Position numbers and translations under genes: made by a program
Shown: one piece after another, positions 1-64,000 of the stretch
How positions within the stretch are numbered: position 1 is the first letter of the stretch
Layout: each line of letters begins with the position of its first letter
Assembly: GCA_017499595.2 (NCBI GenBank)
Contig: CM039010.1
Location: 992,001-1,056,000, forward strand
Source of the DNA: Psilocybe cubensis
Taxonomy: Eukaryota
DNA length: 64,000 nucleotides
Direction of reading: 5' to 3'
Notes under the pieces: model-generated
What the model saw: the letters and a program-made list of their open reading frames with translations, nothing else
What the model was told of the DNA's origin: nothing
Database searches by the model: none

Positions 1-1586
1 CCACCGGACACATCCTGCCGGAAAAAATACCAGCCGCTTGTCGCTGAGGACAATCGACTTGTCTTTATCAATCAAGAAATTTCTGATTGATAGGTGGATG
101 GAAACCATCCTTCCAACCCGTCAGCCGCGAGGAAGGCTTTGCTGCTCTGACGTCGGCAACTGATCCGATGCCTCGATCAGAGCGGCAGTGTTCGCAGATA
201 CGATGGTATCCTGCGAACCTTTACCAGCTCGTTCAAAGGCAACGAGTGGTAGATTATGCTGCAACCACCTATCATGAGTCTCTTGGGGAGATTTTGTTAG
301 GCAGGAGCCTTGGAACAATCTTTCGACACCTGCGTGGCAGAAAGGTTAGACATATATATCTTCAGAGGAAAGGGCGGCTGTACGTACTTAAAAGCCAAAT
401 CCAGGTTCATACGCTTATACGAATCGCCTGAAGAAATGTGAATAATCAGTTGGAATCGACTTGATGTTTGCAGTACATAATTGACTTACTTACATTCTAA
501 CAAATGGGCCGGCTAAGGTAATTGTCCTCGCCGGCCAAGTACAGAAAACTCAGTCTTGCAGACGGATCAGAGGTCCGTCTCGCAAGCTTTGCCAATCAGC
601 GATGTGGTTATCGCTGACCGACAGTGTCAACTGAATGCATGAAGCATCCAGGACCTTTACCACTTCAATTCTCCGTGTTCCGGCATGACTGAGAGTGGTA
701 GGTGTCGTTGTCCTTTCCCGCGGGCGAGGGGGATAGGACACGATGGATGTGGAGAAGCGACCTGTACCCAGAGTATTATAATTATGGAAAAATATGATGA
801 AAGACAAAAAACGTACCGCATACCAGCAGATTCATCGGGCAGGCTTAGAGAAAGTTTAAGAACCTGAAAAGCCAGCTCAGCACTGCACGACAGAGAAGAT
901 ATCAACACTCACCATTTGCTAGACCACAAGGATCCCTTCCGCTCCCCTTTTGATTAGGGGGAGTGGCTTTGCCGTCTGGCCACACTATGCGGGAGGTCAG
1001 AGTGGTGTGGCGTTGGTTGACAGAAGCCATATCAGAGTGTAAACTCCTCAGGTTTCGTCGTAAGCCCAGGAGCTGCGTCAAAGCCCCACACCGGTCCTGG
1101 GATACGCACCTTCACTGTGGCATTGACGATGTCTTCGGAAGATGTTGACAGAACCAACAACCCAGAGCAAGGACGACGATCACCCAGACATTGAAAGCAT
1201 ATCCGAGACAGAAAGGTCGAAAACACAAGCACGCACTACGATTCTTCAATGTGGCTTTATGGCTCTTTTCGATGGCTCAATGAGCTCTTCACTTTGGCTC
1301 TGTGGCTCTTTTCAATTGGTGGCTCCGTGGCTCTTTTCGATGTGGTCCTGTGGCTCTTTTGATTGTGGCATATCGCTCTTTTCGATTTGAAGAGGAAGAG
1401 AACGTAGCAAGATATCGTATCCCAGCAGAACTGTGAACCCGGGTAAGTATGGATGTAACAAAACATTGCGAATGCGGGACATACCTAGAACCCAGCATAG
1501 CACAACCTCGCACAAAGAGACACTGGCAGCAGAAGTATAATAAATGCCACAAAGAATTTCCCTTACATAGAACTCAGTGATGCGAA

Positions 1587-1850
1587 ACACGGTGAAGATT
1601 ATATCTGCTTGACTCGTGAACGAGAAGCGATAAAATCTTTCACCAACCGTAGGGGGGCGTTGGAAGCAGAAGCATAAGAACACACGATGAAGATTATATC
1701 TGCTTGACTCGTAAACGAGAAGCGATAAAATCTTTCACCAACCGAAGGGGGGCGTTGGAAGCTGAAGTATAAAAACACACGGTGAAGATTATGTCTGCTT
1801 GACTCGTAAGCGAGAAGCGATAAAATCTTTCACCAACCGAAGGGGGCGTT
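1587..1850. repeat. Tandem repeat, ~2.8 copies of a 95-bp unit, each able to form a long hairpin
   Basis: Units G(G/A)TGAAGATTAT...GCTTGACTCGTNANCGAGAAGCGATAAAATCTTTCACCAACCG start at 1591, 1686 and 1781. Confidence 0.95.
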
Positions 1851-4287
1851 AGGGTAGTCGTGTATGCGTGGGCGGAAGGAGGAAGGCAGAGGCGTCGTCG
1901 AGCGGTGTGTGGAGGGAGCAGAGGTGGGGACGGTGGACGAGAAATTTTCAAGACGGCTTGATTTATACCTTGAGGATTGTGTGCCACAACACGGGGGCAC
2001 CTCGGGGGCCCGCCGACCTTGACTCGTGTTCTATTTTGGGACCTCCACCGGACCATATGACAATCCAATTATTTTCCATTTCTGGAATGAGACTGCAGGA
2101 CGAGGGCCACCCTGCTGTGTATGGCCACTCCTGGGTATTCCCGAAGCTTCTAATGAGATACTATCCATCAAATCCCAAGTCAGAACGAATCATTTTCTAG
2201 CCAATGCCTCATTGTCTTCACGGAAAGGAGTTAAACCGTCCTCACGGTAGGGTCCTAATACCTTTTTTTGACACTTCGCTACGCGTAGCTGTGGAATTAG
2301 AAGGCCTGGTTGGAAACACGATGTTGAAAGTAACCTCGTTTCTCTTACCAGGTTATCGGTTTTTCTGAACGATTAAGCACTAAGAATCATCTCATCCATA
2401 ATGATCTGCATGCCACATTCCGACGTATGTAGTGATCGTCACGGTGGATATTACAAGCAAAGAGAGCGGAGAGTGGCACAACATTACCATGCTCGATTGA
2501 AGAGCATCCTGAGGCGTGAATGCGTCGATTCAACTTATAACTTGTACAAAGATTGTAACTGACCAATGACATCTGTTGAAGTCCCATCAAAAATAAAGGT
2601 ATAGAGTCGTAGATGTCCCTAAAGGCCTTGTGAGTTGAACGCTGGGCATTGCAGCGATACCGTTTGGTTCCGGCTTTGAAAAATATCTGGATTGCACTCG
2701 ACACTGAGCAGTCCATGAATTGATCCCCTTCGTTTCTTTACGGGATTATTTTTACACGCCTTTTGATGTAAATTATGACTGGGTCTCAAATTTCCATTAA
2801 AGCGACCATTCGTTCGCGAATGTCTATAAAAAAACAAACGAGTCAACCGGTGCTGGAGCTTCAGGTGACTGACTGACGAACTTCCAGAATGTGGGAAGGT
2901 CAATGTCTGTTCGTCCAAGGCACGGCATTGCCTATTTTAAAAAACGCGTGTGTTATACCTACATTTCTCTTTAATTATGTCTCTCAGAGTCAAAATTTTA
3001 AATGCAGACTAACATCCCGATGCCCTCAGGTTTGGAGCGCGTTGAATTACTAGTAGTACAGCTGCACCGGATTTGGTTATTTCAGACTCATAATTTATAT
3101 CAATGAATATATCTACATTTTTGATTGTTTTGAGGAGCTTGCACAGAACTATATGGCTCCGGTGCCTACTCCTATTGAACACTGGACACAACTTTGGCAT
3201 GTTGCGTATGTAAAGTCCTGTGCCCCTTGTCCCGTTGACGCCACTCACGGATCAGGTTACGGCAGTCCCCGAATCCGACTCTCGCCGATGTCTTGCTCTT
3301 ACCGCCAGCAACATTCAATTTCAATCGACTACTCTTTTCAAACTCTTTTTACATTCTCTGTATTTTCAATTTCAAAGCGACATTCAGTACCAGATGGATG
3401 CTATGTGGATGGCAACATGTCCAATGCCACATCACCTTTAACCCTCTCCACGTCGGTTGGTCATGTTTGATTCTTTGTGATCCAGTCAAATTTTATCTTA
3501 TCTCAAGCGACGATAGTAAGTGCCCCGCTGAGTCCTGTAAGCTGACAGGTATGTCAGGCTACCTGTGACAATGGAAGGTCGGCAATTATGCTTGATTTGG
3601 TACATTGACTTCCAACTTGTAATTTCCCACTCTTGTTTTCAACTTTCGTAAACCTTGAGGGTCAGACGTCATTGAACCTAAAAGCTTGCTTTAGGTTTCG
3701 CAGTCGGCCATAATGTTTGTTATGCTCTTCATCTGGAATTAAGGTATCAGCTGAACGTTGAAAAAGGGGGTTTACATCGCACTTACTGGAAGGAAATCTG
3801 AACTATCTTTCTTTTTAGTAACACAATTAAAATCAATGGTTGCAGACTCGTCATAAATTTGACATGACTTGTGTGGGACTTGTACAGAGTTTCCAAATAA
3901 GAAATCCAATTCAGCGGCATTTGGGCAAAGCTAGTTCATACATGCAACTACTCAGAGATAAATTGGCGTTGGAAGAGCCGGCGTCGAAGCCGATTAAAAT
4001 GTGATGTATGCTTTCAAGCTAAGCAAAGTTATTTCAATGCTCATAGATATGCTGACACGTATATTCCACATTTCTGTTCATGCGACTCGTTGGATGTGTT
4101 TTGTTAATATCCAGGTATGATATCCAGAAAAAAGTTGAGCAAGGATACACTCGTTGTCCGGTTTTTCCGGAAGGGTAGCACCAGATCAGCAACTTCGGAG
4201 ATTGGTGTTTAGACAATTTGCCATCGAGTAAGCTTATGCTTTTCGGAAGGAATTTGTATGGCAGTTCGCCCCACTCAGTACCCAGCA

Positions 4288-5652
4288 TGTGGAGCCCGAA
4301 TCAACCAGATTTAGGGATTTGGCCTTGTCAATATTCTCGACTATCAGCATTGTTTTATTCTGTGGCTCCTAGTTTTAACACTATTGCTACTATTTCACTA
4401 CAGGTACCGCGTAAAACCAATGATATTGGGTGAGCGTGGACACTCTTTTCATGGCATAGTTCACTTCAATGTTCCGCTCGAGCAGAAACATCAGAAATTA
4501 CATTGTCGCAGGATCTTGAGCCTTTTAGAGAACAAATTAAAGTCTTGTGGAAGGAAAATCCAGAGAGAGATGACCGCTTGGTCAAATGGTTGGAGGAGAA
4601 CGAGGATTGCAGAGACCAATTATACACAGCAAGAAAAAAAAATCAGAAGACGTTCAATAACGCCTTTTGCAGCGTTTTTTCTTTCGATGACGAAAGCCTC
4701 GATTTGCGCGTTCTATCCGCCTCTGTTCAAAATAGCGATATTGAGACCTATCCCAAACTATCTTCGTGTATTATGGAATTGATAAGAAGTCGCATTCGCA
4801 GGTATGCACTCTGTTTTCTTTGCCGCACTTTCCACTTTTTGATCACTTATTTACAACCTTAGTCTGAGGCATCGCTACGCTAGGTTGCGATCGAGCATCG
4901 GGACGGAGTCTCAGCTTCTAACTGTCGAACAAATCTTGGACAAATTGGACGAGACAATGCATACTTCCTTGATCTCTAAAATCGTGAATTTTGAACTATG
5001 GGGCAGACTACATCTTTTGTGGAGAGAAGACCCAGAATTTAAAGATATCATATACGACGCAGACTCGCCTTTGCGGCTTATCCACGGAGACATAGATGTA
5101 GAGTCTTTGTCAGACTCTGGTTTGTCTAGACGTTCTACGCCACAGGTCAACACAACAAGCAAAAGCGTCACGAGAGAGACAAGTAATAGTACAAATCCAA
5201 CAGTCGTCAGTACTCCTATAAGGTTTTCTGTGTATCTTGTGACTCATGTAGATTCAAGGTTCCTGAAAGGCCTAGCGTTGGCAACTATCAAACGTCAGGC
5301 TTAAGACCGCTGCATTGTTAAAAGGACTGATCATTGACAATTTTCTAGAAGAATTCATATCAGTACCACTAATCTAAAGCGCAAACGAGGACATCAATCT
5401 TCATTTCTAGCCCAGTCATCGAATTCTGTAGCAAGCTCCACAAGCGCGGCTGGAGCTACTTCCGAAGCACACCTGGAGCGCATGGAAGAAATGGAGCTAA
5501 AAAAGAGAAGGATTGAAGAAGACTTGGAAGCCATGAGACTCAGAGAAACGGAACTGAAGCTGAATCACGAATACAATATGGGAAAACAACAAATTATCAT
5601 GAAGGCACTTCGCTTGCTGGACGTCAATCTCGAGGCCCAAAAAGCAACCTAA
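4288..5652 (+). CDS. Multi-exon hypothetical protein with C-terminal coiled coil (start uncertain)
   Basis: ORF pieces 4503-4862 and 4885-5304 can be joined by GT-AG introns. The last exon reads ...HLERMEEMELKKRRIEEDLEAMRLRETELKL...KAT* with TAA at 5650-5652. Confidence 0.55.
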
Positions 5653-6132
5653 TGATTTTGACGATTGTGGGAAAGGCCTCAAGTTCAGCATGTAGCTTTC
5701 GGTCTCAGCGTTGTTACACACATACTCATTAATCTGAATATAATTTGAAAACATCCGTGGCGATCATTGTATGGGCCCAAATGTCAAATTTTGTGCGCAC
5801 TCTATCGAGCCGAAGATGTTAACAGTAATCATAAGGTAAATGGGAGACAATTCACAAGCATATCCAAATTTTTTGAGTGTATGCGGAAACGTTAACTTAA
5901 TGCGTAAGGTATGTATCCAATTAACTCAAAGCTCTTTTGAAGTGAAAAATGGTTACGCCACTGCCTCTTTGCCACGTCATCCATTTGAAAAGATATTTAA
6001 AGTCATGAACGCTTTGAATGCTGCTTTGAGTATCCTGAAGTCGTATATTCACCATTCCACCATGCCCAGTAAGTATTATTGTTGCAATTCGGTTCATCTT
6101 GGCTTATGGTTGATTCAGATTTATCAATATTC

Positions 6133-7379
6133 ATGAGATTTCCGCACCGTGTAGTACGTCTACTCGACTGGTTTGATCAACACCCCGGCGAGAGAGATGT
6201 TATTTTTGAAACTCCAGGATGTTCAGACCAGAATATACCTCCAAGCAATTGTTACCCTCTAATAGCTTTGGATATATACTCAAAGGTGGAAGACAATGGA
6301 TGTGTGGTAGAAAGGCTCACAAACAAAGGGAATATCAGTGTGGATAACAGATTGCGGCAGCTTAGAAAAGATATTGAAGACGGGGAACCAGGAACTGTTC
6401 AGAGGCTCGCGCAAATTTTCGCCCCTTCCGTGATTCAAATCAAAAAAGAAATCATGAGGTTCGTTATATCTGTTTCCTTTAGTTCTCTCTGTGACTTTTG
6501 GTATTTGTAGGTGGAAAATAGTCTACCAAAAGCTGAATCAAGAGATTATGGAAAAATCTCCTGGCCTGCATTTGGAGAGCATTATGAAATTTGAAGACAC
6601 TGGGCTAAACTTGAATTATCAAGCTCAAAATAACGGTACGATTCTTCATGGGAAATTTCATCAAATGCTCATTGATCTTACTCATATGACGCATATACGC
6701 AGTATTCACAGATGCCACTGATGGTTCTTTATCACCTTACCAACTTTGGGATAGATTGCATATTTACTGGAGCAAAAACGCGAAGTATAATCTATATTGT
6801 AGACCATCTTCCAGTGGATCATTAGCGAGAATGGGGCCGGGAGTACACAGTATTCATGATGCTGCGCCACGTCGAAAACGAAGAATTAACTCTGACGAGG
6901 TAAGGTTATTATATTTTGTGGAATTACTATTAATCTAACGCTACGCAGGAAAGTGCTGCTGTAACAGTCGATTCTGAGAAAGAAACTGAACACCAGACAC
7001 CATGTACTATTATGAAGCGTACACGCAATGTCCAGAACCTTTCCTCAGATTGCAGAACGGAGTACGTAAATGAATTTATCATTAGTCATATTCACTGGCT
7101 TGACTTATTTATAGCGTCCGTTGCAATAAGAACACGAAAAGAAGGCGCACAAATATGCATAGAATGGAAGCAATGACTGGCGACGATCCTGGTCCCAGGA
7201 ATGAAGAACAAGCACAACCGATCTATGAGTCCGCACCTTATCAACACCAAGAAGAAGAGCTCCGGATAAAAGAGCTTCAGCTTCGCATAGAGCTACAAAA
7301 TTCGGAGAACACGGCAGCAGCTATACGCCTGACCCAAAAATTCGTAGATGGGTATATCAACAATATCACGAGAATTTAG
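6133..7379 (+). CDS. Multi-exon hypothetical protein, possibly a distant paralog of the upstream gene
   Basis: ORF pieces 6079-6510, 6491-6721 and 7155-7379. RLLDWFDQHPGERDVIF resembles RLVKWLEENEDCRDQLY upstream, and both end in a coiled coil (EEELRIKELQLRIELQ). Confidence 0.5.
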
Positions 7380-7731
7380 CTCACCAAAGTTTGTATACCT
7401 TTTGTTATTGAAAACTTCTTAGAATTTTGATGAAAGTGCTACAGAAATGAGGTTGCTGAAATTCTTCATACTCTTCCAGGTCATGCTATGGCTTGAGATG
7501 TATCTATCCGATTCAGTAGCGACGCGTTATCGCGAGTCTAATCAGATTAATTAGATCATGTGACCGCGTAATCGAATCCCGTACACGACAACTGCATTTG
7601 TTACCCGACAATGACAAAATCAATCTTATGTGCTATCATCTGAGTCCAGCGACTTGTAGCGACTGGCCGTCTCTAGTTGCCCAGCTTTTTACCGAACGCG
7701 TCGGACTCTTTCTTTTCTGATCTCCTTATCG

Positions 7732-9119
7732 ATGGCCACAATCCGGAAAGAAAAGCTCACATTTCTTGACATTGTCGACATATGCGATAATGTTCATTTA
7801 CATCGTGGGCCATCGGGACTCTGCGATGTTTCATTTAACTCGGAGATTCTGGTACCTCTATACCTTTCTGAATCGCCCGATAGTCCAGTAATCGGACTAC
7901 TCCGCCCCACTATGGTTGAACAACTACAAGTTGAGAATCAAAACAGTTATCAGAATGGCACAGAAAAGATGTGGTCGTTCAGGTTGAGCCCTTCCGAGCA
8001 TATCACTTCACGAAATGGGGTTCCTGGACCCAGCGTCAGCTTCCGCAATTGGTTAGACACACCCTCGAAACGAACTGCAGCTATGAAGGAATTGTGCGAA
8101 CGCTGGAGGGACACTGGCCTTTTTTCAAACGTGTGCGGCCCGAAGAAGTGGAGAAACGAGATGTATCCTGTGTATTCAGATCCCTTCGGGTTCCATGATC
8201 ACCCTCTAGTAGCAGGACACGAAGAAGGGCTCAATTTCGCATTCGAAATGGAACGCTCGGCATGCGCGCTGTTTGGGGTAGTCACATACGGTGTACATCT
8301 GAGCATCTATGATGAGGTTTTGCAGGAAGATGGCCAACGAAAATTGCGTATGTGGGTTCCAACTCGTGCTCTCACCAAGCCGACGTGAGTGTTCAACTTG
8401 GGGGTACTGCGCTTTTCACTGAATGTTTCGCCGCAGCTTCCCTGGCCTCCTAGATAACACTGTTGCTGGGGGTATCCCAAGCGGCATGCCAATATTCGAC
8501 TCATTGGTAAAAGAATGCATGGAAGAGGCTAGTATTGAACCTGAAATTGTCAATAAATATACCAGGGCAGTTGGCTCCATCAGCTATTTCTACAGGTGAT
8601 ATTTTGTAGCTAAAACCAAGTTAAATCCTACACTTACTTGATTACAAAAGGGCGTCTACCGGCTGGTTACAACCAGAAGTCGAGTATGTGAATGCCAGTC
8701 GAATACTATCCATTGATGCTAACCCTACACCAGATATGTCTACGACATCCAAATTCCACCTAATGTTGATCCTGCACCATTTACCCCACGGCCTTTGGAT
8801 GGAGAGGTTGAATCATTTGAGGTTTGCAGAGCTGCTGATGTCCGCATATCTCTGAGCTAATTCGTTCCGGCATGTTCCAGTTCGTATCACACGATAAACT
8901 TTTGCAGCAGTTGCAAGCGGGGCTGTTCAAACCAAATTGCGGTCTTGGTGAGCGTGCGTTTTACTACCTCCAGGACAATGATATGCTGAGTTTTACGAAT
9001 GGATTGCAGTGATACTCGACCTCTTCATTCGGCTTGGATATATCACTCCGGATAATGAACCTGATTTCTTGAAGATAATCAACCGACTGCACGGTACGTT
9101 TGATTATGCAATTTGGTGA
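7732..9119 (+). CDS. Nudix hydrolase (YJR142W / thiamine-pyrophosphokinase-associated Nudix family), multi-exon
   Basis: WRNEMYPVY, MERSACALFGVVTYGVH, and after splicing FPGLLDNTVAGG...KECMEEAS (Nudix box), QPEVEYVYD and FKPNC. Stop at 9117-9119. Confidence 0.9.
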
Positions 9120-9414
9120 TTTCCAAGACCGGTGTTCGTAGGAATAGACGTAGTCCAAGATGAAGGTGCCCGTCAACCTACCAAGATACTACTTGAGTAC
9201 ACTGTAGTGTAGTGTCCCCTGCAAATTAATTTCCGCCTGACTTCTTCCAACATTTTACATGTCCATCATATCTCGTGACTTTGACAGGTGTGGAAAGGAA
9301 GTGTCGGGAGGCATCAAAGAACGAATGAAATTGAAGTCTAACTTGTTCGCTTCCAAGTATAAATAAAAGGCCTCACTGTCTAGGTTTGAATTTTGCTCCC
9401 CCTTCCGACCCACG

Positions 9415-10462
9415 ATGTTTCTCATAACACCTATCGTCAATACTCTTCAGAACATTGTCGTATTTACTTATGATTTCGGGTTAACGACAGCCAACCTCAT
9501 CATTCCGAGCCGAAAGGTTGGACATGTTACTCCGGAGGGGCATCCAGGAGCAGGAGGTAAATGGCCTGAGTACATTGCTCCCAAGGAGGGTGATAGTCGA
9601 TGCTCTTGCCCTGCCTTGAACGCAATGGCCAACCATGGTGAGCTATTGCCTACTCTCCACCGAACCCTTCTAATCTACCTGTCAATGTCGGACATGTCAA
9701 GGCATCCTTCCTCACGATGGTAAAAATATCAAGTTCAGCGAATTGGGACCGAAGATCCGGACAACGTACAACTTCGCCTCGACATTCTGTTTCTTCGTCC
9801 CTAATTTTGCTGCGAATATGTTGAACAAAAGTTACAGCAAAGATACTTTCGATCTTTCAGAACTGGACCTCCATAGCGATAAAGGCATTGAACATGATGC
9901 GTCGCTGACTCGTACGTGTTTTGTTCTGTGCTTGAAGTGGATTTTTATTAACCATCAAATCAGGGGAAGATAGTGCACTTGTTCCTGATCAATCAAAGCC
10001 TCATCTCCAATACGTCAAAGAGCTCCTAGCACTCGCTACTAAGAAGGATAAGGACGGAAATCTCATTCTTACTACTAAGGAGTTATCTGAATATACGGCA
10101 AAACGACGCGTTGATTCCAAAGAATCTAACCCCCAATATACGTCCAGTTTCTTCCACAACATGTTTGGCTGCGCAAAGTAAGTCGTATTTACGTGTTAGT
10201 GACAAATGGACTCCTGAGCCTCTGAGTTTTTAGCTCATCCACAATGCTCACCATTTTTGGAGGCCGCGTCTCTGATCTCGAAACCCTTCTAACTGAGGAA
10301 CGTTTACCTGATGGATGGGAGTCGCGGGTCAGGAAGCGACTGGGCTTGACGTTCGCGTCATTCAATAGCACAGTCTTGAAGGTCGCCCTCGGAATCAACG
10401 AGAAGAAGTATAAAGAGTCAATTGCTGCTAAGCCTGCTTCGGAAGAAACATCGCCTGCATGA
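9415..10462 (+). CDS. Heme-thiolate peroxidase (chloroperoxidase / short unspecific peroxygenase family)
   Basis: Proximal Cys motif DSRCSCPALNAMANHG, IEHDASL motif and EERLPDGWE near the C-terminus; 3 introns. Confidence 0.9.
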
Positions 10463-11036
10463 TTAACGAGTACTAACTTGAGTTGTCCTAATGGCGGAAT
10501 TGTATCCAGTCTATTACCGACGCACGACAATGTATCAACGTATATAATGATAGAATTTCTTACGACAAATCATGTTTTTCATCGACTTGGATTTCCTAAA
10601 GATAATCTAAAGCTGGACTAGGAGGGACTTGAACCCGGCAATAATCAAAGGTAGGTTTGTTTAAGCCCCTCAGTCTACGACTGTCAAGTTTTTGAGCTGT
10701 ACCGATTGATCGCGTTTTGAATCGATCCACATTGAGCAATGTTGACGTTTTTATAACTTGAAATGCTTTACGACCTTCACTAAATTTTTCCTTCGATTCT
10801 CTTCCTCTGCTGTACTTCCGCGGCTCTATCATATCGGCAAGCAACTCACTTCAATCGGAGCCACACAACCTTAAATGATCCGCTGACAAATGAGTGACAG
10901 GTAACGCGGCAGCTGTGACCCTACCGCAACACCACTCGGGGGCCACAGTGATCATGATTTGCTCTCTCAGCAAGATATACACTTGTCTTCTTTTAACTAC
11001 ATATACACTCCCCAGCACATCAACCAAGGGAACATA

Positions 11037-13615
11037 ATGCAGCTTTCTCTAGAACAGGAACGGCTTGAACAGAATAATGGGGACCTTTTGGCCCAGATCT
11101 CCAACGTCGACACGCAGGTAGCAAGGCGTGTGTTGAGGAAATTTAATGGCGATATGGAGAAAGCCGCAGATGCACTACTGGCTGGTGATAGAGCTTTGGA
11201 CTGGGAAACGAAGCACAGAAATACTCCGGAACCAACGTATTCGGATGGCAAGGATAGTTCGAAAAGTGTTATGCCTGCCCCTTCCACCTCTGTTATCGAC
11301 CTAACCGCAGACGACGACGAAATGACGCGTGCATTACAGATGTCAATGGATGAAAGTTCTCAGGTTAGCAAATTTGGCCCCAGTGATAGGGCGCCTAACC
11401 CGGAGTGGGCGATGGTACGCTCGAACGTGAGCTCATACCCCTGAAATTTACAAATGGTTTCTTTACTAACTCTACGATAGGATCCAATTGTTCCTGGTAC
11501 AACTAATGAAGATCACACTCTCAACGAGGCTATCCAAGCAAGTCTTCAAGATTTTCAAGAGGATGTCGATGTATCCCCCTTCTCGGACAGTCTCCGCGAG
11601 GGAGGCCGGTACGGATTGTTTCATTAATGCTTTGTAGCCTGCCTTTAAGTACGTCTTTTTCTTCAGCCCTATCGCTCTCCGCACCCGTACGAAAGAACTT
11701 GCATACGGTGCTTTGGTGAATACCACAGCTGTTTGACCCAAAAGTTAACCGACACTGATTATACATATAGGTCATTCAAGCTCTTTTTTTCATCCCTCAG
11801 GTCAGGGCAACTGTGTCCAACTTTCGCCTGCCTAGAATAGAACCGTCCGCACAACTGGGACATCCAAGTAGATTCAAACCTGCTGTCCCATAAACAATGC
11901 CTAACAGCACCATAGGTCGAATCATGTGGAACTTGATTGAGCTATTCACCAACATGGACCTCGCTCAACTTGCTGCCATTATAGACAATGAACTACTTCC
12001 CGCGATGTTTACAGAGCGGCTAACTCCGGGTCAATCTCTACCTGATGCATCGGCTGGTAAGCACTTTGATGTCGCTGATTTGCAGGTGTTGACCTTTTCA
12101 CAGATATCGTAAAACATGTTGCTGGCCTGATAGAGCAGCACGCGGCTGCTCAAGCTACGGAAGAAGACGAAATGGAAGAGTGCGTCCATCTTTTCTTGTT
12201 ACGGTTCTTTGTCTTACACAAATTCCTAGGCGTCTTTTCTCTTTCACCCATGGTAATGTTGTTCTCAACAATCAGGATGCTGCTATAAAGAGCAACCGAA
12301 GCTCTGAAGATGGGATAGTTGTTACCGTTGAATATGGAGACAGCGTACTCCATAACGACCTGATTTCCTGCATATCTGACAACCTCAACAAAATTGAGCC
12401 TACATGCTCCTCACACGATGTTATCATAAGACCTTCGGATGTTATTACTTTCCAGCTCAGACGACTACCCAATGCAAGCTCCTCAAAAACATCGCCAGAC
12501 CCATTTGTATACCCTAAATCTTTATACCTGGATAGATTTATGTTCGACAATTTGGCGTTCACAAACAATAAAAGGAAACAGGAGCGGAGGATGTTAGAGG
12601 AGATCGAAAACCTCAAGGCTCAGAAGGAAAAGTTGACGCGTTCTGATGTGGGTTCTCCTTTTCTCCAGTGTCTGTACGCAAGGGAGCTAAGCTTCGTCGA
12701 TTAGAATCGCGATTCGCTGCAAACTCTTCGAAACACGGTATACTACTATGAATTTATTGCCAAGTCGGATGGAGATCGCGCGCGCGAAGCCAGACTGCAA
12801 CGAGTAACGGAAAATTTGAGGGACATTTTGACGGGACTCGAGGCCAAAGTGGAAGGTACGACCTTATGCTGTGTCGTCACCATCTTGTTGTAACCATTTG
12901 TTCCAACTGTCCAGATATTGATCGGCAAATTGAAAAACTGCAGGCTGAAGTTGCCGTTGTATACGACTGTCCTGAATTGCAGCAATATCAGGTCCGTCAT
13001 TTCTTAATTCATCTTTCGGGGTGTATTTTCATTTATTATAATTCCTGTTAGTATGACCTCCGTGCCGTATTGGTCCACAGTGGTCTTCCGGGGCGCAAAC
13101 ATATCTACTCATATGTTCAGGATATTGAAGGTGTTTGGTGGAAAACAGTTGACCATGAAGTCACTGAGGTACATATTTCCGAAATCTTGACCCACGTTCC
13201 TTAATGACGCTGCCCACAGGTACCAGAGGAAACTGTCCTTACTGATCCCACTGGTCTTCATCTTGGGGCCGGTCCCTATATGCTGTTCTATAGCCGACAT
13301 CTTACACATGACCAGTTACACGAACCGCTCGTATGGCCCAACGTATTCTCCGTGAGTATCATCCATATCTCTCACTATTCCAAAATGACCTTTCTTTCCT
13401 GTTCATAGGAAGCTGTCGCAGACAACAACAAAAAGTTTTTGGCCATGATGCACCCTGAACTCGAAATTTTCTCAAATGCCAGTTTAGAATCACCTGAAAT
13501 ACAACCTACTCCTCGCGCGCTGCCAATTCCGCAAGAACGACAACATACTCGTGACAGCTCGAGAAATATGATTGTCGATGAGCCTACATTTTCGCTGCCT
13601 CCGCCGCCATACTAA
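11037..13615 (+). CDS. UBA + UIM + USP/UCH-like domain protein with C-terminal PPxY, multi-exon
   Basis: UBA-like LRKFNGDMEKAADALL. UIM-like DDEMTRALQMSM and TLNEAIQASL. USP-like FVYPKSLYLDRF and His box YDLRAVLVHSG...HIYSYV. Ends LPPPPY*. Confidence 0.8.
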
Positions 13616-13882
13616 GTTGTTGGTTTGGGTTGTTTTGAACTTGTATATAGTGTATTATAATGCCGTCGTTTACTGTATTCCTTGTATATTTTTATCATCC
13701 AAAAGATCAACCTCTTGTCCTTTTCCGACTCTGCAGTTATTGTGTGTTCCTGATTGGGACAGAAGCCGCCAAACATGTTTGCAAATAACGGCCAAACAAT
13801 AACGATGAGCTCACTGTCGGGGTTAATTACCACCTATCATCAGGCTCGTCCTCCTACTCCTCGGCGCGTCTGCTCAAACCGC

Positions 13883-15585
13883 ATGGTCTCCGCAGACAAC
13901 CTCAACCTTGATGTGCTAGAAGTCATATTCTCATTTCTGTCTGGGAATGACCTCCCTGCAGTAGCTCTGGTCAGTCAGTCGTTCCTCGTAGCGGTCATCC
14001 CGAGACTGTACCATACGATTTCATATCGGATACGTCAGGGGAAAGGTTATGCTTCGGTGAGTATTCGTTTTACGCGGAATATATTATCTCTGAGCGTCGA
14101 TGATGTAACGTACAAAGGGAGAGACAATATCACCGTTCGCGGCGGTAATAGCCCATCCGCACCTGGCTATTCACGTTCAAAACATCGGTGAGCTCGTGTC
14201 TTTCCTTTTGTATGCTTGAGGATTTGACTAAAAAACCTATTCAATCAGAGATCAGCACCGTTCCGACCGTGAAATCGGTTGTGCATCCCGTTTTCGTGCG
14301 AGAATGTAGGGAAGCTCTGCGGATATGCAAGAACCTCAAGTCATTCAAATGTATCGTGCAAAATGTTCTACCCATGTTCCTTCCGGCCTTGCAGGAGAAA
14401 GGACGCTTAAACACGCTTCGCATATACGCCAACCTGACGACAACGCAGGCAACGATGCTCGTAAATATCACGGGGTTGGAGAGTTTAAGCCTAGAATTCG
14501 CCTCCTGGAATACTGTGGATTTGCTGCCTTCTTGGAGTTCATCTTTATCTCGCACTCTCACGACGTTGTCTCTCTATGTGAATATTCCCTTGTCCTGCAG
14601 CAACATTTCAAACTCAAGCATTCGTAGATGATCAATGTACTCCATGAAGACATCTTTGCATCGGTTCTGGGTAATTTGCCAAATCTAGTGGGCCTCCACG
14701 TTGTTGGCTGCCCAAAGTTGGATCATGTTGCAATTTTCAAACATCTAACAAAGACGCCGCTTCTCGAAAATCTCTCGATAACGGTGACAGTGAGTGATTT
14801 CTTTCTGTCGGCTTTTCGGTCCTAATCTATCGATATGAACATAGGAGACCACCAAACCACTTCCACTAATTCCGCTTGCACTTCATCACCTGAGGAACCT
14901 TGCACTTGATGCAAAATACACCATGCAACCTTCTCCTGTCACGGTTTTGGCTTCTGTGTTGACGTATCTGAATTCATCGTCTCCTTCTCTGTCTTCGTTT
15001 GCCATTAAAATGCCAGAACGCAAGGTTGTCGTGGGAGAGCCATTCATTGACCTGCTGATAGACAACCACCAAAGTACCTTACGGAGACTTGCATTCCTTG
15101 ATTGCGGTGTTAGCAGAGAGTCGATCATCAAAATTTGTAAAAAGTGTCTTCGCCTGGAAAGACTAGACGTTGCAATTCCTATGAAAGAACTTGTGTGTTT
15201 CTTCCTGGTTTCAAAATTTATCCGGCTGGTTGGCTGATTAATGTCTTCCAAATAGGCTGCCTTCGCGATGAATATTTCGCATTCCCGGACATTGCGCACT
15301 ATCGTAGACGTGGATAATCATGTCGATCATAGCATGCAACCAACACTCACACATGACACCGTGAGGCTCATGATGATCCAATGCCGTAGCCTTATGCGCA
15401 TCGTCACAAATCGCAGGATCTGGACTGTGAGAACTCCCGGATGCATTCTGTCGTTTTACTTATGTCCTGATATCCTGCCAAATTTTTTTCAGGGCAAAGT
15501 TGACGCCAATAACAACGTAATCGTATCGCTTGAAAAGCGCCCTTCGCGCCGACATGGCTCGCTTTGGTTTATGCCCCGAGATTAA
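13883..15585 (+). CDS. F-box / LRR (RNI-like) protein, multi-exon
   Basis: N-terminal NLNLDVLEVIFSFLSGNDLPAVALVSQSF F-box followed by LxxLxL repeats across ORF pieces 14188-15585. Confidence 0.8.
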
Positions 15586-15727
15586 TCCCCGGGAATATGG
15601 ATTTCACCAGGTGAAACGATGAAGGATTTATCACATTTTTTTGTACGTCTAATCTAATATTGCTACATGTAGTCTTCCGGTTCCTCTTGCAATCTAGTAA
15701 TATGATACAAATCAGAAACAAAGAGAA

Positions 15728-16409
15728 TCATTTTCGTAATCCGAGTCTCGAGTCGTCGTTTTCATTGTAAAGGGTGGCACACCCAACTGCACCTGCCACA
15801 CCTAGTGCGACTACAAGTTTTGATCGATTTTGCTATGGATACAAAAATGAGTTAGATTCAAAATTTAATGAACTCAAGACGCTGTCCTACCTGGCTGTCT
15901 GACTGTGAGTGATGGTGGTAACGAGTGATCCGGGCGGGACCCTCAAACATTTGCACCAAGGGCTCTGATGAACTAAAAGTGCGGGCCGAAGATGCTTGGG
16001 CTCTTCGAGGATGAGGTTGTGGGGCAAGCCCTGCATCTCGCATCCGTCGCTGAAATGCCAAAGCCTCGTTTTTTGGGCGAGCCGGACCATCGAAGACAAT
16101 AGGTGACGGCAGTGGGGTAGGGCTTGATCGTGATGATCCTGCCGACCATTCGGTTGTGGGCGTTTGGGGGGTGGCTTTTGCCTTTGTGACTGTCTTGTAC
16201 TTGTCGCGAATAAATTCGCTCGACTCGGACAGCCTTGTAGGAGCGTCGAAGATGTCGAAGATGGGTTGTAGTGAGATTTCTTCGAACTCTTGTTCTGCTA
16301 GAGCAGATGGGGAGACGACCGCTGCGTGTGTTGTAATTGAAGAGTGGATCTGCCTAGAGTGGCGGCAGGCAACAGAGAGAGCGCGGCGGTTGGCAGTTAT
16401 GGCAGACAT
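15728..16409 (-). CDS. Hypothetical protein, possibly mitochondrial, 2 exons
   Basis: ORF 15858-16421. Arg/Ser-rich N-terminus, repeated (I/V/M)FD/EGPAR motif, and a spliced last exon with hydrophobic LVVALGVAGAVG ending at TGA 15728. Confidence 0.65.
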
Positions 16410-18459
16410 TATCACTGGCAAAATAGGTGAAGAGGAAGTAGGTCCTCCAGAGATTCATTAGAGTTTATATAATCTTTCAACCCTAGGGATATTAACTCGA
16501 TTGACTCTGAGTTACACGATCGAGCCATGGAAATCTATGGAAATTCCTCGCAGCGCGCTGAATACAGGCATGGGGAAACCGAACCGAAGTTGGAAAGCGT
16601 GGAGAGACAAATCAGTGTCCTTGATGGACATGTCTATCTAATCAACAGCCATTTATGACTTTTGAAGCTGATTTCGAAGACGTGTCTTGAGGCAGAAAGT
16701 TAAGAATAGCTTTGAAGCGCCCAATTAGGCGAAAACGGTGGTGGGTTGTCGTGGACACGCATCATACATCTTGGGTAATCATGCACCTCCTCACACTCCG
16801 GGAGAAAAAAGGCGGACATGGAGCGGAGTTAGAGGATGAGATGCATAGTACCGGTACTGTCAGGTGCTGGATTAAACTTCCATGGTATAAACTGGTCTTG
16901 GCAGTTCGTCACTGAGAAGTAATAGTCCTCGCTTAAGAGCTCCGCCATTGCGAGTCAAGGTATAGGCTCGTAATACCAAGCCTTTCGGTACAGTAGTCGG
17001 GCCTCTTCTCGGGGCACAGCCTTGTAGACTTCCGTTAATTAGAGAAATGTATGGGCAGGTCAATACGTCGTCGGTGGCATCCGCTCAAACGCCACAAAGG
17101 AAAGATAGCCCTGACAATTGTCCATGGATTAACAGAGATACACGTTTAAAAATAATACGCAGCTGCGATGAAGAAAGACGATATACTGCAGATTGCGATA
17201 TGCTGCGATCTCCTGTGATAGCTGGAGAAACTGATCTCTTGGCACAAACGACATTATCATCTCGTTAGATGGAAGCGCAGTTTTCATCCATGAGAAACGG
17301 CTCTAACGCGAAAAACTCACGAGACAGTATAATTAAAGGTTCTGCATAAGACGTATGTGCACTAGTATGGACGCCGTAGGGCTGTGCTCGCATAGATGGT
17401 TCGAAATTCACTTTGTAGTCCATATGGGAAAGGAGGATGATTCGATCCGACTGAACTTATGACAAGTTTAGTCCAACCAACGAATCAGGACCAACAGATT
17501 GTCGACAAGTTAACTTGTAAAGACCGTTGGTGTGGGACATTATACAGTTTGTAACTCCAGAGAAGTCGCCGGTATCCGTTAGTTTAGAGAGCTATTCCAT
17601 GCTGAGAAAGATATTGTTCATTTGCATTTACTCCAGCTGACTCCAGATTAACAAATGTTGACAGTGATCTTGGGGTAACTTTAATCAAAAGCGAGTAGCA
17701 GAACAGATATATAGACCAAAGTTGGGCTAAAGCACAATAGGAACAATGTACAAGACAGTCGGGATGTGGAGAAGAGAAAGCAGGAGAAGGTGGGAGCTGG
17801 GTGGGAGTGGACAACAAGGTTACCGTGGGAAATGACTAAGTAAACCGTGATGTGTCTGTAATTGGCAATCGATTCACCGCCGGTAAAATCTCACTCCTGC
17901 TCTTCAACGAATCACATTTTGGAGCCGACACTTGGAGTTTATGTCTTCTCTTGCTGTGCTTTCTAGAACTTCTACCACTCGTCTCAGAGGTTTACATCTT
18001 TTTCTCTCTGTCATGCACGCGAAACAATTTGGGAAACAGACTATTTCTCGAAATTGTTGTTTCAAGGTGAGCTCCCTCTTCACTTGATTTCCAATTACAT
18101 TCCTAAGTTTCAAGGCTTTTTGATAGCTTGGTTAATACGCCCTTAATTCATGAATTCCAATGTTTTCAAGAGTTTCGATCCTCAGGTTTTCACTTGTGAT
18201 TCACGCTCAGTATTTTTCCGTGTGCCGAAAGCAATTTTTGGCCTTGCTGCAGACATGCTGCATACACGTGGTAGATGATCCAGGTCTGACGGACGGGCCA
18301 GTCACTACGGGTTCATGAATTGTCACCCCGTTATCGCTGCACGCTAGTGCATGTTCTATCACACCTTTCACATTCACCGCATGAGGTCGATGAACTGACT
18401 CTTCAAATACTAACTGCTGACGGACCCCTTGTTATTCTACCTCATCTCTTCACTACAAC

Positions 18460-21027
18460 ATGACCTCGTATTTCGACGATCCCGACTCAGAGATCCGTCC
18501 CTTACCGCAGTGCGGCTTCGGTGCGGACGTTGATTTCAATACCCTAATCCAATCGAATCGTTTCCTTTTCCGCGTGTACACACCGAAAGAAAGGTCGCCA
18601 TTCTATGATGATACTGAACCTTTCTTTGTTGCTCCACGATTCGACGAGCAGTTTGTTCGCTCTCCAGTAGATCTTCCGAAGGTCAAGTTCTCCGAGCCAT
18701 TCATCGGCTCGTATGCCGACGTTGCCCGACATATGGAATGGACAACAAGATCGACATCATCCTATATCTCGACATCCTTCAGTTTCAGCTGGTCTATCTG
18801 GGAAGCCGTCAGACGGTATTATCAAGGGGTAAAGAAAGATGTCGAAATCGCTATCATCGATTCAACAGCTCTCGGAGGTAGAGCAGCTACGGCAATCCAG
18901 CTAATGCAGAAAAGTACTCCTTCAGAGTGAGTGTTTATACTTTTGATATTGCAATCTTCTGACCGTTTTGGTTCCAGGCGAACGGAACAATACTGGAAAT
19001 GGTACCGTTTCTCGCAGGATTCCCAGTCAGTCCTCGTGTATGGGATGATTCCCCGGACAGCAGTCCTAGCTTCAGTACCTCTTATCCAGATTCTCCGAAA
19101 GATGCCATCGTACTTCCTTCGACAGGATGTCCAAATCATCTCTGGAAACCCTTTAGACTTGGTTGCGTGGAATTTTGCTCTACGCAAACACAACTACCGC
19201 CAGTTTTGCCAAGACATGTCAAAACTGTTCCTCGCACGACCTGCTGAAGTAAGGTTGCGAGACTCAACAGCTGGCTGCGTCAGACTGGCGCTATCATTCC
19301 TCCGACCGTTCTTTCATCGTGTGGTACAGAGTGACTTCGAAATCGCCATCAGTTATCTCCGCAACCTTTCCATTACGATTTCCCAATGGCCCGGCGGCGA
19401 ATGGCTCAGAGACCACAAGGAAATCCGGAGAATCATAGACTCGATGGTCCTCGCTCTGGCAGAGGAACTCAGAGAGAAATACCTGGACGAGAAACAGGAG
19501 GAAATGGCACGTTTGCAATTGGTTATCAACGGGCTTCAGCAGGAGGTGGATGCACAGAAGGCCAATACAACCATTCTCCACCTGAACCTCGTGGACGATG
19601 ACTCAGATGACGAATTTGCAGTTGATTTCGGGGAGTCCGAGGAGCCAACGCTGGTAACCCCAAGTGTGCTCCCGATCGTGGAGAAACCGTCCTCTTTGTA
19701 CATACCCATTGTTACGGTGCAGCCTCGTATCCCACCTGCCTTCCAAACACCTATCACGCCGCCAGAGTCGCCCCGAAACTCGCTTTTTGTGACAGCGGTA
19801 TCGGGGTCTGTTAATAATGTCATACCAAGTCCTCTTGCGAAGGAATATGTGGATGACGTTGGCCAAGCAAGCAATGAAGTTGTGCCTGTAGAAGCGCCGC
19901 TATCTGCGGTTTCAGAGGAGCCGGCCTCTCCTCCGCCCACCCCGCCTGTTCATTCAACAATTCTCCCGCCAGTTTCCCTATCTCCCATCGAAGAGGAAGC
20001 TTTTTGTGAAGAAGAAGAGACTCCCAATGGCCAAGAATGGATAGATTCATCTAGCAAGGATCTTGTCGACCAAACTCTAGAACTATTGCAGGATGATGCA
20101 GGATGTGCCAATAAGCACGATACCAGTGACCCACTTGCGCAGGAAAATCTTCATGGCGAGGTGTCTGTCGACGCACTACATTATGGAGATGACCTTTCAC
20201 ACACAGAAGATGAGGACGATGGGGAAGAAACAGAACTTGAGCCAGAGACTGAGCACGAACATTACTTGCCCCCCACTTCTTCCAACTCCTGGGCTATGAT
20301 CCACCACGTTCGTCCCAAAGTGTCGTCTTTCTCTTCCACTCATTCCTCTATCGCGTCCATGGACACCTTGATCGATCCAGGTGAAGGTTCATTCCATTTG
20401 AAACGGCTTTCCATCACTTCAGCGGATTCGTTCGAGTTTGTGCCACCTTATTCGTCCTTCCGCTCATTCAACATTCCATCTCAAACTGTTTCATTTTCTG
20501 AACCTCCTTCGAGAGCTCCCTTGACTCCGATATTGAACCCTGTCGATATTCCTTTGCCACCGTCACCCATACCTTCTTTGGACTCGATATGCTTGACGTC
20601 GTCGCTATCATCTGCTTCATCGCACCTCTCATCCACGCCCGCTTCTCCGAGATCTCAAAGTGCTTCCCTGGAGTCGCGTTCCTCGTCCCCCTCTCCGTTG
20701 GCTCAACACTCAGTCCAATCGTCGACCCATTCTTCCCCTCATTCGTCACCCTCTTCAGCAACAACTCCTTTGCCATTGGAGCTTCATTTACCCGTCATCC
20801 CCGCCGCTCTGTTGATTCCGCCTAAAGCTCGAATCAGTCTGCTTTCACCGCTTCCAGAAGCCCACGACGTAGACGACGAGGATGAGGACGATCCCAAGTC
20901 AAAGGGTGTCCGCCCGACCAGAGTTGTTGAAACGGCGTCCTACCTCGTCGGTGGGTTTTTAGTTGGTGCTTTCATCACGCTTTTTCTCTTTTCGACGCAA
21001 CGCAGGCAGTTGCTTGCTCTGACTTGA
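18460..21027 (+). CDS. Hypothetical protein: N-terminal DUF7587/ART-like domain, long low-complexity region, C-terminal TM helix
   Basis: ORFs 18460-18930 and 18931-21027 joined by an intron at ~18927-18978. Motifs FLFRVY, YISTSFSF and VLVYGMIP; tail YLVGGFLVGAFITLFLF. Confidence 0.8.
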
Positions 21028-21355
21028 TGCCCTGATAATTTTTTTTTCTGATTTCGTTCATGGGTTTACATGAAGCCAGTTCTTTGTTCTGCTTTCGAGC
21101 AGCTTGTAGCTTATTTATGACATTCGAGGTTTGTATTTTTCTCCAATCTTTCAAAGTTTTCCTTTGTTCTTCGTTCTTCGAACTAGATTTGGATACATTT
21201 GATATAGCATACATCCACACTTGTATCACTTTCTGTACAACACCCGCACCGGGCCCTGTCGTGTACCAACCATTAGCTGTACAACAACACATATGTAACA
21301 ACCCTCTATGCCACAACCAATATATGCAACATATGCTCTCACATTATACAGTCGT

Positions 21356-22253
21356 TCATTTGCGGATCGCATATATGAAACCATCGTAGCCTTTCTCGCT
21401 GACTGTTCCGATGGTCGTGGCTTCAACGTCCTGATCGTCTTTAAGAGCATGGAGGAGCCGCCGCACGCCCTCAACGTTGTTGTCCGAGTATTCGGGGTCG
21501 GCGACGCGACCATATCGGACCACGTTGTCTACAATCTACAACGGAATGAGTTCATTTCGATGCAAATGAAGGAGTGGACGCCAGTGGATTCATTCTGTTA
21601 TAGAAACACTTACAATGACACCGCCTGGCCGAACGAGGCGTTTTGCTTCAGTGAAGTATATGAGATTTGACGGCTTGTCTGCGTCAATGAATACAAAGTC
21701 GAAGGGCTCTTTGGCATCCAGCTTGGCCAAAGACTCCACGGCCGGACCAACAACCACAGAAATTTTATCTGCGAGACCTGCCAATTTAATGTTATCAGTA
21801 GCCACCTGTCAAAGTAACCTCAGCTTAATATCAAGCAATGCATTGGGTAGCGGTATAATGAAGTTACCTTGGCATGTTGTGGGTTCAATTCTAGCGTGGT
21901 GACACTTCCGTCTGAAGGAACCCCACGACCAATCCAAATGGTGGAATATCTGTCAGTCAAAACACCCAAATTCGACGCTCAACTGTTTCAGCTAATCATA
22001 CAGAGGGTGCAACTACCCACCCGCCGAGCGTTCCGATCTCCAAGACTCTTTTTGCTCCAGTGGTCTTGACGAGCAGGTTCAAGAATTTGCCCTGAGCAAC
22101 GGTCACTGCGATATCAGGCAACCCTTGCTCATGATTGTTCTTCACCACCGCGTCCAAAATATCGTCTTTAGGTATCAAAAACGAATTGTGGTATTCATCT
22201 GAACGCGTCCACTCTTCAAGAGATGTATGAAAATAAGTCTGTCGTCCGGCCAT
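21356..22253 (-). CDS. O-methyltransferase family 3 (caffeoyl-CoA / catechol OMT-like)
   Basis: QGKFLNLL, VLEIGTLGG, FDFVFIDADK, IVDNVVRYG and KGYDGFIYA motifs across exons. Confidence 0.92.
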
Positions 22254-22711
22254 AGTTCTGAAGCAAGAAATCAAGAGATAATATAACGCAGGAGAGAGAA
22301 AATTGACGATGCGAAAGCTACAAACTTGGGTAGCAATTTATAGATCTAGGGGTGATGAGGAGCTATAATAAGATATGGCGTAATCTTCTTGGAAAGTCAA
22401 TCTGCTGCGATTATCTGATAACGAAGAAGTAGGTGACTGCGCTTGAAATGATTCCCTGGTCGGACGTGCAGAAGCTCAAACCGTTCGCGTCTAACTGTAT
22501 TCAAGTTGACAGTCAGACGACTGCGTAAAAGCACCCGATAGTACCAATCAATACAATCTGAGTCATGAACAATTGCAAGACTTGTCTGATTATTACTGTG
22601 CATGTATCATACCATACAAATCCCGCCAAACACGGATCCTCGAGGGTGGATTAATCGCCTGTGAAAGTTAGGATGCGAGAAATTTATGGCAAAAGCAGTG
22701 ACCAGCCTCTC

Positions 22712-24364
22712 CTACATAACCCAATCACGAACCCTTCGAGCCTCCGCCGCTCTTCGATCTACAACTTCTCGGATTTCCGGGCCCCATAGTTCAGCGGGTG
22801 TTGTTGTCGTTGACGCTGATCCATCAGGATTCCATAGCGCATTCACATGCTTGTCGGCATCGTTGAGTTCGAAGACGACACAGTTCTCGATGCTCAACGG
22901 GCGGGTAGGATCCCAGCGAACAAGCGTTGGCCTTGAAGGGATATCATAAGGAGGAACGACTGAGCGACCTCTGTGCAAATCTTCAAAAATCAGCGCCACG
23001 TCGTCTTCGTCAATCGGTAGTTTGCTGCAAAAATCGTTGGCAAAGTTGTCCAATTGAGAAATAGTCCAACACATACTTGATTTGATGACCAGCAATTTTA
23101 CATTCTCTCTTCAGCAAATCTCGATACATTCGTTCATAGAGTTTCTTCCTATTCTTGATCGGCAAGGGGTTTCCAATGGGCTTTTCGGCCAACTCGCAAA
23201 GAACATAGGTGGCGATGTTTAGTCCAAAAATTGACGGCAAAGGGCCCAATACAGGTAGGATGCGAACACGGAAATCGTCGAACACTCCCAGTTCTTTGAC
23301 CGGTCCCTTCTGGAACTCCTCCTCTGGTAGCGGTAGCAATTTGACGTCACCCGGTACTTCGGTGGAGTAAACGACAGGGATTCCCGAATCAACACCGAGA
23401 AGTCGTAAACGTCGGCGAACAGAGCGTGCCAGAGGGTCATATACTGTGTGAGAGATGTCGCTGATTTGAATTCGGGTAGGATCGCATTTGGCACCGGATC
23501 CCATCGAAGAAAAGACCTAATGCGTAGCTACTCTCAGTTCAAAGTTCTTCGCAGTGCATGAAGGGTTTGACCTTTATTTTGTTATCGTAGCAGTATTTCA
23601 GCAGGTCGACCTTGGTCTGGATATTGTCAATGGCATCTTAAAGGACAAATTAGCAATGCAAAAGGAGGAGTACAAAATCCCTTACCAATAACCCAGTCAG
23701 CATCCTCCAGCAAACGTCCTCCCTCCTCCTTTCTCCAAATCTCAATTCTCGAGTCAACCTCAACCCATTTTGCAATCTGCTTAAGTGTCTTTTCGATGCA
23801 TTTCACTTTTGGTGTGCCCACGTCCACCAGCGTAGCCGTAGCGTGTCGGTTGAGCGAGGACAAAGTGACGTAGTCAAAGTCCACTAAACGGATGTTCGAG
23901 ATGCCTCTGCATTTTGAATATGAGGGTCAGAGACAAAAGTCAACGTCTATATTTGAGACCCACGATCGTACAAGCATCACAGCTGCCCAGCTTCCTACTC
24001 CTCCGCACCCAACGACAACCACGCGGCCCTTTCGGATTTTCGCCATACCTTCATCGCCGAAGAACGCGTAATTTCGCGCGAGTTGTTCTCGGATGAGGTC
24101 TTCGTCGTAGTCCAGACTGCTCCCATTTGCACGGCTTGTAGATTGTAAGTTCAGTTGCGATCTGAATGCCTGAGACTCGACGTCTTCGCGGTCAATTTGC
24201 ATAGAATCTAGCGCGGAAATGGAGCGCCGGACTTCATCGTCAAGCTCCTTCCTCCGTGTCCGTCTAATGTGGGTATTATAAGCATGTACAAGGCCAGCTG
24301 TCGCCAGAGAGGCGGCGACGGCAGTAGCAACGAGCTGAGTTCTATGAGAGAGGTTCAAGGTCAT
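22712..24364 (-). CDS. TCD2: tRNA threonylcarbamoyladenosine dehydratase (ThiF/E1-like, yeast TCD1/TCD2 homolog)
   Basis: EQLARNYAFFG, VVVVGCGGVGSW, DFDYVTLSSLNRH, DPLARSVRRRL and RVRILPVLGPLPSIFG; N-terminal membrane anchor. Confidence 0.88.
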
Positions 24365-24451
24365 GGCAGTTGTATTTAAACTTTTTCATGCAATAAACCT
24401 CCGCCATCAAATTCTTAATTTCAAATTCCCAGCCTCGGTCTTGACTTTGTA

Positions 24452-24554
24452 CAGTTGAACCCCTCTTAACCCATACCTCTCGGTGGACGGCTCAGGGTAT
24501 GGGTTACCAGGGGTTATGGGTTTTGAGAGGTATGGGTTAAGAGGGGTTCAACTG
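24452..24554. mobile_element. 103-bp MITE (Tc1/mariner/pogo-type) with 30-bp perfect TIRs and TA target-site duplication
   Basis: TA|CAGTTGAACCCCTCTTAACCCATACCTCTC (24452-24481) ... GAGAGGTATGGGTTAAGAGGGGTTCAACTG (24525-24554)|TA. Confidence 0.9.
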
Positions 24555-25235
24555 TACATACTTCAAAAGTCAAAAGGGGCCGACGCTCTACTTCTGACTT
24601 GCTCATTTCTGAAAGCCCAATTCAGGAATCCGTATCTTCTCCAAACGTAACGCATTCTCCTGAAAGTTTGATCTCAATACTTTCCTATACTGATTTTCTC
24701 GTCAGGTTCCGCAAACTACCCCACACCGTATGTAGAGTGGCACAAGACACACCAACTGACACTTACAAGCGCATACAACGGGTTAAGAGCGAGCGTGTCG
24801 CATTAGAACTTGAAGATTGTGACAACATCGCCTGTGACGAAGCACTATAGTTGACATCCACCACAGTGACCCCATGTCGCCGCTCTTCTCTCAAATCCCG
24901 CTACGTATACATTCCAGCTTCACCTTCATCCTCAGTCAGCACAGATGAATCTTTCATACGGTAGAAAAAATATTTATAGGGCCCTGGCCCTACTCGCCGT
25001 CTCAGTCAAAATATGCATGACTGAGGTGAGCCAGAACCACATCCTTCGCCATTTGTGTCTATTCCTTACTTACTGTACCACGGCGTGATATGTGGCCTTC
25101 AAATGTCACCGTTATCTAGGTCTGGGTTTCTACAAAAACTTGTTTCATAATCAGTAATGTTTACTATATATCCAGTACTTACACTTTTCGATGCATGGTA
25201 GCATATTTACAAGATATAATACATAGTATTTTTTA

Positions 25236-27047
25236 CTATTTTGCTTTGAATAAGTAATGTCCAAGACCCCACCTTCAACGATGTCAAAATTGATACATGG
25301 AAAACAGAAGAATAAATAGCTCACTGTTCCCCTCCATCCATATTGAACAACTCAGAACATGCCATATAAAAGACACGAAATCTAATGAACCGCTCATTGT
25401 GAGCTGGAATAACCAACGATAGAGATAAAGACCTTACCTGTGAAATGTCTTCTTCCCTTCAATAGGATCGTGGCCTTTTGCCGCGGCATCTTTCTGGAGT
25501 CCTTTGAGCCCCTCTGCTCATACGTTACAGTTATCAGACATATGGAACACGAAAAAGCCAGAATGCGCGCGCCTACCCTTTCCGTTTCTGTCCTGAAGCT
25601 GAAGCCAATGTTCAAGTGTACGCGAGTAATGTGTTCCAGGTAGGTACCAGCTTCGAATTAAAGTCAAGTCCGACTGGAAGTATAACTATAGATAATGCGA
25701 TCAGAATATGGACCGTGAGTGTAAGTTTATAGAAACTCACAAATAGGTCATGCGATGGCATAGTTCCACCTTGCAATAAATCCGAAAACTAAATTTTGAC
25801 CCTTTGCTATCAAACGAGCAACGTACCTGAGAAGAAGTTCTTCGCCATCCAGCCATCATCTTCTACAAAATGATATGGTGTTGTTTTATGGCAGAAGATA
25901 TGAACGAAAAAAAGTGATTCGTCAGAAGAATCGCCTTTCTGGGATGTAGGACGTAGCCATGTAGAGATTTTCTTGAAAAGAACCTGGTAATTCTTCATAT
26001 GCTCAAGCATCTTTCAATTAAAAGCGAGCTGTTGAGTCGGGACTCAGACTGGTGTATCAAGTTCAGCGCACCTCGATGCTCAAAATTCTATCAAATCTAT
26101 GCAGACAGTATGAGTTATCATGATTAAAAACTCAAATTGTGAACAAACCGTATCGAGCTATCAAAATCGTGTGTATTGACATCTGCTGTGATGATCTACT
26201 CAGAGAAATGATCAGTGAAATGGGGGGGGGGACCGCTGTTGACGTCGAAAGTGTACCGTGATGTTGGTCAAACCCCGTTCCTTAGCAGCAAAATCGATAT
26301 GCTGTTTCTGGGTCGCCGAGTTTGACAGGCCCGTGATACGTGAATTAGGGTATTTCTGGGGAAATGAACGAGTAAGCGATAGTTCAACGCGCATATAATC
26401 CGCCAAAACTCGAAAGACTGACCTCTGCCAGAAATAATGATAGGCTTCCCCAACCTAGGATAACATATATTGTTTTGGCCTGATAATTGCTTAGGGGTAA
26501 GAGCGGGGCGCACCGCAGCCTAAATCCAAGATGTCTAGTCCGTCCCGCAATTGGGCTTTGGTACAATAACTCTCCAGCATAAGCTTCTCGGCTTCGGCCA
26601 GTGATTCTCGTCCAGTAGGATACAAGCACGACGAGTATTTCCCATACGGACCAAGAGTAGATAGGATGAAATCCGTGGCAACCTATGGAGCAGCGAACCC
26701 ACACACGCGTTCAACCATCAGAACTGATGTAAGTTTCCAGAATTCAACATCGGCATACTTCATAATGCTGTTCGTTGGCTTTCTCGGGCACTTCGGCGAT
26801 GGTGGTGCGGTTGCGCACGTCTTCGATGAACTTCATCTTGGCTGCATGGTTTGCTTCCAGTGAACCAGCGTTGATCTCGCGCAGACGTTGGCGTAGAAGA
26901 AGACGTATCGCTATACGAAGAATGAAATCTGGGACCAACCCCTGACGCAAGTGACTGAGATTAGCACCGTGCACATCGTCTCTGAAGAGCGCGTTGAGTA
27001 CATACCCTATCGAGCAGGTTGTATCCAACTTCGAGGACAGAGTCCAT
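25236..27047 (-). CDS. SAM-dependent methyltransferase, CMAS / coclaurine N-methyltransferase family, copy 1
   Basis: KANEQHYEV, LGPYGKYSSCLY, ILDLGCGWGSL, EMLEHMKNY, GWMAKNFF, GGTMPSHDL and FRVFYMACSELF; many short introns. Confidence 0.9.
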
Positions 27048-27738
27048 TGTGAAGGAGTAATGATGAGGCAGGAAGAAATGGAAGTCTGTGGGCACGCTAC
27101 TGTTCGGTTCTGGCTATTAAGAGGGCTTTATATATAAGCAGTGATGAATGATGTGTGGGCAGTGTGAATCCGGGTCCTTCGTGAAAGAAGTTGGGATGAT
27201 GATCGTCGATCGCGGCCCGTTCCCATGTTGCTGATGAGGCTGGCATCGTGAGATGTATAGCAACGCCATTTTCAATTTGTCCCTAGTAATTGCAGCTGGC
27301 TCAAGAGTTGGATGGGATGATAAAGCAAAGACTATGAGTTCATAATCGTGGTTGTGATTGAAGGAATGAAAGCGTACTGCACCGTAAACTCCGCCAAGAT
27401 AAGATTGGCACTTGTTCGTTTGCCGACGCCCATCGAATTTCGTAAGCATCTCGCGTAGGGACAATTACTTGTAGACATTGATTTTGACGGTCAACACGGC
27501 GAATCTGGCCTCTTGTGGAGTCACACTCATCTCCTGGGGTAATAGCAGGCTTTGAAGTATATTAGATCGTATTTACTGTATATATGGTGCTTACACCATA
27601 TGCTCCTATTTTCTCTTAGCTCGTTCCAGCATAAAACTCTACAGGTATCAAATAAAAAAACTGTGCTTGTGGTGGGATTCAGAAGCGTGATATACGATTG
27701 TAGATGGGATCACCACGGGTATTGCTTGGTGTTTGTCC

Positions 27739-29545
27739 TTATTTCGCTTTGAATAAGTAATGTCCAAGACCCCACCTTTAACATGTCAATGAAAATTGGT
27801 ACGAGATTAATGTAAGAATAGATTGCTCACTGTTCTCCTCCATCCATATTGAACAACTCAGAGCATGCCATAAAAAAGACACGGAACCTAATAAGCAGAA
27901 TACCGTGAGCTGGAGTAGCATCAAAAGGCAGGGAACGAAGAGGCCTTACCTATAAAATGACTTTTTCCCTTCAATAGCATTGTATCCTTTTTCGATTGCG
28001 TCCATCTGGAGTTCCTTCAATCCCTCTGTTTCAATATCGTTAGCCAAAAAGACATCGTCAGTCAAACAGAGATACATGGGAACCTACTTTTTCTATTCTT
28101 GTCCTGGTTCTGAAGCCAATGCTCCAGCGTTCTTGAGTGGTGTTTTCCGGATATGTACCAGCTTCGGATCAAAGTTAAATCCGATTGGAAATACACCTGT
28201 AGGTTACGATGAGGACCCACTGTGAAAGTCATTGGCTGAAAAGGACTCACAAATAGGTCATGCGAGGGCATAGTCCCGCCTTCAAACAATTCATAAGTTT
28301 ATCGGTCTTTGGCGATTATAACACCAAGCATACCTGAAAAGAAGTTCTTCGCCATCCAGCCATCATTTTCTACGAAATGGTACGGCATTGTTTTGTGGCA
28401 AATAATATGAACAAAAAGCAGGGATTCGTCTGCTTCGTTGGAGATTTCGGCTTTCTGAGATCTTGGACGAAGCCACGAGGAGATTTTCTTAAACAACATC
28501 TGATAATTTTTCATATGTTCAAGCATCTTTACACAGAGTCAGCGGTTGGAGAAGAAAAACATATCGTACTAAAGCATACCTCGACACTAATAATTCTGTC
28601 GAATCTAAACAGACGGCGTCAACGAGTCATATCGTCAATGAAGCTCATATAGTCAACAAACCTTATCGAACTATCAAAATCATGTGTGTTGACATCTGCT
28701 GTGATGATCTAGTCAGAGAAATGATGAGCAAAATGGGAATACTGTGGAAGGACAAAATGTGCACCGTAACGTTGGTTAAACCACGTTTTTTAGCTGCGCC
28801 GTCTATATATTGCTTTTGGGTCGCCGAGTTTGACAAGCCCGTGATACGTGAGTTAGGATATTTCTAGGGAGAGATGCAACAACGGTTAACACGCATAATT
28901 TTGCCTATGCAGCAAAGTACTAACCTCTGCCAAAAATAATGAGAGGCTTCCCCATCCTGAGAAATGGTTATCATAACTCGGTCTGAAGACGCCGTGAGGT
29001 CTGAGGGAACACGACGCACCACATCCTAAATCCAGGATGTCCTGTCCATCGCGCAAATAGGCCTTCGTACAGTAACTCTCCAGCATGAATTTCTCGGCTT
29101 CAGCAAGCGTCTCTCTTCCAGTGGGATACAAGCCCGCGGAATATTTTCCGTATGGCCCGAGGGTCGACAGCATGAATTCCGTAGAAACCTATAGAGGAGG
29201 AAAACAATGGTCAGTACAAAACCTAACGCAACCTTGCAACATTTCAAATACTCCTTACTTCGTAAAGTTGTTCGTTGGCCTTCTCGGGAACGTCTGCAAT
29301 GGTGTAGTGGTTTCGCAGACCTTCGATGAATTTCATCTTTTCTGTGTGGTTTGCTTCAAGAGACCCAGTGTTGATCTCGCGTAGACGTTGGCGTAAAAGC
29401 AGGCGTATCGCAATCCGAAGCGCCAAGTCTGGGACTAGCCCCTGGAGAATGAATAAAGTCAGTATCTTTCGTGTCATTGCTGAAGAGCGTCTCCAAAAAA
29501 TACCCTATCGAGCAGGTTGTATCCAACTTGGAGAACGGAGTCCAT
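27739..29545 (-). CDS. SAM-dependent methyltransferase, CMAS / coclaurine N-methyltransferase family, copy 2 (tandem paralog)
   Basis: Same motifs and same intron positions as 25236-27047. Confidence 0.9.
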
Positions 29546-30607
29546 TGTAGCGGTGTAGTGACGAAGGCAGGAGATTAGGACGGTAAATTGAATGGTTGGT
29601 TTGGACTAGTGGACGTTATATATAATTAGCGCCTTGTCCGGGGGTTGGGATTGTTGATTCCCATGTCATAACGAGAGTCCTCTAACGATCGATATCGTGT
29701 GTAGTGGTCAATATTTGATGATACACATTACATAGATAGCTTTTTTGCGTGTTACCAATGAGGTTCCGGTCATCGTAAGATATTCAGCTTCTTCTTCTTC
29801 TTCAACAGTCTGTTGCATTTGACCCATTTCCAGGGAACTGGATGCGAAGAATACATTCTGAAACAACGAAAGGAGTAGCCTGAGTTCATAGGCGTAGCAC
29901 TCACCTAATAAATTGAAACATACCTTGGCAGGAGTGTCTTGGGAGCGGCGACCTTCCTGACATTAAGGAGCAGTAAGGGTGTATGGCAGCGTTAGCCATT
30001 TATTGGATTTCGCGGCCGTAGTTGTGTTGACAGTTGGTGAGACTGGGTATATATGGGGAAAACCCATTTACAATGGAGTCAACTCGAACTTTTCAGTTGG
30101 GTTCAGCTAAACTTGCTCCACAAAAAGTTACTGACACTCAGGGCGGTCGGGTCCCGAAGGGTTGGCGGTCAGCAACTTTACTTGCAATTTCTTTTGGTCT
30201 TATTGATGTTCCGCACAAGATGGGTGAAGGAGGTGCGAAAGGGATGGAGGACCAGGATGTCCCGTTCGCAAAATGCCAAGGCTTGCAAGTCTATTTGCGC
30301 CTATTTGCACATAGGCTCGACTTTTCCATTCGCTTAAGCAAAGACGACAAGGATTAAACAAGGACTAAATTTCGTTCTTACTCCTCGAACGGTGTGAGAT
30401 ATACCCCCCAAGGACATACGTACGAGAAACGTAAGAGGAATATACACTCAAGTTTAAGACGCGCGCCTGACGTAAACCCGGGTAAGTAAGTTGCTTTCAT
30501 CATTGCCATTTACTAACGACGTACCAATGAAGCGTTCCTATCTCTTCGAAGGTCCCTATACTATATACCACACCTTTTGCGACCCTGAAACATTGGTTAG
30601 GTCCACC

Positions 30608-32125
30608 ATGGAAACTCCCCAAACTCCCACTTCCGACTTCAGTTCGCGTCGAAGGTTGAATCAAACACTGGTGGTAAACGAAGCTGTCGAATGCGAGAAC
30701 GACATAACGTCTCTTCAAAATGTCCTCATTGATTTAAAGTACAAGCGCATGGCTCTTAATACGAAGTTGAATTCTGTTCATGACCTGATGGCGGAACTCC
30801 CACTCGAAGTTACAACCGAGATATTCCAACTTGTCGTCGACAGCCAAGAAGAGTCCAACCTTCGCTCACTCCCTACCCAGTTCCTTCTCGGCAGAGTTTG
30901 CAAAGCATGGAGAGACACTGTGTGGAAGCATCCGTCCCTGTGGAAAGATATTCGAATACAAATCATTGCGGAAAAGTACCCAAAACAAGAAGAATTGCTT
31001 GGAGAATGGTTGAATCATTCCGGAACCCGTCCGATAACTGTCAGCATCGCTAGCAAGGACCGATGGCAGCCTCCTCAATCATTTGCTACTTTGCTGCTTG
31101 GGACAAGCCAACGCTGGACCGCCTTCACCTGTTGCTCGCCATTATCGTCAATTTCCGAAGGACTTGCAGCGGATCCGCCTCCCTCATTTCCGCTTCTATC
31201 AAGCATCAAAGTGTTTACTAATGGCCTCCCGCAAAATGAATCAATGAAGTATAATTTCAATGCCACACCTAAACTGCGGAATATCTTTTTATCACACCCT
31301 TACTTGTGTCAGATCTCATGCTCATATCGTTTTCTCACCGCTCTAACAATCTAAGGCCTTCCGGCATCATATGCGCTCAGCTTTATCAACTCGCTACAAA
31401 ACATCAGAAAACTTGTTATATGGCTTACAAAAGGATCTGCAAACCAGATTGCCTCCCAACATACCGGCTTGAAGATCTTACCTTCTCTTAACTCCCTTTG
31501 TCTCACCGGGGAAAACACTGCCGCCTCTGTCATCTTGGACAGAATCATCACGCCTGCATTGATGGACCTACGTCTTTGGATCTACTCAACCGGTAGCGCG
31601 AACCTGGACCACGCCTGGATCACTTCGCTCAATGATTTGCGCGAAAGGTCTGCCTTCAGCTTGTCCAATTTATCATTCAAAGGCGCCGGAATTGGGCAAG
31701 AGGGAATACTTGTGGATGCTGTAGGATCTTTTCCTACTCTGTCTTCTCTACACATTGAAGATCTCGGCAAAAATGGCAACTTCGTGCTCTCCGATTTGAC
31801 AATCGGCTGATTCGATCCTGAAGCTTTTCCAAGTTTCCTCCCTATTCTAGAGAGCTTTACCTTCAAAGGAAAGATCGACTTCAAGCCAACCAAATTGCTA
31901 ACGACACTGGAGAAACGCCTCGAGGCGTCGAAAACAAACGCATCTAGAAAGCCGCTTTGTGGGGTTAATGTCACCTACACCAACGCGCAATGGGCCCAGA
32001 CAGGGGAGAACGGGAATCCTAATCGTGTGTGGGCATTTCATCGCGGGATTGCTGATCTTGCAGCTCGGGGAGTGGATCTTGATGTTGTATGGGATGAAAA
32101 AAATTCAAATGCAAAGGCGCCGTAA
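30608..32125 (+). pseudogene. F-box-like gene with two in-frame premature stops
   Basis: ORFs 30491-31354, 31469-31810 and 31895-32125 share one frame, separated only by TAA 31352-31354 and TGA 31808-31810. F-box LPLEVTTEIF...LGRVCKAWR. Confidence 0.85.
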
Positions 32126-32837
32126 CGGTCTTACTTGGTTGCAAGCCTGTAAGCTCGCAAACGAGATCTGGCGAGGTGGCCAGGTATTCTTTTCTCTTTG
32201 GTTATTTAATCAATGCCAACATCTATTGTATTTTACCCGACATGCTCTCCGGAACTGTTCTTAACATCATATATTATAGGTCATTCACATTTTCTAACAC
32301 ATAGCACTCCTTGTCGGCACATAATCATGATTATTGTTTCCCCCTATACCAGCCTTCTTCCTACCCATTCTTACCCCTGTTCGCGACTTTCAAACTGCTC
32401 ATCCTGACCACGTGGTTTGTGGCGACGCGTTCACACGTACGCGTCGCGATTAAATATCCCACGCTCATAAGTCTTGGCAACTTATTTCCAGGGCACTGTA
32501 TCCTACCGTCTATTTTCAACCTCATTAACGTTCTTCGTACTTAAGCAGGACTGGTACTGTAAGATAACGCTGTCGTACTTCAGAGGTGTGTTTGTGTCTC
32601 TAATATCCCTTCATTGGCAGCTTATACGGACATTTGTAAAGGTCTCGCCAAACGTCAAAGGGAGGCAGTCACCCAACGGAGGTTTCACGTCAATTTGGAG
32701 CGGGAGAAGGGGTTAAAGCTGAATCAGATGTACGTTCACTTTTTCTTGTATCTCAAACATAACTTTGAGTTTTGGTACGCGTTATTTCAGATTCACATTC
32801 CGTCCTCATCCTAGAACAAACCTCCTAGTCACCCACA

Positions 32838-34409
32838 ATGTCCTCTTCCTCGGATTCCAGTTCCGGCTCAGACTCTAGTACTCTCAGCATTACAACCCGC
32901 TCACAGCGCAACCCCGCACGCACCGCCGTAAAACGTCAAATTGCCCTATGCAACCTCCACATCTCTGATCTACACTTTGCGCTCAAAGAAGCCCGTGCCA
33001 AACGCACAGAGCTCAATGCCGCCCTCAATGCGACTACACCCTTTCTCGCCAAGCTCTCGCTCGAGGTTATCTGCGAGATTTTCCAACACGTCGTCGACGC
33101 GCGTGATCCGCGCGATTTTGCGTGCACTCCTCCACAATTTGTGATAGGCCGAGTGTGTAGCGCGTGGCGCACCATCTCCCGCTCGTCCCCTACGCTCTGG
33201 CGCACAGTTGTCATCCGCTTTGACAACCGACGGACTCGGCAGCCAAAGCTGTTGGAGGAGTGGCTAAAGCGTGCGGGTCAGGCAGGACCCCTGCGGTTCT
33301 ACCTCTCGATTGCAACACCAAAGGGCGTATGGAACACCGCACCGCTAGAGTGCTCGACCATGGTCCTAAAGCTGATGCATCGATGGGAGGTGTTTGAGTG
33401 CACCGAGTTCCTTGCGATGGCATGGCACTCGCCGGGGCCAATGTCGTTTCCCCGGCTGAAGGCCCTCTCGCTGCGCTATGAGCCGTTCGACTACAATTAC
33501 TTGCTCGCGCCCCAGTTGCGCAGCGTGACGGTGTATGGGTCGCAGCCGCAACGCCTCCGCTTGTGCTGGGACCAACTAGAAACCGTCAAACTGCACAGTG
33601 TGCATGTCCGTGAGGCGCGGTGGGTGGTACGGCAGATGGTGCAGGCACGGGAGGTGCTGCTTGATGTGCACTGCGAGGGCCCGCTTCCGCCGTCCATTGT
33701 GCTTGACCCGGCAGGGGCGCAAAAGAGGCTCCCCCATCTCCTGACACTTGAGATCAGAGACGACGCAGGCAGGTCCTTGTCCGGGATTCTGCTGGACATT
33801 GTGGTGCCAGCGCTGCAGACACTAACCATAGTCACCCGTGGTCAAAACCAGGCAGGAGGCACGGAGTGGTGCGCGGACCTCGTGGATATGTACCGCCGGT
33901 CCATTACAACTGGAGAGTCCATGTTGACAACATTAACACTAAAACAGTGCGCACTACGAGAGATTGAAGTTATTCAGCTTCTGCACTGCTTACCCTCACT
34001 CACATCTCTTGACTTGCACCATGCCATCTCAGGCGGCGGCATGTCCGACGATCTGATTGACCAGCTCAACCCCAGTAATGACCACCCGGGTGTATGTATC
34101 CTTCCCTTCCTCCGCCGCCTCAATTACAGTGGCCCTGTGAAGTTTGACGCAGACAATGCACTTTTCATGCTCAGCGAGAGGCTGACGTGGGGGGACAATC
34201 GCGCCAAATACAAAGCATTGTTCAATAAAGAGGCACCAGTGGTGCAGAAAATCGAGGAGATGCGGGTCGAGTATCAAAATAGAGAATATTTTAGGGAGGG
34301 CGAGTTTTCAAATCCAAATGGTGTGGGCGCATTTTACGAGCGGAAGGTGGAGTTGAAGACCAAAGGGGTGAACTTTGATATGGTGTGGGTGGAAAGCACT
34401 CGGACGTGA
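32838..34409 (+). CDS. Intronless F-box-like / LRR protein (Agaricomycete expanded family)
   Basis: 523-aa ORF with a coiled coil, LSLEVICEIF...IGRVCSAWR...PTLW, LEEWLKRAG and LxxLxL repeats. Confidence 0.9.
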   Translation: MSSSSDSSSGSDSSTLSITTRSQRNPARTAVKRQIALCNLHISDLHFALKEARAKRTELNAALNATTPFLAKLSLEVICEIFQHVVDARDPRDFACTPPQFVIGRVCSAWRTISRSSPTLWRTVVIRFDNRRTRQPKLLEEWLKRAGQAGPLRFYLSIATPKGVWNTAPLECSTMVLKLMHRWEVFECTEFLAMAWHSPGPMSFPRLKALSLRYEPFDYNYLLAPQLRSVTVYGSQPQRLRLCWDQLETVKLHSVHVREARWVVRQMVQAREVLLDVHCEGPLPPSIVLDPAGAQKRLPHLLTLEIRDDAGRSLSGILLDIVVPALQTLTIVTRGQNQAGGTEWCADLVDMYRRSITTGESMLTTLTLKQCALREIEVIQLLHCLPSLTSLDLHHAISGGGMSDDLIDQLNPSNDHPGVCILPFLRRLNYSGPVKFDADNALFMLSERLTWGDNRAKYKALFNKEAPVVQKIEEMRVEYQNREYFREGEFSNPNGVGAFYERKVELKTKGVNFDMVWVESTRT

Positions 34410-34826
34410 GTGAATGGTTTGTGTATATTTTCCTGCTGTGCTGTTGTATATCCTATGCATTGGGAATATGTATTTCGATTTTAATAGAGTAGAATTTACT
34501 AATTTGAACCCAGGAATGTTAGGCAAGATATTCAAGATAAAGCGAGGTGCGAAAGCACATACATAGTCTGGTAGAGAAGCGCATTTTTGGAAAATTGGAA
34601 TCTTTTTCAAGTCACGCAAAGTTCAAGGACAGCCACAAATAAACAAAACCAAAGAACCAATTTTTTGGTCTCTTCGACTCTCTTGCCATCTCTTGTTTGA
34701 GTCGTAGTACGAGGACATCTTTTGGCTCATTCCTAACGCGTTCACTTAGCAAGGTGCGCTCTTTGATATATGTAGGTCAGAACTGGCTTGATTTTAAGGC
34801 ATATTTTTCTTTACAGTAGGGATCCA

Positions 34827-36548
34827 ATGGATAACAACCTTGAACTCGTCTTCAAAGATGCGAGCACTATAGAAGACATCATTATGCGGAACCAGGGCCA
34901 GCTCGCTGCTGCAAAAGAGGCTACTAGACTCTGCCGGGAGAAACACTACCGACTCAGTTACCATCTCAATAAAGCCAGATCAGTTCTATCATCTCTCCCC
35001 AATGAAGTTATATCACAGATATTCCTGTTTATGTGTGCACCAGAGACCTCGGTGTGGGAATTTTTGTGTTTTCCACCAACTCAGTTCTTGATAGGAAGTG
35101 TTTGTAAAGAATGGCGACAAATTGCGTGGTCCACGCCGCATCTATGGGACAATATTGAAATCCAGTTAGTCCGAAAATCTTGCGAAACCCAGATAGAACT
35201 CCTCGAGGAATGGATTGAACGAAGTGGGAACCTGCCATTGGACATTCACATATACTCGCATGGACTTTTTGAAGCACCGTGGGAAGCACCGCCAGAGGCG
35301 TTTACCAAAATTGCGGAGGTCTATGCTCGTTGGAGAAGCTATCACGGACACGCTGTTCCAGGGCTTGCCGCTGAGTTGAAGCGTATCAATGCAACTTGCT
35401 TCCCAATGTTGGAGACTTTGAGTCTATCGGAACCAATCCATGCCCCACCTGTAAACAATCCTCCGGACACGACATACCAGTGGAACTTCTTATCGGCGCC
35501 TGCTCTACACAATGTTTTAATTGAAGGACCGTTAAAAGGGGTTGATATAGCCATCAATTGGGGGTCCCTAACGTGTCTGACCGCAGATTTTGTCTTGCGA
35601 CAGTCACCGCACAATTCAAAGAAGCAGGGATATGTTTCATTCCATGTGCTGACTTCTTGTACATTGTTGACCAAACTCGAACTCAATCTCAAGGACTCCA
35701 GGGTCTCATCAACGCAGCAGCCTCATCCTTGTCGCTTTCCTCATCTAAAAATACTAAAGATTGAAGGATCGGCGGATATTGTCGAGTATGTTCTAGAATG
35801 GCTCACAACACCTAGTTTGAATGAACTCCAAATTCGTTTGGAAAGCATCGACATAACTAGTGAGTGGGAGGCCTCTCTGATAGACTTAACCACCCGGTCG
35901 TCTTGCAAAATCAGGTCATTGTCCGTTATTCACTCGCACAAACATCCTGAAAGCGATGATGAATTTGTGGATATGCTTCGCATACTTTCGCGCGATCATC
36001 CAATCGACTCACTGGAGATTCGCTCTTATGGTTTCACAATGTCAGACAATATGGTCCTGCTCCTCACGATGCAGCGCGATAGTGAAGAACAACAGGACCA
36101 CCTTCCATTGCTGAAGAATTTCACCTACGCAGGAGACATCTCATTTTCACTAAGGAAATACGCAGACATGATAAACTCCAGGTTGATTTACGAGGCACAG
36201 AAAAGCAAGGAGAATAAAATACACAGAAGACGCGGAACGAAAAAGGAACCAGGTGACGAATACGCAGAGCCAGATAAAGAGGATGAAAATAGCGATGGAG
36301 CGGACCAATTGGACAACTCGTCTGCATCAACCTCCAACTTGAACCCGCTTAATTTCAGTGTCTCTTACGAGAACCTTTCTTGGTTCGGGAAACAACGCCC
36401 ATGCATATTACAATCCTTTTACAAGGAGCTGGAACGGGCTTCGACAAGGGGGAAGAAATTTGACTTCAAGTATGGACAGTGTTGGGGAGAGAATTGCGAT
36501 GATATCTCCAGTGAGAAAGTATATAGTTCATGGCATATGGACTATTAA
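34827..36548 (+). CDS. Intronless F-box-like protein, paralog of 51201-52967
   Basis: LPNEVISQIF...IGSVCKEWRQIAWSTPHLW and LLEEWIERSGNLPL. Confidence 0.9.
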   Translation: MDNNLELVFKDASTIEDIIMRNQGQLAAAKEATRLCREKHYRLSYHLNKARSVLSSLPNEVISQIFLFMCAPETSVWEFLCFPPTQFLIGSVCKEWRQIAWSTPHLWDNIEIQLVRKSCETQIELLEEWIERSGNLPLDIHIYSHGLFEAPWEAPPEAFTKIAEVYARWRSYHGHAVPGLAAELKRINATCFPMLETLSLSEPIHAPPVNNPPDTTYQWNFLSAPALHNVLIEGPLKGVDIAINWGSLTCLTADFVLRQSPHNSKKQGYVSFHVLTSCTLLTKLELNLKDSRVSSTQQPHPCRFPHLKILKIEGSADIVEYVLEWLTTPSLNELQIRLESIDITSEWEASLIDLTTRSSCKIRSLSVIHSHKHPESDDEFVDMLRILSRDHPIDSLEIRSYGFTMSDNMVLLLTMQRDSEEQQDHLPLLKNFTYAGDISFSLRKYADMINSRLIYEAQKSKENKIHRRRGTKKEPGDEYAEPDKEDENSDGADQLDNSSASTSNLNPLNFSVSYENLSWFGKQRPCILQSFYKELERASTRGKKFDFKYGQCWGENCDDISSEKVYSSWHMDY

Positions 36549-36699
36549 TGCAGTGTACTTCCATGCCATTTCTTGAACATATAATTATTTGGACGTTGTT
36601 AAATACCTCATATAGTGCTACAGCGAGCTTATGATAAACAGATTTGTAGTCGTCGACCATGAATCGAGTGATATATGAGCAAAATATAATTCAATTTCA

Positions 36700-39090
36700 T
36701 TTACAGCAAAATATACAAGCTACAATAACGCTACTACGACTGACCTTACCTCAAGTGTGAACGCATGAAGAAAGAATGCGAAGACACGAACAAGTCAGTA
36801 TGAAGAGAATGAGGGTGCTCTTGGCCAGATTCAATCCACCCAAAGGTAAGATCGAATCTGTGAAGCCCATACGCCACGTCAAGGCGGCACCCCATCGTAT
36901 GGGAAAAAAAGTGTACCCGACGATTGTCGAGTACGTGTGAAAGACTTTACTACCCGATAGCGGAGTAGTAGGGCCAGCAGGACGCTGTGAGGCGTCTGCT
37001 GGCTATCGTGAAGAAATGAAAGAGCAGAAAAAAATGAGAAAGGAATCCCACCGAGAGGTGGGCTTTGTCGCCCCGGCAGATGGTGCGCGGGTACGACAGT
37101 GCGCGTCAATTGAGCGAGACGCGGTGGTGACTTACCTCGAAATTGTTTGTCGACGAGTCCTCCGCCTACCCTCGGAGACTCGACGGCGGATGGCAGGGTT
37201 GCGATTGAGGTTGTTGGAGTGGGTAGGGTAGTGGACTGCGATCGAGACGTTTATCGTTGGCATAGAAGTAGAGCACGCACCCTGAAAAAAGAATCAGCAT
37301 CAAACTCGACCGAAACAAGATAGAAAAGCACGTACATATGTTTTATGTTTTTTCTTAGTTTTTAAACATATTTTATTTCCTACACAAAGCAAGCGATAGT
37401 GAGCAATCAATGGCGCGAATGAGTAAACGATCAAAACTTACATTTATTTTACAGGACCGGCAGGGTGTCTTTGGTTTGCCCTGCCGGCCACAACCCCCTT
37501 CCCGCCCACCGACGGCATTATATCGTCGGATGGGCTCCGTCGGAATAGGGTTCATCGTTGACCCCCATGCCGACGGTGTCCCCGGGTGATTGACTTTGGG
37601 GTACATTACCGCGCGTGTGCAACCGTGTTGTGGCTACACTGTGGGCACCGGTAGGGAGCTCGTTTATTAGACCGAGCAACGTCCTGCAAACAATTCAAAC
37701 GTAAGTATGTGCGCGACGAGTGAGGACAATCGACTCACTTCTGTTTTATAGGACCGGCGGGGGTCTTGCTTCGTGCCCGCCGGCCACTACCCCCTTCCCG
37801 CCCACCGACGGCATGATATCGTCGGATGGGCTCCGTCGGGATAGGGTTCATCGTTGACCCCCCATGCCGACGGTGTCCCCGGGTGATTGACTTTGGGGTA
37901 CATTACCGCGCGTGTGCAACCGTGTTGTGGCTACACTGTGGGCACCGGTAGGGAGCTCGTTTATTAGACCGAGCAACGTCCTATATAGACAATTCAAATA
38001 TAAGTATGTGCGCGACGAGTGAGGATAATCGACTTACTTCTGTTTTATAGGACCGGCGGGGTGTCTTTGGTTGTCCCCGCCGGCCACGACCCCCTTCCCG
38101 CCCACCGACGGCATGATATCGTCGGATGGGCTCCGTCAGGACAGGGTTCATCGTTGACCCCCATCCCGACGGTGTCCCCGGGTGATTGACTTTGGGGTAC
38201 GTTACCGCGCATGTGCAACCGGTAGGGAGCTCGTTGGTTAGATCGAGCGACGTCCTATGAAGACAATTAAACCGTAAGTATATGTGCGAAAGGTGGGATA
38301 CTGGATAGAGGAAGACTTACTGTACACGGCCGGCGGGGGTCTTGCTTCGTCCCCGCCGGCTGTGGTCCCCTCATCCCACTCACCCACCGACGGCGCCATA
38401 TCGTCGTATGGGCTCCATCGGGACAGGGCTCATCGCTGAACCCTATACCGACGGTGGGTCCCCGGGTGTTCGGGGATGTTGCCGCACATATGTAACCATG
38501 TTGTGGTTACATATGTGGGCTCTACTCGTTTATTAGACCGAGCGACATCCTGTAGTAGAGAAGTCAAATGTAAGTATGTGTGTGTGGAAAGTGGGGGAAT
38601 GCGATACTCACTATTTTTTTTCACTGCATGTGCAGTTATAACCTGCGCGGTGAAGAGCGAGTTAGTCTAGGTAATCGAGAGAGCGGGAAGGTGCTTACCT
38701 TTATTCTAATGAAAGCAAGCGGGTGTCCTGATATATCGTGCAACAGCCGTGCTCGCTGGTGGGTACCTGTACACGATAGTGGTAAGCAAGCGGTCGGACG
38801 ATAAGATGAAAAGAATACTCGCCTGTAAATATCACACAAAGCTGTAATCTGCATGCCAGTGCCCGCGTAAGTTGCTGCGCATGGAGACACAGAGACGACG
38901 ACGGCCTACCTAGTTTCAATCGACAGCGAGCGGCGTGGTAGTTGAGTAGTAGTCGTCTTGTAACGATTAAATCGACGGACTGGCTATGGAGCCAGCCCGT
39001 GATGCAGTCGCTACCTCATCGTCCTACTGCCCGGGGTTGACCAGGCAGGAGGAGGAAGAGTGGGGGGCATTTCGTTGAGGGAAAAAATCG
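36700..39090 (-). ncRNA. Candidate spliced, structured long non-coding RNA, copy L (4 hairpin modules); ends approximate
   Basis: Mirror of the 48585-50650 unit. TATAAA on the minus strand at 39107-39112, conserved splice signals, no long ORF. Confidence 0.55.
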
Positions 39091-40505
39091 AGCAAACTAG
39101 GGGCCCTTTATACCCCTCGCCTCCTGCCTGCCAGTGCCACCGTGCCACCGTGCCACAGCCCATCAATTCTTTTCCCAAGGCTACACACAATCATCAAGGG
39201 TCTCTCCGACGGCACGCGTTCTAATTCTAGATTTCCGACATGACGCCAGCCAATCAGAGTGGGCCAAACAACAGCACTTGCCTTCTTTAGCAATAAAAAA
39301 ACGGGTCAGGCAGCCAATCCAACTATCCAAGGAAATGGTATTACCCTCTTTAGGACGCCAATTTTCCCGCCGGAGACGTGTAGACGGGCCTCCGGGTGGC
39401 TTCGATGAGTGCCTATCGATCAGATAACGCGTTTTCGTTGTCTTTTCCTCGTTGGCTTTAGAAGAAAGGGGTTAGATGGTGCTCACGGGGTGCTGATAAT
39501 GACTCACCTTCGATCTTTGGACGTGTAACATCGAGGCAGGTTAAAAGCCTCCATGAAAACGTGCTGGGAAATGTCCAGGCAATTAGTCTTCCTTAGGCAG
39601 GATTTTGCATGACGTCCGACTTCCTGGGGCATTCTTTCTAAATGCCAGGTTGGTGCGTACGATGCGCTGGCCCCCGAATGCCTTTTACAGCACCAATACG
39701 CCCCGGCAGAACATTAACGACTCGGACCAGCGCACCGAGTCAAATCTTCCTGCCAGTGGACGAGCACCACCGTTTTCCTTCGATCCTCATCGCCTGGATA
39801 TCATCGTCATTGTATTGATTATTTCTTGATTCCGTCCTAGACCTTATCGAACAATTGTAGAGCAAAGTGAAGTGATTAAAAAAGATTATGCATATGGGTT
39901 TGTCGTGTGAGTTGGCAGACGGCGGGAGCGCAATTATTGTGCGCAAAGCTTACGTCATTTAAATTAGACCCCGACGCGTCCGAGTCCTGACGCGTCGCGT
40001 CGTAATTAATTAGTTCGTAACTGTATTGCAGCTTGTCTATTCCCACCGCTTATTCAAACCTCCACCAAACGCGACAAGGACATTTTCAACAGAACAAGAA
40101 CGAGTAGGTAACACCTGCACGATTAAAAAAAAAAATCAACCTCATAGCCTAAATCCACTGTATGTCAATCACTGCGAGCTCTTCCCTTCGATCCATCATC
40201 CCAGAGCGCTCTTTATCCGACGGAAATTCGTGCCATTTCATGCCAGTGCGAGCCACCCAGTCACCAGTGCCCACGCCGTGGGGAACTCCGAGGACGCAAC
40301 GTCGTCGTTGACGCGGAGCTGCGTCTTGAACGCATTTTATAGCTCGCGATGCTACAATACGAGCCTTTCTGAATCGGCTTCAGCGAGCTGGCCCCTGAGT
40401 AGCACTCTGCTCTGCTCGACCAAGGCCTTGTCCTTGTCACCAGATCTAGACCCGCCTAATGCGCTCAGGAATCATGGTGTGCGTCTGGCTAGTATAAAGG
40501 TGTCG
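36811..40505. repeat. Left arm of large inverted repeat (partner ~46828-50560)
   Basis: The reverse complement of 36811-~39990 matches ~47690-50560 closely; for example ORFs 39134-39427(+) and 48243-48536(-) are almost identical. 40000-40505 matches 46828-47396 more weakly. Confidence 0.97.
37450..38620. repeat. Four tandem ~280-300 bp modules (exon+intron units)
   Basis: GGACCGGC/GGCCGGC-starting units at ~37454, 37751, 38050 and 38328, each containing CCCACCGACGGC...CGTCG...GGGTTCATCG and ending in GTAAGTA...ACT(C/T)AC. Confidence 0.95.
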
Positions 40506-40590
40506 AAATTGTATCGGTTTTCCTCGTCGGCAACGCTCTGCTCGATCTCAGCTGTGTCATTCAAGTTGTCCTTCCTATTCCCACCAGAGT
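40020..40590 (-). pseudogene. Degenerate coding relic duplicated in the inner palindrome arm
   Basis: The minus strand reads ...GGSRSGDKDKALVEQSRVLLRGQLAEADSERL... with multiple stops. The plus-strand counterpart at 46828-47200 reads ...SGSRSGDKDKDKDKALIEWCEVLPRGQLAVNEADVDSEK. Confidence 0.4.
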
Positions 40591-42663
40591 AGAGTCACCC
40601 AATAATGTGTTCATCGTGTTTGTTTAAACGCGTCTTCTGTGCAGTGTGCAGTGTGTGTAACAAATGCATCACCAATCAGCGGCGTGCGTGACGGGTTATA
40701 AGGACAATTGAAGTGTTAGATTTTGACCTTTTGTCTTCAGTAAGACTTTCAAGTTCCAGGCTGCAGGCTGTTTACGATGAGTTTACAGGTATAACTCGTT
40801 GACAGTCGTCGTAGGGTTATCGTTTCTACAAAGAATTTAGTCGGGACTTGATGGAGGGGATCTGTTAGAATCTGGAATCCTTTACTTACCAGCTAATTAA
40901 ACAAAACGAGTCTCGGAGAATGGGTGAATCATGGACGTGAGCGAGCACGCGTCGAATTTTGCGGGGATAATTGATTTACATTTACCCCGCTGGCTTGGGG
41001 CTTGGCTATGAGAAAGCTCTGTTTTTGTGCCGTCGATTCAGGGCTGGAAGGAAACGAGTTATGTCTGGAAACGAGTTATGTCTGGGAAAGTCTGGAAAAG
41101 AGTCAAGGCGTAAATGTTGCACTGTTATTGTTAACACTGGCGGCTGGCGGCTGGCGGCTGGCGGCACGGGGCGACTCTGATGTTGTACGCTAATCGTTAG
41201 GACTGTAGAAATCCAGATTCCATTGACAGTGCCGGTTCTAAAGCGTTTTTGGTGCTGTCGACTCTAGACTCTCGAGCAGGAGGGGGTTAGGTTGAGTGAT
41301 TTGGTTGTACGATTGTACTGAGAGTGCTAAGTAGTGCTCGTATATGCGTGCGACGTGCGACGTGTGTGTAACAGTGTGATGGATGAGTTGCATGGGGCAA
41401 TGTATATTGTATCTAGCTTGTCTTGTCTTGTCAATGCCCAATGCCCGATGCGGTGATGGATGGATGTGGTAATGTTTCGTCAGTATATACTACACTTACA
41501 CTTACACTTCCACTTAGATATATGCATATGCGTCTATGCGTCTACGGCGAATCAGGAATCCGAAAGGACAGACTGAATAGATGTCGAAAATCGGGAAATG
41601 TGGTGAAACCGTGAAAGAGATATCACAGCGAGAGTTGGTGATGCCGCAGTAAAGTACGCAGCAAGTGCATTAGCGCAGGGTGCTGCGATAAAGTCGACAT
41701 TTAACCAGGGATGGGATGGGGTGGGCAGGCTGGACGTGTAACGTGTGGTCGTTTACGTTCGCTGCGCGTGATAAGGTTAGAATTAGAAGCATGGATGTGC
41801 TGCGGTTGAGTTATGTAGTTTGTTGGCAGTGGAGGGCTATCCGAGTCTACAATACTCAGAATATTCAACAACAACAACAGTGGTACACACGAGATGAAGA
41901 AACTATAGGAGAACCAGAGCCATGCACGCGTGGTCATGCGGAAACTATGAAAGTGAGGAATCCAAGGGGGTTCAGGGCGGACGCAAAGTCCGGATCTGTG
42001 CTGCTTTTGCAGATCGCATCAATTTGACGTCTGCGGGATATGCAGATTGTAGTGTCACTTGACGCTGAACAGCAGGACGGATGTACAGTCGATAATTTGA
42101 AAGGAGGAGTGCAGTGACTGACGGCTTCCGGCTTTCTCGACAAGACAAGACATGTATTTGTCATCACGCGCGTAAAACCCCTTTGATGTGTCTACCCCCA
42201 AGGTTTCCGCAGAGCTCCGCGTAGATGGATGGCTTCTTGGAGACGATCATTGTGATAAGGACAGAATTCGGAGAAGACTAAAAAGTGAAAATTTTCTGCT
42301 GTAGAAAGTAAGTGCGAAAAAGCCGGTTGCTAGATGATGGGCGTTGAACTATGATCCAGAAGAGCAATGGAATAGCAGGACTAAAGAGGGATATGGCGGG
42401 AGAGAGATGTCTTGCGGGATGGAATGGATGAGGACAAGTTTCATAGATTTGGTGGAGACAAGGGAAGGGTTAAACAGAAAGTTCGCACGCCATGCGTGCC
42501 GAGTTACGTGAAAGTCGGTGACTAGTAAGCTTAATTTTGAAATGCAAGCAAGGCGACCGACCCTCACCCTCTGCCCTCTCTCAACCCAACCACACCAACG
42601 GACACGCGTCTTCAGCTCACCCGAGACGCAGCGTCCTTTGTACGAAGCCCGTAGTGATTAGTC

Positions 42664-45597
42664 ATGCCGTTCCCCTCTCCTCTGCCATCGCCCATGGCGC
42701 TCTCAAAGTCCAACAAGTCCTCCTCCATCTTCAACAAGAAACGCTCTTCCAACGCAACCGGTGCCCTCCCCGCTTCCGCAGCCTCCTACCTCTCCGCCCT
42801 CTCCGAGGCAGACGCCTCTGCCCGCAAACGCAACGTCTCGCCCACATCCACCCCCGCACTGTCCCTCTCCTCCTCCATCACCTCCTCCTCCGAAGACACC
42901 ATCCTCCACGAACCCGAATACCTCCGCGACCCCCTCCTCGCATCAAACAAAGACGGGCTGCTCCTCCCCGCCCGCCCCCCCACCTCGGAGCAGGTCTTCA
43001 ACACCGTCCATACAGAATTCGGCCACTGTGCTGATGAGCGTTACCGCACGACAAGCCAGCACAAGCTCGGCACGCCCCTTGCGCCGCATGTTGAACAGGA
43101 CCCGCCGTATTACATTCTGCTCTCGACGTATATCAGCTACCTCATCCTCATTGTGCTGGGTCACGTCAGGGACTTTATTGGCAAGCGGTTGAACCCTAAA
43201 CGGTATAAGCATTTGATGCCTGGTGGTGTGAGTGTCTCTATTTTTGCTTCTTCTTTTTTTTCGTTTCCTTGCTCGTTGCCCTTGGTGTTGGTTCATCGTT
43301 TGAGGAGTCTGCTCTCTTGTCCATCACTTTTCATTTTTTTCGTGATGATTGTGGCATACGTCTTGTATACGGAGGCATAAGGCGCGGTCACTACGGCGTT
43401 TTGGTTAAGAGGTTTCTGCTATTTTTGCGTTTCTTCTTTTCTTTTTTTGGAGATGATTCGCACAGGGGCATCTGTCTGTGCTGGTTGATTTGTACGCACG
43501 TCGGTCACCCCTAGGCAATGTCTGGTCAAGTTCATACTTCACCGTTGTCCTTGCTCCCGCCATGATTCTTTTCTATGCGGGGTCGTTGCTTTTATACATC
43601 TCCAGAGTCTTGGTGGGACCAGATTCTTTTTTCGCGACTCCCAGCCGGCGCAGGACGAGCTTCGCGTATAACTTACGTGTGATACAATCATTCATTGCGC
43701 GCCTTCTTTCTATTTTTTGTCTTTTATATCGGGAGGGGGCGCGTCGGTCGGGATTTATACGTGTTTATGCGCATGCATCCACTGAAACCCCCGGCGTCGT
43801 GTCTTTTTTATGCGTCTTCTTTTTTTTCGTACTTCGTTTGTCTGTGCTTCTCGTGGTATATGCGGAGTCGAGGGTTGTCAATGTATGCACTGAGCCCGGC
43901 AGCAGCAATATGGCGGGTTCAGACCCCAGCCGCAGTTTGTCGTCTGGCGCACATGCAACGTACAGGGGCATCGCCAACTCCTTACCCATCAATCACACTT
44001 TTCATTCCAAAATTTCATATTTGCTCATACACATTTTCATCATTTAGGGCTACGCACCCCTCAACTCCGACTTTGACTCGTTCTACACCCGCCGGCTCAA
44101 AACGCGCATGGACGAGTGCTTCTCGCAGCCCGTGACAGGCGTCGCAGGCCGCACCATCCTCCTCCTCGACCGCTACTCGCCAGACTACAACCACACGCAG
44201 ATCCTCACCGGCACACGCACGCGCGCACTCAACATCTCATCGTACAACTACCTCGGCTTCGCCCAAGCGCGCGGGCCCTGTGCCGATGCGGTGGAAGAGT
44301 CCATCAAGCGCTATGGCATCTCGTCGCTTGGCGCGCGGTTGGATGCGGGTACGACGGATTTGCATGTGGTTAGTGAGGCGCTTGTGGCGAAGTTTGTGGG
44401 TATGGAGGATGCGCTGATCAGCTCGATGGGGTTCGCGACGAACTCGACGTATATACCGGCGCTGGTGGGCAAGGGGTGTTTGGTTATATCGGATGAGTTT
44501 AATCATGCGTCGATTAGGTTTGGAGTGAGGATTAGTGGTGCGCATGTGCGGATGTTTAGGCATAATGATATGAGGGCGCTCGAGGCGCTGTTGAAGGAGG
44601 TTATTAGTCAGGGACAGCCCAAGACGCATCGCCCGTGGAAGAAGATTTTGGTTATTGTTGAGGGGCTTTATAGTATGGAGGGAACGTTGGTGAATTTACC
44701 GGCTATTATGGAGTTGAAGAAGAAGTACAAGGTGTGTATTCCCGTTTTACCCTTTATCATTTTTGACTGATAATTTTTCACAAGTTCTACCTATACGTCG
44801 ACGAAGCCCATTCAATCGGAGCACTCGGACCACACGGACGCGGCGTCGCAGACTACTTTGGCGTCAACCCGCGGGAAATCGATCTTCTCATGGGCACATT
44901 CACGAAATCGTTCGGGGCGGCGGGAGGGTATATTGCGGGGAGTAAGGCGTTGATTGATGTGTTGAGGGTGCATGGGCATTCGGGGGCGTATGCGGAGGCG
45001 ATGGCGCCGCCTGTGTTGACGCAGGTTGTTTCGAGTATGGCGAGTATTATGGGGTTGCAGGTCGCTGCTGGTGATACGACGACGACGGGGAATGGGAATG
45101 GGATTGTGGAAGAACAGGTGTATCATCATCCCGGACCTGCACCGATTAATTCGATCCCGAGCTGGGTGCATCTCCCACCTGCACTAGCTTCCGGCCAAGA
45201 AGGATCATCCCGGCTGCGTCGTCTCGCATTCAACGCTCGATACCTCCACAACGGGCTAATCAAACTGGGCTTCATAACATACGGCCACCCCTCCTCACCC
45301 ATCGTGCCTCTCCTCTTATTCAACCCAGGAAAGATGAATATGTTTCATCGACTGATGAAGGAGAGGAAGACGCCGATTGTGGTGGTTGTGGTGGCGTACC
45401 CTGCTACGCCGCTTGTGACGAGTCGGGTGAGGTTTTGTGTGAGTGCGGCGCATACGAAGGAGGATGTGGATTGTGTGCTCAAGGCGTGTGTGGAGGTGGG
45501 GGATGTGTTGGATTTGAGGCATGGGATTCCGGTTAGGGAGAGGTGGAGTTTGGAGGAGGTGGTTGAGAGGGCGGTTGAGTTGGGGACTATGGAGTAG
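42664..45597 (+). CDS. LCB2: Serine palmitoyltransferase catalytic subunit (long-chain base biosynthesis protein 2)
   Basis: GYAPLNSDFDSFYTRRLK, LNISSYNYLGFA, SDEFNHASI, EGLYSMEG, YVDEAHSIGA and the PLP-lysine motif GTFTKSFG. Introns 43228-44047 and 44732-44784. Confidence 0.95.
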
Positions 45598-46039
45598 GTG
45601 GGTGGGTGGGGAGAGGAGAGGGTGGCGGTGGGTGGGTGGAGGGGGGGAGAGGGGTGGAGGGGGATTTTTTTAAAATCTTATTTTATCTCTCTTTACCTCT
45701 GGATTCTTTTTGACATTCTTCTTCGCGCTGCGCTTTCTTCTGGAGTTTTTTTTTTTATTTGTTGGATTTTTTTTTACTTGTTTCTTCTTCTTCTTTGGTT
45801 TTAGATAAATGCCTTGTGCTAACCTTTTCCTTTCCTTTTCCTCTCGCCGTTGCCCTCGCCGTTGCCCTCTCCTCGCGCCCACTCTCGCCCACTCTCGCAC
45901 CCAACCTTTTCATGATCTCGCTGTTGTTATCCGTACGCGTAACTCGTAATCATTTTACTTGTCTTGTCTCATCTCTACCTCTATCCGCTACCCGCTACCT
46001 GTATCCTCTAAACGCGCACCCCTATTCCCTTCCTCCTCC

Positions 46040-46175
46040 TTTCCGATTCAATCCTCCTCTCCTCTTTTCCGGTTCGATCCTCTTCTCCTTTCCGATTCGA
46101 TTCGATACTCCTTTCATCCTTTCCGATTCGATTCAATCCTCCTCTCCTCCTTTCCGATTCGATCCTCAATCTTCT
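46040..46175. repeat. Degenerate minisatellite of TTCCGATTC(G/A)ATCCTC-like units
   Basis: About 5 copies of TTTCCG(A/G)TTC(G/A)AT separated by CT-rich spacers. Confidence 0.8.
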
Positions 46176-46624
46176 CCTCTCCTCTCCCACTCCAACGCCA
46201 TTCCATCTAACACCAAACGCTTAACATAACGCCTAACATAACGCTTAACGCCTTTCAATATCACGATCACCCGAAATTTTTTTCTTTACTTTTTTATAGT
46301 ATTTTACTTTGTTGTTACGAGCAGACCAGAACACCGATATAATTTTGTTTTGTGTTGTTTGAGCTTTTGTTTGAGCTTTTGATTGAGTTTTTGTTTGATC
46401 TTTGGTTTGAGCTTGGGGGAAAGTGAGGAGGGTGGAAGGTGGAGGTGAGGTTCTATGAGGTTTTTGGTGGGTTTGTGAACTTCTCTCGAGTCTCCGTCTC
46501 CGTCTCTGCGCGTAAATGAGCGGGGAGGTAGAGTACCGACTCTGGAACTCGTTCATGTTCATGTTCATTTCAGTGATAAGATGGATTTTGGTGGTGAATG
46601 GTATGGATAGAGTCCTACTCGCCG

Positions 46625-46669
46625 AAAAAAAGAAGAAAAGAAAAGGAAAGAAAAGAAAAGAAAAGAAAA
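46625..46669. repeat. (AAAAG)n microsatellite
   Basis: AAGAAAAGAAAAGGAAAGAAAAGAAAAGAAAAGAAAA. Confidence 0.9.
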
Positions 46670-46827
46670 CTTGACGCGCAGTCTTCGTTACGCCACTCGA
46701 CAGTGCTTTATTAGAAACCGGCTTAGACTTTAAATTGTGTTACAACTTACAACTTAAAACTTACAACTTCGAGGTAGAGGTAAAATCATTTTGATTTTTA
46801 TATTCGTCCCGGTGTGATTGGGATTGT

Positions 46828-49800
46828 GTGGATATCTTTATAGTTTGTACTAGCTGGATGCACATCAGGGTTCATGAGCGTGTTAGTGGGTCTAGATCTG
46901 GTGATAAGGACAAGGACAAGGACAAGGCCTTGATTGAGTGGTGTGAAGTGCTACCCAGGGGCCAGCTCGCTGTCAATGAAGCTGATGTTGATTCAGAGAA
47001 GATTGCATGGAGCATTGCGAGCGGTAAAATGTGCTCATGATCACGAGGCAGCTCCGAGCCAACGACGTTGTGTACTCGGAGTACCCACAGGACGTGGGTG
47101 GCTCGCAGGCAATGACACGAATTTTGCGTCGGATTTGTAAGAGCCTGGCTAGTATAGGCTGGGATCGAAGCAAGATCGAAGAGGAGTGATTGACGTGGGT
47201 TTTTGGAGGTTGATTAATGATTTTTTTTTGATTTTTTTGATTTTTTGATATTTTGATTTTGATTGTGTAGGTGTGTATACTCGTTTTTGTTCTGTTGGAA
47301 ATGTCCTTGTCCTTGTCCTTCGGTGTAGTTTTGAACAAATGACTCGGACGGGGATAGAGAAGCTTCAATACAGTTGATAAATTGCGACGCGACGCGAGGC
47401 CTCAGGCCTCAGGGCGCGGTCACGCCCAGGCTATCCATGGGCTATGATATATCACGTAGTAAGCTGCGGGCATGCGATTTATTGCTTTTCACTTCTTTTT
47501 CTATAGGCTTTAGAGCTATGCGATAAGGGCTGTATGAGGTGATCAAGGTGACGATCGTTGGCGTGGGCGTGCCATCCTCAGAGTCGGTAATATTGTTCCG
47601 GAGCATAGCATAGGTACTCAATATGGCATTCACGGTCCAGGGCATCGTGCACCGTGACATCCAAGTGCAGTTAAATAAAACGCGACGCGGCGCGTCAGGA
47701 CGCGTCCGGGTTTATTAATATATGACGTAAGCTTCGTGAGCAATCATTTTGCTCCCGGCGCCATCTGACTCACGCGACAAGAACTACAACACCCATAGTC
47801 CTTTTTATCCCTTCATTTTTCTCCGGTCTAGGACGGAATCAAGAAGTGATCAATGCGATGATATCCAGGCGATAAGGATCGAAGGGAAACGGTGGTGCTC
47901 GTCCACTGGCAGGAAGGTTTGACTCGGTGCGCTGGTCCGAGTCGTTGACGTGCTGCCGGAGCGTATTGGTCCTGTAAAAGGCATTCGGGGGCCAGCGCAT
48001 CGTACGCACCAACCTGGCATTTAAAAAGAATGCCGCAGGAAGTCGGACGTCATGTAAAAGCCTGCCTAAGGGGGAGTAATTGCCTGAAAAAATTCCCAGC
48101 ACGTTTTCATGGATGCTTTTAACCTGCCTACCTGCCTCGATGTTGCACGTCCAAAGATCGAAGGTGAGTCATTATCAGCACCCCGTGAGCACCATCTAAC
48201 CCCTTTCTTCTAAAGCCAACGAGAAAAGACAAAGAAAACGCGTTATCTGATCGATAGGCACTCATCGAAGCCACCCGGAGGCCCGTCTACACGTCTCCGG
48301 CGGGAAAATTCGCGTCCTAAAGAGGGTAATACCATTTCCTTGGATAGTTGGATTGGCTGTCTGACCCGTTTTTTTATTGCTAAAGAAGGCAAGTGCTGTT
48401 GTTTGGGCCACTCTGATTGGCTGGCGTCATGTCGGAAATCTAGAATTAGAACGCGTGCCGTCGGAGAGACCCTTGATGATTGTGTGTAGCCTTGGGAAAA
48501 GAATTGATGGGCTGTGGCACGGTGGCACGGTGGCACTGGCAGGCAGGAGGCGAGGGGTATAAAGGGCCCCCCGTTTGCTCGATTTTTTCCCTCAACGAAA
48601 TGCCCCCCACTCTTCCTCCTCCTGCCTGGTCAACCCCGGGCAGTAGGACGATGAGGTAGCGACTGCATCACGGGCTGGCTCCCCAGCCAGTCCGTCGATT
48701 TAATCGTTACGAGACGACTACTACTCAACCACCACCCCGCTCGCTGTCGATTGAAACTAGGTAGGCCGTCGTCGTCTCTGCTCCTCCATGCGCAGCCACT
48801 TACGCGGGCTTTGGCATGCAGATTATAGCATTGTGTGATATTTACAGGCGAGTATCCAGTTAGTTCTATCGTCCGACTGCTTGCTTACCACCATCGTGTA
48901 CAGGTACCCACCAGCGAGCATAGCTGCTGCACGATAGTTCAGGACACCCGCTTGCTTTCATTAGAATAAAGGTAAGCACCTTCCCGCTCTCTCGATTACC
49001 TAGACTAACTCGCTCTTCACCGCGCAGGTTATAACTGCACATGCAGTGAAAAAAAATAGTGAGTATCGCATTCCCCCACTTTCCACACACACATACTTAC
49101 ATTTGACTTCTCTACTACAGGATGTCGCTCGGTCTAATAAACGAGTAGAGCCCACATGTGTAACCACAACATGGTTACACATGTGCGGCAACATCCCCGA
49201 ACACCCGGGGACCCACCGTCGGTATAGGGTTCAGCGATGAGCCCTGTCCCGATGGAGCCCATACGACGATATGGCGCCGTCGGTGGGTGAGTGGGATGAG
49301 GGGACCACAGCCGGCGGGGACGAAGCAAGACCCCCGCCGGCCGTGTACAGTAAGTCTTTCTCTATCCAGTATCCCACCTTTCGCACATATACTTATGGTT
49401 TAATTGTCTTCATAGGACGTCGCTCGATCTAACCAACGAGCTCCCTACCGGTTGCACATGCGCGGTAACGTACCTCAAAGTCAATCACCCGGGGACACCG
49501 TCGGGATGGGGGACAACGATGAACCCTATCCCGACGGAGCCCATCCGACGATATCATGCCGTCGGTGGGCGGGAAGGGGGTAGTGGCCGGCGGGCACGAA
49601 GCAAGACCCCCGCCGGTCCTATAAAACAGAAGTGAGTCGATTATCCTCACTTTTCGCTCACATACTTATGTTTGAATTGTTTGCAGGACGTTGCTCGGTC
49701 TAATAAACGAGCTCCCTACCGGTGCCCACAGTGTAGCCACAACATGGTTGCACACGCGCGGTAATGTACCCCAAAGTCAATCACCCGGGGACACCGTCGG

Positions 49801-50560
49801 GATGGGGGTCAACGATGAACCCTATTCCGACGGAGCTCATCCGACGATATAATGCCGTCGGTGGGCGGGAAGGGGGTTGTGGCCGGCAGGGCAAACCAAA
49901 GACACCCTGCCGGTCCTGTAGAATAAATGTAAGTTTTGACTTTTTACTCATTCGCGCCATCGACTGCTCACTATCGCTTGCTTTGTGTAGGAAATAAAAT
50001 ATGTTTAAAAATTAAGAAGAAAAAAAAACATATGTACGTGCTTGCCTATCTTGTTTTGATCGAGTTTGATGCTGATTCTTTTTTCAGGGTGCGTGCTCTA
50101 CTTCTATGCCAACGATAAACGTCTCGATCGCAGTCCACTACCCTACCCACTCCAACAACTTCAATCTCGACCCTGCCATCCGCCGTCGAGTCTCCGAGGG
50201 TAGGCGGAGGACTCGTCTACAAACAATTTCGAGGTAAGTCACCACCGCGTCTTGTTCAATTGACGCGCACTGTCGTACCCGCGCACCGTCTGCCGGGGCG
50301 ACAAAGCCCACCTCTCGGTGGGATTCTTTTTTCATTTTTTTGCTGTTCTTTTATTTCTTCACAATAGCCAGCAGACGCTTCACCGCGTCTTGCTGGCCCT
50401 ACTACTCCGCTATCGGGTAGTAAAGAATTTCTCCACGTACTCGACAATCGTCGGGTACAATTTTTTTCCCATACGATGGGGTGCCGCCTTGACGTGGCGT
50501 ATGGGCTTCACAGATTCGATTTTCCCTTTGGGTGATTGAACCTGGCCAAGAGCACCCCTC
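46828..50560. repeat. Right arm of large inverted repeat (partner 36811-40505)
   Basis: See left arm. It contains an extra ~285-bp insert (47397-47679) and one module fewer. Confidence 0.97.
48350..48563 (+). promoter_or_regulatory. Putative Pol II promoter: two inverted CCAAT boxes, 3x GTGGCAC, TATA box
   Basis: GATTGGCTG at ~48351 and ~48415; GTGGCAC at 48514, 48522 and 48530; TATAAA at 48558-48563. All are mirrored in the left arm. Confidence 0.6.
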
Positions 50561-50650
50561 TTTCTGTTCTATTGCTTTCATCGTCCCTTCGCTTGAGCTT
50601 GAAATCAGGTAGTATCAAGGTAAGCCAGCTATACTATTGCTACATGTACT
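48585..50650 (+). ncRNA. Candidate spliced, structured long non-coding RNA, copy R (3 hairpin modules); ends approximate
   Basis: Predicted introns 48848-48903 (GC-AG), 48972-49027, 49059-49120, 49350-49415, 49632-49686, 49929-49990, 50034-50087 and 50234-50367. Exon 49121-49349 has stops in all three frames. Exons fold into GC-rich hairpins. Confidence 0.6.
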
Positions 50651-51200
50651 TCGCCTTGTAAAGCATGTAATATAAATATCATAAATGACATATATATTTC
50701 ATACGCTATTGCACCCTCGTACAGAGTGACAGTTCCATTCGGATTCCGGACAAATATTAAAGACCAACGCGTTGAATTTGACGCCAGCCTATCGCTCAGA
50801 ATGTGACACAGCGCATTGTCTGCGTCCAAAAATTTTATGGCCCGGGTGCGGAGGTAGGGACAGATGTACACACCCAAAATATTGCCTTGATTGAGCTTGT
50901 CGATAAACCTTATTGTTACTAGTTAAACATTTCGTCGTCTGAGTAGCGTGATGCTCCGCGAGATGTGAGGGCACAGAGGCCGTGCAACAGGTGCTCATTC
51001 TCAGAGGTAGTTAGATTAGCTTGGCAATCAGCCACAGAGTAAACATTAGCAAATAAATAAATTCCCGATTTCCAGGTGAGTCACCTGTAACGCGACTAAG
51101 GTTTATCTACTTTGCGTATTCCTCCAAGGTGTGTTCTTTGATATGAGTGTCAAATATATCTCAATGTCTATGCATACTTGTCCGTCATGGTAGGTGTACA

Positions 51201-52967
51201 ATGTATACCGACCTCGATCTTGACTTCGAACACGGCACTATCGAAGAAGATATTGTGAAAAACCAGTCGCAGCTGGCTGCCGCAGAGGAAGCTGTCAGAC
51301 GATGTCGGAAGAGGCAATACCAACTCAGACGCGATCTTAATACCGCAAGATCAGTTCTATCCTCTCTACCCAAGGAAGTTATGTCCCAGATATTCCTGTT
51401 TATGTGCTCGCTGGCAGACAGTCCTTTTGGCCTTTGGATGTTTAAACCGGATCAATTCTTAATTGGAAGCGTGTGTAAAGAATGGCGAGAAATAGCATGG
51501 TCCACGCCGCGTCTCTGGAACATCGTTTACATTTGGTTTCGCGAAAAATCTTGGAAAACCCAAATAGAACTCCTCGAGGAATGGATCGAACGAAGTGGGA
51601 ACCTGCCATTAGACATCTACATTCACTCCATGCCAAAATCAGGCACGCCCTGGGAACCACCCACGGAAACTTTCACCAGAGTTACAGAGGTCTGCGCTCG
51701 TTGGAGAAGTTTTGATGGAAGTGCTGCTCCGGGGTTGGCCGTTGCATTGAAGCGTACCAACGCAACTCGCTTCCCAATGTTGGAGACTCTAACCCTATCG
51801 GAATCAATCCATGCCCCACCTGTGAACAATCCTCCGGACACGACATACCTGTGGAACTTCTTACCGGCGCCTGCTCTACGCAATGTTTCGATTAAAACAC
51901 CGTTATTGGGGGCCAATCTAACCATAAATTGGGAGTCCCTAACGTGTTTGAAAGCAGCCTTTATCTTGCAACAACCGGACGACCCTGCACAACGAAAATA
52001 TATTCCATTTGATGTTCTCAGTTCGTGTAAACAGTTGACCGAACTCGAACTTGATCTCATGGGGTCTGGGGTCTCGTCGACGCAGCAAATTCATCATTGT
52101 CACTTTCCTCATCTCAAAGTGCTAAAGATAAACGGATTGGCAGTCATTGTTGATTGCGTTCTAGGATGGCTCAAAACACCCAGTTTGAATGAGCTCGAAA
52201 TCTGTTTGGAAAGTGTCGACACAACTATTCAGTGGGAGGAGTCCCTGATAGATTTGACCGAACGGTCGTCTTGCAAAATTAGTTCCCTGTCCATCAAACT
52301 CCCGAAAAATGAACTCGATAGCGATGCTGATATCGTAGAAATGCTTCGCACACTTTCGCGTAATCATCCAATCGACTCACTGGAAATTTGCTCTTCGATT
52401 GATTGTGGTTTGACACTATCTAACGCCATGGTCTTCCTCCTTACGATGAAACGCCAATACGATGATGAAAAACGGAAGGAGCACTTGCCGTTGCTGAAGA
52501 ACTTTTACTATAACGGAGACGTCTCACTTTCCTCATGGGAATATGCACGCATGGTAAACTCCAGATTGACGTATGAAGCACGGAAACGCAAGGCGCACAG
52601 AATGGGCAGAAAACACGGAATGAACGTTTCCGTTCTTGGAGAAAGTACCAAAGATGAAAATGGAAACAATCAAGTCGGCGACGAAGTCGATGAATGTGGA
52701 GATAAAGACGAAATCGATCAGGATGAAGGAGACGATGGAGAGCAGTTGGACAACTCATCAGTCTCCAATCCACTTACTTTCAAGATACATTACCGCAATC
52801 GCAATTGGTTCCAGGCGCAACATCCAAACTCATTACAATCCTTCTACAGTGAGTTGGAACGATTTTCCACGCGAGGCAACCGTTTTGTCTTCAAGTACTT
52901 AAATTATTATGACGATGACGAAAATTACTTCTACTATCGACGATATGAGACAGGGGACGAGGACTAA
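51201..52967 (+). CDS. Intronless F-box-like protein, paralog of 34827-36548
   Basis: LPKEVMSQIF...IGSVCKEWREIAWSTPRLW and LLEEWIERSGNLPL; colinear with the 34827 protein. Confidence 0.9.
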   Translation: MYTDLDLDFEHGTIEEDIVKNQSQLAAAEEAVRRCRKRQYQLRRDLNTARSVLSSLPKEVMSQIFLFMCSLADSPFGLWMFKPDQFLIGSVCKEWREIAWSTPRLWNIVYIWFREKSWKTQIELLEEWIERSGNLPLDIYIHSMPKSGTPWEPPTETFTRVTEVCARWRSFDGSAAPGLAVALKRTNATRFPMLETLTLSESIHAPPVNNPPDTTYLWNFLPAPALRNVSIKTPLLGANLTINWESLTCLKAAFILQQPDDPAQRKYIPFDVLSSCKQLTELELDLMGSGVSSTQQIHHCHFPHLKVLKINGLAVIVDCVLGWLKTPSLNELEICLESVDTTIQWEESLIDLTERSSCKISSLSIKLPKNELDSDADIVEMLRTLSRNHPIDSLEICSSIDCGLTLSNAMVFLLTMKRQYDDEKRKEHLPLLKNFYYNGDVSLSSWEYARMVNSRLTYEARKRKAHRMGRKHGMNVSVLGESTKDENGNNQVGDEVDECGDKDEIDQDEGDDGEQLDNSSVSNPLTFKIHYRNRNWFQAQHPNSLQSFYSELERFSTRGNRFVFKYLNYYDDDENYFYYRRYETGDED

Positions 52968-53551
52968 TAATGCAGTAGAGTAGGTTTACAACGTTGGATT
53001 TTGTACCCATTATTTTCGCAGCATCTGAAATAGTATAACGCAGTATAACAATACTTTGATGCTATGTAGGGTAAATACCCCTATATGGCCCATCATTTCT
53101 CTTGTATTTTTAACGATATAGATTGCTAGCAAAAAGGAGAGCAGAGTCTTCAAGTTTAATCTGGTCCAGGATTCACCGTCACCCGTTGCATGTACCAAGA
53201 AATTCCGTAGTCGGAGTCGTGCCAATGGCTTTTCTTTCTCCATTTTATACTAACATCCAACTAAAAACTCACAAAAATACATTGATAGTTAACCAGTGCA
53301 GATTTTTTTAGAAGTCTATTCTATCTTCCATTTCTATCGTATCCGTTCATGTTATATCTCATAGACGAGTCAGTAAGTCGAAAGGGCAAAAAAATTAATC
53401 AAATGATTCAACAAGACCGATTTTGAAAGTCAGTTCGGCCAAATGCGGCAAACTGCTTTTGACAGTCAATCTTGACCACTGCCCATAATTCCAATGTTCA
53501 CAACACTGGCCCCATAACCAGAAGAAAGTGACATACGGCCTGAATCTCTTT

Positions 53552-54830
53552 ATGCCGCGTCTGAGGTATCCCGAAATATCACGTTTGCCCAAATCGACCA
53601 ATTTCACTGCAGTCCAAGTGAGTTTTGACCCTCGTTCAGTCTGCAATGAGTGCTTACTGCTGTTACTCAGTGGAGGAATCAGACCCCAGGATCCCTGGAC
53701 CCATTTTTTACAATGAAGGTGTACAAAGCGGAACAACTTGTCGACCCTGGACACCCGGCTGCCTCCATCAGAAAAGCACTTTTCCCGAACGTTAGAAGGG
53801 ATGACTTGGGGATAAAGATGATGCCAACTGGACTGTTACTTCGCGAGAAAAGGCAGTTCCCCGCGATACCTATCTTGAGTTGGAGAGAGCGCGTCGAGAT
53901 GGCGAAAGAAGGGGGTCTAACTGCTCGCCATTTGCAAAACAACATCAACTTGCGGGGCACGATATTCAAACCGGGGGAGCAGCTATATCCGAAGTACGAC
54001 TACAACAATGTTCTCCTTCCTACGCAGAAGATCACCCCTTGCAGTCCGGTCCTCGACGTCTTGTTGAAAAAGACCTGGAGACGGGTCCCGATGGCGTTCC
54101 ACATTTCTACGTCCAAAGCTCGAATGGGGTCGTTTCGTCATCAAAGGAAGCACATAGAGAAACGGTTGAGAGCGGCCATCAATCTGATAGTTACCCGAGG
54201 CGCGTATTTCGACCGCGAAGCGGATAAAATTGGTATTAACATGGAGGACAGTGGTAGAAAGTGGGTCATGCAGGGTGTGTACTTCTGTCTCGTCGTTTTT
54301 GCAACGTCTTCCTAATCGCGTATCTAGGCTGGACATATATGTTCCTACCTTCCACAAAAATCCACCAAATGCCATATACTGAGCTCATCGACCTCCTTCG
54401 AACTTTACTTGCCCACATCAACTCCCAGGCTATGACTATGGAAAAAAAGTGGTTGTATGACTCTCTTGTAGCAGAGGAATTGGGCAGTAGACTGAATCGC
54501 ACAGGGGAACGAACTAAAAGTTTGTCATCTTCTGCTGTTTCTGATGTCCATCTGACCGGCCTTCTCCAAGATGACTCAATGCACCCCGATCTAGTCGAAA
54601 AGGTTGGTCTGGTGAACCTACAAAAGTCTCGTGCTCAGAAGCGCGATTCGGCCCCAGAGTTGATAACATCTGACCGAAAAGAGGAACAGCATGGTTTGAG
54701 CAACGTGTCCACAGAGGCTTTGCCGTCCAGAATCCTCGCTGGCAAGACCCCGGCCGTCTGGAAGCAGGAGCTTATCTCTAGCTTGTCGCTCTTAGTCGGT
54801 CAGAAACACAACTCCTCCCACGAAAAGTAA
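53552..54830 (+). CDS. Hypothetical basic protein with RnpA(RNase P protein)-like segment, 3 exons
   Basis: MPRLRYPEISR exon spliced in frame (53619-53670) to ORF 53650-54315, then a second intron (~54276-54328) to ORF 54261-54830. Confidence 0.7.
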
Positions 54831-55098
54831 ACCTGTCTAATTCCCATTGTCATTCAAAGGGAACATGACTCTCCCATTTGAGGCGTTATTTCAAAAAAAG
54901 TAGCCTTCGGGATGATATGTTCTACATTGACCGTTTTTGCATCTTTTTCATCGACATGAATCTCCAATCATTTACTTCTGGACCCAACAAGCTTCAAGCA
55001 AACCATAGGCACAGGCCTTACCTTTTAGTGCCTGCGCGGCAAGCTCTCATCCGCGACGAATTTAGTCCATCCGGCATTGTTTGAGATGTAATTCGCCT

Positions 55099-57112
55099 TC
55101 AATTTTGGGGCGGGCGACGACCCTCGACAATCTCATTACAATACATTTTGTTGCTATTTCTTCTCCGTTTGGCATTTGTTTTTCTCACCTTCCATCGCAT
55201 CGCCGTGAATCTTTTTCGCTGGTATTTACTTTTGGATATCCGCCAACTCGTAAAGGTATGTGCCAAGAAGTTTGGACTGGAATGATGTTAATCTTTTGTA
55301 CCGCAGTTACCATCAAGCTAACACTCACTCCTTCGATGAAGTTCGACCTGTCGAGCTTCTCATTTGTTGAGCTAATAGAAAGGGTCAGTTCAGAAGAGTT
55401 AGGAGTGTATACCTATGATGCTTACTGGGCGCCGTCGTCTCCTCGTCCCATGGGCAGCAGCACCACGTTAACGCCGAGAGACTCGGAGAATGTCAAGGTA
55501 ACGGGGATGGAACCACCTTCACGAGTTAAATCGGGGTCTGTATTGTAGATGGCCTGACATGGGGCATACATCACAAATGACGTGCATATAAGAGAAAATG
55601 CTAACATACCCTTGTAGCCCTCTTTGCGGCCTCGAAATTCCAGTGTTTGTAGTCGGTAACCCATGGGTCGCCACCGGATAACTCTTCAACTTCCAATTTG
55701 TTCTTGGTACCCAAACTTTTGAAGACATTTTCAAGATGATTGATGACCATAGGGCGGACTATTTCGGGTGTCTGGGGGGGCACGAGACTGTTGATCTTGA
55801 AAATCAGCCTTGACTTTCTGAATATCTGTGAAAATGAAATGCGCACCGAATGCTGAACTTTCCGGATACCTTGGCGGGGATTACTGTCTTTGGCCCAGGA
55901 CCGCTGAAAGCCCCTTCAATTCCGTGGATGGAAAGACTGGGATACCTCATGCGGCCCATTAGGACGGTAACTTTATCTGATGAAAGAGCAATGTCGGCTC
56001 CGACCGCTTTATCAATGTCCTCAATGGAATAGTGGAGATTGGCATAGAGCTTTCTTAAAGCCGTCATATGGTTTAGTTTGTGCCAATTATCTCAATGTAG
56101 GATTTCACTGACTTTTCTTCTTCATCAGGAGGTGCCACCATCGAGTCGATTCCTGGGATGAGAATCTCTCCTCCAGTGCCCACAAGCGTTACCAAAAGGC
56201 TGACAAGGTCAGTCATCGGTTCATGAACTGTGCGTCCGTAGACTCCAGAATGAAGATCCCAAGCAGGACCCGAGACAGTGACTCTGTAGTAAGCTATCCC
56301 CCGCAAGCCATAGGTCAAGACAGGTGTCGTAGTATTGAGCCAGTAATTATCGGACTACACGATGGATATCAGTCGACAGATCAGACCAACGATCAAATAC
56401 TTACGATGCATACGCAGTCCACCCCATCGAAGTAACCACCCTTCTGGGACTCCTGTTTAATGCGGTCGTCGAGGCCGTTACTTCCGCTCTCCTCCATTCC
56501 TTCGAAGCAGAAAACTAGGTTGACTGGGAGAGGCAAATTGTTCTCGTGGTGATATTGAAGAACGTTGAGCCATCCCAAGATCGGTCCCTTGTCGTCCGTG
56601 CTGCCGCGGCCAACCAACTGTCCGTTCTCCTTATTCTCAAAAAGAGTGAAAGGTTCGGTGTCCCAGCCATCAGATTTTTTTGCCTAGAGAGGTTAATGGT
56701 ATAAATTGACGTTCAGAATTTCTGGAAAGTGCTCATTTACAGGTTGAACATCGTAATGACCGTAGATGAGGAGTGATTTTTTGCTGCTGTCATTTCCGAT
56801 ACGACCCAAAATCAGAGGCGGGAGCTCTATATCCTCTCCTTCTAAGTTTTGCAGTCCGAGGTCAACTCTCTTTGTTTCAACACCAAACTGCTGGAGCTGA
56901 CACTCTAGCCAATCGGCCATCTCAAACACATTGTTGCGATGGTCTTTATCACCTGAGACCCTAGTGCATTGAATCGTCGTTAGAAATAAATTTCAGTCAT
57001 CCAAATGCATATGTAATAATTACGATGGAATCCCGACTGCCTTCCCGAGGCGCGTGATGAATTCCTCTGCATGGGCATCGATGTACTTCAAAAAATCTGC
57101 TGGGGCAGGCAT
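55099..57112 (-). CDS. DUG1: M20 metallo-dipeptidase (Dug1/CNDP2-like), copy A with frameshifted C-terminal extension
   Basis: [52 protein letters not shown] and GRGDDGAH. Confidence 0.88.
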
Positions 57113-57621
57113 TGTATGGATGTGGTGATGAAGAAAGGATGGATTGCGATACTAGATATGAAATCGCATTAAATACAGTGGAAGACAAACTTAGTTCATT
57201 AATGATTATGTTAGAACTGTACAGCTCTTTCCTTCCTTCAAACCTTGTTTTCATGGTGTAATTTCAGGTGTACACTCGCGTGTCTGGCCATAGAATATGT
57301 GTTTACTAACTCCCCCCTTGAACGAGAATGATATCGATATCATGTTCAAGATATCTGGTACGATGAACAGTGGGTGGATATGTGGATGCGTGTGGGCTAG
57401 TTCCTCCTCGATAATGGATCGAATATCTAGGTCGCATCGCCTTCCTAACCGCACCCTAGTGTCCTTGGGTCGAAGATACCCACTGCTGCGGTACTGCACA
57501 ATGGCTGCACGAGGCGTTCAAATAAAAGTACACTGAGCTTGTTTGATACATATGAATACATAGTACTGACATGCGACCTATTCGCTCTCGGTTGACAGTT
57601 TATCCATCGTCATGAGACCGT

Positions 57622-59500
57622 TTACTTCTGGATATCTGCCAATTCATAAAGATATGTACCAAGAAGTTTGGACTGGAATGATGTTAGTTTTCTATGCTAA
57701 AATTGGGGTCAAACCAACACTAACCCCTTCAATGAAGTTCGACCTGTCAAGCTTCTCATTGGTCGAGCTGTGGGGAAATGGTTAGCTTGAATTAGGCAGC
57801 AGTTTGTATTTATAGTGCTTACTGGGCACCGTCATCTCCTCGTCCCATGGGGAGAAGCAAAACGTTGACCCCAAGTGACTCTGCGAACGTCAAGGTTACA
57901 GGGATGGAACCACCTTCGCGAGTCAAGTCAGGATCCTGATTGTAGACGGCCTTGTGGGAATAATGTATCAGAGAAGCAGTGAATGCAATGGATATTAGAC
58001 ACACTTTTGTGGCCCTCTTAGCCGCCTCGAAGTTCCAGTGACGGTGATCGGCCACCCAGGGCTTTCCTCCGTGCAATTCTTCGACAACTAGTTTGTTCTT
58101 CGTCCCCAATGCAGCGAACGCCTTTTCCAGATGCTCAAAGACTAATGGGTTGATTTTCTCGGGTGTCTGAGGGGGAACAAGGCTGATTGGTTTTAAGTCG
58201 ACTTGCTATTTTCGCCCTCTAAACCTACGAAATACTCACCGAATGCTGAACTTTCCGGACACCTTGGCGGGAATGACTGTCTTTGCACCGGCAGTACTGA
58301 AAGCTCCTTCGATTCCATGGATGGACAAACTGGGGGACCTCATGCGGCCCATAAGAACCGCAACTTTATCTGATGAAAGAGCGATAGCGGCTCCCGCAGA
58401 TTCTTCGACATCGCTGATAGAATAGTCCAGCTTAGCGTAGATCTTCCTGAAAGCCACCATAAGGTTTAATTTATGTCTATGATGTTGAATGTGTACAATT
58501 AACTCACTTTTCTTCTTCATCTGGAGGAGCCACCATTGCGTCGACTCCTGGGATGAGAATGTCGCCTTGGGGGGTCACAAGTGTTCCCAGAAGGGATATG
58601 AGATCAGTCATGGGTTCGTGGACTGTGCGACCAAAGACACCAGAGTGGAGGTCCCGTGCAGGGCCTGAAACTGTAACTTTGTAGTATGCCAACCCACGCA
58701 AACCATAGGTCAAGGCAGGTGTTCGCGTATTGAGCCAATAGTTATCAGACTTCATGAAGAATGTCAATCAACGACCAGCCTTCAGTATAAGTTATTCACG
58801 TACGATGCACACGCAGTCCACACCGTCGAAGTATCCACCCTTTTGAGACTCGCGCTGAACGAGGTCATCAAGGCCTTCACTTCCACTCTCTTCCATTCCT
58901 TCGAAGCAGAATACTAGGTTGACTGGGAGAGGCACTTTGTTTTCATGGTGGTATTGCAAAACGTTGAGCCATCCCAGGATAGGACCCTTATCGTCTGAGC
59001 TGCCGCGACCAATGAGTTGTCCGGTCTCCTCGTTGACAACGAGAGTGAACGGTTCGGTGTCCCAGCCATCTGATTTGTTTGCCTTTATAAATCATATCAT
59101 AAGATTACGTTCAAGGTTACGAATATGCTCACGTACAGGTTGAACATCGAAATGACCGTAGATGAGCACCGTCTTTTTGTTGCTATCGTTTCCAAAACGA
59201 CCAAGAATCGCAGGTGGGAGGGGCAAATCCTCTCCATCCATAACATGCCTTCCAAGGTCAACCAGCTTGGTGTCAACACCGAGCTGCTTAAGCTGACTAT
59301 TTAGCCAATCAGCCATCGCAAATACATCTTTGCGATGGGCGGGGTCACCAGAGATTCTAGCGCAATTGTCGTCAACAAACAGGGCAATTCAGATGCAACT
59401 GCTATAATTACGATGGAATCCCGACCGCATGTCCGAGACGCATAATGAAAGCATCTGCGTGAGTATCAATGTATTTCAAGAATTCCGCTGGGGCTGGCAT
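57622..59500 (-). CDS. DUG1: M20 metallo-dipeptidase (Dug1/CNDP2-like, Cys-Gly dipeptidase), copy B
   Basis: Same motifs and intron positions as copy A; ends [10 protein letters not shown]. Confidence 0.92.
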
Positions 59501-59834
59501 CGTAAGGGACGGTACTTGGTTTGGTGACTCGGATGAAGGGAGTCTGTGAGATTAGATATGATCGCTCAAGACCCGGTGGACTAAATTAGTTCAAAGTTGA
59601 TTATGTCATCAAACAGCAGCTCTTTCCTTCCTTCCACCTTGTTTTCGCGTGTGTTATTTCAGGTGGGCATTTGTGTGTGTGTGTGGTTTAGATTTTTGTT
59701 GATACCTTCTCTTGGCAAAATAGAAACTATGTCTAGCATTATCGATACCTGGGGTGATGAACCTGTAGGTGGTTATGGGATTCATGCTTCCTCTTTTTGT
59801 TGATAATGGCTCCGGCGATATTCACTAGGTTCGC

Positions 59835-60577
59835 ATGGCCGTCGCGGCTACAGCTTCAGCTTCAGGATCTACAAGTGGTGTTAGGTCCAAGATACCCGCT
59901 ACCACTGTAGTGCGCGATGATTGGGAGATGGATGACGACGAAGAGGAAGAAAGCAGTCGCCCCACTGACGCGCGGAATAAACAAATCTGGGAAGACGCGT
60001 GAGTTCAAAGTTTATTGGGTTAAAAAGGTGGTTCATCGGGCTCATTATCTCTACCAAATCGGATAGCAATACTAAGGTGCATCATCCTATGCCTGCACTA
60101 GTGATATCCAGGGGCTCTTCAGCTGCTTCAGCAAGCGCGAGCTTACCTCTTAACCAACCGCCAGCTATGCGTATCCTCAAGCGCCCATCACCCACCGTTT
60201 CTCCAAATCAGTCATCTGCCAATCTCACACCAGCTGGTGAGACATTCAAAGAGCGTGAAGCTAGGTACCAGGCTGCTCGTGAGCGAATATTTGGCGTTTC
60301 TTCTTCAACCTCTTCAGACGGGCAGGACAAAGACGGGCAGGATAAGGCAAAGAATTCTGCGTTAAAGAAGGCTTCATCCCCTACCCCTCCTTCCAATCAA
60401 GCCAAAAATTCTGTGGTCCGTGACCCTCGCGGACCTTCGAACTCGACCCCAAATCCAAATTCTGAAAACAGAACAGACAACAAAGGGTTTGGTGAGCGCA
60501 GAACACAACGCCCCCCTCCTTCCACCGCAGTACCGACCACAATCTTTCCCGTTTCCTCATCTGATATACCTATTTGA
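59835..60577 (+). CDS. SUZ domain protein (SZRD1-like), 2 exons
   Basis: DDWE, IWEDAN, MRILKRP, EREARYQAARERIFG, VVRDPRGP and KGFG. Confidence 0.85.
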
Positions 60578-60781
60578 TATCACACCAAGGTTTTTAGTTT
60601 CTTTCCCTCTCAGCTTCTCAGTAAGCGTCAGGTTTGACGGTTCTTTCTTCACACTTTTTGTCTCATAATATAGCTGACATGGATTGATACGATAAATGTA
60701 TTTATATTCAACCCAACGACCTCACCTTTCCTTCCTGTGGACGATTTCTCCCATGGGACACTCTCTGCGCACGAAAGCCAA

Positions 60782-62287
60782 TCATTTAAATGGTTCCCCT
60801 TCGTACGGCAAGTCGTAAGTCATCTGTAAACCTTGGTTTATCTCCTCTTGAAGGGCCTCCAAGAGAATTTTGGGATTCGTCTTATTGAATCGCACTATCT
60901 TGAGCTTTACAAAACCCCCGTAGGCGATATCTGTGCCTGTAGAATTGCTTGTTCCTTTGCATCGATGCTTGATCATATCGATTAAATGCTGAGATTTCAA
61001 ACCAGTATCGACTGTGCAATAATATAATACCTCTAGGCATGGTAAGAGTGGGCGACTCATATCCAGGTCAGTACTCGTGGAAAGAGCTGGATTTGGGTAG
61101 GGATCTAGCATCCGCGGGATTTGGCGCATCATGGCACTATAGTTTGCAGTGACCTTGGAATTGATGTAGAGGCGCTTAACGGAGTGCAACTTGGTGAAAA
61201 GTTCATGGAGGCTCTGAACGTCTATAGGGAGGACCTCGATGGATATACCGAACGCCCGTAGAGTACATTTTGCGCGATCGATGAAGTCGATGATTGGGTT
61301 GAAGGAGTACTGAGTCAAGTCCTCCTTCCCATACTGAATTATGGTTAATCGTTCGAGAGTAGGGGGAGCTTTCATGTGCTTCACATATTGGGAAGTAATC
61401 CACCCTGTAATGGTCAGAGATATCAAGTGTCGTGGAAGGTTCCAACGATCATCACTCAGTGCATCCTGACCGGTCCCTGAATTCGGATCGGCCCCGTCGA
61501 TAATCTGATTCTTCGAGAGAGTTTTGAACTGTAAGTTGAGTTGTTGGACGTTTGGTGCAAATTCGCATAGGAACTTTAACATTGCAAGAGTGGCGCTTTC
61601 ACATCTGAAAGATGTAAGGTTTGTCCATGGATACGTGATTCCCCCAATCTGATTCGTTCCAAGGTAGAACAAGCTCCGCAAGTTTGGCGCATTCCCTAAG
61701 AATGCTAGAAGTGTTGGTTTCGTAAATTGGGTCTCAGCGGAATGGATGAATACTGTCTCCAGAATTGGTGTTCGTCCATACGCAGGCTCAAGGAACTCTA
61801 TGAGCAACGGCGTAGATTCAATCTCGAGTGCCCTCCATTGCGTTGAATAGTCCACGATCAACTTGAAGATCTCTGGCGTCTGTGGTGAAAATTTTGCGTA
61901 CACTTTCATAGATCGACTGGGAGCTGGACGGACAATAATGGATAAAGGTTGGTCCTTGGCACGCTGTAGCCAGTCCTTCACCAATTCCAGCTGTTCGTCA
62001 GAACGATCAGGGGTGACTGGTATGTTGATCCAGGACCAAATAACGGGCAGGTTCCATGCGATATTTCTCCACTCCTTGCATATTTTGCCGAGGAGGAGTG
62101 GAAAAGAGTTGCGACAACTCAGGCGTTTGCATTTGTCGTGTGGGTGTCGATGGCAGGGAGTGATAAAAAATATGAATATGCGCTGGATGACATTAGGCGG
62201 TAGAGCCTTCCGACGCGCCGAGATGGTTGATTGGTCCTTTTCAGGAATCGCTTCCGCTGTTAATGATGTTTTCTCTGTAAAGGACAT
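60782..62287 (-). CDS. Intronless F-box-like protein
   Basis: LPPNVIQRIF...LLGKICKEWRNIAWNLPVIW and WLQRAKDQPL. Confidence 0.88.
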   Translation of the reverse strand: MSFTEKTSLTAEAIPEKDQSTISARRKALPPNVIQRIFIFFITPCHRHPHDKCKRLSCRNSFPLLLGKICKEWRNIAWNLPVIWSWINIPVTPDRSDEQLELVKDWLQRAKDQPLSIIVRPAPSRSMKVYAKFSPQTPEIFKLIVDYSTQWRALEIESTPLLIEFLEPAYGRTPILETVFIHSAETQFTKPTLLAFLGNAPNLRSLFYLGTNQIGGITYPWTNLTSFRCESATLAMLKFLCEFAPNVQQLNLQFKTLSKNQIIDGADPNSGTGQDALSDDRWNLPRHLISLTITGWITSQYVKHMKAPPTLERLTIIQYGKEDLTQYSFNPIIDFIDRAKCTLRAFGISIEVLPIDVQSLHELFTKLHSVKRLYINSKVTANYSAMMRQIPRMLDPYPNPALSTSTDLDMSRPLLPCLEVLYYCTVDTGLKSQHLIDMIKHRCKGTSNSTGTDIAYGGFVKLKIVRFNKTNPKILLEALQEEINQGLQMTYDLPYEGEPFK

Positions 62288-62523
62288 TGTGAATGTACAG
62301 GAAAGTGTTAGAAACTGACCTTGTACGGTAATGTAACGGTGCACAACTTAATATCACAAGGCCGGCTGCGGAGTGGAAACCTCTGACGGACACCACCACT
62401 TGGCGAATGACTCAACTAAGGCTGCGTGCACATCTGATCAAAGCACTTTATATATAGAAACATTACACATGATTGTACATCATAGAAGTAAGTATATTCG
62501 AACTGCCGCCAAAACCATCCGAA

Positions 62524-63999
62524 TTAGGGACCATCGATATTAACAACAACATTTGACGAAAATGAACGCAAATGGTCATAAAAGGTGTCAGCCTCGGTGG
62601 GACTCTTCCCATCCAACCAATGACGATTGTGGCAATGTATATCCAGCTCAAGGCGTTTGGGGACGGAGATATCTGCCTTCGAGCTAGCATCAGCGGTGCT
62701 TGAGGCCTGAATGAGACGTGACCTGGATTCGACCATATCCACAAAGTTTTGCGGGTCGAAAGAAACATCTCCATGAAACCTAAAATTCCTAAGATTGGGG
62801 ACAGTCGATTTTACTCCCGCCGCAGATGACGAATCGGTTTCAGGTGTGAGGAGGTCGATGGATCGATTAGTCAAGGTGGGCCCGAAATCAATATTAATCG
62901 CCTCAAGGTAAGGCAACGCGTTTAGAAGGTCCATAAAATCCTGCTCCACGAAAGATAATGACGGGAAATTGACAATAATGGAGAAGTGCTTGAGCTTGCA
63001 GTTTGAACGTTTCACCATCCGGATTGCATTGGCCACCCAAAGTCCGGGAATGGCTTCTTCCGGTTCCATAATTGAGGACAAATATTGCAAATTTGGTGCA
63101 GTGATATTGCGCATCAATTGACTGAGCCAATAAGATTCCCCCAAGTAGGAGATTCGATCCAACGACGGAAGATTATGAGGGTTTTCCACTATTTGTGAAT
63201 CGATATCGTCGTCATCTGTGTTGTCGGGGCAGTTGAAGTTCAAATAAACGAGAGAGCGACATTGTCGGATAACGTCTAGGAGGGGCTCTACTGCGCACGA
63301 TACATACAGTGAGGTAAGTTGTGACCAGTCCACTGAGATATTTGGGAATTCCAGTGTTTCAGCAACAGAGAGATGGAGTTCTCGAAGCTGAGAGGGGAAA
63401 TTGAGAGGCCATTCAGCGAAGTATTGTGTAGATTCGCCGGTATAAAGTCGCTCTAGTTCCGGAAATTGAAAGGCCACCCCACAGCTATTCATGGTCGATA
63501 TTAAACCATCGAACATGCCATCGTAGATACCCACAGATTTCCATCGATGGCAAGTTTGTAAAATGGTATGATAGAGCGCTGGAGGAGGGGTCCATGTTTT
63601 CTTTACCGAGTCCGGGTGCAAATTGAGCGTCAGAGATATCAAACGACCAGCACTCCTGTCAAGCCATTTTTCAAGGAGTCGGAGCTGATCATCGAACCGT
63701 GAATCTGCCAATGAAATTGTTACATCTTGCCATAAGCGGGATTGAGACCAAGCGATTTCTCTCCAAGCTCTACACGTCCTTCCAATAACGAATTGTACCG
63801 GTAGGCGTGCGTAATCATACCGGTAGCGCCAGTCGTAGGAATGATAAAATATTTCAGATATGACGTCTACCGGAAGAGAAAGGAATGGGGATGAATCGTT
63901 TAAGTGCTCCTTGAGTTTGCGGCCTTCTTCGCGAAGTTCCTCTAGCTGGCGTTCCGCTTCTTTTATCTTGACCTCGTGCGCCAAAACATCTCTTTGAAT
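62524..63999 (-). CDS. Intronless F-box-like protein, 5' end beyond the window
   Basis: Frame is open to the window edge. LPVDVISEIF...IGRTCRAWREIAWSQSRLW and LLEKWLDRSAG. Confidence 0.88.
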   Translation of the reverse strand: MQRDVLAHEVKIKEAERQLEELREEGRKLKEHLNDSSPFLSLPVDVISEIFYHSYDWRYRYDYARLPVQFVIGRTCRAWREIAWSQSRLWQDVTISLADSRFDDQLRLLEKWLDRSAGRLISLTLNLHPDSVKKTWTPPPALYHTILQTCHRWKSVGIYDGMFDGLISTMNSCGVAFQFPELERLYTGESTQYFAEWPLNFPSQLRELHLSVAETLEFPNISVDWSQLTSLYVSCAVEPLLDVIRQCRSLVYLNFNCPDNTDDDDIDSQIVENPHNLPSLDRISYLGESYWLSQLMRNITAPNLQYLSSIMEPEEAIPGLWVANAIRMVKRSNCKLKHFSIIVNFPSLSFVEQDFMDLLNALPYLEAINIDFGPTLTNRSIDLLTPETDSSSAAGVKSTVPNLRNFRFHGDVSFDPQNFVDMVESRSRLIQASSTADASSKADISVPKRLELDIHCHNRHWLDGKSPTEADTFYDHLRSFSSNVVVNIDGP

Positions 64000-64000
64000 C

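Follow-up and report, generated by a model that had tools for sequence, protein, structure and literature searches.

Two arrays of exon-and-intron repeats in the genome of Psilocybe cubensis may represent a young, lineage-restricted gene for a spliced, structured and most likely non-coding RNA with a repeated hairpin domain, a reading to which we give a probability of roughly 0.5. The arrays lie in a 64,000-nt stretch of contig CM039010.1 (the window), and all coordinates are those of the window. In the proposed mechanism, two inverted paralogues would be transcribed outwards from a shared centre of ∼8 kb, and the gene body would have grown as a single unit was duplicated in tandem and multiplied through unequal crossing-over. 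This growth unit would be an exon of ∼240 nt with a spliceosomal intron of ∼55–66 nt, present four times on the left and three times on the right, and the spliced RNA would bear three to four head-to-tail copies of one structured domain, each with about six hairpins.

The left array consists of four exon+intron units on the minus strand (37442–38549), and TRF reports a 297-nt period at 37436–38221 (2.6 copies, 92% matches). In the direction of transcription, the unit exons are L1 (38321–38549, 229 nt), which is the most diverged unit and has the longest H2 hairpin; L2 (38038–38254, 217 nt), which lacks this hairpin; L3 (37739–37980, 242 nt); and L4 (37442–37683, 242 nt), in which the terminal stem H6 is of the A-U type. 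The borders of L1 and L3 are as parsed from the repeats. The introns on this strand are those before L1 (38550–38611, 62 nt), between L1 and L2 (38255–38320, 66 nt, GTAAGT...TAG), between L2 and L3 (37981–38037, 57 nt, predicted from splice signals and bridged by none of the contigs listed), between L3 and L4 (37684–37738, 55 nt, GTGAGT...CAG), and after L4 (37379–37441, 63 nt). The left-arm introns also look like introns on the plus strand (GTAAGT...CTCAC...TAG), since GTAAGT, once reverse-complemented, resembles a branch site.

The left array is part of a ∼3-kb inverted duplication. Its left arm (36837–39806) carries the whole transcription unit, and the right arm (47856–50534) was delimited by inverted-pair matches that are 91–98% complementary. 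The right-arm array (49121–49928, plus strand) has three units as parsed, R1 (49121–49349, 229 nt), R2 (49416–49631, 216 nt) and R3 (49687–49928, 242 nt), separated by introns of 66 and 55 nt. R1 shares 99.1% identity with L1 and R3 shares 98.3% with L4; R2 is a recombinant of L2 and L3. Overall, the units are 78–93% alike, with L3 and L4 at 93% and, by our own reading of the unit alignment, identical over their first ∼110 nt. The units are also mosaics of one another; the H6 loop is common to L1 and L3, and CCCTGT is common to L1 and L2. The seven units are therefore not seven independent samples, and their effective number is about four. A search of the window with an nhmmer profile returned these seven full-length units and none further, all confined to the two arrays, and 18 of the 22 occurrences of the CCGWCGG motif in the window fall within units, which is at most a lead towards a repeated protein-binding site.

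The initial annotation had proposed that the locus is built of exon+intron modules whose splice sites lie on one strand, and contigs of runs X1 and X5 bear this out. In these contigs, exons are joined at the predicted minus-strand GT..AG borders; the 'RNA?' label of both runs is a guess made by the tool, and a DNA copy of that strain from which the introns are missing would be a formal alternative. Six joints that skip genomic sequence fall on the left copy of the gene. The five with readable ends show minus-strand GT..AG, 11 other letters separate the two sides of the sixth, and the six together remove seven introns, one joint spanning two introns around a micro-exon. Exon L1 is flanked by joints 38548>38611 and 38253>38320 in an X1 contig, the second of which skips the 66 nt of the L1–L2 intron (CT..AC on the plus strand) and so marks the upstream border of L2. 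The intron downstream of L4 is removed by joint 37378>37441 in both X1 and X5. Splicing of the left arm from the plus strand was rejected, as every readable joint reads CT..AC on that strand. DNA-like runs X2 and X3 gave no such joints. X1 and X5 cover is absent at 36800–37200, 37608–37708, 38012–38112 and above 39122, which places the transcript ends and the L2–L3 intron outside this evidence.

The same transcript has further exons and introns upstream of the array (38612–39053, minus strand), seen in a 488-nt X1 contig that runs from 39053 to 38331 with joints 38771>38910 and 38640>38697. These comprise exon 1 (from at least 39053 to 38911), a micro-exon at ∼38848–38823 whose borders were deduced from 21 letters between the two sides of a joint, exon 3 (38766–38698) and exon 4 (38640–38612), all on the minus strand. 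A TATAAA motif at 39107–39112 on this strand lies 54 nt beyond the most upstream base of the contig and, judged from its sequence, is a likely core promoter. The downstream part of the transcript (37208–37378, minus strand) contains a short exon at ∼37378–37348, an intron, and a next exon from ∼37281, with approximate borders. The joints in this part are 37378>37441 and 37281>37348, both in X1 and X5, and the second is the one with the 11 extra letters.

One further joint in the contigs 'goes back 242' (37979>37738), from the end to the start of L3. Such a joint on a transcribed tandem repeat of ∼297 nt could suggest a back-spliced circular RNA, or a tandem self-cleaving ribozyme or viroid-like satellite repeat. 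The joint is a unit-to-unit exon junction, a linear splice from exon end to exon start (L3 to L4, as fits the 55-nt intron, or R2 to R3) that takes this form when mapped onto a tandem repeat, and a circular RNA was rejected on this ground. In addition, the units are bordered by ordinary GT..AG introns that contain a branch-like CTTAC. Covariance models of Rfam 15 gave no family at gathering score across the 64 kb, and at E≤10 the region 37200–38800 gave only four chance-level hits (14–25 bits, against gathering scores of 42–80). An unknown ribozyme domain had been among the earlier suggestions; it is not supported, as these four hits aside no Rfam family, ribozymes included, was matched even at that threshold. 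We consider the ribozyme, satellite and circular RNA readings extremely improbable.

The exons look non-coding. Stop codons interrupt 19 of 21 sense frames and all 21 antisense frames of the seven unit exons, the exon lengths are not multiples of 3, and the reading frame differs from one unit to the next, R2 and R3 using different frames for the same unit sequence. The only related protein match is an orphan P. cubensis 'hypothetical protein' (JR316_0013053) annotated at this same locus, in two conflicting models of 151 aa (XP_047742216.1) and 143 aa (A0A8H7XU26); the other two of the three protein hits are unrelated repeat proteins. That the locus is a protein-coding orphan gene, as this annotation has it, would agree with the open frame in L2 and R2 and with the finding that the right arm encodes both annotated ORFs (P0001 and P0002) letter for letter, given non-standard donors. 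These donors are two different ones, GTGAGT at 49287 or GTACAG 5 nt upstream, whereas with the GTAAGT donor seen in the contigs the frame stops after 31 aa. The two models disagree at the N terminus, and the longest spliced ORF of the left paralogue is a piece of 92 aa. No Pfam family was matched, and no relative of the orphan protein was found among 1.84 billion representatives beyond its own cluster. A protein gene should show a single reading frame through the repeats and relatives elsewhere, and neither was found. Based on these results, a coding function is very unlikely; the transcript is most likely non-coding, and the annotated proteins are probably gene-prediction artefacts on a non-coding repeat transcript. 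Transcription and splicing with no conserved reading frame is the pattern of a repeat-unit lncRNA, with the reservation that the RNA label of the runs is guessed.

The dense hairpins described in the initial annotation are real, as the sense exons fold beyond dinucleotide shuffles. Their z-scores are −7.5 (L1, MFE −119.3), −4.6 (L2), −4.0 (L3) and −4.9 (L4), and none of 200 shuffles folded as stably as any of these exons. The corresponding antisense z-scores are −6.5, −1.9, −1.8 and −3.75, and a tool check of L3 gave −3.76 for sense and −1.64 for antisense. As DNA, the hairpins form near-perfect palindromes, so the antisense strand also folds well, as L1 illustrates. Folding of the consensus gives −82.3 kcal/mol for the sense strand versus −70.4 for the antisense strand. 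In the common structure, which has 63 pairs, 96.9% of the 425 cells are paired. Thus, the tandem units each fold into a common structure, as do those of repeat-unit lncRNAs. The hairpins of this structure are H1 (GCUCG/CGAGC), H2 (8–17 bp; 17 bp with one bulge in L1), H3 (CCCC/GGGG), H4 (a 7-bp CCGUCGG/CCGACGG base topped by an inner stem and a loop of 4 nt), H5 (a bulged stem of 11 bp) and the terminal H6 (an 11-bp GC stem).

A precursor of small RNAs, from which a Dicer- or RNase III-type enzyme would cut hairpins or duplexes between units, might draw on the 17-bp stem of L1 H2, the longest one present; a miRNA-like or Dicer-substrate precursor would be expected to have a stem of ∼20 bp or more. 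Furthermore, when the spliced array of 930 nt is folded, 101 of its 295 pairs join different units, and equal palindromic stems can therefore form longer duplexes. The remaining stems are 5–11 bp, which is short for Dicer products, and no Rfam miRNA or other family was matched. We consider this source of small RNAs improbable; as a role for the locus, it ranks next after that of a protein-binding platform, considered below.

Covariation between the units was examined stem by stem, and the claims of the initial annotation fared differently. The compensatory change that it reported in the terminal stem is present, columns 212/232 being G-C in five units and A-U in two (L4 and R3). The wobbles reported in the CCGTCGG hairpin are also as described, with four pairs that vary only between Watson-Crick and G-U, and the GCYCA/TGGGY stem varies by wobbles at columns 153/184 and 155/182. 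In a further stem, the sequences read as reported, but at columns 49/65 and at columns 51/63 a single side changes between A-U and G-U, which makes two separate changes rather than one compensatory pair. The closing ACCCC/GGGGT stem is an alternative long-range pairing that is possible by eye but absent from the RNAalifold consensus. That the wobbles read as G-U on the spliced strand holds in the six hairpins when these are defined by geometry (11 distinct G-U states versus one A-C by hand count, binomial P 0.003), and is partly circular if the pairs are derived from the fold. When the antisense alignment is folded, other helices result, in which 10 wobbles are of the antisense type (A-C when written as the sense strand) versus 5 of the sense-type G-U. 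Two-sided compensation occurs in 4 of 63 pairs, two of them in weak helices, and was matched by 10 of 500 column shuffles; the RNAalifold covariation term (+0.28) adds no stabilising, that is negative, energy to the consensus. With no more than ∼4 independent units, and with 39 of the 63 pairs invariant across units, the covariation is thin.

As a separate measure of constraint, a structure was taken from one group of units and examined in a diverged unit, with the same base changes re-placed at random. On the sense strand, the pairs kept were 49 of 54 (P 0.004), 62 of 71 (P 0.019) and 64 of 71 (P 0.00015), whereas on the antisense strand there was no excess of kept pairs (P 0.22, 0.85 and 0.41). 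Since L3 and L4 are 93% alike, these three tests amount to one comparison. The procedure preserves the spectrum of changes, so it partly controls for a mutation bias linked to transcription. Strain differences within the unit exons also bear on constraint: among the 13 shown, 8 are unpaired, 5 lie in pairs, and none breaks a pair. Selection on RNA structure, which the earlier reading had invoked, thus draws on the strand-specific sparing of pairs, while true compensation (4 of 63 pairs) is weaker than had been claimed. On balance, we lean slightly towards the view that the hairpins are kept by selection at the RNA level.

These observations must be weighed against a neutral origin, in which the units would be a young repeat whose DNA palindromes arose and stayed perfect through template switching and gene conversion, and whose transcription and splicing by chance yield an RNA with no function. 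Template switching during replication can create and maintain hairpins, and compensatory pairs can arise by it at the DNA level, both sides of a stem being fixed by the process, as set out in the account of Monttinen and Loytynoja (2022, PMC8794818). The locus resembles the hairpins of that account in its near-perfect stems, which fold on the antisense strand as well (L1 and L4 above), in the extension of H2 in L1, and in a two-sided change with no intermediate observed: only 2 of 229 sites distinguish R1 from L1, and these are the two partners of one H2 pair (A-U versus G-C). Conversion is suggested by the mosaicism of the units and by 148 nt of non-unit sequence adjoining L1 (38550–38697) with 0 differences between arms, and both therefore point to a contribution of conversion to the low divergence. 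The similarity of the units (78–93%) also leaves little time for decay.

Other results are not those expected of such a neutral history. Template switching, in the form treated in PMC8794818, is a DNA process that is blind to strand, whereas the locus spares pairs on the sense strand only (P 0.0002–0.02 versus 0.2–0.85), and the excess of G-U over A-C states in the hairpins is not predicted by it. Between the arms, 8 of 687 sites have diverged in the unit exons (1.2%) and 12 of 246 in their introns (4.9%, P 0.0014), a divergence ∼4-fold lower in exons than in introns, yet conversion tracts should not skip introns of 55–66 nt; the rest of the arm differs at 81 of 1723 sites (P 7e-6 versus unit exons). 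Finally, with six short, GC-rich and separate hairpins in each 240 nt, the locus does not have the usual shape of a foldback repeat. A foldback or MITE-type transposon would leave dispersed copies with terminal inverted repeats and target-site duplications; within the window, units occur in the two arrays and nowhere else. From these results, we regard the neutral origin as possible, if doubtful.

The neutral origin would also fit the outcome of searches for relatives, as none was found outside P. cubensis in the protein and metagenome-pattern searches. A scan of metagenomes with the H5 hairpin pattern returned 0 stretches. A looser H4 pattern returned at least 119 stretches, all single matches. 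When the seven units were compared by blastn with the 704,607 bases of these stretches, nothing longer than 28–51 nt was found, at E 0.01 or worse, the best match being 28–35 nt at E 0.01; these short matches were taken as chance, and the stretches were rejected as relatives. A description of the locus was likewise not found among the papers listed on Psilocybe or on basidiomycete lncRNAs and tandem-repeat RNAs, a search that did not cover supplementary transcript lists.

If the transcript is indeed a structured non-coding RNA, its repeated domain might, by analogy with repeat-unit lncRNAs, offer multiple docking sites to a protein that binds hairpins or dsRNA, a role as a multivalent platform that we propose only tentatively. 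The scaffold and protein-sponge functions suggested in the initial annotation would be putative in the same way. In its fullest form, which we hold to be rather unlikely as a whole, the proposal is a fungus-specific modular lncRNA that would combine a new ∼240-nt six-hairpin domain, exon+intron cassettes, selection on the transcribed strand and a multivalent platform, with a copy number adjusted through unequal crossing-over among units and between the two inverted gene copies. Such an RNA would be the counterpart in fungi of the design seen in Xist repeats or NORAD. If the constraint at the RNA level is real, the locus would belong to a very small number of fungal lncRNAs in which a structured domain is both defined and repeated, and a natural case of RNA growth by copying of an exon with its intron. 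The compensatory and wobble changes that the two paralogues and their three or four units display within one genome ease the design of experiments that disrupt and restore stems. If the neutral reading is right, the locus would be a worked example of how palindromes and template switching mimic RNA covariation.

Tandem exon duplication in protein genes also amplifies an exon+intron unit by unequal crossing-over. The units of the locus would have been amplified in the same way, the right arm having lost one unit through the L2/L3 recombinant; unlike the exons of protein genes, they have lengths that are not multiples of 3 and keep no frame. Among non-coding RNAs of animals, NORAD is a repeat-unit lncRNA that the locus resembles in the same respects as it does the repeats of Xist. 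In the case of Xist, whose tandem repeat modules are the subject of PMC8786293, the shared features are a long spliced non-coding RNA, tandem hairpin units and many equal binding sites, protein binding being putative for the locus. The locus has no sequence or Rfam relation to Xist or NORAD, and its conservation is known within one species. In contrast to both, its units are ∼240 nt long with about six hairpins each, its host is a basidiomycete, and each unit forms a separate exon with an intron of its own after it.

The left array was parsed by minus-strand splice signals into four tandem units, each one exon plus one short intron. The exons are L1 (38549-38321, 229 nt), L2 (38254-38038, 217 nt), L3 (37980-37739, 242 nt), and L4 (37683-37442, 242 nt), separated by minus-strand introns of 66, 57, and 55 nt (38255-38320, 37981-38037, and 37684-37738, respectively). 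Every intron has a 5' GT[AG]AGT, a branch-like CTTAC/CTTAT motif, and a 3' YAG, and Tandem Repeats Finder detects a period of 297 nt over 37436-38221 (2.6 copies, 92% matches). Three further units lie on the plus strand at 49121-49928 (exons R1, R2, and R3 of 229, 216, and 242 nt; introns of 66 and 55 nt), such that each arm of a large inverted duplication (∼3 kb; 36837-39806 versus 47856-50534, 91-98% complementary) houses one array. R1 is 99.1% identical to L1 and R3 is 98.3% identical to L4; R2 has an L2-like start and an L3-like end, so one unit was lost from the right arm by inter-unit recombination. L2, L3, and L4 are mutually 91-93% alike, and L1 is 78-81% identical to the other units. 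Because of these identities and the R2 recombination, the seven units represent only about four sequences that are independent, and L1 alone among them is well diverged. In the 64 kb, an nhmmer profile built from the units found these seven and no further full-length copy.

Much weaker inverted similarity (76-84%) extends inward from the arms (39900-39961/47719-47780 and 40381-40438/46915-46972), which suggests either an older, larger palindrome with outer arms homogenised through conversion or a more recent duplication superimposed on an earlier one. The ORFs at 40014-40592 (+) and 46973-47401 (-) are 34% identical across 128 aa; the latter weakly matches the phosphodiesterase domain of fungal tRNA ligase (PF08302; E 0.0005, 20.1 bits against a cut-off of 23) and may be a gene fragment or a chance match. 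The neighbors of the arrays are F-box-like genes and an aminotransferase. The F-box-like ORFs cluster at 30476-31354, 32829-34409, 34776-36548, 51147-52967, and 62524-63999, with PF12937 matched by 5 of 10 scanned ORFs, some under the cut-off; the two that flank the arms (34776-36548 and 51147-52967) are paralogues in direct orientation (76-81% DNA identity), although the intervening arms are inverted. The class I/II aminotransferase gene (44048-45597, +; PF00155, E 4e-20 and 2e-20 for two ORF pieces) lies at the center between the arms. Tandem repeats at 1587-1850 (95-nt unit, 2.8 copies, 94% matches) and 46033-46182 (26-nt CT-rich unit, 5.5 copies) are unrelated to the units.

Read on either strand, the unit introns look like introns: the plus strand has GTAAGT...CTCAC...TAG where the minus strand has GTGAGT...CTTAC...CAG. 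Since GTAAGT resembles a branch site once reverse-complemented, the strand is undecidable from the sequence alone. We placed contigs from four public runs on 36800-39800, including two (X1 and X5) whose label "RNA?" is a tool's guess and not a record of RNA. The X1/X5 contigs contain left-arm, minus-strand joints at 38640>38697, 38548>38611, 38253>38320 (skipping 66), and 37378>37441. Two more joints carry additional letters between their sides: 21 at 38771>38910, fitting a micro-exon of ∼26 nt, and 11 others at 37281>37348, where the ends are unreadable. At every joint with readable ends the plus strand shows CT..AC, hence minus-strand GT..AG, and the minus-strand reading is the sole one found in the contigs for the unit introns. 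A 488-nt contig spans 39053 to 38331, crossing three introns, and TATAAA is present at 39112-39107 on the minus strand. DNA-like runs with the same organism label (X2 and X3) cover the stretch, yet have no such joints. The minus-strand GT..AG joints in X1/X5 and their absence from X2/X3 uphold the unit model and the spliced strand that the initial annotation had proposed; formally, a DNA copy without introns in the strain behind X1/X5 stands as an alternative to splicing. The 21 letters inside joint 38771>38910 point to a probable GC-AG intron (38767-38822, minus strand, GCGAGT...ACAG) downstream of the micro-exon. At one further X1/X5 joint, 37979>37738, which "goes back 242," the last bases of a unit abut the first bases of a unit; a circle was dismissed as its source, as a linear L3-to-L4 (or R2-to-R3) splice on a tandem repeat looks alike.

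It is very unlikely that the units are coding, even though public gene models exist. The L2 translation matched one protein among 13 candidates, a 143-aa P. cubensis "uncharacterized protein" whose cluster mate is the 151-aa "hypothetical protein JR316_0013053," and the right arm (49121-49928) encodes both letter for letter. The window derives from P. cubensis itself or a strain very near it. These models require either a GTGAGT donor inside R1 (49287) or a GTACAG donor lying 5 nt before the normal site; if the contig-supported GTAAGT donor is used, the frame ends after 31 aa. The two models conflict at the N terminus and use donors absent from the contig, so they are probably mis-annotations. 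They also read the same unit sequence in one frame in R2 and in another in R3. Stops occur in 19 of 21 sense frames of the seven unit exons (the open exception being one frame each of L2 and R2) and in all 21 antisense frames, the exon lengths are not multiples of three, and ORFs in the spliced left transcript reach at most 92 aa. No Pfam family was found for the ORF, and a HMMER search of 1.84 billion representatives (E<=0.001) returned 3 matches, its own cluster and two unrelated repeat proteins. Based on the stops, non-standard donors, frame switching, and lack of a Pfam family or relatives in these searches, the ORF is most likely a gene-prediction artefact and the RNA non-coding.

The fold of each left exon was compared with dinucleotide shuffles (n = 200) on both strands; on the sense strand every exon was far more stable than its shuffles. 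Sense and antisense z-scores were -7.5 and -6.5 for L1, -4.6 and -1.9 for L2, -4.0 and -1.8 for L3 (-3.76 and -1.64 in a tool check), and -4.9 and -3.75 for L4, and 0 of 200 shuffles matched the sense fold of any of these exons. The common structure (RNAalifold) has 63 pairs, with standard pairs in 96.9% of 425 cells, and comprises six hairpins, H1 (5 bp), H2 (8 bp; 17 bp in L1 and missing from L2), H3 (4 bp), H4 (a 7-bp base, CCGUCGG/CCGACGG, plus an inner stem and a 4-nt loop), H5 (11 bp, bulged), and H6 (11 bp), plus two weak helices. The CCGWCGG heptamer that builds H4 and H5 has 18 of its 22 occurrences in the window inside units. When the spliced 930-nt array is folded, 101 of its 295 pairs are inter-unit, so equal stems are able to pair across units too. 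Rfam gave no match at the gathering score across the whole window and four chance-level matches (E 2.8-7.6; no family assigned) in 37200-38800. These searches lend no support to the suggested ribozyme domain, and we consider a ribozyme or circle highly improbable.

Constraint was assessed by deriving a structure from one group of units, redistributing the real base changes that lead to a diverged unit at random over bases of the same type, and counting surviving pairs. On the sense strand, the L2-L4/R2-R3 structure kept 49 of 54 pairs in L1 (null mean 42.9, P 0.004), and the L1/R1 structure kept 62 of 71 in L3 (57.0, P 0.019) and 64 of 71 in L4 (55.7, P 0.00015); since L3 and L4 are close, the three comparisons are effectively one. 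The antisense counts were 46 of 54 (43.8, P 0.22), 57 of 72 (58.8, P 0.85), and 57 of 72 (56.0, P 0.41), respectively. The two arms diverge at 8 of 687 unit-exon sites (1.2%), versus 12 of 246 in unit introns (4.9%, P 0.0014) and 81 of 1723 in the remainder of the arm (4.7%, P 7e-6). Among the 40 listed of 117 strain differences, 13 fall in unit exons, 8 at unpaired positions and 5 at paired ones, with every pair left intact. Evidence that the structure of the transcribed RNA is constrained is real but modest.

Against selection, a neutral palindromic repeat is quite possible, though not the reading we favor. The stems are near-perfect DNA palindromes and the units are mosaics of each other. 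The 148 nt of non-unit sequence adjoining L1 also has no between-arm differences, so gene conversion is at work. PMC8794818 describes replication template switching as able to make stems and repair both sides together, and this process could account for two-sided changes.

Plain covariation is thin. Among the 63 pairs, 39 are invariant, 14 change on one side, 4 on both, and 6 depart by unpaired cells only. Four two-sided pairs were attained in 10 of 500 column shuffles, 0-2 were found when 3' partners were shifted by 1-3 columns, and the RNAalifold covariation term is +0.28. Two compensatory pairs are solid: alignment columns 212/232 of H6 are A-U in L4 and R3 and G-C in the five other units, bearing out a terminal-stem change singled out in the initial annotation, and columns 46/68 of H2 are G-C in R1, L3, L4, and R3 and A-U in L1. 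L1 and R1 differ at only 2 of 229 positions, which pair with each other in H2 (chance about 0.001).

The sense fold has 16 G-U and 2 A-C wobble states. The claim that wobbles mark the spliced strand is partly circular, because folding the antisense alignment yields other helices with 10 antisense-type wobbles versus 5 sense-type G-U; what stands is a hand count of 11 G-U versus 1 A-C states in the six geometry-fixed hairpins (P 0.003). Transcription is associated with an excess of C>T and A>G changes on the non-template strand. Such a bias would likewise favor sense-strand wobbles, and the placement test, which retains the spectrum of changes, controls for it in part only. What the initial annotation observed is confirmed, and its interpretation has partial support: "covarying hairpins" overstates the case, while it is accurate to speak of exons rich in hairpins whose changes spare the structure in a strand-specific way.

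Taken together, the locus most likely produces a young, lineage-restricted, spliced non-coding RNA, and we place the probability that it is a structured RNA under constraint at roughly 0.55. Its body would consist of 3-4 copies of one six-hairpin domain, would have grown via duplication of an exon+intron cassette, and the gene would be carried as two inverted copies. Two metagenome scans gave nothing related to the units among the matches listed, and we found no paper describing this RNA in a literature search that covered material other than supplementary files. A small-RNA precursor is unlikely. The RNA would fit among the repeat-unit lncRNAs, which include NORAD. By likeness to these, it might, tentatively, serve a hairpin-binding protein as a multivalent platform, a candidate role comparable with that of NORAD and of the tandem repeats of Xist.

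Follow-up and report, generated by a model that had tools for sequence, protein, structure and literature searches.

What kind of gene combines promoter-like elements and a series of splice signals with exons that no reading frame crosses? A locus in a 64,000-nt stretch of the Psilocybe cubensis genome (GCA_017499595.2, CM039010.1 positions 992,001–1,056,000, forward strand; hereafter the window) raises this question. An initial annotation had proposed that it encodes a highly structured, Pol II-transcribed and spliced non-coding RNA. Our analyses support this RNA as spliced, non-coding and structured, and the locus very likely is a genuine structured non-coding RNA gene; the Pol II part is only inferred, from a TATA box and spliceosomal introns. 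The gene is present as copy A (~48.56–50.72 kb, plus strand), with three module exons, and as copy B (~36750–39447, minus strand), an inverted copy of the whole gene with four. As an overall explanation we favour, by a modest margin, a structured lncRNA gene in two inverted copies that, in our preferred mechanism, would act as scaffold or decoy. We read this structured lncRNA family as new, its function being inferred only and its conservation beyond the species group unassessed.

The putative promoter of copy A (48350..48563, plus strand), whose function is inferred, contains two CCAAT boxes upstream of a TATAAA at 48558–48563, as initially claimed, with the precision that both boxes are inverted (ATTGG). 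Across the 367 nt upstream of the gene (48223–48589), just 6 positions distinguish the two copies. Exon 1 (48617..48760; all copy A features lie on the plus strand) starts at the first base under an RNA-like contig, its true 5′ end being unplaced, and its region (48600–48760) folds with z = −5.5. Intron 1 (48761..48821, 61 nt, GTAGGC..CAG) is followed by three small exons (48822–48847, 26 nt; 48904–48971, 68 nt; 49028–49058, 31 nt) alternating with intron 2 (48848–48903, 56 nt, with a GCGAGT donor and thus a GC-AG border), intron 3 (48972–49027, 56 nt, GTAAGC donor) and intron 4 (49059–49120, 62 nt, GTGAGT donor). Then come the module exons S1 (49121..49349, 229 nt), S2 (49416..49631, 216 nt) and S3 (49687..49928, 242 nt), separated by intron 5 (49350..49415, 66 nt, GTAAGT..ATAG) and intron 6 (49632..49686, 55 nt, GTGAGT donor). 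Downstream, intron 7 (49929–49990, 62 nt, GTAAGT donor), an A-rich mini-exon (49991–50033, 43 nt), intron 8 (50034–50087, 54 nt, GTACGT donor), exon 9 (50088–50233, fold z = −0.1), intron 9 (50234–50367, 134 nt, GTAAGT donor) and exon 10 (50368–50619, fold z = −4.0) precede intron 10 (50620..50724, 105 nt), whose removal joins exon 10 to the region 5′ of an F-box-like ORF (51147–52967). The homology between the two copies stops near 50534, within exon 10. The initial annotation had listed eight intron-like intervals, seven of them of 54–66 nt; all eight held at their places and with these sizes, and the list was incomplete, missing 48761–48821 and ending before 50620–50724.

Splicing is shown by contigs of the run X10, which contain GT..AG joints at five or more introns: 48758>48820 (cut +2; intron 1), 49631>49687 (intron 6), 49928>49991 (intron 7), 50033>50088 (intron 8) and 50617>50723 (cut +2; intron 10), the last resting on only 23 letters at its shorter side. 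A second run, X14, shares 49928>49991 and 50033>50088, the joints on either side of the mini-exon, and the DNA-type runs X5 and X9 have none of these joints. One X10 contig (record 6, 488 nt) consists of parts matching 48617–48758 and 49121–49339 with 127 nt between them, equal to 2 nt plus 26 + 68 + 31 nt; this exact fit to exons 2–4 suggests that introns 2–4 were also spliced out, on the evidence of length only. Introns 5 and 9 are predicted only, intron 5 from its splice signals. X10 and X14 come from one study and are only guessed to be RNA, no run being annotated as such; we treated them as RNA because their contigs skip introns, including 43227>44048 in the neighbouring aminotransferase gene, which lies between the copies, for both runs and 44726>44780 in the same gene for X14. 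The joints were placed on copy A only; the contigs are unable to separate it from copy B. Gaps in X10 and X14 cover (for example 47418–48320) are uninformative on where the RNA starts, and run depths were left out of any expression or copy-number ranking. A regex count of intron-like intervals gave six on the plus strand and three on the minus strand, for a shuffle mean of 1.5 and a shuffle maximum of 6. This is weak, so that intron support rests on the RNA-like contigs and not on motif counts.

The spliced product has no conserved ORF, in agreement with the initial claim that no continuous frame crosses the exons. Exon 49121–49349, already described as closed in three frames, has 1, 2 and 5 stops in its three sense frames and is closed in the three antisense frames as well, and five of the seven module exons are closed in all six. 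A protein-coding gene or a precursor of repeated peptides was rejected on the stops, a frameshift between the copies, flat codon phases and the absence of Pfam families at threshold. The remaining coding alternative, that the locus makes one or several small peptides from a 99-aa ORF in exons 9–10 or from the modules, is all but excluded. In its favour, the spliced RNA carries ATG ORFs of 60–99 aa, and S2 and B2 each have one sense frame free of stops. Against it, the longest of these ORFs, the 99-aa one of copy A, is frameshifted in copy B to 83 aa with a different C-terminus. The modules share no common frame, which is broken by their lengths (229, 216/217 and 242) and by 1-nt indels, and they show no 3-base periodicity (25/18/18 variable columns per codon phase). 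More than 15 upstream ATGs occur in the spliced RNA, many of them before every ORF. Pfam returned no family for five ORF pieces from copies A and B, and the ORF of a third locus described below (locus C) gave a single, far sub-threshold match (E = 0.059).

If not a protein, what do these exons encode? The core of the gene is its tandem array of module exons, three in A and four in B, 216–242 nt long, with a period of ~296 nt and 78–98% identity between different units (99% between the first unit of A and that of B). The duplicated unit consists of an exon plus an intron, so that module borders coincide with exon borders. Read 5′ to 3′, each module has a hairpin on its 5′ side, a long hairpin that varies, and a junction bearing the two conserved hairpins P5 and P6. 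Then come a separate GC-rich hairpin P7, which is an uninterrupted stem of 10–11 bp without a pocket, and a tail rich in A/U, which extends to the donor site. Hairpin P3, absent from S2, is a near-perfect palindrome. The first bases of the module pair in a helix, and module helices touch both splice sites. S1, S2 and S3 fold with z = −7.9, −4.1 and −4.6, none of 200 shuffles being as stable for any of the three. The consensus of the seven modules has 63 pairs and 412 of 425 cells paired (96.9%), compared with only 32–46% when partners are slid by 1–3 columns; seven variant pair states are unpaired, mainly at helix ends of S1 and B1. The fold is shown to be strand-biased: the antisense strand pairs at only 366 of 425 cells (86.1%) because of 50 G-U cells. 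A 200-nt MFE scan of both strands over the whole window found the sense strand more stable at A, B and C and flagged only these loci (including 51–250, near C) and an unrelated palindrome at ~24.45 kb. Four consensus pairs are changed on both sides, and none of 500 shuffles matches the observed covariation score, with the caveat that related sequences may beat shuffles without any structure. A covariance model of the module (R1) matches S1, S2 and S3 with 222, 240 and 281 bits and B1–B4 with 221–284 bits; in the 64-kb window it finds only these seven and a relative, C1, in locus C. The structure of the modules as RNA is thus strongly supported by the fold z-scores and the consensus, as the description of the locus as highly structured had claimed.

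Copy B had been placed at ~36700–39320 on the minus strand with intact splice signals. This held, with the span corrected to ~36750–39447: a TATAAA lies near 39112, all donors and acceptors are retained, and the module exons are B1 (38321–38549), B2 (38038–38254), B3 (37739–37980) and B4 (37442–37683), all on the minus strand. The inverted-repeat arms give 94–97% identity between the copies and blastn gives 95–96%, and this divergence is shown to be uneven, lower in the modules (S1 and S3, 6/471 differences, 1.3%) than in the introns (35/551, 6.4%; Fisher p = 2e-5), with 30/653 in the other exons. S3 and B4 have four differences, which on reading the alignment affect a loop, a bulge, the tail and one U-G/C-G pair. 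S1 and B1 differ at just two positions, which pair with each other and have changed from G-C to A-U. The DNA around this double change is a near-perfect palindrome, and templated repair from one arm to the other could explain the change without selection at the RNA level. Introns 3 and 4 show no differences between A and B, and patchy gene conversion could account for part of the low module divergence. The comparison is confined to the one 64-kb window, and the seven modules are paralogues that exchange sequence, and so represent few independent events.

More distant evidence comes from locus C (494..761, minus strand), which is exon-like, 268 nt long and bounded by ..GGGTACAG| and |GTAAGT, its transcription being inferred at most. 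Its 3′ half shares the module layout, it folds with z = −7.3, and R1 matches it with 12.8 bits (E = 0.009 for a search of the whole window). The hairpin motif GGCCGGC..GCCGGYC occurs only in locus C and in five of the seven modules, for 0.00 chance matches expected; S1 and B1 read AGCCGGC and fall outside the match. MAFFT misaligned C1 with the modules, and C1 was compared through independent folds, in which its hairpin positions agree with theirs. P6 of C1 has 11 pairs in the same geometry, in 10 of which both partners are different from those of S1 and S2, and among the six outer pairs of its P5 one is changed on both sides, three are changed to G-U or U-G and two are unchanged. We read locus C as holding a much-diverged relative of the modules in a third exon flanked by introns, which suggests a small family. 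A second module within it (~50–329, minus strand) was unsupported, its best match scoring 3.7 bits on the wrong strand. At 45–59 (minus strand) there is a 15-nt match to a module intron (E = 1.7).

These data bear on whether the locus has any function at all. In the null view, a young duplication or an exonised palindromic repeat, possibly derived from a transposon, is transcribed and spliced by chance, its apparent structure reflecting DNA palindromes and common ancestry. We consider this very unlikely. It is favoured by the location of all copies inside one window, the 95–97% likeness of A and B, the likelihood of gene conversion, the palindromic P3, and the absence of homologues from scans of metagenome and viral contigs (no module-motif match in either). 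Against it, the strand bias arising from the 50 G-U cells would be unexpected for DNA palindromes, the modules diverge about five times less than the introns, and the hairpins of C1 retain their geometry although nearly all their stem letters differ. Concerning a transposon origin, matches of the model in the window are limited to the seven modules and C1, and no terminal inverted repeats, or other terminal repeats, were noticed at the unit ends on reading the sequence, without comparison to a transposon library.

A structured RNA gene could still belong to a known class. The initial annotation had recognised no known fungal ncRNA class, which held, and had called for an Rfam search, which gave nothing above noise: no match in the whole window at gathering thresholds; only sub-threshold noise (mir-483, mir-4922, BjrC80 and similar) in permissive searches of 48200–50800, 1–1000 and one module; and, up to E = 10, a single spurious miRNA in 48200–50800. 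ARAGORN detected no tRNA genes in this analysis. A scan with a second motif returned 16 metagenome loci (L001–L016), which were dismissed as chance matches, none fitting R1 at E ≤ 1. Like snoRNA host genes, the locus makes a multi-intron, ORF-less spliced transcript. Such hosts carry their structured payload in introns and have poorly conserved exons (PMC7719101), whereas here the exons hold the structure and the introns are more diverged; the hypothesis was rejected, with no snoRNA in Rfam and introns of 54–66 nt (one of 134 nt) too short for one. An exon-encoded H/ACA RNA was also rejected: in S1 and S2 the exon does end close to an ACA, but P7 lacks a pocket, S3 has AUA instead, and the only H/ACA match scores 12.9 bits (E = 5.7) against a gathering score of 50. 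Retrozymes and satellite hammerheads are tandem-repeat ribozyme RNAs, and the locus resembles them in its head-to-tail array with a period of ~300 nt and a structured RNA unit, but its units are bordered by GT..AG splice sites of the spliceosomal type, which take part in exon-exon joints. Together with the absence of any ribozyme family up to E = 10, this led us to reject a self-cleaving repeat, a test that cannot exclude a new ribozyme class. Telomerase RNA and Sm-site RNA were dropped informally, a CUAACC loop occurring only in S2 and B2 and the array being tandem.

How might such an RNA work? In our reading, the gene is probably transcribed by Pol II from the TATA promoter, and its transcript is spliced at roughly ten short introns with GT-AG or GC-AG borders. 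Each exon of the array is one self-contained RNA folding module, and selection acts on how the transcribed strand folds as RNA. In the mechanism we propose, the spliced RNA would serve as a scaffold or a decoy that binds multivalently: every module would present a protein or RNA partner with an identical binding surface, and module number would set the valency. We advance this mechanism tentatively, as more doubtful than probable: function is inferred, and there are no binding data and no expression by condition. A reading of the alignment revealed no binding motif of a known RNA-binding protein common to all units. NORAD, the Xist A-repeat and roX are repeat-module lncRNAs. The locus shares with them a Pol II-type (here inferred), spliced and ORF-less transcript with tandem RNA units that suggest multivalent binding. 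It differs in being fungal and in its units, every one of which spans an entire exon of ~230 nt, folds into several helices and comes with an intron of its own. The fold has covariation and strand-specific G-U pairs, and no partner is identified.

A bolder reading, which we regard as possible, is that the modules make up a new RNA domain family of mushroom-type fungi, its members autonomous and delimited by introns. Each exon would copy one sensor or binding domain, which the RNA would use either to titrate a factor in the cell or to sense a signal and set its own exon inclusion or circularisation. Tandem structured aptamers exist, and fungal TPP riboswitches control splicing (cf. PMC5882874). 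The modules are similarly compact multi-helix domains beside splice sites, with the domain repeated, but they match no Rfam riboswitch, and no ligand or regulated coding gene is known. If this reading were true, the diverged member at 494–761 (minus strand) would point to a genome with several such genes, and the locus would be a eukaryotic lncRNA with a covariation-backed fold. Rivas et al. 2017 reportedly lacked evidence (covariation support) for conserved structure in lncRNAs. Four features are unusual here: exons that are discrete folding modules, G-U pairs that mark the transcribed strand, compensatory changes between copies, and a distant paralogue that keeps the geometry with different letters. 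Such a gene is undescribed in the literature searched. One fungal structured-RNA screen covered Ascomycota only and left out Basidiomycota (PMC8216456), and the text of another (PMC5640933) contains no mention of Basidiomycota, Agaricomycetes, tandem or lncRNA. Their motifs are, like ours, candidate conserved fungal RNA structures, but tandem module exons are absent from their sections bearing on this. As neither screen covered basidiomycetes, such an RNA class could have escaped notice. The two copies, with three and four modules, also provide a natural handle on deletion and dosage.

Two further alternatives retain a functional RNA. In the first, a precursor model that we judge unlikely, the folded exons themselves would be the products, stable small RNAs or single-exon circular RNAs released by back-splicing or from exon-skipping lariats, with the linear spliced RNA as a by-product. 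It is supported by the correspondence of each module to exactly one exon whose first bases lie within a helix, by flanking introns that are near-identical repeats and would favour alternative pairing of splice sites, and by the compactness and great stability of the modules. Against it, the joints observed are forward exon-exon joints and none of them runs backwards, although contigs of tandem repeats are poor evidence for or against back-splicing. Few single-exon circular RNAs of such a size are known to arise from short fungal introns.

The second alternative to the scaffold or decoy is that the transcript, or its synthesis, regulates neighbouring genes in cis, either as a long leader or upstream transcript of the F-box-like gene or through riboswitch- or thermometer-like sensors that decide exon inclusion. 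This also seems unlikely. Next to copy B the arrangement is not kept, the nearest F-box-like gene lying on the other strand in convergent orientation; the spliced RNA has many upstream ATGs; and there is no Rfam riboswitch match, no ligand and no alternative isoform seen. In its favour, module helices reach both splice sites, the joint 50617>50723 heads toward ORF 51147–52967, and another X10 contig (record 7) covers 50759–51000. As this joint reaches the region upstream of the F-box-like ORF, the RNA of copy A could partly be the leader of that gene.

Our analyses show that a spliced, ORF-less RNA is produced from repeated exon modules that fold strand-specifically and are more constrained than introns. 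Copy A of its gene lies on the + strand (~48.56-50.72 kb), and the mirrored copy B on the - strand. Most of the gene model proposed in the initial annotation held: all eight intron-like intervals were recovered with the reported donors and branch-like motifs, seven measure 54-66 nt, the TATAAA lies at 48558-48563, and stop codons close the exon 49121-49349 in every sense frame (and in every antisense frame too). The list of introns held only in part, an additional one (48761-48821) having been missed, and the end of the unit had to be corrected, with another intron (50620-50724) located beyond it. The mirrored copy was also confirmed with corrected limits (~36750-39447), and it contains one module more than copy A. 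Inside each copy, a ~296-nt unit is repeated head to tail, with three units in A (module exons S1 49121-49349, S2 49416-49631 and S3 49687-49928) and four in B (B1 38321-38549, B2 38038-38254, B3 37739-37980 and B4 37442-37683). The two copies differ at six positions in the 367 nt upstream; transcription by Pol II from a TATA promoter is inferred, not shown.

No sequencing run containing this stretch is recorded as RNA, and X10 and X14, two runs of the same study, were only guessed to be so. They nevertheless behave as RNA, since their contigs (on 42000-51000) skip 43227>44048, and in X14 also 44726>44780, at GT..AG borders of an aminotransferase gene, skips that are absent from the DNA-type runs X5 and X9. 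In copy A, GT..AG joints occur at 48758>48820, 49631>49687 and 50617>50723 in X10, and at 49928>49991 and 50033>50088 in both X10 and X14; none of these five was found in X5 or X9. In addition, a 488-nt X10 contig matches 48617-48758 and then 49121-49339 with 127 nt between, the length predicted (2 + 26 + 68 + 31 nt) for excision of introns 1-4, the GC-AG intron 48848-48903 among them. The claim of splicing is thus supported. The orientation of the joints agrees with the + strand of copy A; the contig data themselves carry no information on strand, ends or level and do not separate copy A from copy B. Introns 49350-49415 and 50234-50367 are only predicted. The joint 50617>50723, directed towards an F-box-like gene, gives the idea that the RNA acts in cis, as a leader or sensor, its chief support; what weighs most against this explanation, which we consider unlikely, is that the arrangement at copy B is convergent.

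The absence of a continuous ORF, also claimed initially, was supported, and we regard the gene as non-coding. The longest ATG-initiated ORF in the spliced product of copy A, as assembled from coordinates, encodes 99 aa and is preceded by many upstream ATGs; a frameshift turns it into 83 aa with a different C-terminus in copy B. In five of the seven modules, all six frames are interrupted by stops; S2 and B2 alone keep one open sense frame each. The variable columns of the seven-module alignment are spread over the codon phases as 25/18/18, and the module lengths (229, 216/217 and 242 nt) together with 1-nt indels imply that no reading frame is shared. None of six ORF pieces had a Pfam match at threshold (best E = 0.059, 13.9 bits versus a cut-off of 27). 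In view of this evidence, production of small peptides is a very unlikely alternative.

The copy A modules fold far more stably than expected (z = -7.9 for S1, -4.1 for S2 and -4.6 for S3, with 0/200 shuffles as stable in each case). Exons 1 (z = -5.5) and 10 (z = -4.0) are structured as well, and exon 9 shows no excess structure (z = -0.1). The consensus of the seven-module alignment contains 63 pairs in 8 helices, with standard pairs in 412 of 425 cells (96.9%), versus 32-46% once partners are slid by 1-3 columns. Two-sided changes occur at four consensus pairs, and no shuffle out of 500 reached the observed covariation score or percentage paired. These statistics must be read with caution, as the sequences are related and themselves served to derive the structure; seven variant pair states, chiefly at helix ends of S1/B1, are unpaired and count against the fold. 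G-U/U-G pairs occupy 50 cells, and the opposite strand would pair at only 366/425 cells (86.1%); in a 200-nt scan, the transcribed strand was the more stably folded at A, B and locus C, an exon-like stretch at 494-761 (-). Between the clear counterparts S1/B1 and S3/B4, 6 of 471 positions differ, versus 35/551 in introns (Fisher p = 2e-5); other exons differ at 30/653. This strand bias and the lower divergence of modules than of introns argue for selection on the RNA rather than for DNA palindromes. That the gene is a functionless exonised repeat, as opposed to this reading, appears unlikely. S1 and B1 differ at two positions only, which are the two sides of one pair, changed from G-C to A-U (rough chance estimate 8e-4); as this hairpin is a near-perfect palindrome, however, templated DNA repair could also have caused the change. 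By our own reading of the alignment, S3 and B4 differ at four positions, located in a loop, in a bulge, in the 3' tail and in a U-G/C-G pair. Introns 3 and 4 are identical between copies, which points to patchy gene conversion. The comparative evidence comprises eight paralogous modules of a single 64-kb window, together with the occurrence of the locus in several strains or labels (10 sequencing runs, 4 studies).

The eighth module belongs to locus C. Besides the seven modules, a covariance model built from them retrieved one weak full-length match, at 494-660 (-) (12.8 bits, E = 0.009 over the window), inside a putative exon of 268 nt (494-761, z = -7.3) bordered by ..GGGTACAG| and |GTAAGT. 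In independent folds, three 3' hairpins lie at 4-37, 39-75 and from 92 in locus C, and at 3-42, 44-75 and from 91 in the modules; the segment that starts at the conserved CACYGUCGG and ends at the donor measures 133 nt in locus C versus 136-137 nt in the modules. The motif GGCCGGC..GCCGGYC of P7, the most 3' hairpin, occurs in the whole window only in locus C and five modules (0.00 expected by chance), S1 and B1 carrying AGCCGGC at its position. Hairpin P6 keeps its 6 + 5 pairs and 1-nt bulge, as well as its 9-nt loop if the innermost A-U pair is open, with 10 of 11 pairs changed on both sides relative to S1 and S2, and 9 of 11 relative to S3. The exon is surrounded by short intervals resembling introns (49-66 nt) and by a hairpin mini-exon of 40 nt similar to the 43-nt one after the last module of copy A; a second module further downstream was not supported. 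Judged from sequence alone, locus C resembles another ORF-poor gene with several introns and a structured exon. Within 1-1000 (-), the intervals measure 49, 55, 66 and 58 nt and the mini-exon lies at 388-427; further hairpins continue to the left window edge, where the gene leaves the window. Upstream of locus C in its presumed direction of transcription, a repeat resembling GAAAAGAGCCACNGNGCCA (minus strand) occurs five times within 1243-1386 at a spacing of ~22-43 nt; these copies are possibly repeated promoter elements.

The initial statement that no known ncRNA class is recognizable was supported: Rfam gave no match in the 64-kb window at gathering scores, and only noise in permissive searches. 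No tRNA genes were found. A snoRNA host gene was ruled out (introns too short, no snoRNA inside), as was a repeat of a known ribozyme type (unit borders are splice sites). With respect to a transposon origin, a model search of the window alone, without genome or transposon library, found only the modules and locus C. Metagenome and viral pattern scans for the module yielded nothing real. The gene is likely a structured repeat-module lncRNA. No such gene was described in the literature searched (supplements excluded). Of two fungal structure screens, the larger was restricted to Ascomycota (PMC8216456), and the other does not mention basidiomycetes (PMC5640933). With this gene, a new RNA family may have been observed for the first time. 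As to function, we favor, tentatively and without considering it probable, that the spliced RNA would act as a multivalent scaffold or decoy, as its modules are autonomous, repeated, variable in number (3 versus 4) and separated by A-rich single-stranded linkers. Animal repeat-module lncRNAs have this same layout; the proposal is made without binding data. A precursor releasing stable or circular RNAs from these exons is an unlikely rival to the scaffold or decoy.

The two copies are inverted duplicates (48223-50534 (+) and 36837-39447 (-); 94-97% identity, 95-96% by blastn), and weaker inverted similarity extends inwards of both arms to ~40.4 and ~46.9 kb. The duplication (36837-40438 / 46915-50534) exceeds the RNA gene, its identity dropping inwards from 97% to 76-84%. 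Its arms bracket a single aminotransferase class I/II gene in unique DNA (~42.6-45.6 kb; Pfam PF00155, E = 4e-20 and 2e-20), which recombination between them might invert. Outside the copies, the F-box-like genes 34776-36548 and 51147-52967 (Pfam PF12937) are ~80% alike in direct orientation, whereas the adjacent RNA genes are 96% identical and inverted, implying different duplication histories or ongoing homogenization of the RNA copies. The F-box-like cluster as a whole spans 30476-36548 and 51147-52967. In the aminotransferase gene, the 820 nt skipped by RNA-like contigs (43228-44047, GT..AG) far exceed the ~55-nt introns elsewhere, and 43261-43334 is a replaced stretch in X5 and X9. At 46033-46182, a TCCGATTCGATCC-rich tandem repeat (imperfect, 23-54 nt) differs in length between strains in the DNA runs. 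The strongest fold outlier of the 200-nt scan, unrelated to the modules, is a perfect 34-nt inverted repeat at 24448-24558, with a 43-nt spacer in which a ~17-nt repeat of GGTATGGGTT type occurs three times; we interpret this inverted repeat tentatively as either a small foldback element or a palindrome with a regulatory role.
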